Assembly: GCF_964355755.1 (NCBI RefSeq)
Contig: NC_092676.1
Coordinates: 17,936,871 to 18,000,870 of the forward strand
Length of the DNA: 64,000 nt
Direction of reading: 5' to 3'
Source of the DNA: Antedon mediterranea
Lineage: Eukaryota; Animalia; Echinodermata
Shown here: positions 1-64,000 of the stretch, piece after piece
Position numbering within the stretch: the first letter of the stretch is position 1
How the letters are laid out: every line of letters starts with the position of its first letter
Made by a program: the position numbers and the translations under genes
Notes under the pieces: generated by a model
Database searches by the model: none
What the model was told of the DNA's origin: nothing
The model's input: the letters and a program-made list of their open reading frames with translations, nothing else

Positions 1-679
1 ACAAAGGCCAAAATCCACCATGACAACTTCTAAAGACAATCCTGATTATTTACCTAAACGACCTGCTAGTGCGAAAACTAATAAGTCCGTTCTGTCGCAT
101 AACTCTTTAAAAAATGAGTTAAACGAAGTCCTGGAGGGTGAAAGACCTGAACCGCAAGGCTGTGAACTTCCCGATAATAGTCCTTGTCATGACCGGACGA
201 AAGCAACGCGACAATTATTATTAACTGATGATCGTAAAATTTCAACACATCCTCCTTCGACTGACCTGGACATTTTAAACACTGAAAGTGTATTCATAAC
301 TGCTTCAAATTGATACCACCACCGGCCAATTTTACCATCAATCTATAAAACAAAAGCAAAGGTAAAATCAACAATCAACTAAACACTAGGCCCTACGATG
401 TTGCTAAAAGGGTAACGGCGAGGATTGCTCGTACGTGCTTATTTGTTAATTACTTGGCACTAATAACTGGAACTTTTCAAGATGAGCACGTCAGAGGTTA
501 ATCGTCAGTCAAACCACGCACGTGCGTACAAACTCTGATAAATGTACAATCCACACGGGTTTATCTTTTATACGCGATACCTCTTTGTGTTTACCGACTA
601 ATGGTTGGTCCTTTAGGTCTTGTAGTTGGTGATCTTATAATTTTAGAGAGTTTAGTTTAGAGAGTCAGAGTTACATTTG

Positions 680-1354
680 TAAGAAAGTTGGGATTACATT
701 TTAGATAAAAAGTGTTAATTCAAGGTCACTTTGTGTAATGATCGCTTATTTAGTGGTTGTAAATATTAAAGTAAAGAAAAAAAATTTATTATAAATTTAA
801 AGTGTATATTTTAAATAAAATTCAATATGCTACATAAAGATCAATGTTAATTAATTTGTTATACGAAACTGTAAATAGAAGAGATATAGATAAATGTGTA
901 CTACCTGTACAGGTCAAAGGTCAATAAGAAGAGTTCTTATTAGACTGAATAGAAACATATACCTTCAGATTAATTTGAGCCCTATTTAAAGTTTGTCCAA
1001 CTATTAGTTACGGTGTTATATGATATGTAGGTCAAAGGTCAAAAATGCCAAAAATCATACTTCCGGCCATTTTTGGACAAACTTTTCCATTAGAACGAAT
1101 ATTAATATGCATCTCCCAAATAATTTGACACTAAAATTATTTCATTTAAAATAAGCGTTGCAAAGATATGACCATTTTGTTTTCAATGGGTCAAAACATT
1201 CAAATTGAGGTCAGAGGTCAAAGATGAATTTTAGAAATTTGACAACATGGGTTTTTATAACCAGCATGATTCAATTATTCATAAAACACAATGTTTACAC
1301 TTTCCCCATGATCTGCACACGAAGGCACTTTTTTTGACATAGGGATCTGGACTA
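680..1354. mobile_element. Probable right end of a non-autonomous DNA transposon (Academ-like terminus)
   Basis: Ends in ...GGATCTGGACTA (reverse complement TAGTCCAGATCC, resembling Academ termini as I recall them) with repeated subterminal GGTCAAAGGTCAA motifs. No matching left end seen; left boundary approximate. Confidence 0.3.
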
Positions 1355-1979
1355 AAAAGAGAACAATAGATTATATAATTTTCTGTTCGTTCGTTATTTA
1401 TTGATTATATATATTACATCATAATAGCATAAATAAATGTACTCTCTATGGTCATGAATTAACTCGAGCATATTTTTTAGTATTACGAGTTTTTGTAATG
1501 AACACCTGTGTTTCAGCAGCCTATTGATAACGCGCTTTGAATAATTTTGATTGCCGCTCTGAGCGAAGAGACAATCGCCGCCGTCCACGGACGTCACGAT
1601 TCCACGGGTCCAATCGGGTCATAAAGAGAGACGATCAGGTTTTAAAAAAAAGGAAAGTTTCAAACTCGACGCACAGAGTAGAGCAGGAGAAGGGCATGGT
1701 CACGCCGAAAGTGTTGAATTTACACCATTATATATTAATATGTCAAAAGTCATTATATAAATGACCTGAAACATTTATATCATGGAGTAAAGATGATTTA
1801 TATAGGCCTAGGCCCTGGCTACTTCCTGCTGTAACCTCAACACCAGTGATAGTATTTCCGATCGTTTGAGGCCTAAATAGGTCAATTATAGTAGTAGGCC
1901 TAATGATTTTCTAATTATTTATAAATAAGGACCTTCGACAATTATGCTTCTGGGTAGGCCTAACCTTGATAACAATTGT

Positions 1980-2175
1980 ACTTCCGGCGTATATGATACT
2001 TCCGGTTACAAGTAATTATTTATAAATAATGACCTTAAACAATTATATTATACCCCCATCCATGCTTCAATACTTCACGTTTTTTTTTATTAATATAAAA
2101 TAATTAAATAATGACTTTCAACAATTACTACTTCCGGTGAACTTCAATACTACTTCCGGCGTTTTTTCCGGTGAC
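1980..2175. promoter_or_regulatory. ACOT9 promoter with clustered ETS/GABP-type sites
   Basis: Four ACTTCCGG and one TTCCGG motif (about 1980, 1998, 2130, 2152, 2166) 100-300 bp upstream of the ATG at 2281. Confidence 0.55.
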
Positions 2176-2280
2176 TGGGCAGCGCATCCACAGCAAGAGA
2201 ATTCCCCATATTATTTTCGTCGTCAAGAGGGGGGTGCGGGATCGGAGGAGGGGATAGGCTAATTAACAATCTCTTCAAAG

Positions 2281-5200
2281 ATGTCTTTTTTCCTGAAAAG
2301 GTAATTCCATAAGCCTATCCTCCTAGGCTTAGGCCTAGTTAGCTAGCTAGCTAGGCCTAGTTTAATAATTACATTTATTTTCTAGGCCTAGGCCTCTACT
2401 AGGCCTAGCCTAGCCTCTCCTCCAACTAGCTAGGCTAGTCCTAGGCCCTAGCTAGGCCTAAAAGGCCTAGCTAACTAGTAGAGTAGTAGGTCTAGCTAGG
2501 CTAGGCCTAGTACTTAGGCTAGGCACAGTATAGTAGGTACAGTAGACTTAGCAGTGTGTTAGGTGTGTTGAGTTTCCTCCTTCCTTTTCTTGTGGGAAAA
2601 CATTTTTATTGTATAATAATAGAAAAATAATGCTTTTTAATATTAAGCGTTCATTTTTCTAGGTCTATTGATTGGAGTTAAAACGTCATTCTTTTTAATT
2701 AAGCATTATTTTTTTATTAATTAAAATAAAACTGTTTATTTACAGTATTTCAACTCTTGTAAGAGGTCAGGAATCTGCAAGACAGGTGATGAAGAATGCA
2801 AGATTTTGCTCTACTTTACAAAATGTTTCAAGTATTAAAGAATGTATGGATGTTGTATTTATTATTTATAACAACTTTATGTAGTAAAAAACACAAAGCT
2901 ACTGGAAAGGAAACTGTAGCATATTTTATGCACAGTGACTGTATGATTTAGGTTTGTGTAACGTTAATTAGGGCTGCTGGCTGCAGAGGAAACCTAAATT
3001 ATAAAATATATACACAGCCAATACTAAAGTCATGTATATGAGTTAGAGATCTTTTTGAGTGTATTTTCACCAAGGTTAGTTAATAGAATCTTCATTTTCA
3101 AAATTCTTTATTGCATCACATAAACACAGAAGGCCTGCTAACTTCACCCACGTAGCAAAAATCTGACATAAAGTTTACTTTTATTAGTTTAGTTTCTAAT
3201 TTTTTTTTAGTGAGGCAAAAACTTCATGACTTGGCCGGTGCACAAAAGCAATGGGGGTACGTATAATCTCAAGAGACGTAGGATTCAATAGCAATAAAGG
3301 GCATCCTCAAGAAATAACATTTTGTCAGACGGTTATTGCTCATGCATAAATAACACGCGCCATTTCTTACTGGATGTCTGTACTGTATATACCGATTCCC
3401 AGCATGATGGTCCTATGTGAATAGATATTATTTATATGCCAGCATACCTGTGACAAAAGGGCTTTTGTGTGCTGCCGACCTCTCCACCAAAATAAATCCA
3501 ATTATAAATAAGATAGAGATATCTATTTAATAAACAATATTCTTCAACATTTTCAGTGATTTATATGATGGCATTTGTGTCCCACACTGAAATAAGATTA
3601 TTGAAATTTTTTTAGCACGGAAAGTGATCGTTCCGGATTATTCAACCAGTTACCGAAAGATCAATCTAGTCTTGATGTGAAGAGGATGAAAGACAGTTAC
3701 CAGGAGTCATGTATTCCGCTTGCGAGTAATTCGCCTCTACGTGAAAAGTATGTCAACTTCAGCAATACTATACGCATTGGACGTATTTTAGAAGACCTTG
3801 ACACTTTTGCAGGTAGCTATTGTTTTACTCATGAAATTAATGTAATTCAATAAATCAATTTTTATTTCTACATTTTTCCAAGTTGGCAAATAAATAAAGA
3901 TAGTATGGTGGAAAGGCAAGAAGTACCATAAGTAGGTGACTTTTCTTCATACTTTTTGTATTGTAAACACTAATGCAAAAACCTATTCAATGGAGAGTGA
4001 TTCATTATTGCAGTGTATATCATGTATCTCAGAATTGTCTTTGTTGTCATGACAATATTTCCAGATGTTCTAATTTACGGGATATATCTCAAGCGATATT
4101 CTGTCAGCCCCTTAAGGTGAAATTTCTTCAAATTGTTTTGTGTAGTTAAAAAACATCTTGACCATTTTGGTTTTGCTGCTAGGGCCGTTTGAGTTAACCA
4201 AATGTGTAAAATGCGTTGGCCATAGGAAGCACCTGACATACCTATAGTTTACTGTAGATGCTGATGGCCTCTTTGTTTGGCCATATTTTCTTCCTATTAT
4301 TTGGCCATATTTTCTTCCTATTATTTGGCCATATTTTCTTCCTATTATTTGGCCATATTTTCTTCCTATTATTTGGCCATATTTTCTTCCTATTATTTGG
4401 CCATATTTTCTTCCTATTATTTGGCCGTATTTTCTTCCTACTGTTTGGCCATATTTCCTGTCTCTCTTTTTCCAAGTTGGGGCCGCTGTATTTTCATTAC
4501 ATTTATATACAAGAAAGATGTACTGTACGTGTACATTTTTTAAAGCTTGTGGAAGAAATGTTATAAGATGGAAGTGTACATTTTTTTTTATGTGCAGTGT
4601 GGATAAGTTACCAACACAACAAGAGAACTGGAGAGAAACAATCACCTTTGGTCATAGTCACTGCATTGGTAGACCGTATAGGTAAGTTGATTTATTCAGC
4701 ACAAACAGTGGCTTAACGCAGGGGGCAAAGGCCTAAGGAGTCCTCCAAATTGCTCATGCTCTGTGGCCCCTGGGCTTAGCTGTCATGGTACTGAGCACAA
4801 ATTCAACAGTAACAAATGTATTTTATGTCATGATTCTGGATCTTGCACATTCCTTTTAGCAAAAAAACTAAATTATTGATTTTAACAAAGAATTTGTTAC
4901 ATAATAAATTGTTTGTAGGCAAGCAAGTACTAGTCTGTATGTGAAGCTGTGGGAACTAGATTAGATTGTTATTGTCTGCTGCCTGCATGCAAAATATTCA
5001 ATAAAAAAAAAATAGACAATAAATCTGTTAATATTTTCATTCCTTACTGTAAAATTGTAGGTCTAATTTGATCTAGACATTGTAGTTAGGTTGCCATATA
5101 CTTATGCCCTACAGTATGCTGACATTGAGTTGATGTAGCGTGCTGAACAACCTATTTATTGTTTAAAAGCAAGGTGTATCCATTTTATACCGCCATGGCT

Positions 5201-8200
5201 TAATTTATAGAAAAATCAATCTACAGAAAACTGAATTTTTAAATAAGCTTAAGTTTGCAATTTGTTTTGAACAGATCTTGATGAATCTGAAATGTCACCT
5301 GATCATGATGTCAAGATGACTGGTAATATCACCTGGACAGGTAAAACATCAATGCAGGTGTCTATGAATCTCATGCAGGTATTTTAACAAATCACTGTAT
5401 ATCATATATTGAGTGACAGAAAAAGATGTCTGCTCTGGTCAGCTCCAGATCATGTTCGCTTCAGATTGCGCATACAGCAATAACGACTTTTCGTTTCCAC
5501 AGAACGCCACATGCATATCGAGTAAAAAAACAGCCTAGGTGTAAAAACGAAACATTGAGATGTGATTTTAGTTGCCGGAGCTGGACCAGAGCAGGTGTGA
5601 AAGATGCTTAATACCCCACCATCTACTTTCTGCAGAATAATTTTTTTAATGAAAATTACACCGAATCTGTATACATACAGTACATAATCGAATGTAGAAT
5701 TTTAGTAATTTCACTTCAAAACCTTTTTTTTTTATACTGGCGGTATTTTTTATTTTATGCAGCCTTAGGCTACAGCTATCCAGATTAATTCTCAAAATTA
5801 ATTTGCCATATCATGAAATTTCTAGATATAGATTCTACAACGTTTGATCCATTGAGGGTCCATAAATATAATAAGAAAAATGCAGAGAAACAAAAAATGT
5901 ATATTTTATTTTGAAGATGATGACAAACACTTAAAATAATAGCTTTAACTTTTAAATGCCAAACAATAAATTACAAGCATAAAAATATTTGTGTTACTGC
6001 GATTATTTCTTAGAAGTTGGGACCCCTTCAACCTTTTATTGAGTCACTACAGTATAATGATGATAATTGGTCATTCTGTTTAGATGCAAAATGGTGAAAT
6101 GCGAAATAAATTAAATGCAGTATTTCTAATGGTTGCAAGGGATCCTGCAAATAAAGGGTATACATTTGCTTTTTGATTTGTGTAAAATTCTCCTTAACTG
6201 TAAAATTCAATAAAAAATAATATTTAAACCACCAATATTTAAATGTATGCAGTACTGTGTACTCTAAAATGGCGTTTTTAATCTCTGTATTTATATTTTC
6301 GGAATCCAGGAAAGAAAACAAAGAAAATAGATATTTTAATTAAGTAACATTATTAACAAAATGCAAATAGAAATATGTTGCAAAGAAAGTGAAAGCAAAT
6401 CAAATGGTTCTTCCATAGATCAGCATTTGTTAATCCGTTGAAGGCTGTAACTCCTGAAGAGGAATTGATTTTAAAAGAAGCTGAGACTGTCACTCAGAAA
6501 AGGAAACAACAGTCTCAACATTCACTTTTAAAAGTTGCTCCAAGTTCTGAAGAAACTGACCTTGTACATCAATTATTTATTAACACTCTAAGTAAACAGT
6601 AAGTTAAGTTTCTTCAAAGTCTTAATTAAGGAGAAAACCCTCATACATCAGTTCTTTATGAACTTCCTAAGTAAGTACCACCCTCATAGATCAGTTTATC
6701 AAGTCTCTTAGTGAACAGCAAGTTAAGTTGCTCCAAAGTCTGAGGAGACCAACCTCATAGATCAGTTTACCAAATATCTTAGGAAACAACAAGTTAGTTG
6801 CTCCAAGTTCTGAGGAAACATACCCTCATACAATCAGTTATTTATCAAATCTCTAAGTAAACAGTAAGTTAAGTTGCTTCAAAGTCTGAGGATACAAACC
6901 TTATAGATAAGTTACCAACTCTTTTAGTGAACAGTAAGTTAAGTTCCAAAATATGAGGAGACCAATTTCCTAGATCAATTTACCAACTCTCTTAGTAAAC
7001 AGTAAGTTAAGTTACTCCAAAGTTTGAGGAGACCAACTTCGTAGATCAGTTTATCAACTCTCTTAGTGAACAACAAGATAAGTTGTTCCAAAATATGTGG
7101 AGACCAACCTCGTAGATCAGTTTACTCTCTTAGCGAACAGTAAGTTAAGTTGCTCCAAAGTATGAGGAGACCAACCACATGGATCAGTTTACCAACTCCC
7201 TTTCCCTTAGTGAACACTAAGTTAAGTTGCTCCAAAATGTGAGGAGACCAACTTCATAGATCAGTTTACCAACTCTCTTAGTGAATAACAAGTTATGTTG
7301 CTCCAAAATGTGTGGAGACCAAATTTGTAGATCAGTTTACCAAATGTCTTAGTGAACACAAGTTAAGTTGTTCCAAAATGTGAGAAGACCAACTTCATAC
7401 AGTAGATCAGTTTACCAACTCTCTTAGTAAACAGCAAGTTAATTTGCTCCAAAATTTGAGAAGACTAACTTCATAGATAAGTTTATCAACTCTCTTAGTG
7501 AACAACAAGTTAAGTTGTTCCAACGTGTGAGGAGACTAACTACCTACAGATTTTATTTACCAAATGTCTTAGGAAACCGCAAGTTAGTTGCTCTAAGTTT
7601 GTTAAATCTGTTATTTACCAACTCTTTTAATAAGTAAGTTAAGTTGCTCCAAATCAACTAAAAGTCAATTGAAGCATATCTTGCATTTTACTTTGATATG
7701 GTATGATGTCATGGTCTGTTGGTATAGTTGTAGTATAGTAAGTCAATTATCATTGTTTAATAGGTATAGATTGTTTCCCCAGCCAATCAAATGTTGTTTA
7801 TGATACATAGATTATCATAAAGGTAAAATGTAAAATTCAATCTCTGTTTACTTAGATTGCAATCAAGATTATTTGAATTTGAATTTGGTAATTCATTAAT
7901 GATTTTCCCAGCCAATCAAAAGTTACATAAATTACCATAACATTTAAATGTTTTTTTTTTCAGAACTGTATCATTTTCAATTAGGGTGAAACCGGAAAAC
8001 ACAGTTTGGATGGAAGATGCAAAACTAAAGAATGTTATTATATGTTTTCCTGAGGTATGTCATGTGCTATCAAAAACTAAAAATAAATAACTTGTATTCA
8101 ACACCTGTCAATGACCAACGGACATTATATAATATACATATATATATATATAATATAATACAACATTTATATAGCGCTATTTCATGAAGATCAGAGCGCT

Positions 8201-10194
8201 GTGGACTTAGATGTTACATTTTTCAACAACATTCTTCTCCCCTAAGTGTCACATCTTGTCATCGGCAGCCAAATATAGCGCCATTACGTCTGTCTGCGAC
8301 AGTGTGTGTGAACACCAGAGTAACCCCCTACTTGTCTCGAAAGATGTACTAGGTTCTCTAAAGTGCACATGAGCAATATGTATACACTGGACCTACGGTT
8401 TATAGTCCTTATCCAAGAAGACTTTTTCTGGTGGATGGAGCAAGTGAGCCTTGAACCCTTGCTGATGTTATGGCTATGGATTACGGTTCCACTGTCTTAA
8501 CACTCAAGTGACATTGTGATAACATCAGCAACAACCACAATTTTCAATTCATGTCAGAGAAGCATTCCCAATGTATATTGTAAGATTGCTCAGATATTTG
8601 TTATGGCATATTGCTTCATATCTTTTATTATGTTATTCCATTATATAAACCATGATTTTTTACAGCAACGAAACCTTTACAACAAGATATTTGGAGGTTA
8701 TTTAATGAGAAAAGCAGTTGAAATTGCATATGCTGCTGCGTTAGTTCACAGGTAAATATGACCCCTATTAAGGGAACCTAACAAGGTGTTCGCTGAATAG
8801 GGCTTGGCTTAGTGTTAAAGCATATATTGCCTCTTGGTTCCTGTTTTTCTCAGCCAATCAAAAGTTGTTTCTCATATGTAAATTATCATAAAATATAAAT
8901 GTTAATTTAAATAATGCTGTATTTCCTAGCCAATCAAAAACTTTTGCTTATACATACTATAGATTGTCATAAAATGGAAAATGTTAATTTAAATAATTTT
9001 GTTTTTCCTAGCCAACCAAAAACTGTTTCTCATACATAGATTATCACGTAAATGTTAATTTAAATAATGTTTTTTCAGTCAATCAAAGGTTGTTTTTCGA
9101 TGTATAGATGACATAATGTTTCAGCGTCCAGTTGAAGTTGGTTCATTGCTTTACTTATCATCACAGGTAAGTAATCTATAAATACCTCTCTTGTGAGGCC
9201 CTATTTTAGCACACCTACTTAAAACATTCCCTCATTCCCCAATATTCTGGTATTTATTTATTACATAATATTTAACTGCTTAATTTATTTATTTTTTTTA
9301 ATTTATTTATTTTGGGGACCTCAATTCTATCTCATTAATGGGGAATCCTCACTTAATACATACAATGTATTTCATGATAAAAAATAAACAAAATTTTAAC
9401 AAAAAAATTTCAATTTAATATGATTACTTGTACTACTTAGATTACTTACACCGAAGGCGAGTTTCTGCAGCTCAGAGTTCACGCTGAGGTCATGAACCCT
9501 AAGACAGGCGAGCATTACACAACAAATTCTTTTAATTTTACCCTAGCATCTAAAGGCGATGTGAAACCTGTGATACCAAAGACATATGGTGGTAAGATTT
9601 TCCAATCAATGCTGTATACCAACAAAAAGATTTCTTACATTTATAGGATTCTACAAAACTTCCATTTTTGTAATCGTTTTTATCCCTTTTCCAATGTATT
9701 GTAGTAAAGAAACATGTATTAACTAAAATGAACCCAGTTAGCCATTTTGTGTAATCATAACAGGAATTATACATAAATTGGTCCATTAATTAAAAATAAC
9801 TTGAGAAACCCACAATATTTACTAAAGAAAGTTAAATGCCAACCTTTAGTGGTCCCAATAAAAGATAGCTAGTTCAATAACTCATTCCATTGATTCAACC
9901 TGTTAGTGGCAGTTTCATCGCTGTTGGTTGTCAACTGAATAAAATTAAAATAAATAAGATTTCCTGTATGCAAGGAAGAATACATATATGTAGCTCATGA
10001 TGAGTGATACAAGGCTGACCGCTTGGACTATGTGACTCGACATCATCGATAACCATCTTAGTTAGATTTTGGGATAAAGTTAAGTTTAATGATTATTTTA
10101 TTACTTTACATATTATTACTACATTTCAGAATCTATGCTGTACTTGGATGGAAGGCGTCATTTTCAAGAATTTAAAAAGGCAGCTAAGTTATAA
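2281..10194 (+). CDS. ACOT9: Acyl-CoA thioesterase 9, mitochondrial (double hotdog fold), 13 exons, 427 aa
   Basis: Exons 2281-2300, 2746-2843, 3211-3256, 3616-3812, 4598-4681, 5275-5378, 6084-6157, 6419-6598, 7964-8054, 8666-8751, 9079-9166, 9441-9591, 10130-10194. All GT-AG with consistent phases, total 1284 nt. Motifs RMKDSY, REKYVNFSNTIRIGRILEDLD, IVTALVDRI, RNLYNKIFGGYLMRKAVE, DDIMFQRPVEVGSLL, PKTYGESMLYLDGRRHF; basic N-terminus resembling a transit peptide; AATAAA near 10314. Confidence 0.95.
2320..2525. repeat. TAGGCCTA/TAGCTA low-complexity tract at the start of ACOT9 intron 1
   Basis: Dense interleaved TAGGCCTA, TAGCTAG and TAGGCTA words directly after the first donor site. Confidence 0.8.
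4275..4458. repeat. 24-bp minisatellite (about 7.5 copies)
   Basis: Unit TTTGGCCATATTTTCTTCCTATTA; explains the periodic ORFs at 4112-4645. Confidence 0.95.
6530..7652 (+). repeat. ~60-bp diverged tandem repeat derived from the 3' end and donor site of ACOT9 exon 8
   Basis: Unit AAGTTGCTCCAAAGTCTGAGGAGACCAACCTCATAGATCAGTTTACCAACTCTCTTAGTGAACAGTAAGTT aligns to the exon end AAGTTGCTCCAAGTTCTGAAGAAACTGACCTTGTACATCAATT...CTAAGTAAACA|GTAAGTT. Confidence 0.85.
8150..8505 (-). mobile_element. V-domain-type tRNA-derived SINE with L2-like tail
   Basis: Minus strand: GGGTTCAAGG B-box, then GGATAAGGACTATAAACCGTAGGTCC...TTAGAGAACC...AGTAGGGGGTTACTCTGGTG (V-SINE-like core), tail AGCGCTATATAAATG ending in an (ATT/AT)n tract. 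Confidence 0.6.
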
Positions 10195-10627
10195 CATGAG
10201 GACTTTTTTTTTCTTTATTATATAACATATAACATGAGGACTTGGTATACATTATATTTATCAAATAGGGAGTAACTAACACACACAAGTCTTCAATTAT
10301 TTTATATCATGTTAATAAATACATTATCAAACTAAGTTATTAGTTTTGTGATAATTATAACTTGTTATATATTATTTTATGTTAAGTCTTTAATAAATGG
10401 TGATGAGTATAAATAAAGGTGGTCTACAGTATTTTACAATACATACAATACACTGACATTAAAATCATCTTAATATGTTGGCTCTTTAAAATTGATATAA
10501 AATAATCCTTTACATTGTTTCTTCAACTCTATTTTATAATTAGGGTTTTGATACAAAATCGGCAAAAGAATAGGAATTTTAATTAATTATTTATAAATTT
10601 TTGGTAAACCAATTGTCAAGTACTTAC

Positions 10628-10668
10628 TTGCTACGTTTCGGCTATTTTTAGTAGCCTTGGTCATGCAA
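10628..10668 (-). ncRNA. Degenerate minimal hammerhead ribozyme motif (Penelope type)
   Basis: Minus strand TTGC-ATGACCA-A-GGCTA-ctaaaaa-TAGCC-GAAACGTA-GCAA: stems I and II and palindromic stem III present, but the CUGANGA core has two deviations. Confidence 0.4.
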
Positions 10669-12689
10669 ATGACTCTGAGATGATCATCTGTCATTCGTCA
10701 TGGCTCGGTGATTTGTGCCATCACTTGCTTGATGTTCAGCTTTCTGCAGCAGTTTGTTTGAATTTGAAACCGATGAAATTTTTCAAAAATAATTTTAAAT
10801 CGATCTAATTAATTACTTTGCAACTTTTTTCACTAGCAAGTTTTTAGGATAAAAAAAAGACAAAAGGTAGTTGCCAGAGTGGGAACCACGAAACTAAAAA
10901 AACTAAGCCACTTTTCAGTGTTCCTCCCACGACCTTTAGAAAATTGGCCAAATTTCGACCCTTTTGTGTTTTTTAATTAACATGCGCAGAACACACTATG
11001 TGATTCTGCGCATGTTACCTCAATACATAATTTTAAAGGTCGATATTTGGTGTTTTTTTTTTATTTACAGTACTATAGTAAGGAAAAATTTACGAAAATT
11101 TGCCAAATTTCAACTACTGTATTTTATATTTAAACAAGAAATATTTCTTACAAAAAACGCCGCTCGACATTTTAACATTAATCATTGTTCTTTTGATTAA
11201 TTTATGATTACTTAATAAAAAGATGTCCTTTAATCGCAAAAATACATACAAATCACAGATAGTTCTTTAATTATGAATCACATGCCCATTTTTTCACTAG
11301 TTAATTGTATACACAGCATTTGAAAGAAGACATGTGTACCTTTCCAACAATGTATTATTTGTCAACAAATATTAATCTACTAATTCAAACTAAGTCTTTT
11401 TTTAACTTCAATGTGCTGTAGCCTGTTTGTGTGTGAATTTAACCTGTACTGTAGGCATGCAACTTAATACCCTCTAGAGAAAACGTGACTTCACGGTGGT
11501 ATAAAAGTGAGAAAATTCTTCCCGGTCTGTTGATTCGCGTCAACCAATCAAAGGGCGAGAATCCAAAATCGTTCATAGACTCTCTTTTCCCAGACATTTT
11601 TTAGTCCAGCAGCTGGGACCTATAAATTATAGTCGAGTTTACAAATTTGCAAAACTGTCAGCCTTAAATACTAAAGCTACCGCTATGAAACAGCTTATTA
11701 TTGAATATGTCCTCCTGGGACATAGCTGGCTAGAACCGCGGCGCGAAAAATATTGACATGCGCAATCAACATACTGTGTGTTCTGTACATGTTAACTCAA
11801 TACATATTTTTTCAATATTTGACCGTTTTTTGAAAAAATCCCTGTACTATAGTCAGGTACAGAGAAATTTTCCAAAATTTGCTAAATTTCGACCTTTTCA
11901 TATTTTGCAATACATATTGACATGCACATCACATAGTGTGTTCTGCGCATGTTACCTCAATGCATATTTTACAGGTCGATATTTAAGACATTTTTTGAAA
12001 GAAATTAGCCAAATTTAGCAAAAATATTTTTATAATTCAATTATTTTGTGATTTATATTGCTATATGTGCGAATTTATTACTTTGCGTCAACTTTTAGAG
12101 CCATATAAAACAGTTTTGTCGAAAAATAAAAGGGTCGAAATTTTGCAATTTTTTGAAAAAAATCCCTGTACTATACTGCCCTGTCATGAAAGAATGACTA
12201 AACTTTTTTAGCTTTTTGGGCTATTTAGGGATGATACACCTTGTGGTATATTCAGATATTCAAAATTTTAACTATAAATATGAAATTTAAAAATCAAAAT
12301 ACCACTCAATTACAAGTGTGTGTTACTATTGTCACCAAAGACTAACTCAACTACAAATGCCATGAAAGACTCACTCAATTGACATATTAGCACCTATTAT
12401 GTCATAGGAAACCCATTCAAGTGCACAACAATGGTGTTAATTGCACAGCAAGCTGTGTAATGTTGTTGTTTTAAACATAAAATAATTTGGTACTGCCCTA
12501 CGAATAATTGTCAATAATTATTTTATTCAATAACTTGTTTAGTTATTATTAGAGTATTAATTTTATTTCTGGAATATTTAGAATTAAATACCCCGGAGAG
12601 ACTATGTGAACTCCGTAATGCTATTATTATTGAATATTCTCCCTCTTATCTTAAAACTAAAGTAAAAATACAAGAAACATTAAAAACAA

Positions 12690-15600
12690 TTTTCGAAAAT
12701 TTGCCTGTACTATATTAGTACAGGGATTTTTTTCCAAAAAATTGCCAATTTTCGACCCTTTAATTTTTCGATAAAACTGGTTACTATAGCACAATTAACG
12801 TGCGCAGAACCAATTATTCGTCTCTGCGCATGTTTATTATGCAATAGTAACCATTTATGTCAAAAAATAAAATTGTCGGAAATCGGCCATTTTTGGAAAA
12901 TTTCCTTGTAAAATTTCCTTTTACCTTTTTATTTTTCGATAAAACTGGTTACTATAGCACAATTAACATGCGCAGAACCCATTAGTCGGCTCTGCGCATG
13001 TTTATTATGGTATAGTAACCATTTATGTTAAAACTGGTTACTATAGCACATTTAACATGCGCAGAACCCATTATTCGTCTCTGCGCATGTTTATTATGCA
13101 ATAGTAACCATTTATGTCAAAACTGGTTACTATAGCACAATTGACATGCGCAGAACCAATTATTCGTCTCTGCGCATGCTTATTATGCAATAGTAACCAT
13201 TTATGTTAAAACTGGTTACTATAGCACAATTGACATGGGCAGAACCCATTATTCGTCTCTGCGCATGTTTATTATGCAATAGTAACCATTTATGTCAAAA
13301 AATAAAATGGTCGAAAATCGGCCATTTTTCGAAAATTTCCTTATACTATAGTACAGGGATTTTTTCCCAAAAAAATTGCCCATTTTCGACCCTTTTATTT
13401 TTCGATAAAACTGGTTACTATAGCACAATTAACGTGCGCAGATCCCATTAGTCGCCTCTGCGCATGTTTATTATGCTATAGTAACCATTTATGTAAAAAC
13501 TGGTTACTATAGCACAATTGACATGCGCAGAACCCATTATTCGTCTCTGCGCATGTTTATTATGCAATAGTAACCATTTATGTCAAAAAATAAAATGGTC
13601 GAAAATCGGCCATTTTTCGAAAATTTCCCTGTACAGGAATTTTTTCAAAAAAATGGCCAATTTTCGACCCTTTTATTTTTCGATAAAACTGGTTACTATA
13701 GCACAATTAACATGTGCAGAACCCATTAGTCGCTTCTGCGCATGTTTATTATGCTATAGTAACCATTTATGTCAAAACTGGTTAGTATAGCACAATTGAC
13801 ATGCGCAGAACCAATTATTCGTCTCTGCGCATGTTTATTATGCAATAGTAACCATTTATGTCAAAAAATAAAATTGTCGGAAATCGGCCATTTTTCGAAA
13901 ATTTCCTTGTACTATAGTACAGGGATTTTTTCAAAAAAATCGCCAATTTTTTACCTTTTTATTTTTCGATAAAACTGGTTACTATAGCACAATTAACATG
14001 CGCAGAACCCATTAGTCGGCTCTGCTCATGTTTATTATGGTATAGTAACCATTTATGTTAAAACTGGTTACTATAGCACATTTAACTTGCGCAGAACCCA
14101 TTATTCGTCTCTGCGCATGCTTATTATGCAATAGTAACCATTTATGTTAAAACTGGTTACTATAGCACAATTGACATGGGCAGAACCCATTATTCGTCTC
14201 TGCGCATGTTTATTATGCAATAGTAACCATTTATGTAAAAAAATAAAATGGTCGAAAATCGGCCATTTTTCGAAAATTTCCTTATACTATAGTACAGAGA
14301 TTTTTTCCCAAAAAAATTGCCAATTTTCGACCCTTTTATTTTTCGATAAAACTGGTTACTATAGCACAATTAACGTGCGCAGATCCCATTAGTCGCCTCT
14401 GCGCATGTTTATTATGCTATAGTAACCATTTATGTAAAAACTGGTTACTATAGCACAATTGACATGCGCAGAACCCATTATTCGTCTCTGCGCATGTTTA
14501 TTATGCAATAGTAACCATTTATGTCAAAAAATAAAATGGTCGAGAATCGGCCATTTTTCGAAAATTTCCCTGTACAGGAATTTTTTCAAAAAAATGGCCA
14601 ATTTTCGACCCTTTTATTTTTCGATAAAACTGGTTACTATAGCACAATTAACATGTGCAGAACCCATTAGTCGCTTCTGCGCATGTTTATTATGCTATAG
14701 TAACCATTTATGTCAAAACTGGTTAGTATAGCACAATTGACATGCGCAGAACCAATTATTCGTCTCTGCGCATGTTTATTATGCAATAGTAACCATTTAT
14801 GTCAAAAAATAAAATTGTCGGAAATCGGCCATTTTTCGAAAATTTCTTTGTACTATAGTACAGGGATTTTTTCAAAAAAATCGCCAATTTTTTACCTTTT
14901 TATTTTTCGATAAAACTGGTTACTATAGCACAATTAACATGCGCAGAACCCATTAGTCGGCTCTGCTCATGTTTATTATGGTATAGTAACCATTTATGTT
15001 AAAACTGGTTACTATAGCACATTTAACTTGCGCAGAACCCATTATTCGTCTCTGCGCATGTTTATTATGCAATAGTAACCATTTATGTCAAAACTGGTTA
15101 CTATAGCACAATTGACATGCGCAGAACCAATTATTCGTCTCTGCGCATGCTTATTATGCAATAGTAACCATTTATGTTAAAACTGGTTACTATAGCACAA
15201 TTTACATGGGCAGAACCCATTATTCGTCTCTGCGCATGTTTATTATGCAATAGTAACCATTTATGTCAAAAAATAAAATGGTCGAAAATCGGCCATTTTT
15301 CGAAAATTTCCTTGTACTATAGTACAGGGATTTTTTCAAAAAAATGGCCAATTTTCGACCCTTTTATTTTTCGATAAAACTGGTTACTATAGCACAATTA
15401 ACATGTGCAGAACCCATTAGTCGCCTCTGCGCATGTTTATTATGCTATAGTAACCATTTATGTCAAAACTGGTTAGTATAGCACAATTGACATGCGCAGA
15501 ACCAATTATTCGTCGGCCTACAAGGATTTTTTTCCAAAAAATGACCAATTTTCGACCCTTTTATTTTTCGATAAAACTGGTTACTATAGCACAATTAACA

Positions 15601-18600
15601 TGCGTAGAACCCATTAGTCGGCTCTGAGCATGTTTATTATGCTTTAGTAACCATTTATGTCAAAACTGGTTACTATAGCACAATTGACATGCGCAGAACC
15701 AATTATTCGTCTCTGCACATGTTTATTATGCAATAGTAACCATTTATTTCTAAAAATTAAAAGGGTCGAAATTCGGCCATTTTTGGAAAATTTCCTTGTA
15801 CTATAGTACAGGGATTTTTTTTATTTAATTCCAATTTTCGACCCTTTTATTTTTCGATAAAACTGGTTACTATAGCACAATTAACATGCGCAGAACCCAT
15901 TATTCGCCTCTGCGCATGTTTATTATGCTATAGTAACCATTTATGTCAAAACTGGTTACTATAGCACAATTGACATGCGCAGAACCTATTATTCGTCTCT
16001 GCGCATGTTTATTATGCAATAGTAACCATTTATGTCAAAAAATAAAATTGTCGGAAATCGGCCATTTTTGGAAAATTTCCTTGTAAAATTTCCTTTTACC
16101 TTTTTATTTTTCGATAAAACTGGTTACTATAGCACAATTAACATGCGCAGAACCCATTAGTCGGCTCTGCGCATGTTTATTATGGTATAGTAACCATTTA
16201 TGTTAAAACTGGTTACTATAGCACATTTAACATGCGCAGAACCCATTATTCGTCTCTGCGCATGTTTATTATGCAATAGTAACCATTTATTTCTAAAAAT
16301 TAAAAGGGTCGAAATTCGGCCATTTTTGGAAAATTTTCTTGTACTATAGTACAGGGATTTTTTTTATTTAATTCCAATTTTCGACCCTTTTATTTTTCGA
16401 TAAAACTGGTTACTATAGCACAATTAACATGCGCAGAACCCATTATTCGCCTCTGCGCATGTTTATTATGCAATAGTAACCATTTATGTCAAAAAATAAA
16501 ATTGTCGGAAATCGGCCATTTTTGGAAAATTTCCTTGTAAAATTACCTTTTTATTTTTCGATAAAACTGGTTACTATAGCACAATTAACATGCGCAGAAC
16601 CCATTAGTCGGCTCTGCGCATGTTTATTATGGTATAGTAACCATTTATGTTAAAACTGGTTACTATAGCACATTTAACATGCGCAGAACCCATTATTCGT
16701 CTCTGCGCATGTTTATTATGCAATAGTAACCATTTATGTCAAAACTGGTTACTATAGCACAATTGACATGCGCAGAACCAATTATTCGTCTCTGCGCATG
16801 CTTATTATGCAATAGTAACCATTTATGTTAAAACTGGTTACTATAGCACAATTGACATGGGCAGAACCCATTATTCGTCTCTGCGCATGTTTATTATGCA
16901 ATAGTAACCATTTATGTCAAAAAATAAAATGGTCGAAAATCGGCCATTTTTCGAAAATTTCCTTATACTATAGTACAGGGATTTTTTCCCAAAAAAATTG
17001 CCAATTTTCGACCCTTTTATTTTTCGATAAAACTGGTTACTATAGCACAATTAACGTGCGCAGATCCCATTAGTCGCCTCTGCGCATGTTTATTATGCTA
17101 TAGTAACCATTTATGTAAAAACTGGTTACTATAGCACAATTGACATGCGCAGAACCCATTATTCGTCTCTGCGCATGTTTATTATGCAATAGTAACCATT
17201 TATGTCAAAAAATAAAATGGTCGAAAATCGGCCATTTTTCGAAAATTTCCCTGTACAGGAATTTTTTCAAAAAAATGGCCAATTTTCGACCCTTTTATTT
17301 TTCGATAAAACTGGTTACTATAGCACAATTAACATGTGCAGAACCCATTAGTCGCTTCTGCGCATGTTTATTATGCTATAGTAACCATTTATGTCAAAAC
17401 TGGTTAGTATAGCACAATTGACATGCGCAGAACCAATTATTCGTCTCTGCGCATGTTTATTATGCAATAGTAACCATTTATGTCAAAAAATAAAATTGTC
17501 GGAAATCGGCCATTTTTCGAAAATTTCCTTGTACTATAGTACAGGGATTTTTTCAAAAAAATCGCCAATTATTTACCTTTTTATTTTTCGATAAAACTGG
17601 TTACTATAGCACAATTAACATGCGCAGAACCCATTAGTCGGCTCTGCTCATGTTTATTATGGTATAGTAACCATTTATGTTAAAACTGGTTACTATAGCA
17701 CATTTAACTTGCGCAGAACCCATTATTCGTCTCTGCGCATGCTTATTATGCAATAGTAACCATTTATGTTAAAACTGGTTACTATAGCACAATTGACATG
17801 GGCAGAACCCATTATTCGTCTCTTCGCATGTTTATTATGCAATAGTAACCATTTATGTAAAAAAATAAAATGGTCGAAAATCGGCCATTTTTCGAAAATT
17901 TCCTTATACTATAGTACAGGGATTTTTTCCCAAAAAAATTGCCAATTTTCGACCCTTTTATTTTTCGATAAAACTGGTTACTATAGCACAATTAACGTGC
18001 GCAGATCCCATTAGTCGCCTCTGCGCATGTTTATTATGCTATAGTAACCATTTATGTAAAAACTGGTTACTATAGCACAATTGACATGCGCAGAACCCAT
18101 TATTCGTCTCTGCGCATGTTTATTATGCAATAGTAACCATTTATGTCAAAAAATAAAATGGTCGAAAATCGGCCATTTTTCGAAAATTTCCCTGTACAGG
18201 AATTTTTTCAAAAAAATGGCCAATTTTCGACCCTTTTATTTTTCGATAAAACTGGTTACTATAGCACAATTAACATGTGCAGAACCCATTAGTCGCTTCT
18301 GCGCATGTTTATTATGCTATAGTAACCATTTATGTCAAAACTGGTTAGTATAGCACAATTGACATGCGCAGAACCAATTATTCGTCTCTGCGCATGTTTA
18401 TTATGCAATAGTAACCATTTATGTCAAAAAATAAAATTGTCGGAAATCGGCCATTTTTCGAAAATTTCCTTGTACTATAGTACAGGGATTTTTTCAAAAA
18501 AATCGCCAATTTTTTACCTTTTTATTTTTCGATAAAACTGGTTACTATAGCACAATTAACATGCGCAGAACCCATTAGTCGGCTCTGCTCATGTTTATTA

Positions 18601-21600
18601 TGGTATAGTAACCATTTATGTTAAAACTGGTTACTATAGCACATTTAACTTGCGCAGAACCCATTATTCGTCTCTGCGCATGCTTATTATGCAATAGTAA
18701 CCATTTATGTTAAAACTGGTTACTATAGCACAATTGACATGGGCAGAACCCATTATTCGTCTCTTCGCATGTTTATTATGCAATAGTAACCATTTATGTA
18801 AAAAAATAAAATGGTCGAAAATCGGCCATTTTTCGAAAATTTCCTTATACTATAGTACAGGGATTTTTTCCCAAAAAAATTGCCAATTTTCGACCCTTTT
18901 ATTTTTCGATAAAACTGGTTACTATAGCACAATTAACGTGCGCAGATCCCATTAGTCGCCTCTGCGCATGTTTATTATGCTATAGTAACCATTTATGTAA
19001 AAACTGGTTACTATAGCACAATTGACATGCGCAGAACCCATTATTCGTCTGTGCGCATGTTTATTATGCAATAGTAACCATTTATGTCAAAAAATAAAAT
19101 GGTCGAGAATCGGCCATTTTTCGAAAATTTCCCTGTACAGGAATTTTTTCAAAAAAATAGCCAATTTTCGACCCTTTTATTTTTCGATAAAACTGGTTAC
19201 TATAGCACAATTAACATGTGCAGAACCCATTAGTCGCTTCTGCGCATGTTTATGCTATAGTAACCATTTATGTCAAAACTGGTTAGTATAGCACAATTGA
19301 CATGCGCAGAACCAATTATTCGTCTCTGCGCATGTTTATTATGCAATAGTAACCATTTATGTCAAAAAATAAAATTGTCGGAAATCGGCCATTTTTCCAA
19401 AATTTCCTTGTACTATAGTACAGGGATTTTTTCAAAAAAATCGCCAATTTTTTACCTTTTTATTTTTCGATAAAACTGGTTACTATAGCACAATTAACAT
19501 GCGCAGAACCCATTAGTCGGCTCTGCTCATGTTTATTATGGTATAGTAACCATTTATGTTAAAACTGGTTACTATAGCACATTTAACTTGCGCAGAACCC
19601 ATTATTCGTCTCTGCGCATGTTTATTATGCAATAGTAACCATTTATGTCAAAACTGGTTACTATAGCACAATTGACATGCGCAGAACCAATTATTCGTCT
19701 CTGCGCATGCTTATTATGCAATAGTAACCAATTATGTTAAAACTGGTTACTATAGCACAATTTACATGGGCAGAACCCATTATTCGTCTCTGCGCATGTT
19801 TATTATGCAATAGTAACCATTTATGTCAAAAAATAAAATGGTCGAAAATCGGCCATTTTTCGAAAATTTCCTTGTACTATAGTACAGGGATTTTTTCAAA
19901 AAAATGGCCAATTTTCGACCCTTTTATTTTTCGATAAAACTGGTTACTATAGCACAATTAACATGTGCAGAACCCATTAGTCGCTTCTGCGCATGTTTAT
20001 TATGCTATAGTAACCATTTATGTCAAAACTGGTTAGTATAGCACAATTGACATGCGCAGAACCAATTATTCGTCTCTGCGCATGTTTATTATGCAATAGT
20101 AACCATTTATGTCAAAAAATAAAATTGTCGGAAATCGGCCATTTTTCGAAAATTTCCTTGTACTATAGTACAGGGATTTTTTCAAAAAAATCGCCAATTT
20201 TTTACCTTTTTATTTTTCGATAAAACTGGTTACTATAGCACAATTAACATGCGCAGAACCCATTAGTCGGCTCTGCGCATGTTTGGTATAGTAACCATTT
20301 ATGTTAAAACTGGTTACTATAGCACATTTAACAAGCGCAGAACCCATTATTCGTCTCTGCGCATGTTTATTATGCAATAGTAACCATTTATGTCAAAACT
20401 GGTTACTATAGCACAATTGACATGCGCAGAACCAATTATTCGTCTCTGCGCATGCTTATTATGCAATAGTAACCATTTATGTTAAAACTGGTTACTATAG
20501 CACAATTGACATGGGCAGAACCCATTATTCGTCTCTGCGAATTTTTATTATGCAATAGTAACCATTTATGTCAAAAAATAAAATGATCGAAAATCGGCCA
20601 TTTTTCGAAAATTTCCCTATACTATAGTACAGGATTTTTGTCCAAAAAAATTGCCAATTTTCGACCTTTTTATTTTTCGATAAAACTGGTTACTATAGCA
20701 CAATTAACGTGCGCAGATCCCATTAGTCACCTCTGCGCATGTTTATTATGCTATAGTAACCATTTATGTAAAAACTGGTTACTATAGCACAATTGACATG
20801 CGCAGAACCCATTATTCGTCTCTGCGCATGATTATTATGCAATAGTAACCATTTATGTCAAAAAATAAAATGGTCGAAAATCGGCCATTTTTCGAAAATG
20901 TCCCTGTACAGGGATTTTTTCAATAAAATGGCCAATTTTCGACCCTTTTATTTTTCGATAAAACTGGTTACTATAGCACAATTAACATGTGCAGAACCCA
21001 TTAGTCGCTTCTGCGCATGTTTATTATGCTATAGTAACCATTTATGTCAAAACTGGTTACTATAGCACAATTAACACGCGCAGAACCCATTATTCGTCTC
21101 TGCGCATGTTTATTATGCAATAGTAACCATTTATGTCAAAAAATAAAATGGTCGCAAATCGGCCATTTTTCGAAAATTTCCCTGTACAGGAATTTTTTCA
21201 AAAAAATGGCCAATTTTCGACCCTTTTATTTTTCGATAAAACTGGTTACTATAGCACAATTGACATGCGCAGAACCTATTATTCGTCTCTTCGCATGCTT
21301 ATTATGCAATAGTAACCATTTATGTCAAAAAATAAAACGGTCGAAAATCGGCCATTTTTCGAAAATTTCCCTGTACTATAGTACAGGGATTTTTTCCAAA
21401 AAATTGCCAATTTTCGACCCTTTTATTTTTCGATAAAACTGGTTACTATAGCACAATTAACGTGCGCAGAACCCATTAGTCGCCTCTGCGCATGTTTATT
21501 ATGCTATTGTAACCATTTATGTAAAAACTGGTCACTATAGCACAATTGACATGCGCAGAACCCATTATTCGTCTCTGCGCATGTTTATTATGCAATAGTA

Positions 21601-24600
21601 ACCATTTATGTTAAAAAATAAAAGGGTCGAAAATCGACCATTTTTCGAAAATTCCCCTGTACTATAGTACGGGGATTTTCTTCCAAAAAATTGCCAATTT
21701 TCGACCCTTTTATTTTTCGATAAAACTGGTTACTATAGCACAATTAACGTGCGCAGAACCCATTAGTCGCCTCTGCGCATGTTTATTATGCTATAGTAAC
21801 CATTTATGTAAAAACTGGTTACTATAGCACAATTGACATGCGCAGAACCCATTATTCGTCTCTGCGCATGTTTATTATGCAATAGTAACCATTTATGTCA
21901 AAAAATAAAATGGTCGAAAATCGGTCATTTTTCGAAAATTTCCCTGTACTATAGTAGAGGGAGTTTCTTCCAAAAAATTGCCAATTTTCGACCCTTTTAT
22001 TTTTCGATAAAACTGGTTACTATAGCACAATTAACGTGCGCAGAACCCATTAGTCGCCTCTGCGCATGTTTATTATGCTATAGTAACCATTTATGTAAAA
22101 ACTGGTCACTATAGCACAATTGACATGCACAGAACCCATTATTCGTCTCTGCGTATGTTTATTATGCAATAGTAACAATTTATGTCAAAAAATAAACGGG
22201 TCGAAAATCGACCATTTTTCGAAAATTCCCCTGTACTATAGTACAAGGATTTTTTTCCAAAAAATGACCAATTTTCGACCCTTTTATTTTCGATAAAACT
22301 GGTTACTATAGCACAATTAACATGCGTAGAACCCATTAGTCGGCTCTGCGCATGTTTATTATGCTTTAGTAACCATTTATGTCAAAACTGGTTACTATAG
22401 CACAATTGACATGCGCAGAACCAATTATTCGTCTATGCACATGTTTATTATGCAATAGTAACCATATATATCAAAAAATAAAAGGGTCGAAAATCGGCCA
22501 TTTTTGGAAAATTTCCTTGTACTATAGTACAGGGATTTTTTTTTAAATTTTCGACCCTTTTATTTTTCGATAAAACTGGTTACTATAGCACAATTAACAT
22601 GCGCAGAACCCATTATTCGCCTCTGCGCATGTTTATTATGCTATAGTAACCATTTATGTCAAAACTGGTCACTATAGCACAATTGACATGCGCAGAACCC
22701 ATTATTCGTCTCTGCGCATGTTTATTATGCAATAGTAACCATTTATGTCAAAAAATAAACGGGTCGAAAATCGACCATTTTTCGAAAATTCCCTGTACTA
22801 TAGTACAGGGATTTTTTCCAAAAAATTGCCAATTTTCGACCCTTTTATTTTTCGATAAAACTGGTTACTATAGCACAATTAACGTGCGCAGAACCCATTA
22901 GTCGCCTCTGCGCATGTTTATTATGCTATAGTAACCATTTATGTAAAAACTGGTCACTATAGCACAATTGACATGCGCAGAACCCATTATTCGTCTCTGC
23001 GCATGTTTATTATGCAATAGTAACCATTTATGTCAAAAAATAAAATGGTCGCAAATCGGCCATTTTTCGAAAATTTCCCTGTACTATAGTAGGCCTACAA
23101 GGATTTTTTCCAAAAAATGACCAATTTTCGACCCTTTTATTTTTCGATAAAACTGGTTACTATAGCACAATTAACATGCGTAGAACCCATTAGTCGGCTC
23201 TGAGCATGTTTATTATGCTTTAGTAACCATTTATGTCAAAACTGGTTACTATAGCACAATTGACATGCGCAGAACCAATTATTCGTCTCTGCACATGTTT
23301 ATTATGCAATAGTAACCATTTATTTCTAAAAATTAAAAGGGTCGAAATTCGGCCATTTTTTGAAAATTTCCTTTTACTATAGTACAGGGATTTTTTTTAT
23401 TTAATTCCAATTTTCGACCCTTTTATTTTTCGATAAAACTGGTTACTATAGCACAATTAACATGCGCAGAACCCATTATTAGCCTCTGCGCATGTTTAGT
23501 ATGCTATAGTAACCATTTATGTCAAAACTGGTTACTATAGCACAATTGACATGCGCAGAACCTATTATTCGTCTCTTCGCATGTTTATTATGCAATAGTA
23601 ACCATTTATGTCAAAAAATAAAACGGTCGAAAATCGGCCATTTTTCGAAAATTTCCTTATACTATAGTACAGGGATTTTTTCCAAAAAATTGCCAATTTT
23701 CGACCCTTTTATTTTTCGATAAAACTGGTTACTATAGCACAATTAACGTGCGCAGAACCCATTAGTCGCCTCTGCGCATGTTTATTATGCTATTGTAACC
23801 ATTTATGTAAAAACTGGTCACTATAGCACAATTGACATGCGCAGAACCCATTATTCGTCTCTGCGCATGTTTATTATGCAATAGTAACCATTTATGTTAA
23901 AAAATAAAAGGGTCGAAAATCGACCATTTTTCGAAAATTCCCCTGTACTATAGTACGGGGATTTTCTTCCAAAAAATTGCCAATTTTCGACCCTTTTATT
24001 TTTCGATAAAACTGGTTACTATAGCACAATTAACGTGCGCAGAACCCATTAGTCGCCTCTGCGCATGTTTATTATGCTATAGTAACCATTTATGTAAAAA
24101 CTGGTTACTATAGCACAATTGACATGCGCAGAACCCATTATTCGTCTCTGCGCATGTTTATTATGCAATAGTAACCATTTATGTAAAAAAATAAAATGGT
24201 CGAAAATCGGTCATTTTTCGAAAATTTCCCTGTACTATAGTACAGGGATTTTTTCCAAAAAATTGCCAATTTTCGACCCTTTTATTTTTCGATAAAACTG
24301 GTTACTATAGCACAATTAACGTGCGCAGAACCCATTAGTCGCCTCTGCGCATGTTTATTATGCTATAGTAACCATTTATGTAAAAACTGGTCACTATAGC
24401 ACAATTGACATGCGCAGAACCCATTATTCGTCTCTGCGCATGTTTATTATGCAATAGTAACCATTTATGTTAAAAAATAAAAGGGTCGAAAATCGACCAT
24501 TTTTCGAAAATTCCCCTGTACTATAGTAGAGGGATTTTTTCCAAAAAATTGCCAATTTTCGACCCTTTTATTTTTCGATAAAACTGGTTACTATAGCACA

Positions 24601-25682
24601 ATTAACGTGCGCAGAACCCATTAGTTGCTTCTGCGCATGTTTATTATGCTATAGTAACCATTTATGTAAAAACTGCTTACTATAGCACAATTGACATGCG
24701 CAGAGCCCATTATTCGTCTCTGCGCATGTTTATTATGCAATAGTAACCATTTATGTCAAAAAATAAAATGGTCGAAAACCGGCCATTTTTCGAAAATTTT
24801 CCTGTACAGGGATTTTTTCAATAAAATGGCCAATTTTCGACCCTTTTATTTTTCGATAAAACTGGTTACTAAAGCACAATTAACATGTGCAGAACCCATT
24901 AGTCGCTTCTGCGCATGTTTATTATGCTATAGTAACCATTTATGTCAAAACTGGTTACTATAGCACAATTAACACGCGCAGAACCCATTATTCGTCTCTG
25001 CGCATGTTTATTATGCAATAGTAACCATTTATGTCAAAAAATAAAATGGTCGCAAATCGGCCATTTTTCGAAAATTTCCCAATAGTATAGTAGAGGGATT
25101 TTTTTCCCAAAAATTGCCAATTTTCGACCCTTTTATTTTGTCGATAAAACTGGTTACTATAGCACAATTAACGTGCGCAGAACCCATTAGTCGCCTCTGC
25201 GCATGTTTATTATGCTATAGTAACCATTTATGTAAAAACTGGTCACTATAGCACAATTGACATGCGCAGAACCCATTATTCGTCTCTGCGCATGTTTATT
25301 ATGCAATAATAACAATTTATGTCAAAAAATAAACGGGTCGAAAATCGACCATTTTTCGAAAATTCCCCTGTACTAAAGTATAAGGATTTTTTTCCAAAAA
25401 ATGACCAATTTTCGACCCTTTTATTTTTCGATAAAACTGGTTACTATAGCACAATTAACATGCGTAGAACCCATTAGTCGGCTCTGAGCATGTTTATTAT
25501 GCTTTAGTAACCATTTATGTCAAAACTGGTTACTATAGCACAATTGACATGCGCAGAACCCATTAGTCCCTCTGCGCATGTTTATTATGCTTTAGTAACC
25601 ATTTATGTCAAAACTGGTTACTACAGCACAATTGACATGCGCAGAACCCATTAGTCCCTCTGCGCATGTTTATTATGCTATG
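12690..25682. repeat. ~13 kb satellite array of two palindromic monomers (89-bp A, ~100-110-bp B) with a 941-bp higher-order repeat
   Basis: A = AAAACTGGTTACTATAGCACAATTGACATGCGCAGAACCCATTATTCGTCTCTGCGCATGTTTATTATGCAATAGTAACCATTTATGTC. B is centred on CCCTGTACTATAGTACAGGG. The ORF track recurs at 13203/14144 and 16825/17766/18707 (941-bp period). Degenerate monomers flank the array at 10950-12175 and 25700-26090. Confidence 0.97.
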
Positions 25683-26538
25683 CATTTCTTATTTAATTAT
25701 ACATTGACGCATAATAATGGAATTTTGAATAGGTCGAAATATTTATTGTTACATCAAAAATGGAATGTATATTGATACATCTTCATCAAATCGTGTCATT
25801 TCTTTTTCCAATAAGACAATATATGTACACATACACACTAATATTACCGCATAATAATGGTATTTTCGAAACAAATATGCACAGGAGTTCTCTCGAAAAT
25901 AAATAATCACTACATGAATTTTAATGGATAATGACAGCAAAGAGGCAAAATGAACCCGAAATTTAGCCATATTTCGAAATATGTCAGATTTTGACCTTTT
26001 TATTTTCTGACATAAAGTGATCAATGAATATTAGTGCATAGTAAAAGATTTTTTTTGAAATTTGAAAAAAAAAAATCCCTGTACTATTATTTCATTTTTC
26101 TTTTACATAACTTGGTATTCATATACCATACCACATTCAGATATGTAAACATTTTTAATTAAGTGTGCCACTTTTAACCCTCGACATTTTAAAACAAGCA
26201 AGTATGAAAGTTATTTTCCAGATGAAAGGTTAGTGCAGCACAAAAGAAACAATATTATATTACTACTAGGCAGTAAATCTGTTGTATTTACAAAATAAAG
26301 ACATTCCATTGTTTTCTATTTGTATATACATAAAATTCTGTATCTTAATTTGATCAAATAAGCTTGAAATTATAATTAAAAATGTGATATTAATAATATA
26401 ATATTGGCATGAGTCATTTATGAATTATTGGTTTATGTCCCTCATTTAGCAGAATTTATCCTTTTTTCCTTGTACAATTTACTTGTCAACATATTGATAA
26501 TTACAGATTGTTCACAACACAACATTACAATATCTACC

Positions 26539-26920
26539 ATTATATAACAATTAAATACATTCCTGTCATTTTATTGGATGATTGTGGGTCACATAGCGTG
26601 CAATAGTATACAAATAATGAATGTTTATGAGTGCAATGGTACAAATAATGGCACGAGGTGAATGATGAAAGGTTATATTAACGAGGCAAAGCCGAGTTGA
26701 TATAACCTTTCATCATTCACCAAGTGCCATTATTTGTACCATTACACGAATACAAAACATTCATTATTTGTTTTATATAACATCTAGACGTTTTTTTTTC
26801 GTACACAAAAATGTTTCAAAAAGTACTATTTAACGATCGTTGAATAGTGCGTACTATTGCACGCCATGTGACCCACATTCGTCCAATCAAATGACAAGAA
26901 TTTATATAGGTGTTATATAA
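26539..26920. mobile_element. Palindromic non-autonomous element (MITE-like)
   Basis: Outer inverted repeats TTATATAAC...CTGTCATTTTATTGGATGATTGTGGGTCACAT / ATGTGACCCACATTCGTCCAATCAAATGACAAG...GTTATATAA, plus a long inner palindrome centred on GAGGCAAAGCCGAG. Confidence 0.7.
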
Positions 26921-28915
26921 TACAAACTATTTAACCATCGTATAATAGTACCTTTTTTTTTCATTTTTATTTTGCAAGAAAAAAAAATCTTCTTAATATG
27001 AAAAACAAATCTGCGAGAATGAATGTTTTTATGTCTTTGTGATTGTATAAATAATTTCATTCTGTGAAATATGACATTATTTGTACCATCGCACTCATGA
27101 ACATTCATTATTTTATATATACTGCAAAGAGAAATATTGAATTAAAGCAGAATGAATGAATACTATTTTATGTTACTTCTTAAATACACATTTGGACAGT
27201 AGAAACCCTCCATAAGGACAGCCCTATTAGGGTATTGAAAGCAAGGAGAGGCAATATGATATTATTAACACTACGGGTAACCCTATTCAGGGACACTCCT
27301 TTTAAGAGGATGCTTTGTTGGGCACCAAAAGTCCCCTTAACAGGGATTCTGCTGTAATTATTGACATGATTTTTTCACGTTTACAATCCTGGAATCATTT
27401 TTACGATTATTTTTCATAATGCCCAATAAAAGACAAAAAAAAAAATAAAAAAAGTACAGTAAAGATAATTAAAATTGTTATTACATCCAAGAATGTTACC
27501 CACACCACTCTTTATGTCTGAAATAATTCAGCTGCTGGGCTTGCAGAATCAGTTGCCCTCTGTTCTGAGGCTACTAACAATTTATGTGGGGCAACAAAAA
27601 AGTATAATGTTCGGCCCCGATGGGCAACTAATAACAAAAGATGTACTGTTTTGCACAAGTTTCAGCCACCAAGATATTGAAGGGGCAACCAAAGCTCAGA
27701 CACTGGTTGTGGCAAAAAAAATCTTGATTCCGCGAGGCCTAATTCTTTTAAAAAAGATATCAATGTTACGTTTTTTAATTAAAATTGCAATACAAAAATC
27801 ACATATGCTACAAAATATAAAAATATACTGCTTACTGCACATAAATAAAACAAATCATTAAAACAACATCAATACAAGGACTATGAAAATCAAATATTAT
27901 ATACAGTGTTATAAAAGTGTTCATGGCTTTCGATGGCAATGGCTTTGAATATATATATATCTTATTTATATATTTAGTTTTAGAATATACATATATACAG
28001 AATTGCACCAACTTCTTTCTTAAAAACAGTAGTTACGGACAAATATGGAAACTGAGAAGGGATAGTACAAGCCTCAAAGAATTTACTTATTCAACAAAAG
28101 GTTTATTTTTTATTTCTGAATATGATGTTGGTAATGTTATATGAATATAAAAGAAACAGAAAAATACATAATATACATGCATTAGTTTGAAAATACTCAT
28201 TCAAACATAAAACAAAAACAAAAGTGGTCTAGTAAATCTCTAGGCAGATATACCTACATTATACTACTGTACCAACCAATACATTTAAAATAGTCAGCAA
28301 AATAGTTCATTGCTGAACCAACAGCATTATTTACCCTCACTTACCATGAATACAGGTGGCTACATTTTGTTTTTTTCTGCAAAGTACAAAGGTGTAAGAA
28401 GAGGGAGGGAATCCTGGAAGGTACAATGAAAAGGATAATTATGAATTTCTCAATAGCTGTATATCTCTTATAACTCTATCTTATATTTTGTACAATGGAA
28501 ATGCAGGTGTGGGATCACATCAAATGTCAACCTTTTAAATACAATACAATTAAATAGGGCCGTTTTTCAAAAATAAATATTGTACTTAAAGTACAATAAA
28601 AAAACAAAATCGTTTTTTTTACTTTAGTAATACTGTATACTATCGTGTGACTGGCCGACTGAAAATCCAATTTTTCTTCTTTAATTTTAGATTTACAAAT
28701 AAACGCACAGTGTATTTTACAGCCTTCTCGTAACGACTTCAGCTTTCTCATAACTCTTGTTACTATGTCATTCAACAGTGATATTTGTACACTAGACTTG
28801 GATCTGTGTCATAGTTTCTAGGTGGTGCCAACACACAAAAAATATATATCCTCACGGCAATTTTAAAGCAGCAAATGTGTTTGGTAATTACAAATATCAC
28901 TTTGAAAATTCTTTT

Positions 28916-31900
28916 TCAGCATTCATCCTCTAGTCGTTGCTCCGATACTGTTTCATTATTGGTTTTCTTTGATCTGTGCTTCTTCACTTCTGCCCAAATT
29001 CTACATTGCGTACCACCACTGTAAATAAAACATTACCACAGTACAGTACAACCCTTTTTAACCAACCCCTATTAAGGGTAAACTTTCTTGTGAAACTAAC
29101 AAGGGTCAATAACACTCCAACCAAACCTTATTCAGGGGACACCCATATAAGGGGACACGTTGTTGGGTCCTGAAGGTCTCCTTAATAGGGGTCAGACTGC
29201 ATCTACAAGGTTGTACTGGATAAGGTACTCTTAACTGTGTCAAGCTCTGTCATAAAAAAATTTAATGACGTGTCCCCTTAATATCAGAAATGAATAATTT
29301 TTGCATACAAGGATTGTTTAAAATACGTTTTTGCATCAACACACTCCACAAGCTTGTAACACCTGCATATGGCGTGACTAAGTCGTAGGCATAAGTAGCA
29401 TATCGAATGGTTGATTACAGTCGTCATATTGTGTGGTCCCCCTCCATGAAGGATCACTTTTTGAACTATGAAAACATTGGAGTCTGCCCTCTAGCCAATC
29501 TCATTCACAAAAACTTATTACTCATGACCATACAATATTTAGAATACGAATAATAAGAATATTCTTTACTCTCTGCTCACAAGCTTTTATAAAAGAGGAT
29601 AGACAATTGATCTGTAACAGAACTATTCAGAACTTACCGAATTCTCAAATACCGCAAATCGTTTCTCGACATGTTTTCCAGAACATCAGTCAATGTAAAT
29701 TGCTCAGACGTAATCTACCGCAAGAAATGTAAAAAAACAAACATACTCTACAAGATTTCATAAATTTAGTGTTTTATAAACATATTATAAAGTAGATAAC
29801 ATAGATGACGTTTCGTATTAAATTAAGTGTATGAGAATTTAATGATGCTCTCTAAGCTTCTTCAAATTAAAGACTGATATTTACCTTAGAAATACTATCA
29901 GCATCAATGTTTAACTGTTTCAACCAATCTACCAAATCACTGTCATACATATTACACTCTGAAAATATAAATATTATATATATTTTATGAACACCACAGG
30001 CACAAATTCAAATTCTGAAACACTCGGTGATATACTGAAAATTGATTTTATAATTAATTTGAAAACAATAAGATGAGGAAATATGTGAGAATGATAAAAA
30101 GTCGTCCCAACCGAGATTCAAACCCGGAACCTTCTGCTTGATAATATTATATATATTAAGGCACATTCAGACAAGTTGGAAGTAAGCTTTGAAGTAGCAA
30201 TATGATAGTTGTAGTACCTCAAGTTCTTTCAACAGTAAACCAATGATTGTATTGTGTTTTGTGGTAGCATATCTACTTATAACATTTCTGTTAATTACTG
30301 TATAATAGAATACTATAGTTTATTGATTGGAAACTTGTCATGATTTCAATTAAAATAATAATTTGACCTGTAAGTGGACATACCACAACCAAAGACAACA
30401 CAAAATAAATGAATACCTTTACTAAATTCAAATTACTTTACCTGCTAAATATGAAGGGGTTGATACTACACCAGGCGGTCTGTGGAAAAAATATTGATGT
30501 AAACAAAATTAATTTATTATGATTATAGTTTTATTTTTAAAATTGTCTAATGAATCTGCACATTTGTGATTTAACAGCAACTGTAAAAATACATTTTTTT
30601 TTCAAACTTCCTCACACTAAAAATGTTATACCCTTCTTCAGTCATTTTCAAGTGTAACATATTGGTGGCGTTGTTTTAAGACTTACGTAAGTACTTCAAG
30701 CAGCGACTTGTGCTCTTGTAACTGAGTCTTTATTGCTTCATTCAATCGTTTTTGTGTTTCAATTAAATCCCTGACCAAACTGGAAATTAAAAAGGAAGTG
30801 TCAAAATGTTACAGTATATTGAAAAGCCTTAAACCTTGCTTTTAAATAGACTCTTTAAAAAAATATAAAGTTTTTTTTTCTTTTGTCCACATTGCCCATC
30901 TACACCTAACCTTTAATAATCTTATTTCCATAATTTACACATACAATGAATATCATTTAAAATATAAAATCTATAAGTTGCGTTAAACATATCAAGATCA
31001 ATTTCTGATCTCTTTATATCATTGTAAAGTTTATATTTTTCAATTTAACCAATTTTAAATTGGTCCAGTTTTTGCTGCCTAGAAAATGGTGTTAATTTAT
31101 TCACACACTATAAAATCATATTTTTAAAAAGGTACAAAAATGTTCTTACCTTTGATACTCTGTACTTAAACTGTTATATTCTTGATTCATCATACGTGAT
31201 GTTGCATTATACATTGAGCTATGAATATCAACATCTGCCTGATCGGTTGATTTACTAGAGCTCATGGTAGATACCCCTGATGTTGCACCTCCTGAATTAC
31301 CACCTAGGTTACCTTCAAATTCCTCACTGTTGATACCTGATGAGTGTGTATGCTGTGCTAAATTAGCACCTAAATCTACAAAAATACATCAATCAAAAAT
31401 TATTCTTTAAGCTTGGTTTCCACTAGGAGCAAAACAAAGAAGTGTACCACAAGTATTTTGACCAATCACAACGCAATGGACACCCCAACTGTCGCCTGTC
31501 ATTGGTCAACTAAACTTGAGTTGCACCTTTTTCATTGGGTTGCGTGTTAGTGGGAACCAAACATAAATACAATATATACTGTAGTAACACCTAGGTAATA
31601 TGAAATACTTATTTTTCTACATAAACCATTAGAAACCAAATCCCTTTTTCCAAATTTCTCCCCAAAAGACTCCTTTTCTATTATTTTCTATTACTACATA
31701 TTGTATACACTGATTCAACCACTGGACATGTTGATCTTGGACTTAAGATCTGTCTACAATGTCTACACACAAAAAAGTGTGATGCACCTAAATATGGTAG
31801 TAATGTAACATCACCTTGTCCATATATGGGTATATCACATTTTTTTTGTCACATAAAGTTTGATAGTGTAGACAGAGCTTAAGATATGGTTGGTCTGGAT

Positions 31901-34900
31901 GCAAGTGGACAAGTTTTAACAAACAATAGTAACAGCAGCTAGGATGGAACCTTTTCACCAAAAGACTAACCTGGCAATAGAATAGTAACAGCTGCTTGGA
32001 CAGCACCTCTTGTGAGGTTATCTAGAGCAAACATCCAATGTGGCTTGATGTTATTCATATGCAGCTTGAGATTATCTGTCACCTAAAAAAAAGAATATAA
32101 AATTAAGTGCTAATTTTAGGAAATTTATGTGCATCAATCTATGAGAATATTAACAAATGCTTGGAGATTTTTTTCTTTTTCTTGTTTTTTAAAATTCAAT
32201 CACAGCTGGTTTATCTCATGACATTATTCTGCCACTCTTCTCGGTCCTTGGCTGCCACAGAGCACATGTTGATTTTGGCCGAAATACAGATTTTTTGTTG
32301 TTGTTAAACATATTATCTTGAATTTCAATAGGCATCTGTACGGTATATACCTATTTACACCGAAAAGAATGATAACTTGAAAATTATAGGAGCTATCATG
32401 CTAACAAACAAACAAAGCAAGTAGTGGCTTTACTTACAGCATCTTGAAATAGATAGAGTGCAACATGAAGGTCATTGATAGCAGTGGGGTCAAATTCCAA
32501 GTCTTCTTTTAATTTTGCTGTAAAAAGAAATTAGCAAATTCCAACATATACAAGTATAATCAAAATAAATTCTTTATATATATTTATATATAGATATCTG
32601 CATATAAAGAAGAAGATGTCAGATTCTTGGCTCGTTTGTGGCAGCATTCTACCATGCTCACAGATTTCATCATCATAACCATTAAAAATATTACTGGGCA
32701 GTTTATAATTTGCCTGTGAAATTCGTAATGTAATATTAATGTAGATTTTTTAATAAAACCAAGTATTTTATATTTTTTGAGTACTATAACTATACAGTTA
32801 CATTTTTGTTGGTCCCGCGTACTTAACAGTGCACATTAAAAAACTTGGTACACTATTCGAAAAAGAGATGGAGATCGTCTCCTGGTGTGCTGATCTGGTA
32901 AGCGCTGCACTGCCGTGAGTCCGTGGAGGGCCTAATCCGAATTTCCTCAGTTTCCAGTTAAAACTTGAGGACCAGTAATAATACATTTAACATTTCTTTA
33001 AACATTTTATACAGTACCTATTGTGGTTTGCATAATGCTAGACTCTCTGTTCTTAATCACTTGACAAAAACAGTCTACCAAAGTTCCAAAGTGCCGCTAG
33101 AAAAATAAAATTAATGTATGAAATAAAGTTTAAACTGACATATATTTAATGCTTACAAAGTCACAAGCTTTTAGACATTCTGAGTAACATAAAACAAGAA
33201 CATTCAGATCCAATTATTTACACACTTGTAGTGATTTGTTTGTAAAGATTATGAGTATCCCTAATATTTCAATTCCAGATCTTTTTAGTTAACGTCCTCT
33301 ACCAATAACTTCCGTTTTCTAGTAGCAGAATTGCTGGTCAGAATTCTAGGGCTCCACCAGGCAAATTTCATCTACTAAGCTAGGCCTAAAACAATCTCGT
33401 CTTCAGATAACTACCTCTCCTAGTCCATAGTGCCAGGTTAAGATCATACTTGCTTCATTTTGGAAATTACACATCCCTCAAATAAAAATCCTGGCTATGG
33501 GTTTCTTCGATTATACATTTTTTAAAAGAGACCTATCTAGTTCAATTTTCCACTTTGTGAATGTGTCTTGATAATCTTGTGACATTAAACCTTACCTTGA
33601 ATAATTTAGCTTGAGATGAACTTGTTGCTGAATCTGTAAACTTCTTGTACCAATTGTTTACAATCTATAAACAAACATTCTTCATTTTTATGTACAAATA
33701 TCTTAAACCACGTTTTTCTTGAAAATGATCAATTCAAATCTGTTTATAAATGACTGGAGTTTGATTTGATTTATTTTGATACCATACACAAAAAACAGAT
33801 AAACCAAACAAAAAACTCAATCATTTTGTATGGCCTTTTAAATCCCTAAAAGTGGATTTACATCTTGATAGGTCCTCAAAAAAGATCATTATGTTTAATA
33901 ACGTATGCCGCTTTACTTACCTGTGTATGATCATTCTCTAATATTCTAACTAACGTATCTCTTCTTTCACTGTCCTTGCGCAGCATATAAAACCCTACAG
34001 TGGAGTCTCTTTCAGGAATACCAGTTTCACTACTATCATCACTATAAATAAACGAGTATGAATAAAGCCATGATGGCAACAACAACACAAGAACATCATC
34101 ATTATGGACATGGGTAACAGTTTGTTTTGGTTGAGTTTGTGATATATATATATATATATATATGTGTGCATGTTCATAATCGGTGTACCATGTCCCACAT
34201 AACTGGCTCAGCATATATATTGTGCCAGTTCTGGGGTACATATAATTTCGAAACATGAGCTGCACTGACGAGATCTAATAAGATGGAAAAAGTACTGTCT
34301 GCAGATTGAATATATATATATATATTCACTTGCACTGATGAAGGGCTAGTGTTGCCCGAAAGCTCTGCTAACTCCAAAGGAAAATTACTGAAAAAAATGA
34401 CAATGCTGTGGGTATCAGTGGCTGGATCTCAATGGAGATACAAAAAAAAAAGCGAAAAGCTAAATCAAAACGATAAAGTAACCAGCCAGAAAAGTTAGCA
34501 GAGCTTTGGGGCAACACTAGCCCTTCATCAGTGCAAGTATATATATATATAATATACTTATTAAGGTAAACCTAAGGATACATTAGAGCACAAGCCATTC
34601 ACTATCCTTTGTAAAGGCGGCAATCTTGTTTACGAGACAAACCTATACACAAGATGTTCTACAAACACTAAGTCTGAAACAATTCTTTAGGAATGGTGTT
34701 GAAACTATCTCAAGACAAGGATGACAAGAGCTAAGTTGTTGAATGGGCAATTATGCTAATGAACTATAAAAGTCCTGTGAGAGATAATCGCACAGAGCAC
34801 TGGCAGCTTTCAGTGTCTCTGTCGGCAAATCTCTAAGCATTAATATTCCGTGTCCTATAACCTTGATTGAATTGACTCTCAAAAAAGGTAAATTTAACAC

Positions 34901-37900
34901 GGTTTGTTGATAGAGAATTGTAGTGCAAAATTGTATAAATAGAGAAATTAAAGTTGATTTTATTAACTTTTAAACCACTAAGGAGATAATTTCAAATTGA
35001 TCAAACTATGTCAATTTTAACTTTAAGTTAACCTTTTTTTTAAAAATATTGAAATTATTTGTTGTGACTTCTAAGTTACTTTAGTGTAACAAAAAATGCT
35101 TTCATGTTTTCATCACTAAAGTTCATTTTATGAGAGATATTTGTTTGAATAAAATTGTTCCAATGCTGAGCTGAACTATAAATAAAACAGAATATTTAAC
35201 AGGAAAGATTGTACTTACGGTGAAAGAGAATGTTGTTCTAAAAGCCCAAAAGATGGTCTCTTATGATCTCTATAAAAAACGAACATTAACTCATCATCAT
35301 TTTAATATATAAATAAATAATAATAATATATAAATGAATTATTTTCTACTATAAAAGTTCATAGAATTTGGCCATAACAAAACAAACTGTGAAGGCACAA
35401 GTTCATTGAGTAATGCTTTACTCTCATTGCACGATGCTTTATTCTCACTGCGCGATGCTTCACTCTCATTGCGTGATGCTTCACTCTCATTGCGCGATGC
35501 TTCACTCTCATTGCGCGATGCTTCACTCTCATTGCGCGATGCTTCACTCTCATTGCGCGATGCTTCACTCTCATTGCGCGATGCTTCACTCTCATTGCGC
35601 GATGCTTCACTCTCATTGCGCGATGCTTCACTCTCATTGCGCGATGCTTCACACTCACTGCGCGATGCTTCACTCTCACTGCGAGATGCTTCACTCTCAT
35701 TGTGCGAGATGCTTCACTCTCATTGCGTGATGCTTCACTCTCATTGCGCGATGCTTCACTCTCATTGCGTGATGCTTCACACTCATTGCGTGATGCTTCA
35801 CTCTCATTGCGAGATGCTTCACTCTCATTGCGCGATGCTTCACACTCATTGCGTGATGCTTCACACTCATTGCGTGATGCTTCACACTCATTGTGCGATG
35901 CTTCACTCTCATTGTGCGAGATGCTTCACTCTCATTGTGCGAGATGCTTCACTCTCATTGCGTGATGCTTCACACTCATTGCGTGATGCTTCACTCTCAT
36001 TGCGTGATGCTTCACTCTCATTGCGCGATGCTTCACTCTCATTGCGCGATGCTTCACTCTCATTGCGCGATGCTTCATTCTCATTGCGCGATGTTTCACT
36101 CTCATTGCGCGATGCTTCACTCTCACTGCGTGATGCTTCACACTCATTGCGCGACGCTTCACTCTCATTGCGTGATGCTTCACACTCATTTCGTGATGCT
36201 TCACACTCATTTCATGATGCTTCACTCTCATTGCGTGATGCTTCACTCTCATTGCGTGATGCTTCACTCTCATTGCGTGATGCTTCACTCTCATTGCGTG
36301 ATGCTCCACTCTTATTGTGCGAGATGCTTCACTCTCATTGCGAGATGCTTCACACTCATTGCGAGATGCTTAACACACTATGTAAAGCAACATAAAATGC
36401 TAACTGACCTTTCCAATGGCTCAGTTGATGACGATTCATATTCAGGAATCGAAGGAGACTGTGGTCGATCAAAACTCAGTTGAATTCTAGGAGATGGTGC
36501 TGAGAAAAAAACAAACTCACTTTGTTAAAAATGTTGACAAATTTGTACTCCTGAACACACATTTAAATGTGTCAATCTTATAATACAGTTCAATACATGT
36601 ATTTTGTCTAACTTATTTAGTTCAGTTACTGTATATACAGTACCATGTTTTTGATGTACAGTCTATATTTTCATAGATATTTTAAAGGCCAGGTGCGGGC
36701 AAAAAATTTCTATTGATCATACATTACAATAATTATCGATCTATAGTTTCCACTATGTTTCATAATTTTTGGGATTTTATTTGTGTTACACTAGCTTGTT
36801 GAAAATAAGCACTTTCTTATCAGTGGGGGGATAGTTCAAATTACACAGTAAAATCTCTATTCTTTTGTACACAAATGTTGTAAATAGAGAGGTATTTTAA
36901 AAAGCTATGAAAAATAAACGGTGTGGTAAAAAATATTATCAGTAAATATAGGTAATATAACTTGAATTTTACATTTCCTATATTTTTATTCAACTTCAGA
37001 TTTTTATTTTCATGCTATAGCAAAAATTATCCACCGTATATCCACCATCTTTTTTCATGTACTAGGGAGTCACCAGACATGTTATTACATTAGATTAAAC
37101 TACCTAACTACTGAAAAAAAGTCTTCCTGGTTTTTATGGCAGAATTTTGCCAAATTTTGTATTTGACCATATTAAGAGAAATTCATGTTTTTTCATCTTG
37201 ATTTCTGTTACAAATATTTGATTTATGTACAATTAACCAGATATTATATTTAAAATTCATGCCTGTAGCCGAGCTTTAATTGTTCCGAGCTGTGGTGTAC
37301 ATGAGTCTTATTTTGAACTTTAAAACTTACTTGAAATGCTTCTATCCCTTTTAAATTCTGATCCGGCTTTTTGTGGGGACACTCTTGAATTCTTTCGATA
37401 GAGGAATGGATCACGAAGAAGCTGGGTAGCCGTCGCTCTCTTATCAGGATCAGATTCAAAAGTTCTTGTAAAAGAAAAGATGCAAAAGGTAAATACAATT
37501 ATATTTCCTTCTTGAAATAAAACAATAACAATACGTTATTCTGACATAGCACTCAATGCACAAAGCCTCTAAGCACTTCATATTATTGGCCCGGTTATTT
37601 TTGGATCAAACCTACTCCTTTAATGTTGCAGCCCTACCAGCTACCCATTTGCACACAGTGTTTTGCCTAATGTTACAAACAATGTATTGCGTGTTGGATT
37701 CACATTCAAAACTCCAAATCCTATACACTAAGGGATCATGTCAAAATAATTCTAATGTTGTCTTTTTTGGGTATTCAGGGACTGCTTCATAAACTTCGGC
37801 ATAGAAATAAAATCATATGTTATTGCAGTAAAAAATAATGGTGTTACTGTAGGTTAACTGCAGTAGAATCATTTTGACATGGTTTCTATTAAATTCCTAA

Positions 37901-40900
37901 AGGCAGAGTGCGGAGATGAAGAACTGATCGTATGCTTCCATTGATTATCTTGGTCTGCCTTGAATATACTCAAAAAACAAAAAAAACAAGAATGCAGTGC
38001 AGTATATTTACCTGAGAATAAATATCTGGATAATATCGGACATAGACGATGGAATTTCTGGATGTAACTTATAAAAACCAACTTTAAACATGGCTGCCTC
38101 GGGTGAACCAAGCTAAAAAGAAAATAAACTATGCATTAAGTTGCGTTATTGATTTGCATATTGTATACAAATCAACATGGTAAAACATCGTCTAAACGAA
38201 CTTGAACAGGGTTTCGCACTACATAAGATTTCTATGGAATACATTTAGATATGTAGCGGACAATTGGAAAACTGTAGCATCAATAAATGAAGGAGAAAGT
38301 CCAAATTTAATTTACACAAATGAACAGGCTACTTTAAAAATAATACCTCAACAAATGGATGGAATACATTTAGATATGTAGCGGACAATTGGAAAACTGT
38401 AGCATCAATAAATGAAGGAGAAAGTCCAAATTTAATTTACACAAATGAACAGGCTACTTTAAAAATAATACCTCAACAAATGGTGGTTTACTTGTTGCCA
38501 TTTCAACAATTGTGCAGCCAAGAGACCAAATATCTGCCTAGAATATAAAAGCAAAAAAAATACAATAGGTCCATAAACCTGGAAAACAAATTGGGAGGTA
38601 CACAAGAACAACAAAGCAGAGGATTGATTTGCCTGTAAACTACTTGAACAATTTGGGCTAACATCCAAAAATGTTGTGATAGGATACGTTTCGACTTATT
38701 CTTTCTTTCCTAGAAACATTGTCTAGGACGTTTATTACATCAGGCCATGGCCCAAATACAACAATATAAATAATTTACAATACAATAAACTTATGTGTGT
38801 TAAAAAATGCTTTCTCTTTTTATAAGCAATGTAAATGAACAGTAGGGAAGTAACTGTTTTCTTAAATTATTTAATATCATGGACATTGTAATAAAAAATG
38901 AACCATATCTTCTACTAGATTCTTATTACAAACCTATAGTCCGATTTGGTCTGGAGACTATACTAAATGTATTGTAGATTACAGAGATTGTTTCATTATG
39001 TTTCATTGTACAAAAATATTATAATCTATTTCATAGTTTTATAAAATAATGTTATTTACTTACTGCTGCGCCATAACCACGAAGACCTTTGTCGATGACT
39101 TCAGGTGCCATGTATTGTAAAGTACCTTTAAATGTATTTAACATAGTGTAAATAAAATTACAAAATTGAGGTAGTCATACCACAGTTATGTCATTAAAAA
39201 AATTATCTGTGAGAGATAATCGCACAGAGCACTGGTAGCTTTCAGTGTCTCTGTCGGCAAATCTCTAAGCATTAATATCCCGTGTCCTATAACCTTGATT
39301 GAATTGACTCTCAAAAAAGGTAAATTTAACACGGTTTGTTGATGGAGCATTACAAGATTGTAATGTAAAATACATATATGGTACAACTACATTAACAGTG
39401 AATGCCTGAACAATTTTAAAAGCCATGATTGTAAGTTGAAATAGTCAAATTGTTTCCAAATCCAGTAAACCATTATGGGTTACTAACCTTTAAAAGAGTC
39501 TGCACTTGGATTTAAACCTGCTAACCTCTTTGACGTTCCAAAGTCTGATATTTTTAGCACCCCACTGTATGTGTTCACCAGGACATTATCCCCTTTGATG
39601 TCTCTGTGAACAATTTTTTGGTCATGCTGAAAATAGATAAAATAGTTATTATATATATATATATATATAGCAGACGGTCCGAGTTCGAGTCTCGGTTGGG
39701 GCAACTTTTTCTCATTTTCCCAGATTTCCTCATCTTTATCGTTTCAAAAATTAATTAAATAATTTTCAGTGTATCACCGGGCAGTTTGGAATTTATTTCT
39801 ATGCCTGTTGTGTTTATATTGTTACGTGTGACGAGAGTCAGGTGTCACATGTCACATGCAAATGAATCAAGTCGCCGGTGGTCAAGTGGACGAATCAGAA
39901 CGGAGCGTGGTGGTGCGCGGTATTTTGGAAAGCTGTGCTGGGTGTGTGACACAAAGAAGAGAGGGACTCAGGGCCAGCCAAGGACGCTTGCGTTTAGAAC
40001 TGTGCTTGAGACTGGAAGCGAGGCAGGACGATAAGAATGGGGAGGTTGTGATGTGTACGGATGGCCAGGCAAACCAACCACTCGGTATCATACGTATCTA
40101 TAATTGTGTTGTTATGTATTTTGTGCTTCGTGAAAGGAAATAAATGGAGCTCGTGCTCCTTGCATAATACTTTAAGTGTCGACTATTGTTTGTTCCAAGC
40201 CTCGTTGTTGCTATTTAGGTATTTCGGCCTAGGCCAAAAGTGGTCGTAACAATATATATATATATAAACACAGTAGGCAAAGAACATTAATTCTAAACCG
40301 CCCGGTGAATTAATGTTCTTTGCCTACTGTGTTTATATATATAAAAGTATCTCTTCGGAGATCACGCCTCGTGAATAAAAATACTGAAAGATGAGGGCGT
40401 ATCAATTTGATCTCTGTTGCGCGTACGTACAACTGAGGACTAGTGCTGTTCCGCCGTACCACGCCGAGAATGTTAAAGAGTCGCTATCCAATCGAGTTTG
40501 AACAATACCATGAAAGCCCCAGTGGTCTAATGGTTAGGGCAACTGCATTATCAAGCAGACGGTCCGAGTTCGAGTCTCGGTTGGGGCGACTTTTTCTCAT
40601 TCTCACAGATTTCCTCATCTTTATCGTTTCAAATTAATTAATTAAATTTCAGTATATTACCGGGCGGTTTAGAATTAATGTTCTTTGCCTGATTTATTTA
40701 TATATATTATATATATTTTATTTTTTAATTTCATACGCAGTTAAAAGTTTCATTTGAGGCTTAAGGAGGGAGTAGAAACAGTAGTAACTCTCAGTCTATC
40801 TGACTGGCACTACGTCAGATAATATGAGATTTATGAACCTTCTGGTTCACTTTTCACAGAAAACAATGTTTTCCGTGAAAGTCATGTGTTCAAAATTGAG

Positions 40901-43900
40901 TCAATGAGTAGTGTGCTGTACAGTAGTAGTAAATATGTAAAAGCATAAAGCTCTGTCTACACTATCAAACTAGTTTAACAAAAAAAGTGTGGTGTTCCCT
41001 AATAGGATAGTGGTATGCCTAAATATGGTAGTGATATGACATCATCGTTGAAACACTGGTTCTCATCAGATCACCAAAGTTAAGCAACGTTGGGCCCGGT
41101 TAGAGCTTGGAGGGGATACCATCTGGGAATACCGGGCGCTGTATATGGAGCTGGGGTCCCTTTAGGCATTTGAAATCAGCACTGCTGACTGTTATGGCAG
41201 CCCCTGCATCTAGCATCTGCCTAATCAAATCCAGTTTAGTTGGTTGCATAAAAAACATCCAAATTGAACAGCAGCACGTACCAACAGGGGTCTGGCTCAG
41301 ATGTATTGGCTTATGCCTCTCCTCTTGTTAAGCCTGACGGGACGAGAGACACCCTTGGTCAATGTTGGGACCAGCCAAAGGTGCTGTAAACAGTCCTGGC
41401 CTAGTCATCATTCAGGTGAATGTAAGACTATTACTGACAATGTCGTTTAAGACAAAGTCGGCCATATATATTACATCATCATGTCCATATATGGGCACAT
41501 AACATATTTTGTCACATAAAGTTTGATAGTGTGAACAAGGCTTTACACAAACAGAACATAATAAGATAAATACTGTTATTCAATATGTTATTATAAGATG
41601 ACCTGTTGTGATAGTAAGTTTTGAAACAATTTTTAAACTTCTTAGGTTAAATAATATATTTATATGTAAAAATGATTTTACCAGATACTCCAAGCCTTCT
41701 AGGATTTGTTTGGTATAAAAGGCAATTGTGTTTTCACTGTCCTTCAATGGCCCCCACTTTAACCTCAGCAGAGCTGATAAACTCCCTAACGACAAAGAAT
41801 TTACATTATCACAATAATTATTATTAAAATCACATATTTTTATATTTTATATTTTTTTTTATATAATATAAGGAAATTACTGTACATATTGGCAAATAAT
41901 AATAGGTTAATCACATGCTCGCGTATAAGCATAGAATTCTGACAAAAGACTGGCAAATCCATCATAGAATTGACTGTCAATACCAGAGTCTCTCAAAACC
42001 GGAAACTCTCCATACTTTTCTTGAGGTTCAAAAGGTCCCACATAATTGTTACCATTGAAAACACATTCTGAATACCAGACTTTCTGGAAAACTAGACATA
42101 TTTGGCAAGTCCAAAGGAGAGTTGACTTTATTCACCAAATTTTATACCAACGTTCCCTGGGACTATACTTGCTCATATACAGTAATAGCTTAGTAACATT
42201 TAGATATGTATAGCTAGCATACCTCCAGGCACTTGTTCCATCAATATTTTGAATACTTTTTCTTGGCTGACAGATCCCAGATATTTAACAATATTTTTGT
42301 GACTAAGTCTTGAATGAAGTAGAATTTCCTCATGCAGTGGTTGGACATCCCTTGAAAACAAAACCAAATTGAATTATTACAACCTGTACAAATATTACAA
42401 TAATTAAACATTGTAAAAACCCTTATTTCTTGTATTATATGAATGAATAACTGGTTGGGAGCAGAAATGCTACTTGACCAAACTCAGTACGGTATGATTT
42501 TAATAATTCAATTAAATAACTGTACAGTATAAGGTTTGCATGAAAATATATAGCATTTAATGTAAATACACTTAATAATTGTATGGAAAACAATGATTTG
42601 GTTTTAATAGGACACCCACTAAATTCAAAGCCACTGCAAATATATCATGTTGGTATAGCAAATTCAAGATATTGAAAAGCAGTATTGGTAGTTTTATGAT
42701 ATGAAAATCAGGAATCTTTTAAAAAGAACAATTTACAAATTATTTCTCATCAAAAAATATATCAAGAATTGTTTTCTATTATTTCTAACACTGGAAAAAA
42801 CACCTGTACTGAATTCTAGTTTGTATATATGTTGTGTAAAATAATTTCATACCATTCATTTGTAATTGGAACTTCTTTGACAGCGATTCGCACCTTTGTG
42901 TTCATATCCTTAGCTGCATATACCACACCATATGTACCTTTTCCTAATACTACCTTTTCACCATTTTTATCATATTCATACTCAAACTACAAGATAAAAA
43001 AATAACTCTTAAAGTTTCTTCAATCCAATTGTTATCACCTTTCTGCTGAATATTCATTTTTCCCATCAGATGCTATACTGCTTTTTCTGTAGGTCTGTTT
43101 CAGGTTTGAGATTTGTTGGTAGTGTGTTATTTGGGACCTATTAGTGCTTTTCAAAGGTATTTTAATTAATTTCATACGCATTCTAACAGCAACTAACTCG
43201 CCAATTACAGGATGGATAAACTATTTTATAATTTTATCATGCTTAAAAACTAAAAGTCTTATTTGAGGCTTTAGGGAGTGGAGTTGAAGGAGTTGTGAGT
43301 TTACAACCCTGGCACTAAGTCAGGATTGAACCCTGGAACTAAGTCAGGATTGAACCCTCGAACTAGGTCAGGATTAAACCCAGGATTGGAAGGCACGCAT
43401 CTTAATCACCAAGCTACAGCTATTGTGGTATAGAGTGCACACTGGTCTCCCTCTTAATTTAGTAAGGATATACTGGAGTAAAAGCTGATTGCTATATTTG
43501 TAGGTAGTTCTTCATCTTGCCTCAAAATATGTTCAAATAGTCCCAGCCTGGCTTGCCGCTAATCTACTGAAAAGGTTTTGTATTGCATCTCTCGTGGAGA
43601 TTTTGGTTTGCTATTTTAAGCGGTATCTATTATTAGTTCTATCATTGTTTTAGCTGTTTTCTGTAAAATGTCTCGTTTGAATATATAATGATATTTAGAA
43701 TGGGCCATGAAGAAATTCATTATCATAAGCTTACCGCCACAGGTTCAGAGTTCAAATCTGAGTCCCTTTCTGTTAAAAGATTATTCTTGTCTTCTAAATA
43801 ATCATCAATTAATCTCATGATCTCATCGTGAAATCTAAAAAGAATATATATTTATGGCTTCTAAAAAAGTCAATCTTATAAACTCACAAGTATTTAATTT

Positions 43901-46900
43901 ATGCGATATGAAGATTTATATAATGTTAAAAAAGTGGTCAAAATGCTGACAGTTCTTTTCAAATTGCTGAATTATTATAAAATAACACTTTGTTTTTGTT
44001 ATATTCTTATCATTTTTGTTTCTATAATATATTAATTATACTGAAAAATAATTATATGGTTTAAGTCTACACAATACAAGTTTTATTAAGAAAAAAATGT
44101 TTATTAATGGAAATGTGTTAAAGTTATAAATAATATGTATAAAAAGAGGAATGCAGTACAAGTAGAAATTAGGAGAAAAGATGAACACAAAAACAATGGA
44201 AAATGTAACATTTTATGCAACCAGATGATAACAACAAACATTGTTAATACACTAATATGTATAGTGTACTGAAATGAAAATGTGTTTAGAGAAAAATATA
44301 TTTAAAGAGATGAGATATATGCATGGAAATAAAAGTGGGATAACCCACATAAGATAATAATAAAACAAGTTCAGCAATATATAAAATCACATGTTATATA
44401 CCTTTGTCTTTGATTGGACGATGAAAAAAATAATTGAAAGTCATCGGAGTTGTGTTGAACATATATAAACAAACACCTATCATCTCGTTTGTACAAGCTA
44501 TCAAAACAAAATTGCAAAAACACATTTTTATTTAATTCTGTCAAAACTGACATATGCAAATTTAACTGTAGCAACATAGTGTATTTATGTAACATAAAAC
44601 ACTATAAATTGGACAACTTACATTTTGCTTTTAAAAGAATGCGTGTGTATTGGGCAAATTTAAAATGAGGAAAATAATTAGATAAAAAAAAAGATTTTTT
44701 AACAGATTGAAAAAAACAATCCTACCTGACACCTTTGATGGATGATATAAGGAACCTCCATTCATTAATTTTCTGAAACAATTACAATTTTTTTATTTTT
44801 TATAATTGGGTAAATATTTGAGAAAGAAATCTATGTTCAAATTAAAATGTATTGTTATTAAATACATGGTAATTGAAATTTATATTCCAAGGTTAAAAAC
44901 ATGATTTAAATAGTTACACGCAAATACATACAAAAAAGAATACAATATTAAAATATGTAAAAACAGTAAAAAGTTATGAGACCATATAGTGAAAGTCTAT
45001 GTTGTATGACAACAGTAAATTTAATTTTCCGCCAATACTAACCTTACAATTCGTGGGTTTTGCCACATGCCATAGCCTGACAGACTGAAAAGAAAAGGAG
45101 AACATAAACTTTGTTTCACACTAGTTGAATTATTTACATGCACTGTTCAACACTGGTCTCCAATTAACAAAAAAATACAATATCTTATTGACAAGGTGCA
45201 GATTACCACAAATCTTGAATGCTTTTGGCCACAGTTTTCAAGAATACTTAAATGAGCAAATATTGCACCAGTCAGTGTGATTGAACTTTGCTTGGAAACA
45301 GAGTTATTTTCTTCTTACTAATGAATTTACCAATAAGATGAAAACAAAGACAGTACCTTTTCATCCTCTTCTTCATTAATAGTGATAAAACTTGGCTTCA
45401 TGACTTTAGATGGTTCCAAAACAAGCACAGGGAATATCACTTTAGAGTTACTGTCCTTAGTTGTCTCAACAAAGAACTCCAGCCAGAAGTTAAATAACTG
45501 CAATGCAATATTAACAAATTATTGTTATGTTAAAATCCTAGGAGCCCCACACTCGAATTACAAGTACAAAATGGCATCATATACACACTTCTGTACAGGT
45601 GTAAATACTCGACAAGTCTAAAACTCTATCTACACTATCAAACTAGTTTGACAAAAAAAGTGTGATGTACCCAACTATGGTAGTGATATGCCCAAATATA
45701 GTGATATGACATCATCATGTCCAAATATGGGCACATCACATATTTTGTCACAAAAAGTTTGATAGTATAGACAGAGCTTTTAAACACAACTTATAGATTA
45801 TACTCATCTCTGGTCTTTATCTAGTGTTCTAATATAGTGGTCAACTAATAATATATTTAGTGCTTATTGCACAATGCTTCACATTATTACCCCAGTCATT
45901 TTTTGGATCTAACACATATGGAAACATACTCCCATAATGCAGCTAGTAATCAGCGCAATTGTGTTCTGACTTTACCAGGAATTAGGAATACTGTATTTAT
46001 ACCGTTTATTGTTCAGGGGGGTTTTTAGGGGGCATTTAATCAGGGGAGGCATTTATTTATATAAATAGAAATGTGTTGTAATACAATAGTGTGTATTATA
46101 TATTTTGCAGGGCGTTTATTCAAGCAAAAAATAAATGTCCTGGGGTGTTTATTCGAGGGGAGGCGTTTATTACAAATGATGTTCTATGGAAAGGTTTTTA
46201 TTCGAGAAGGGTTATTCAAATAAATACGGTAGCTGAATTAATGTAATTGGAAGGTTCTTGAAAGTGCATTTTACCTCATGTTCAGGCTTAGGGTTCTCAA
46301 CTGGGATTGGTATAACCTTTGTAATCATCTGAATATTGCCAAGAGTTGACTTCAAGTACCTACAACAAATATATCGAAAATTGTTTTTATCTGGATTTAT
46401 ATTTAGATATCTGTATACAATTCCTTATGTTAAACCAGTAGATAATAATATAACGTTTACCTCAATAGCATTGTCTCATGAATTATATTATTATTATTAT
46501 TATTATCGTTGGTAAATTTGAAATAAACATTTTTTTTTGCTTTTTGTTTTCTTAAAGCCTATTTTCCATCAGTAGAATTTATTCACGCAAATCCAATGTT
46601 TCGCATAAAAAAAAAAATTAAAACGTAAAATAAATGGGGAGATCAAACCTGGTTACAACTTGTAAGTTGTCCATATATGGGCACATCACATCTTTTTGTC
46701 ACATAAAGTTTGATAGTGTACTAACTAATAAAGTGATCAAGTTGCTGGTGAACTATATTGTTGCAAATTTACCATGTTGGTGGCTTCAGGTTGAACATAC
46801 ACTCGGCAGCTTGTACAGCTTTTGAGAAGTCTCCAGCCAAGACACTAATCTCAAAGAATGTTGCAACATCCCAGTAATCTTGCAATGACATCAGACTTCC

Positions 46901-49900
46901 CTTCTTACCAAGAAGCATGTTCAGTGTCACACCTATGTATGAAGACAACAAGTAAATGAAAAAAATAAAATGGGAGAAAAAACATTGATCTAAAGCATCT
47001 AGGCTTATGTCTTTTATTTCAACTTGACTCAATCATACCAATATAGAAAATTGATGGGCAATTGGCAGAACCTTGTTCAGTTAAAATTAAAAGGTAATTC
47101 TACATTCTATCTATTGCATTTAATGATTTTTCTTTTTAACAATTGTGAATTTCAATCCATGTATTAGAAATGCCACAAACATACCGTATGTATTCAAATA
47201 AATGCGGTTGTGTAATATTTTGTGTAATATGGTGTGTGTATAATAAAATAAATACCCCTAAATATAAACAAGTACAACACAATTAATATCAAAAAGTGAT
47301 AAAATACAGTAAAAATTGTATCAAAATGCTTGGTAAATTGTTGATCATGGCAGTCAATGGATTTATACTACGATAGCAATGTGTTGTAATACAAAATTGT
47401 GTATATGATGCATGTCACATGTAATTTAATTATTTCGTAACGCTATTCGAGGGGGGAAGGGGGGCGGGTGTTTAGTGTTGATTCCAAATGATGTTATATG
47501 GAGGGCATTTATTTGAGGGTGGCGTTCATTCAAAGCGGTGCATTCATTTGAATAAACATGGTACCTATTTTCTGCAACTCTTGTGATTTACTGAAATCTT
47601 CACCAGACAGCACGAGTAGAGTTGCAAGATTGATGCCAGCATACTCATTGGGATGCACTTCAAAGCCTTTTCTGTACCTGCAACACACAGAAATGCAACA
47701 ATTATTATTTCAACTCTTTTTAGGATTTTTTTTTGTTGGAATGTGTACAAAAAGGTGCATATTAGCTTTATAATTTTGATTTTAAATTTCCTACACATCT
47801 AACAGCGAGTACCAACTAGCCAATTACAGGATGGATAAATTATTTAATAATTTATCATGCTAAGTCTCATTTGAGGCTTAGGGAGTGAAGTTGAAAGAGC
47901 TCTGAGTTATAACCCTGGCACTAGGTCTGGATTGAACCCTGGACCTTGGAATTAGAAGGCAAGCATGTTAACCACTTAGCTATAATATGCCATCTTCTGC
48001 AAACTATTATCAATTAACAACTGATACCCAATCTATGGACAAACATCTTTTACTTCTCTGCAACCTGAATGTGTGCCAAACATGTTGGGCTATCTCAGAA
48101 AATTGGTCTAAAAATCACAATGTTCTAGTATAGCTTAAACACATCAAGAGAATTAGAAAGTGTCCTGGTGGGAATGCGTTATAAGATTAACTTAGACATG
48201 CATTCTTAATTTCTTTACGGAAACTTTAGGACATAGAAAAGACAAAGAGAACAAAAAAGAATTATAAATCTAGTGTAAAAACAAAATGAAAGAGTGTTAA
48301 AATCTATTTACCAGTGTATAGCCTTATCTCTGCTATCAGTATTTTCATACATACTTTCTGTGTACAGATCTTTGTAGATCCTTCCAGCTAAGCACAACAT
48401 ATCTGGAACTTGATTCTCCTTTTTCTCCAATGCTTCGTTGATGATCTTTAAAGCAGTCGCACGATCACCATTTTTGTTCCGCCTGAAAAATTTCGATAAA
48501 AAAAATTAGTAAATGATTATTTGGTATTAAAGGTCAAAGGTATTAACTGCGCGTAGCTACAAGGCACATAATGATAAGAAAAGTCGCTAATGATGTACAC
48601 GCAATCTGGGGTTCTCAACAGCTACTGCTAAAAACAAACAAAAAACAAATTCAATTTTAAAAAGTAGTTTTAAAAACACCCATTAGATTTAAGGTGTTCC
48701 ATTATTCACCTAAGCAGAGGACCACCAGTGACACATACTAGGCTTTATATCTGGCCTTCAAGATTACTTGTAAATTACTATCAGGCCTACATTATAAAAC
48801 TGTTGAGTACCCCTGCCTTAAATAAATATAACGTTACCTGTTAAGAGCAAACACATGAAGGTGTATTATAGCTGGCTTGTCTGTAATGTTGTTATTTGAC
48901 AGTTGTTCTATAGCTTTCACTAGTTTCACCATTGCATTATAATCCTAACAACCAAATAGTCAATGTTGTCAATATAATTTTTTTAAAAACCTGAATTAGA
49001 TTACAACACTCATAATATATGACTCTTAGAGCCCGTTTATACAACATGCTAAATCAACACGCATCGACGTTGGTGTGTTGTATAAAACAGAAATGGATTC
49101 CGCGTAATTACTAAACCACCTGGAAAGGCTACTTGAAAAGGCTACTTGAGAACCGTCCAAATTTGGCCGGTTGGTGAGCTGAAGTAGCCTTGTTAAGTAG
49201 CCACAGTGGACAAGTTGCCCTTTATTATAGCAGCAAACGTTTGGCTGTGACTGACCTTCCTATTCATAACACGGCAGTTGACATTCATGCATGAACGGCT
49301 CAGTTTATGGGACTGACCTTCGTATGTGAAAACACGAATATACATAGGTGTGTAAAGTAAGAAGGGTGTTGTATAAACACAGCCTTAAAGTCTCGCCACA
49401 AAAGCCTACTTACCTGTAAACATATTCATTGTTAAACTTATGCCCATGTGAACGTAACGCAACGATGTAGGTGCAATGCAAGCGAGTTGACCAATCACAA
49501 GATATGGTCCATGACTGGTCAGATTATTTGCGGTGCGCTTACATCCTTGCGTTGCGTTCCCAGTGGAGACCAAGCTTCACAGGCAGCTGAAAGAAAGTTA
49601 AATTGCTCTAATGTAGGTACAGTAAGGTCAACCGGGGTGGAATCTTACCTGTATTTCTCTGTAAGATAGCAAAAGCTGATGGACAATATCACCTGTGAGC
49701 AAGAGCTGATCATCCATTCGCTTCTTTAAAACTGATAATTCCTACAAAATGATGAACAAATAATACAATTAAAAAATAACATTGATTATAAAAAATAATG
49801 CAATTTGCAATGATGCTCCTATTGAGCTGAGTTGAATAGAACTTTGAAAGGAAATATTCTGCCCATTCAACGCATACAAAACATTCATTTTTGTTCTGTA

Positions 49901-52647
49901 TTCCTTTGTTTAAGTAATCTGCCATTCCATCTAGAATCAAATGTCACAAACTAGACCATGCTACACATGGGTGCTCAGACTTTTAATCACATTGCAAATT
50001 ATTTTTATGAGTGAGATATGTTATATATGACTTATGTTTAATATTCTGTAATGTGAAAAATGGGAGGCTTCTTATCCAAATACAGTTGAATTCATACTAA
50101 GGGGACACCTTTGGGGCCCAACAAAATGTTTCAATATGCCCATATGAAGGATGTCTCCTGAATAGGGTTAGATGCAGTGTTAAAGCATGTATGCTCTCTT
50201 AATAGGAGAGTGCTCTGAATAAAGTAGATTTACTAGTAGTGTTTGTTAGCACAAATCGAAAGCGTCCTCTTCCACCCATCTTCCGAATCCCTCTTTGCGA
50301 CGAATTATAGTTCCTTGAGTTTTTTACTTCAGCGAAATTGGTAGTTCAAATTGTTTTTACTTTTTGCGAAGCAAAAAATGCGCAGCAAATCAGAGCTCTG
50401 GAAATGAGTTTTGACACGTTCATGAGCACTCATTTGAATCAAACAAACGATAAGCATAAAAATCACAGCTATTCGCTCTTTGTAGTGGATTGGAAAAGGT
50501 AGCACGTTTTTTTTTCTCTGCGAAACGTTGGATGGACGCAAACAAATTGGCTTTAGGAGGAGTTCTACTGTCTATTCGTTATTTCCTATAATACAAGTGG
50601 TTTAGGTCTTTCTTATCTCCGTAATCTTTACTGTGATACAGATAGGTGTAGTTTGAAGGAAATCTTAGTGAAAGAAGATCACTCATGTTCTGTAAATAAA
50701 TACATATGTGTTTAATGATATCAATATTTTACCTTGGCCAGCTGTTCACCTTTATATCTCCTTCTTGCTTCTCTAATACCTTTAAGTAAAAGCTCCTTTG
50801 CACATTCTCTATAGAATAAAATTTTTTTTTTTAAATAATTCGTATTGTATGAAATATTATAATAGACATAATTTGGGTATTAGGCATATTGAAATTTCAT
50901 TTTCAAAGGTCCATGCTAAATCTGTTGTACTATAACCAGACAAAAATCCTGAAGAAATGTATGAAAAGTTGAAGTAAGTATAACAACTTTAGGAATCTCA
51001 AATGCACCACCATTTGAACTATAGTGACCTAATTGATTTCAAGTATAAATTAAACCACTTTATGATTTGATCTATTTTAAACAGTCTCCAAACCACTATA
51101 AACATGTCTATTGTTTGTCTTTGCTAGCATAATTGACATTGAGCCACTCAACCCAACTTAGGAATGGTAAATTTAATGTACAGAATAGTTATAAAAATAA
51201 TGTGTTAGCTTCTGTATTCAATCACCGTAGCAATTTGTTTAAGACGCAATTGTACAGACTTTTTACATTACTACACAAAAATAAACATGAATACATTTTT
51301 ACCTGTTTGTTACTTGCATTTCTTCGTAAACAGATTTTAAACGACTATACAATGGTGGGCAAATCTTTGATAATGAATCACCTGATCCTTTGACAGGTTT
51401 GAAGACACAGGCCATATCACACACATAACACTGGCCATCAGGGTCAAGCTTGTAAGGGAAGAAGTGGTAGCCAGATTCCAAACATGAATTCTGTAAATAG
51501 AAACAAATTAAAAATGATAATATATAATAAAGAGAGAAAGAGTTGGAAGAGGAAGGCTTACAGAAACATAGTACTTTTTAGGCCAAAGCTATGGGCGATT
51601 AGTGGTGTGGGTGGCTAAATCCGCACCTGAAAGCAATATGTGGATCACTTTCCATGTGGAATTCTGGGCCAACCTGCAAAAAGTCCAGTCTTGTTCATTT
51701 AACCTTGGGTGTGATATCTATACATTCATTTGCATGGTTATTAGGAAATGTTTACCCTTTTTCTTAATTTCTAATACAACCTGTTGTTACAGTGTTATTT
51801 CTTTTATGATGAAAAATAAAAAAAAAATTTTCATTTAAAAGTGCCCTCTATTGTGTTGGACTCATTGTACTATGATGGATTAAAATAATAGAATTTGAAA
51901 TTGTTAAAGATGTATTGTCCCCCAAAAAATTAAATCAGACTTTGAATATTTTATAGTTTAATAAAGTTAATCACTTCCATAGGAAAAAACACAAAAAATA
52001 ATGTTTTAACTTATAAAACGAAAAAATAAATAGTTAAATTCAACCAAAAACCCATTAGCTGGCAGCTATTTTTTGCTTTAAATGACAGTTTTTTTCAGGT
52101 AAATACATTTTTTCAAACTAATTATTGTCAAAGTGGATTATTATATGTTACATTAAAATGGCATATTCAACAAAAACTTTGTTACCAAGTATTTTTTCAG
52201 GGGGACAATAAATCTGTAAACAATCCATAGAGGTTCTATACCAGTACTATAGCTAAAATGAAAATATCAATATTTAATGTAGTAATACATTAAAATATAA
52301 CACAAAACAATAAATCAACTTAGTCAACTTACTGTCAACGATGTTACAGTTTCAGGGTCGGAATCATTTTTATCATGGTACAAAACAATATTCTCATTTT
52401 TTCCAAAGCTTTCTCGCACTCCGAGATGATAAAATAAAGTTGCCTGTTGAGTTTTTATGGACATGTCCACGATAACCAGATCAGCATCATAAAATATGTC
52501 TAACACGCTCGTCTGTCCAAAATCTAGGTGCTGAAAGGCCACTCGCTTCAGGTCAATGTCCGCATTATGAGTTTTTAATTTTTCAACATTTTCAAACGCT
52601 TTTTGACAAGCTTCAGTATTATTACTGAATATGCAAGCCACTCTCAT
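28916..52647 (-). CDS. MAP3K15: ASK-family MAP kinase kinase kinase (MAP3K5/MAP3K15-like), 35 coding exons, 1271 aa
   Basis: Exons 5'->3': 52647-52333, 51490-51303, 50808-50733, 49741-49649, 48944-48838, 48482-48312, 47677-47565, 46932-46773, 46359-46275, 45497-45357, 45084-45043, 44772-44726, 44497-44402, 43834-43735, 42986-42853, 42350-42223, 41785-41682, 39626-39488, 39125-39064, 38537-38472, 38112-38012, 37464-37331, 36499-36409, 35269-35219, 34041-33921, 33664-33596, 33096-33018, 32517-32438, 32082-31971, 31375-31150, 30779-30687, 30479-30442, 29958-29885, 29714-29638, 29018-28916. Total 3816 nt in frame. Motifs [90 protein letters not shown] and a C-terminal SAM. Likely co-ortholog of vertebrate ASK1/2/3, so the symbol is approximate. 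Confidence 0.95.
29042..29201. mobile_element. Tc1/mariner-type MITE (TA-CAGTA.AACCC...GG...ACTG family)
   Basis: Starts TACAGTACAACCC with internal GGGGACAC motifs and ends TTAATAGGGGTCAGACTG; related copies at about 27197-27356 and 50080-50235. Confidence 0.55.
29988..30145 (-). mobile_element. Truncated copy of the tRNA-containing (TA)n-associated repeat
   Basis: Reverse complement matches 40548-40700 (TATCAAGCAGA..GGGTTTGAATCTCGGTTGGGACGACTTTTT); flanked by TA tracts. Confidence 0.7.
31745..31880. mobile_element. MITE family with TIR AAGCTCTGTCTACACTATCAAACT (possibly Harbinger-like)
   Basis: Terminal inverted repeats; other copies at 40948-41544 (interrupted by a SINE), 45620-45780 and partial 46665-46720. 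Confidence 0.7.
34259..34304 (+). ncRNA. Minimal hammerhead ribozyme motif (two apparent stem substitutions)
   Basis: CTGCA-CTGACGA-GATCT-AATA-AGATG-GAAA-AAGTACTGTC-TGCAG: CUGACGA and GAAA core, stem I CTGCA/TGCAG, GUC triplet, near-palindromic stem III. Confidence 0.65.
34330..34371 (+). ncRNA. Minimal hammerhead ribozyme motif (Penelope type, palindromic stem III)
   Basis: TTGCA-CTGATGA-A-GGGC-TAGTGTT-GCCC-GAAAG-CTC-TGC. An inverted copy at 34494-34538 has GAAA changed to CAAA. Confidence 0.7.
34773..34905 (-). ncRNA. Box H/ACA sno/scaRNA candidate, copy 1 (intronic, sense to MAP3K)
   Basis: Hairpin CCGTGT/ACACGG with upper ACCTT/AAGGT, H box ATATTA, hairpin GAGAT/ATCTC with upper ACAGAG-CACTG/CAGTG-CTCTGT, then ACA plus 3 nt; about 133 nt. 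Confidence 0.75.
35410..36375. repeat. 21-bp CpG-rich minisatellite (about 45 copies, a few 23-bp variants)
   Basis: Unit GATGCTTCACTCTCATTGCGC inside a MAP3K intron; source of the periodic ORFs. Confidence 0.97.
38234..38483. repeat. Exact 125-bp tandem duplication overlapping a MAP3K donor site
   Basis: 38234-38358 equals 38359-38483. Confidence 0.9.
39205..39337 (-). ncRNA. Box H/ACA sno/scaRNA candidate, copy 2
   Basis: Matches 34773-34905 with two substitutions at unpaired positions; homology stops just after the ACA box. Confidence 0.75.
39668..39819 (+). mobile_element. 5'-truncated copy of the tRNA-containing repeat
   Basis: AGCAGACGGTCCGAGTTCGAGTCTCGGTTGGGGC... matches 40553-40690; preceded by (TA)n. 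Confidence 0.75.
39820..40251 (+). mobile_element. Solo LTR (432 bp, probably Gypsy class)
   Basis: TGTTACG...CGTAACA inverted ends, 4-bp target duplication ATAT, GC-rich body, AATAAA near 40139. Confidence 0.8.
40516..40588 (+). pseudogene. tRNA-like sequence inside a repeat (SINE head or tRNA pseudogene)
   Basis: Acceptor GCCCCAG/TTGGGGC, A box TGGTCTAATGG, perfect T arm CCGAG-TTCGAGT-CTCGG; irregular anticodon arm (ACTGCATTATCAAGCAGA); three copies in the window share the 3' flank. Confidence 0.7.
41047..41472 (+). mobile_element. 5S rRNA-derived SINE (SINE3 type) inserted in a MITE
   Basis: 41047-41143 matches 5S rRNA lacking its first ~17 nt (GTTGAAACACTGGTTCTCATCAGATCACCAAAGTTAAGCAACG...GGGAATACCGGGCGCTGTA), followed by ~330 bp of non-5S body; 8-bp target duplication ACATCATC. 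Confidence 0.8.
43165..43402 (-). mobile_element. tRNA-derived SINE with a 24-bp B-box segment triplicated
   Basis: Homologous to 47795-47985 and 40725-40822; minus strand TAGCTTGGTGATTAAG A-box, then three GGGTTCAATCCTGACTTAG units. Confidence 0.7.
47183..47563. mobile_element. Tc1/mariner-type MITE
   Basis: TA-CCGTATGTATTCAAATAAATGC ... GCATTCATTTGAATAAACATGG-TA; related element at about 45990-46231. Confidence 0.6.
47795..47985 (-). mobile_element. tRNA-derived SINE
   Basis: Minus strand TAGCTAAGTGGTTAA (A box) and GGGTTCAATCC (B box); body shared with 43165-43402. Confidence 0.7.
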
Positions 52648-52892
52648 ATTGAATGTTTTGTTTTAATGTTTGATAGTTTAATTCATTTGATGTCTAAATG
52701 CTGCACATTCTAAAAACAAAATATAAGAAATTAGATAGAATAGGTAAACTGGATCAATTGCTGTTGAGTGAATACAGGGCTTCCCCTTTCCCTACAACGA
52801 AATCCCTACACAAATAGGCCTACCATTAATTAATATATATTAGGCTTAGATAGTATCAAATTTAGGCCTACACTCACTTCCCCACCCCTCTT

Positions 52893-54700
52893 GGCCTGTC
52901 ACACCAAAATCAGTCCGGGCCAAAATCGGTCCGGCGGACCAGTTTTGGCTGCCAAAATCAGTCCGGGGGACCATTTATGGCTGCCAAAACCTGTCCGGCC
53001 GGACCAATTTTGGCCGCCAAAACTGGTCCGGCCTGGATAAAATCGGTCCGGGCAGTAGGACTGTTTTTGGCCGCCAAATATGGTCCGGTCTTACAAATAT
53101 ATGGTGCGCAAAATGAGTCATAATGTATTATATCATTTTTAAAAAATGTATTAGTCATTATATTGAAAACTATGGGTTTTATTTGTTATTTTAATATTAT
53201 AAATTAATCCTGTTTTTTTAATTATCATTATTAGTAGTAACTCATCAGTACTAATAGGCTTTTTGTATACAATATGTATCTCTGCCTGTTTTTAATCCAT
53301 ATTGTTCTTTTTTAACATCTTCGTTTCCCCATGATGTTAAAAACAATTTAATTTATTAATTATTAATGGTTAATCAATCAATATATCAATTCAATACAAT
53401 TATTATAAAACAATTATCCAATATTGATTAGGCTGAGGAAGGAAAAAGGCCTCAATCATAAATAAAATCTAGCTGGCAATATCAGCGTCTCATACCCGTT
53501 CATGTGAGTGTGTGGCAGGCCGAAATATGAGTGAACACCTAAGTCATGTTTTTAGATAAAATACATTTATTTATAGTATTTATCCGACAAGATAACTTAC
53601 TAATATATATCATGGGATATTTTTCGGCGCTAGTTCCGTTTCGCACCTGTTTTTATTTCGACTTCCTTTTGACTCCAAATTGTTAAGCAACTTATTGTGA
53701 ATACCACACCTTAAAATTGGGCCTCATAAGTACTTTTATGAAGAAGAATCACATAAAAAGTAACAAATAAATCCTTAAATTGATGATTTTACAGACATGT
53801 TTCTCGCATACCGTTCGCCGCGAATTTAGCATACTCGAAGTTCAATATTTTCCTTTCTATGGAGCGCCAAAAGAGCAACAACAATAGATGGTTAAAACCT
53901 CAGTGGAATGCGTCTTCTTTTAATGCATTTATTATTGAAATACACAAACGTGTAATTGTAATATATTTTGTCAAATAAAAATGCTGTAACATTTTACTGC
54001 TAATAATTTGCTGTTTTCAAATAGCAACCAACCTAAGAGTAAGACTAAGACTTAAAGAGGCATATTATTTAGATTAAGGTATACCCCTACAGTACATGTA
54101 ATATGATGATGAATTTGTCGATTTTCATTCCTAACTAAAAGCTCCTGAAAAAAACATGTACAGTATCAACAGTAATATTTTTGTTGCATTGACAAAATAT
54201 GATAAAATTGAACGTAATTTTCACCAATAAATGCATTAAATATACACAATTTACTGAGTTTTTAGCCCTCTATGATTGCTCTTTTGGCGCTCCATAGAAA
54301 CAACAACATTGAACATCGAGTGTGCGAAATTCACGAACCGATGTGCGAGAAACACGTCTGTAAATTCATCAATTTAAAGGATTTATTTTTTACTTTTTGT
54401 GTGATCTCCTTCGTAAAAGTATTAAAGAGGCTTAATTCTAAGGTGTGGTACTCACGATAAAGTTACTTAACCAATTTTGAGTCGAAATAAACGACAGGTG
54501 CGAAACGGAACTAGCGCCTATTTTTCTAGCCATAAACAACTTAAAACAGCATCATAGGCCTAGTAATTCAATTAAAATCAACAGAAGAAAAGCCCGGACC
54601 GATTTTGGCAGTGGCGGACTGCTTTTGGCCACAATTTTAGAGCCAAAACTGGTCCGGCCGGACCGATTTTGGCCCCGGACCATATTTATTGTGACAGGCC
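52893..54700. mobile_element. Non-autonomous TIR DNA transposon with GGTCCGGCCGGACC subterminal repeats
   Basis: Ends GGCCTGTCACA.. / ..TGTGACAGGCC; arrays of CCAAAATCGGTCCGG motifs at both ends; lies upstream of the first MAP3K coding exon, in its presumed 5'UTR intron. Confidence 0.75.
53626..54518. mobile_element. Nested foldback element with ~260-bp TIRs and 8-bp TSD (MULE- or Merlin-like)
   Basis: GGCGCTAGTTCCGTTTCGCACCTG ... CAGGTGCGAAACGGAACTAGCGCC; TATTTTTC duplicated on both sides. Confidence 0.85.
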
Positions 54701-54709
54701 CTATTATGT

Positions 54710-55085
54710 AAGCCTATAGGCCTAGGCTAGGCAAATACAGTAAAAACAATTCTAACAATTAATGTAAAAACAAAGGCAACCTAGCCTACTACTAGGCCTG
54801 TTTAGCCCCGGTATACTGCTACTTGTGGGGCCGGGAATCCGTGGGGCCTAAGCCTAGTAGTAGGCCTAGGCCTGACCAGGGAAGAGTGTTCTTCGCTGGC
54901 CTGACTTAGGCCTCTTGGCCTAGGCTAGGCCTAGCTAGGCTGGGTTCCAGCTGTCTGCACATGTGGCCATACAACGACGTTTATATTTTAAACTGATCAA
55001 AGGCTCTAGGCCTAACAGTAGTATAAAATGCTGATTTACATACGCAGAATATCAAAATTTATCATATGTACCTAGGCCTAGGTTC
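54710..55085. promoter_or_regulatory. TAGGCCTA-rich tract marking the probable 5' end of the MAP3K gene
   Basis: Same word cluster as after ACOT9 exon 1; CpG-richer region with ACGCGT/GTTGACG motifs at 55100-55520; the first coding exon has an upstream acceptor at 52710, so a non-coding exon must lie further right. Confidence 0.5.
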
Positions 55086-55869
55086 GAATACCCAGCATAC
55101 CATATTTAGTATTGAATTGTACTTTAAAATACGTTGAACCAAAATGAAAACGTATCGTTCATGTTCAACGTTCATGCTAAAATAAAAAGTACAACGCGTT
55201 GAAGAACATAAAACGAGTTTTAAAACGCGTCTGAAGAACCAAATTAAAGTTATTATCGTTGCGTTTAGTAGTAGTACAGCATCATAACAAATATTCTATC
55301 TACAGTTTTATTTTCTTTTGGTGTGAGTTATTGAGTCTGCTGGGGATATCGACCAAGTCGTTATTTTTTACTCTGTACCGTTTTGTAGGAGTTGACGCTA
55401 TAGGAATTGTATTGACGCAGATTACACTAGAAAGCAAATAGATAGCACAGACGCATTTCAACGCGTTGACCTAAATGTTTGGTTGTTGAAGTTGACGCTT
55501 TACGACGAGAGTTGACGTGTGGGTGTGGCAGGTGTGTGTAAGATGGAAGACACATTGTAAGCGTTTTTATTGACACCAATTTCTGTAAAAATAGCACTGA
55601 TTAATCAATACACAGCATTTGTTTGTACCGGTAAATTGAAAAATTAAATTGTCTTCTGGTGCCGCCAGTTAAAAGAGATGGATACCAAAATACACTACCA
55701 CCTGTTATCACTTTTCCTATAGTCACGGTGAAAACAAATCAAATGATAAAAATAAACATAAACTTAATTTATTTTGGCAAAATGTTTAATAAACAATTGA
55801 ATAAGGCAGACTTTCATTATCTCCTTACTTCTAATACATAGGCCATTCCTTCACTTCTTCTTTCCTTTT

Positions 55870-56954
55870 AAGATGTATTGTCCCCCAAAAACATGAAAAA
55901 TGAAGATTAATTAAATCAGACTTTGAATAGGTTATTTTTTAGTTTTAATAAAGTGAATCACTTCCGTAGAAAAAAAAAGAGGAAAAAAAAAAAATTTTCC
56001 GTGACTTATAAAATAACATGATAAATGGTTAAATTCAACCAAAAATCCACTGGCTGGCAGCCAATTTGACATTTTTAGTCGCGTGGAAGCGACTCTATAG
56101 TTCACTATGTCGGTCGGTTGGTCGGTCTGTCTGTCTGTCGGTCTGTCTGTCTGTCGGTCCGGTATCACTATGCGTTTTATCGCTTTCTGACCTTATCTTG
56201 ATATCAGTTTAATCTAGCTAGGTCAATTTTTCACAGTATATTCCTTATGGCCAGGAATCAATGTGGTTATGTTTTCACGGTGCGCAATAAAAAATTATGC
56301 GGTCTACGCACGATTTAACGAAATCACGTTTGTAATCATATCTTCACAACCATGAATCACAATTAACGAAAATTTGGTACTCATAAATTTCAGGGCATAA
56401 ATCATCATATGGCAATACAATTACGTGCGTAGCGCATGTAACGCATGCGTACGCGCGCTTAAAATTGTCAAAATTTATTTTCAATGAAATAAGAGTACGT
56501 TTCAGGCAATTTTAAGCGTTTACAAAATTGCCATGAGTGCGCATATTTTTGCGCGCGCACTGCGCGTTAAATGTTATTGCGCACTCTTTTTGCCCGATTT
56601 CTGTTTTCTTGACTTACTTTTCAACTCGAAATTACGTTATACGAGCACGTCAAAAGTGACAGGCTACGCACGTGTAAATTAAAAAAATATAAATGTTTTC
56701 AAACATTTCAACATTTTTAAACATGTTCAGTAATTTCGGTCAGTATAGTTCACTATGTCGGTCCGTCGGTCTGTCTGTCTGTCGGTCTTTCTGTCGGTTT
56801 GTCTGTCGGTCCGGTATCACTATGCATTGCAGCACGCGACTTAATGGCTGTTGGCCTTGTTTGCTTTAAATCCAGTTTTTTCAGGTAAATAAATATTATG
56901 TGACATAACTGCCATGGCATATTCAACATTATTTTTCAGGGGGACAATACATCT
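55870..56954. mobile_element. TTAA-flanked (Kolobok-like) MITE interrupted by a Helentron-like element
   Basis: TIR AGATGTATTGTCCCC / GGGGACAATACATCT-TTAA; uninterrupted copy at 51908-52215 and partial copy at about 58748. Confidence 0.7.
56072..56860 (+). mobile_element. Non-autonomous Helentron / DINE-1-like element
   Basis: Starts TTTTTAGTCGCGTG, sub-TIR CACGCGACT near the 3' end followed by a short hairpin GGCTGTTGGCC, (GTCY)n microsatellites, T-rich insertion site. Confidence 0.75.
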
Positions 56955-57056
56955 TTAAGATTGGATATAACTTTAAGAAAATAAACTGCAGTATCAATTG
57001 TTTTACCATTTGCAAATGGTTTATTTCAATTAAAGCATGCTACATGATCAACATAT

Positions 57057-57692
57057 AATACTGAAATCTTAGTACAGAATTACAATACTGAAATCTTAGT
57101 ACAGAATTAAAATACTGAAATCTTAGTACAGAATTAAAATACTGAAATCTGAGATAGAATTAAAATACTGAAATCTGAGTATAGAATTAAAATACTGAAA
57201 TCTTAGTACAGAATTAAAATACTGAAATCTGAGATAGAATTAAAATAATGAAATCTGAGATAGAATTAAAATACTGAAATCTGAGATAGAATTAAAATAC
57301 TGAAATCTGAGATAGAATTAAAATACTGAAATCTGAGAAAGAATTAAAATACTGCAATCTGAGATAGAATTAAAATACTGAAATCTGAGATAGAATTAAA
57401 ATACTGAAATCTGAGATAGAATTAAAATACTGAAATCTGAGATAATTAAAATACTGAAATCTGAGATAGAAATAAAATACTGAAATCTGAGATAGAATTA
57501 AAATACTGAAATCTGAGATAGAATTAAAATACTGAAATCTGAGATAATTAAAATACTGAAATCTGAGATAGAATTAAAATACTGAAATCTGAGATAGAAT
57601 TAAAATACTGAAATCTGAGATAGAATTAAAATACTGAAATCTGAGATAGAATTAAAATACTGAAATCTGAGATAGAATTAAAATACTGAAAT
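57057..57692. repeat. 26-27-bp minisatellite (about 24 copies)
   Basis: Unit AATTAAAATACTGAAATCTGAGATAG. Confidence 0.95.
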
Positions 57693-59671
57693 GATTTAAA
57701 AAGCACCGCACAGTCGAATTAGTTCCCCACATAGAGGAGAGCATGATCAATGATATCAATTTTTAAGTAACTACTATTACGTCCACAACATATGCACAGG
57801 AAATTGTTCATGATGTTCAAATGTTGTATACTGTTTACTTGGAATTTTACATTAGAAACAGAATTATTCTTGATAGTTTTAACATTATAACTTGTTGAAA
57901 TATTCAATAGACTGCTAATTAATAATGCAGCCATAATCATGAGTATACATAAATAAGTTAAAATGATAAATAATATAATGTATAAATCTCTGGAATCTGA
58001 GTACAGTAAAAACTTTAGCACCTCAGTCAAATATAACTGCCGCACCATAGGGCCATATATGTTGCAATATGCATAATCTAGCACAATATAAGACATCTCT
58101 GATAGCACCTTGGAAATGGAGTGATGTGTCTTCATTCATACAGTACATAAATAATAAATACACATAAAAGCTACTGAAACAATATATTGTACAGTACCAA
58201 TACTTTTTACCTTGCCCTGCATAGAATATGCGCCAAATGAACACATGTTGTAAATTTACATTACCTGAAACCAGGGAGTTGTAAAATAAGCTCCCTGCTG
58301 AAACATTATAGTTCAATGATGTTTGTCTATAATTTTCTAAAAATACATATTCAAATTGTTTACAGAATCATTCAAAAGTTCCACACACGCAACACTGACG
58401 TCGGAACCTATTTAATCATTTATGGTAACCATTATATATAGTAAGTAAATAATGATGTATAAATAATTAAAATAGGTGATCTGAATATGATAAATAATAG
58501 ACGATTCAAACAAGCACCTCATTTATTCACAGGTGAATGCCCCAGAATGCCGCACGCTTTTAAACGTACTTTAAATGAAAACATTTTGTGCACTTAAATA
58601 ACATAGAACCAGGGAAGAGTGAAATTATAATTTAATTTCATTCTTTCCTACTAGAACTTATTAACATTTACAGAAAAACTAAATTCTTTTTCCCCCTAAC
58701 ATTATAAATGAATTGATTTATAGCTGTACGCCTTTAATCTATGTACAAGATGTATTGTCTACCAAAAACATGGACATGAAGATTAATTAAAAAAGGAATG
58801 AATAGGCCATTTCGCAGTTTTGATAATTACAGTTTAATATATAAAGCATCTGCATGTAACAACTGTTAACATATAGTGCCTCTCTCCACTTAAAATACAT
58901 TTGGAATCTAACAATAAATATTCATATATAATTTTGTTTTTGCTTTTTATAATTTTGGAACGAAAACTGTAAAATGTCAACCTCAGAGAAATGTAACTGA
59001 AGTGAATAATTCACAATAGGGAGGTTTTGAAACGATAATAAAAATAATATAAGGAAAAGATAAGGAAAACGGATACATCACATATTTGTAAAACTTTTGA
59101 GGTTAAGGGTTTTTTTGTTTTGCTAATTGTGCCGCAATAAAGTTCATAAATATTTTAGAGAATATGTATTACTCATTTACATTACATGAAAGCAAACTTT
59201 TTAATTTAGTTTTGGTATGTTTAAATAGGCCTCTGTATGACCTACAAAATAAATCTATCTTTCAATTATGTACCAAGTTTAATTGTATATAAGCATATCA
59301 AATAATATATTAACATTGCAATAAATATTAAAAGTTAAGACCTGCAAAATATATGTTTTTCACAGTGTTATTGTAAACTGAATATACGCATATCAAATAT
59401 TAATAGTACAATCAATATAGACTAAACAGTAATGTAACAATATATATGTATGAATCGCATAGTAAAATAAATATTTTTTTAAAATTAAAACATAATAATT
59501 ACAACAAATGCAATAAGAATTATAGCCATTTAAAATGAGTGTTTTAAAAGACAATAAAATTAAGTATAAGCATTGTCATAATATATACAGTAGATGTACT
59601 TCAATTTTGGCCATTCTGATACCACAATATGTGCTGCATGATACAGTATGACAAAAATTTGATAACAAGCC

Positions 59672-62600
59672 TTAACGATTTGTTTTTTCGCTTGAACATG
59701 TATATATGATCGTGTACAGATACGGATTAACTGCCGAGTTGATCGGTAAAATGAAGGTTGCTGCCCAAACATATATTTCTGCAGGGATATCCCAATGTTT
59801 AGTTTCCGAGCAAATTCCCATTAAAATGATGGGAAACCAGCAACAAAAATCTGTACCAATTATAAACACTAGCTTCCGTGCAATTCGCAACTGTTCTTCA
59901 AAGCTTTTCCTTCTATTAACAGTCGCTGATGATCTTTTCACAGAAAAAAATATTGTGAGATAACTGACGACCATGACCAAGAAACCGAAACCGTTAAATG
60001 CAATGAAGATAGCAGTGGCATACTCCCAGCCTGGTAAATGGCTTCGAGTTAGCGGTAACGGAAGGCAGACACTCTGTTTACCATAGTAGTTCTGTCCAAA
60101 GTAAGGCAGGTCGATAAAGCTCAGTTTATTTGCAGCTACCGGTAAGAAACTGATAGCAGCAATAACAACCCAAGCAATGACGATGACTATTTTGCATGTT
60201 TTACGACTGAGACGTCTAGTGTTAAAAGGACTAACAATGTTTACAGCCCGGTCGACGCTCATAACCATCAACGTAAACACCGAGCATTCACTGGAAAGAG
60301 TAGAAATAGCACCTGCAAAACTGCAAGTGAAACTACTTTTCCAATATTCTAGAACTTCCGAGTATCTACCTCTATAGTGAATATCAGCCCCTGCAATAAT
60401 TAGCAGATACATTGCCATAAGTAGATCAGAGATGGCAAGACTGGAGATCAGCATGGAATCAACAGTTTTCTCTTTATTGCAACACCTTGATATGAGAACA
60501 AGTGCATTGCCAATAATGGAGGAAACACCAATTACGAGCATCAACACCCGAAGCGATTTCCTTTTTAGTAAATCTTGGCATGATGCGAAAGCATCAGTGG
60601 GTTCACAGATCTCAATGTCACCAACAACACAACACAGATGGAAAAAATCTGAATAACTGAATGAAAAGAAATAGGATAGTTATATATTCATAATTGATAA
60701 TTGTAAAGTGTAAATAGCTAATTGCTAATTTCAAAAAGTGTAAATAGCTAATTTCAAAAAGTGTAAATAGCTAATTTCTAATTTAAAAAAATGTAATATT
60801 AGCCGTTTTTTCTTGCCAGCATGTATTTATTATATGGAATTCTTTTTTTATATAGAATACAATTTTCCTTGTTTCAGCAGTACAGCTGGGTCAACATTTT
60901 CTATCATGACTCGTCTTTACAGACACATTCCATTATTGTTCCGGCCTTTTCACTGAGATTGAGAAGTTCACACGTATGAATTCTTCTGATAACTTTTTAA
61001 CCACTTGTTACATTTGAAAACAAAAGTGAATCTGTGAAATTGGTACTAAATGGCATTTAAATACAAAATCAAAGGGGGACAACAGATCACACCACCCTAC
61101 ATACAGCCATTTGCATTCATAATGTAAAATAAATTTACTTACAACTCTGTTAAATTTACCAACTCTTTAAAAGTCTTTTCTTCATAATCTTTCAAGTTGT
61201 TGTATGTTAGGTTTCTGTAGGATAATAAATTCAGAATGATCATATCCATTTAATAATAACTTTAAATTCACATGTCATGAGGAAACTTTCTGAATGATTG
61301 AAATCAAAACAGTACTGGGTTTGGTTTACTAGCATTCCTGCTCCCAAAAGTCATCCATTCATAGAAGCACTGATGAAGAAAGTCTATCCATGGTGGCCAT
61401 AGAATGGTCCTCAAACATACTTTGGCTTTAGTTGATAGAAGTTTGAAACATTTTATTAGAAATAGAGTATATGTAAGTTATAAACTTTGTGGCAATGACA
61501 ATGTTTACAAAAAGCTGAATGTGCATTAGAGGCAAGAATACAAGCAGGTGTCTTACAATACAGATTATGAACTTACAGAATTAAAAGTGATGAAGCAAAT
61601 GGAGAAAATGCACCATCCTCTATGTTAGTTATAGAGTTGTTCTGTAACTGTCTGTTAACAAATTAACAACAAAAATTATGATCCTAAATTTAGTTATCTG
61701 AAGATGATCAACTGCAATTGCCTTTATTGGTATTTACTGCTCTGTCACAGTACTATATTATTCAATGTAATCAACTAAAGTACATGTTTTAAAGATACAG
61801 TATACTGTCCCACTGTAAAAATGAATTTACTATTAATCTTTGTTAAACATGCCATTCTAATGTCACATAATAGTAATCATCAGTCATTGAAATTTTAAAA
61901 TAAATAACAATTATTACTATCAACTATGATTAATGAATTAAGAGTATAACACAATACGTACAAAACATACTTACAATATTTGCAAATTGTTCAATCCATC
62001 AAATATATCAGCTGGTAAATTACTAATTTGGTTGTTTTCCAAAAATCTGCAAAAATAAAAATGAACAACATTTAAAGTGAAGTTTGACTATTTTATATTT
62101 TACCCATGGTTTCACTATTTTGTTTTCTTTATTTTTTTTTAACATAATTTTTTATCCAACTTTTAAAATTTATGTATGATCTTGTTTAGAGAAAGTATAT
62201 AAAAAGAAAGTTGAAAAATTAATGTTTTTATTTAATATGATTAACTTAAATTAATCATTTCACAATAATTTTACAAATGTTATAATAAATTGCAATTATT
62301 GCTATTCATCATCATCACAAACAGGGCACTTAAGACTTCTCCAATCAGAGAGATTATTAGCCAAAGTGTACATAGACTTATTTATTTTTTCTTTTTGCAT
62401 CATTTTCTATAATTTTTATCCATGTGGTTCTAGGTTGTTCTCTTCTGTCATTGATTCAGATAGAGCTCCTTGTGCTGGGATATCATAGTCTAGACTAAGA
62501 AGGTGTCCACACCATGTCAAGCGTCTTCTCTTTATAACTCTGTTCCATTTTTCCTCATTTGTGCTGTTATATAAATCTATATTTGTTATTATATTAGACC

Positions 62601-63588
62601 ATCTGGAATAATTAATGTTTAAGTTAAATGCCTTCAGTTGATTATGTTGCTATCAACTATGATTAATGAATTAAGAGTATAACACAATACGTACAAAACA
62701 TACTTACAATCTTTGCAAATTGTTCAATCCATCAAATATATCAGCTGGTAAATTACTAATTTGGTTGCCCCACAAAGATCTGCAAAAATAAAAAATGAAC
62801 AACATTTACAAGTGAAGTTTGACTACTTTATATTTTACCCATGGTTTCACTATTTTGTTATATTTAGTTTATTTTAACATAATTTAATAAGCAAAAGTAC
62901 ATATAAGGGCACTATACTGTATTTCATTAGTGATACATATATCAATCATATTGATTGAATTATTAGTGTCTATGATTCATGCACCTTTCTGACCGTTGAT
63001 CATTCACTAGAGCACTGTTAATATGTCCATTAATACAACATCTGTATCATTTTTTTTAAAGCCAACACATTAAAAATATTTCATTTATGTAAAAATAATG
63101 TTTCAAATTTATAGCTTTTGTTTAATAATAACACAATAAGTACAAAACATACTTACAAGTCTTGCAAATTGTTCAATCCATCAAATATATCAGCTGGTAA
63201 ATTTCGAATTTCATTACCATTCAACCATCTGAAAAAAAATTAAAAATTAACCACATTTAAAAGTGAAATTTGTCTATTTTATCACCCATGCTTTTACTAA
63301 ATTTGTTTTCCTTCGTTTATTTTAACATATTTTTTAAGGCAAATTTGTATGATAATTTACGTATGATAATTTTGTTCAGTTCTTTTTGTTATTATATTAG
63401 GCCATCTGGAAAGATTAATGTTTAAGTTAAATGCCTTCAGTTGATTATGTTGCTATCAACTATGATTAATGAATTGTGAGTAATAATAATGCAATAAGTA
63501 CAAAACATATACTTACAAGACTTGCAAATTGTTCAATCCATCAAATATATCAGCTGGTAAATTACTAATTTGGTTGTCGTACAAATAT
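59672..63588 (-). CDS. LRR-containing GPCR, RXFP/GRL101-like (partial, 5' end beyond window)
   Basis: LRR exons 63588-63517, 63228-63157, 62779-62708, 62046-61975 (72 nt each), 61651-61577 (75 nt), 61214-61143 (72 nt), all phase 2-2, then hinge+7TM exon 60656-59672 (YSDFFHLCC..C.P.D.FASCQDLL, LAISDLLM, STLSSECSVF, CLPLP, TDFCCWFPI, PINSAVNPYLYT). Confidence 0.9.
62306..62605 (-). mobile_element. 3' fragment of an RTE-clade LINE within the duplicated LRR intron
   Basis: Minus-strand translation RWSNIITNIDLY...IKRRRLTWCGHLL...PRTTWIK...DWR with a (GAT)n tail; partial copies at about 63385-63410 and 63845-63920. Confidence 0.65.
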
Positions 63589-64000
63589 CTGCAAAAATAA
63601 TATAGAACATTTAAAAGTGAAGTTTGTATACTTTATACTACCTATGGTTTCACTATTTTGATTTCTTTAGTTTATTTTAACATAATTTTGTATCCAACTT
63701 TTAAAATTTATGTTTGATCTTGTTTAGGGAAAGTATATAAAAAGAAAGTTGAAAAATTAATGTTTTTATTTAATATGATTAACTTAAATTAATCATTTCA
63801 CAATAATTTTACAAATGTTATAATAAATTGCAATTATTGCTATTCATCATCATCACAAACAGAGCACTTAAGATTTCTCCAATCAGAGAGATTATTAGCC
63901 AAAGTGTAAATAGACTTATTAGGTGATCATTTAGAATAAAATGATCACCTATTGTTATTGTACAAAATCTTTATTGTTATTATTATTCTTCTTTCTGTAC

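Follow-up and report, generated by a model that had tools for sequence, protein, structure and literature searches.

Conserved hormone reception is the known role of LGRs, whose genes usually have one LRR per exon. VLR genes are assembled somatically and clonally by cytidine deaminases. The germline gene of a VLR is incomplete, with flanking donor cassettes that are not exons being copied in, and the product has a stalk with a GPI anchor or a single-pass tail and no 7TM. RXFP1/2 and LGR3/LGR4 (type C1) share the LRR-hinge-7TM layout of the receptor described here and, unlike the feather-star clade, are encoded by single-copy genes, keep a fixed array and carry an LDLa module. Passages of a published account describe the antigen-binding surface of VLRs as a variable concave face on a constant backbone of 24-residue repeats, and attribute its diversification in lymphocytes to a conversion-like process (PMC4731796). 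In passages of two reports on the brown-algal ROCO LRR-GTPases (Zambounis et al. 2012, PMC3341825; Teng et al. 2024, PMC11378527), each type I LRR exon has 72 nt in phase 2 and encodes one 24-residue LRR, recent paralogues that are nearly identical in their other domains carry remodelled arrays, and the variation lies on the concave face; PAML showed positive selection over hundreds of exons. The Ciona LDLRR-GPCRs are described as a lineage-specific expansion of a relaxin-receptor-like 7TM whose ectodomain has been remodelled (PMC2396169). In excerpts from other sources, GRL101 proper is single-copy in ambulacrarians (PMC8286064), and GRL101-like genes of Acanthaster (PMC6267866) and Charonia (PMC13403566) are expressed in sensory tentacles and tied to sensory organs, not immunity. 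The passages on the Ciona, Acanthaster and Charonia genes mention neither cassette arrays nor variation of the concave face.

We analysed a 64-kb stretch of DNA (the window) from the feather star Antedon mediterranea, which holds the 3' part of an LRR G-protein-coupled receptor gene. Like the ROCO genes, this gene has one LRR per 72-nt phase-2 exon, remodelled arrays and concave variation; because such a design has been published for brown-algal ROCOs, it is less unusual than the initial annotation implied. ROCO, however, is an intracellular GTPase of an alga, whereas the feather-star receptor is a cell-surface rhodopsin-class GPCR of an animal. Inverted and dead intronic exons are described in passages on ROCO loci, whereas none was found in the feather-star window, and selection was assessed by PAML on hundreds of exons in the ROCO passages but by an intron-rate comparison on four exons in the feather star. 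Our literature search, which covered main texts and few subscription papers, returned nothing on this crinoid clade or its arrays.

We consider it likely that unequal crossover and gene conversion have reshuffled this LRR-GPCR gene in the germline while selection kept its contact residues different, so that it would act as a variable sensor of foreign macromolecules. The clade has apparently dropped LDLa, expanded, and made its LRR array recombining and variable on the contact face; if so, an invertebrate deuterostome would here have reached receptor diversity by way of a GPCR. The clade is a candidate family for how crinoids distinguish variable ligands, a question made testable by the discrete cassettes and near-constant 7TM.

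Organization of the gene

The gene lies on the minus strand, with the following features (coordinates in the window; 5' and 3' in gene orientation).

63517-63588, minus strand: LRR cassette exon c1, 72 nt, phase 2-2; absent from XP_071956901.1
63157-63228, minus strand: LRR cassette exon c2, 72 nt, phase 2-2; absent from XP_071956901.1
62708-62779, minus strand: LRR cassette exon c3, 72 nt, phase 2-2; present in P0117
61975-62046, minus strand: LRR cassette exon c4, 72 nt, phase 2-2; present in P0117
61577-61651, minus strand: single-copy LRR exon e5, 75 nt, phase 2-2; peptide same in P0174
61143-61214, minus strand: single-copy terminal LRR exon e6, 72 nt, phase 2-2
59672-60656, minus strand: hinge and rhodopsin-class 7TM exon; cysteine-rich hinge, intronless, stop codon included
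62089-62382, no strand assigned: intron block 5' of c4, 95% identical to 63627-63920
63627-63920, no strand assigned: intron block 5' of c1, copy of the block 5' of c4
62582-62679, no strand assigned: intron block 3' of c3, duplicated 3' of c1 at 63385-63482

The four 72-nt phase 2-2 cassette exons agree in translation with those of the initial annotation. Each is bounded by AG and GT, with one base at its start and two at its end. Together with e5, e6 and the 7TM exon they form a single open frame of 472 codons plus stop, and all six introns of the c1-to-7TM chain have GT-AG ends. The hinge and 7TM lie on a single 985-nt exon that is 100% identical to the RefSeq model XP_071956901.1 (P0117). 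No further LRR exon was found between 63589 and 64000, and the N-terminal exons presumably lie beyond the window end.

P0117 retains two of the four window cassettes, c3 and c4. Its RefSeq start maps to intron DNA at 62949-62920 and was rejected as the true N-terminus, as were the first 17 residues of a sister model, P0174, which match intron DNA at 62548-62498. Proteins shorter than 360 aa were searched for the absent N-terminal half, which gave 47 matches, none named Antedon, with a best identity of 63%. We also rejected an assembly artefact: DNA contigs from public runs align to portions of the region with no more than one substitution, and two cassettes sit together on a single 745-nt contig. 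Current gene models shorten the cassette arrays, and the family is therefore under-counted in annotation. Many models in the family are short or have no LRRs, an appearance that birth-and-death decay and bad annotation share.

Receptor family

An LRR array joined to a GRL101/RXFP-type 7TM had been proposed from the sequence, and Pfam, PDB sequence matches and database names all bear this out. Pfam 7tm_1 and LRR_8 are both over the cut-off on P0117 and P0174; in the window, the 7TM exon matches 7tm_1 with E=6.5e-32, and c1 matches LRR_8 with E=0.007, which is under the cut-off when c1 is taken alone. As in LGRs, a rhodopsin-class 7TM follows an LRR solenoid and a cysteine-rich hinge. A fold search returns LGR4, FSHR, TSHR and LHCGR, and the source databases name the receptor GRL101-like. 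The conserved phase-1 intron in TM2, a feature of RXFP/LGR3 (type C1; PMC11863921), is absent, the hinge and 7TM being on one exon.

In a tree labelled with source names and built without Lymnaea GRL101 and validated type C1 references, the receptor belongs to a crinoid clade of 29 A. mediterranea and 11 A. japonica protein models. This clade is nested among the crinoid LDLa-bearing GRL101-like proteins P0003, P0004, P0006 and P0007 (local support 1.0 and 0.997), which share its 7TM and hinge; they have LDLa repeats and few LRRs, whereas in the derived clade the LRR array is longer and homogenised. With LDLa and LRR counts taken from Pfam (a crude tree-label pattern misses known LDLa repeats), six clade members gave no LDLa match, and three of these (P0002, P0122 and P0193) have complete-looking N-termini. 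Judging from these relatives, the present gene, whose own N-terminus is outside the window and missing from its models, probably does not carry multiple N-terminal LDLa modules. The Ciona set, as described in part of its source, is the reverse case, having kept LDLa and lost LRRs. A profile-free search of 1.84 billion representatives added no closer relative.

The best PDB match by sequence is RXFP1 (7tmw_R, E=6e-86), and the passages cited above put GRL101 forward as a possible IGF receptor (PMC8286064). Both would fit a fixed binding surface dedicated to a single conserved ligand, for example an insulin-related peptide, with purifying selection holding the contact residues of each repeat and conversion homogenising the rest. 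The three relatives with complete-looking N-termini and no LDLa match argue against such a fixed ligand, as do the arrays compared below.

Constant core and variable contact face

The cassettes had been noted for a 39-nt core identical in all four, including third positions. The core is identical in c1-c4, where the shared run is really 42 nt (55-56 nt among c1, c3 and c4), but the identity is limited to these four copies: core letters differ in contigs of runs X1, X5 and X8, with an Asp-to-His change at 63542 in 14, 7 and 20 contigs, respectively. The most divergent cassette is c2, at 11-14 nt from the other three. The flanking introns are close copies as well, with 12 of 292 aligned bases differing between 62089-62382 and 63627-63920 and 5 of 98 between 62582-62679 and 63385-63482; the duplicated blocks take in flanking introns besides the cassettes.

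The variable residues occupy the LRR x positions originally listed. Over 15 cassettes (4 from the window and 11 from P0174), mean entropy is 1.79 bits at the six concave x positions, 0.24 bits at the nine other x positions and 0 in the framework. An AlphaFold model of the sister protein supports the assignment of the variable positions to the predicted concave face, and places the strand on x3-L4-x5, where the intron would cut it as proposed.

Concave codons diverge more than the flanking intron in all six cassette pairs, which are non-independent; the excess has p<0.05 in five of six pairs with short flanks and in six of six with long flanks. This bears on neutral turnover, a scenario in which tandem exon duplication and gene conversion keep the array uniform while exposed positions drift under relaxed constraint, the concave pattern simply reflecting which sites tolerate change. 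Neutral turnover expects the intron rate, whereas in the strongest pair, c3/c4, concave differences number 7 of 18 against 4 of 118 in the intron (p=5e-5) and 0 of 51 in other coding bases. Six of these seven differences fall within a 12-nt island with identical flanks, and frame and splice sites are intact in all four cassettes. Other observations are what neutral turnover would produce. A dN/dS check at concave codons, suggested with the initial annotation, gave a divided answer, the intron rate being exceeded but pN being close to pS (Nei-Gojobori; 2-4 synonymous sites; pN higher in three of six pairs). The same direction of contrast, with concave more variable than other x positions, recurs in 45 of 54 fetched LRR-GPCRs with at least six repeats. 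The convex side varies too, with 8 of 16 non-synonymous rows from other runs at P15-x21, and the many short or LRR-less family models would suit birth-and-death decay (or bad annotation). We regard neutral turnover as improbable and selection on the contact residues as the better account.

Over whole exons, where synonymous sites are few, Nei-Gojobori pN exceeds pS only among c1, c3 and c4 and is lower in pairs with c2. The run variants comprise 16 non-synonymous and 8 synonymous rows, each classed as a single change, in a table that under-reports the divergent (clipped) exon fronts, so that the split is no test of selection. Concave codons have synonymous differences linked to them, which points to old variants escaping conversion and would fit a fixed ligand.

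Remodelling of the array

From e5 onward, P0174 differs from P0117 at 4 of 377 residues, and its e5 peptide is the same. On the same backbone it carries 11 cassettes that differ in order and content from the window array, and its ten internal strands include none of the window's three. The array has thus been remodelled between near-identical gene copies, which are paralogues or haplotypes. Such differences in repeat number and order between models 99% identical in the 7TM argue against one fixed ligand surface, which we hold to be very unlikely.

A recombination test, run on the amino acids of P0174 (a predicted model), found the cassette front sites mutually compatible in 10 of 10 pairs, whereas front sites and x20, x2 and x3 were incompatible in 12 of 15 pairs (permutation p=0.009). 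We infer from these patterns that cassettes exchange their front and back halves at the shared core. The claim that reshuffling creates new binding strands therefore finds support in both the P0117-P0174 comparison and the site incompatibilities.

Transcript evidence

None of the matching public runs is on record as RNA, and X5 was taken as RNA by guess. It contains three intronless cassette-cassette junctions, located at predicted splice sites, and one contig in which e6 is joined to the 7TM exon. These head-to-tail joins of subfamily cassettes in a probable RNA run agree with the earlier expectation that the cassettes are spliced into mRNA; the transcript may come from this locus or a sister locus. 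None of the three junctions occurs in either reference array (window and P0174), both of which are incomplete. Cassettes missing from these arrays may account for the new junctions, and exon skipping fits equally.

One upstream exon end in X5 (Gln-Arg-Leu) is joined to two exon starts, at depths of 8.1 and 3.2. This would be expected if diversity arose mainly from isoforms, a long array being spliced in many combinations by Dscam- or ROCO-like skipping, possibly per cell; the cassette exons are symmetric, and alternative splicing is reported for the brown-algal ROCO LRR exons. The Gln-Arg-Leu end is, however, found in 4 of 15 known cassettes, so two genomic junctions suffice without skipping, and contigs are incapable of showing isoforms. 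We find it doubtful that isoforms are the main source, although isoform diversity is compatible with germline reshuffling and would add to it.

The presence of 24-residue LRR modules varying on the concave face is a feature shared with VLRs, and VLR chains are among the PDB matches (2o6q_A, E=9e-37). VLR-type somatic assembly would make the cassettes donors, from which single cells copy to complete a partial germline gene. Lamprey and hagfish VLRs are lymphocyte-assembled, whereas the feather-star cassettes are intact germline exons, in frame with the receptor and spliced, and the end product is a 7TM protein. Neither an incomplete germline gene with donor cassettes nor a tail without 7TM was found, the receptor having a seven-helix domain, and both strands of the 64-kb window yielded no inverted, truncated or intronic donor cassette. 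Somatic assembly is extremely improbable here, and "VLR-like" in the initial annotation does not hold as a mechanism.

Proposed mechanism and ligands

We propose that germline reshuffling proceeds as follows. Each repeat is a symmetric phase-2 exon, and therefore gain, loss or reordering would keep the frame. Flanking introns have been duplicated along with the cassettes, and a model 99% identical in hinge and 7TM has another cassette number, order and content. The site incompatibilities suggest crossovers within the common core and within the homologous introns, which could pair any exon front (x5, x7, x8 and x10) with any exon back (x2 and x3). In the structural model, the predicted beta-strand consists of the back of one exon and the front of the next; because it would span two exons, core and intron crossovers could both yield new contact strands. 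Differences at concave codons would then be favoured or protected by selection and the remainder homogenised. By analogy with the LGR family, a ligand on the concave face would signal through the hinge to a G protein.

Microbial or parasite surfaces are the ligand class we would name first, with confidence somewhat short of even. Environmental or conspecific chemical cues are possible at a lower probability, self/non-self or gamete recognition is unlikely, and a hormone is less likely still. More speculatively, crinoids might hold dozens of GPCRs as a polymorphic repertoire, in which inherited individual arrays and exon skipping serve immune or self-recognition through G proteins; we consider this rather unlikely.

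Concave variability in other LRR proteins

Ranked by the contrast between backbone and concave positions, the top five of the 54 LRR-GPCRs with at least six repeats are all in this Antedon clade. In another LRR comparison, 65 of 82 proteins were more variable at concave than at other x positions. The metagenome LRR proteins P0327 and P0331 have this appearance too, their concave positions being the more variable.

Gene structure

The cassette-exon observation is real. The four LRR exons lie where the initial annotation placed them, on the minus strand with AG/GT borders and in the stated phase, and their shared core extends to 42 identical bases; c1, c3 and c4 have 55–56 bases in common.

Exons of the receptor gene
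63517–63588, minus strand, LRR cassette exon c1, 72 nt, phase 2-2, AG before and GT after
63157–63228, minus strand, LRR cassette exon c2, 72 nt, phase 2-2, AG before and GT after
62708–62779, minus strand, LRR cassette exon c3, 72 nt, phase 2-2, AG before and GT after
61975–62046, minus strand, LRR cassette exon c4, 72 nt, phase 2-2, AG before and GT after
61577–61651, minus strand, single-copy LRR exon e5, from the phase-2 LRR exon scan
61143–61214, minus strand, single-copy LRR exon e6, from the same scan
59672–60656, minus strand, 7TM exon, joined in frame to the six upstream LRR exons

The seven exons from c1 through the 7TM exon form a single open frame, with GT–AG borders at 6/6 introns. 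Intron DNA is part of the duplicated blocks (216–476 nt at 81–94% identity). The phase-2 LRR exon scan of both strands of the window found none beyond these six.

Receptor family

The 7TM fits the proposed RXFP/GRL101 type: RXFP1 is the top PDB sequence match, LGR4 and the glycoprotein-hormone receptors are the top fold matches, and the 7TM is 100% identical to that of P0117 (RefSeq XP_071956901.1), an Antedon mediterranea model annotated GRL101-like. The TM2 intron described for RXFP/LGR3 genes (PMC11863921) is absent from the window 7TM exon. A FastTree tree was built from the 101 of 188 fetched proteins covering at least 250 residues of the 7TM query; it took in all named proteins and 12 unnamed ones, and excluded P0173 and other short proteins. 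The window gene lies inside a crinoid clade (support 1.0), where four LDLa-bearing receptors branch earliest, followed by a derived clade (support 0.997) comprising 29 models from A. mediterranea and 11 from A. japonica, possibly including isoforms or haplotype duplicates. Pfam detects LDLa in all four early-branching receptors and in none of the six derived-clade members scanned. CUB, SRCR or C-type lectin domains are present as well, in differing combinations, in the LDLa-bearing relatives P0003, P0004 and P0006; this indicates ectodomain shuffling throughout the wider family. Veenstra 2021 (PMC8286064), in the portion available, gives a single GRL101 orthologue per ambulacrarian and makes no mention of the expanded crinoid clade.

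Sister copies and splicing

Of the four cassettes, P0117 retains c3 and c4 alone; its start lies in intron DNA (62920–62949). Its 90% cluster holds three further models, among them P0175 and P0174 (XP_071956026.1), which are both placed on a contig equal in length to that of P0117. Over the 377 residues that begin with e5, P0174 and P0117 differ at 4. P0174 carries 11 cassettes with the window backbone, and also starts in intron DNA (62498–62548). Both annotations appear to cut the array short, so neither array is known up to the N-terminus; the missing N-terminal half was not found among proteins shorter than 360 aa.

Nine public runs match the stretch, none recorded as RNA, and four of the nine were compared. 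Our guess is that one of them, X5, is RNA. In one X5 contig, 60655 is followed directly by 61143, with the last intron removed, and the contig continues for 177 nt, by arithmetic e6, e5 and, we infer, 29 nt of a cassette. Manual reading of X5 contigs on c1, where the exon start returns to an exon end, gave three intronless junctions. Leu-Trp is joined to Tyr-Leu-Tyr at depth 13.7; Gln-Arg is joined to Tyr-Leu-His at depth 8.1 and to Trp-Leu-Asn at depth 3.2, so low that this junction may be an error. The two reference arrays, both incomplete, have 13 internal junctions between them, none of which matches these three. The Leu-Trp exon end is also found in P0174 and in the DNA run X1, there with a GT donor. 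At the four sites distinguishing P0117 from P0174, the listed X1 contigs carry the P0174 letter at 4/4 and X5 at 2/4. The splicing anticipated in the initial annotation is therefore indicated, by a probable RNA run, for the subfamily and not for this locus; P0117 and P0174 could be haplotypes. A second 7TM copy in X1 and X2 (60412–60678) has 27 differences in 185 nt, and P0173, whose contig differs in length, is a candidate for it.

Variation on the concave face

AlphaFold models P0174 with a mean pLDDT of 84, falling below 50 in one repeat (residues 110–132); in this model the strand of each repeat is x3-L4-x5. The intron falls inside the L4 codon and, as initially proposed, cuts the variable strand, so that every strand combines the back of one exon with the front of the next. 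Across 15 cassettes, mean entropy is 1.79 bits at x2, x3, x5, x7, x8 and x10, 0.24 at the remaining x positions and 0 in the framework. By standard LRR geometry we take these six positions to line the concave face; the model directly backs x3 and x5. The contrast has the same direction in 45 of 54 fetched LRR-GPCRs with at least six repeats, and the five largest are all Antedon receptors of the derived clade, each with its own homogenised backbone. A similar look in two unnamed LRR proteins from metagenomes means that the pattern is not unique to this receptor family. In the crinoid clade, the LRR backbones of P0176, P0179, P0008, P0005 and P0002 are likewise homogenised, each in its own version, and their concave positions vary; in P0005 a block of three LRRs recurs almost unchanged. 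The core, identical among c1–c4, is not invariant elsewhere: Asp>His occurs at x20 in X1 (14 contigs), X5 (7) and X8 (20). Seven further non-synonymous changes in other runs lie on the convex side.

Concave codons differ more than the aligned flanking intron in 6/6 cassette pairs, most clearly in c3/c4 (7/18 versus 4/118, p=5e-5), and the remaining 51 coding bases have 0 or 3 differing sites per pair. Divergence faster than that of the introns would not be expected from drift alone. Within the concave codons, however, pN and pS are roughly equal, with 2–4 synonymous sites and multi-base codon changes. Short of a formal dN/dS result, the pattern fits old variants shielded from homogenisation or, equally, repeated positive selection.

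Reshuffling and proposed mechanism

Identical exon fronts are paired with different backs, and identical backs with different fronts. The five variable front sites are mutually compatible in 10/10 pairs, and are incompatible with x20, x2 and x3 in 12/15; compatibility is greater for nearby than for distant sites (p=0.009, all 362,880 permutations). Crossovers within the shared core would be expected to produce this pattern. P0174 has ten internal strands, and the three of the window are all absent from that set.

Symmetric exons, duplicated intron blocks, differing arrays on near-identical receptors and spliced cassettes form the observed basis of the mechanism we propose. Unequal crossover and conversion in the germline would act via the core and introns, selection would favour difference at predicted contact codons, and ligand bound on the concave face would signal via the hinge. 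We favour a putative role in recognising variable foreign macromolecules, with immune slightly ahead of chemosensory function. The reported link of GRL101-like genes to sensory tentacles in a starfish (PMC6267866) and a snail (PMC13403566) counts against that order.

By analogy, the receptor gene would work in the manner of brown-algal ROCO genes, which (PMC3341825, PMC11378527) share its 72-nt phase-2 LRR exons and arrays remodelled among near-identical paralogues, and show concave-face selection and alternative splicing. The initial VLR-like label describes the pattern only (PMC4731796); two defining features of VLRs do not apply. Ciona (PMC2396169) has a mirror-image expansion, with LDLa kept and LRRs lost. 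The literature searched contains no description of such cassette arrays in crinoids or GRL101-derived receptors.

Remainder of the window

An ASK/MAP3K5-type kinase gene (exons 37250–52662, minus strand) adjoins the receptor downstream. Three exon-like plus-strand frames (2–313, 3605–3853, 9441–9704) presumably belong, by motif, to an acyl-CoA thioesterase 9-type gene; a Pfam scan of two of them gave no match.

Kinase gene features from the domain scan
52324–52659, minus strand, DRHyd-ASK and MAP3K_TRAF_bd
46769–47029, minus strand, MAP3K_TRAF_bd
39483–39740, minus strand, kinase domain

A 12.7-kb satellite (12940–25679) consists of 89-nt units in higher-order blocks of 278–375 nt. Tandem arrays at 6677–7593, 35413–36371 and 57057–57692 have periods of ~71, ~21 and ~26 nt. 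The second of them yields long open frames of low complexity. Nested inverted repeats (53692–54460 and 52917–54675; 74–91% complementary) resemble the ends of small DNA transposons.
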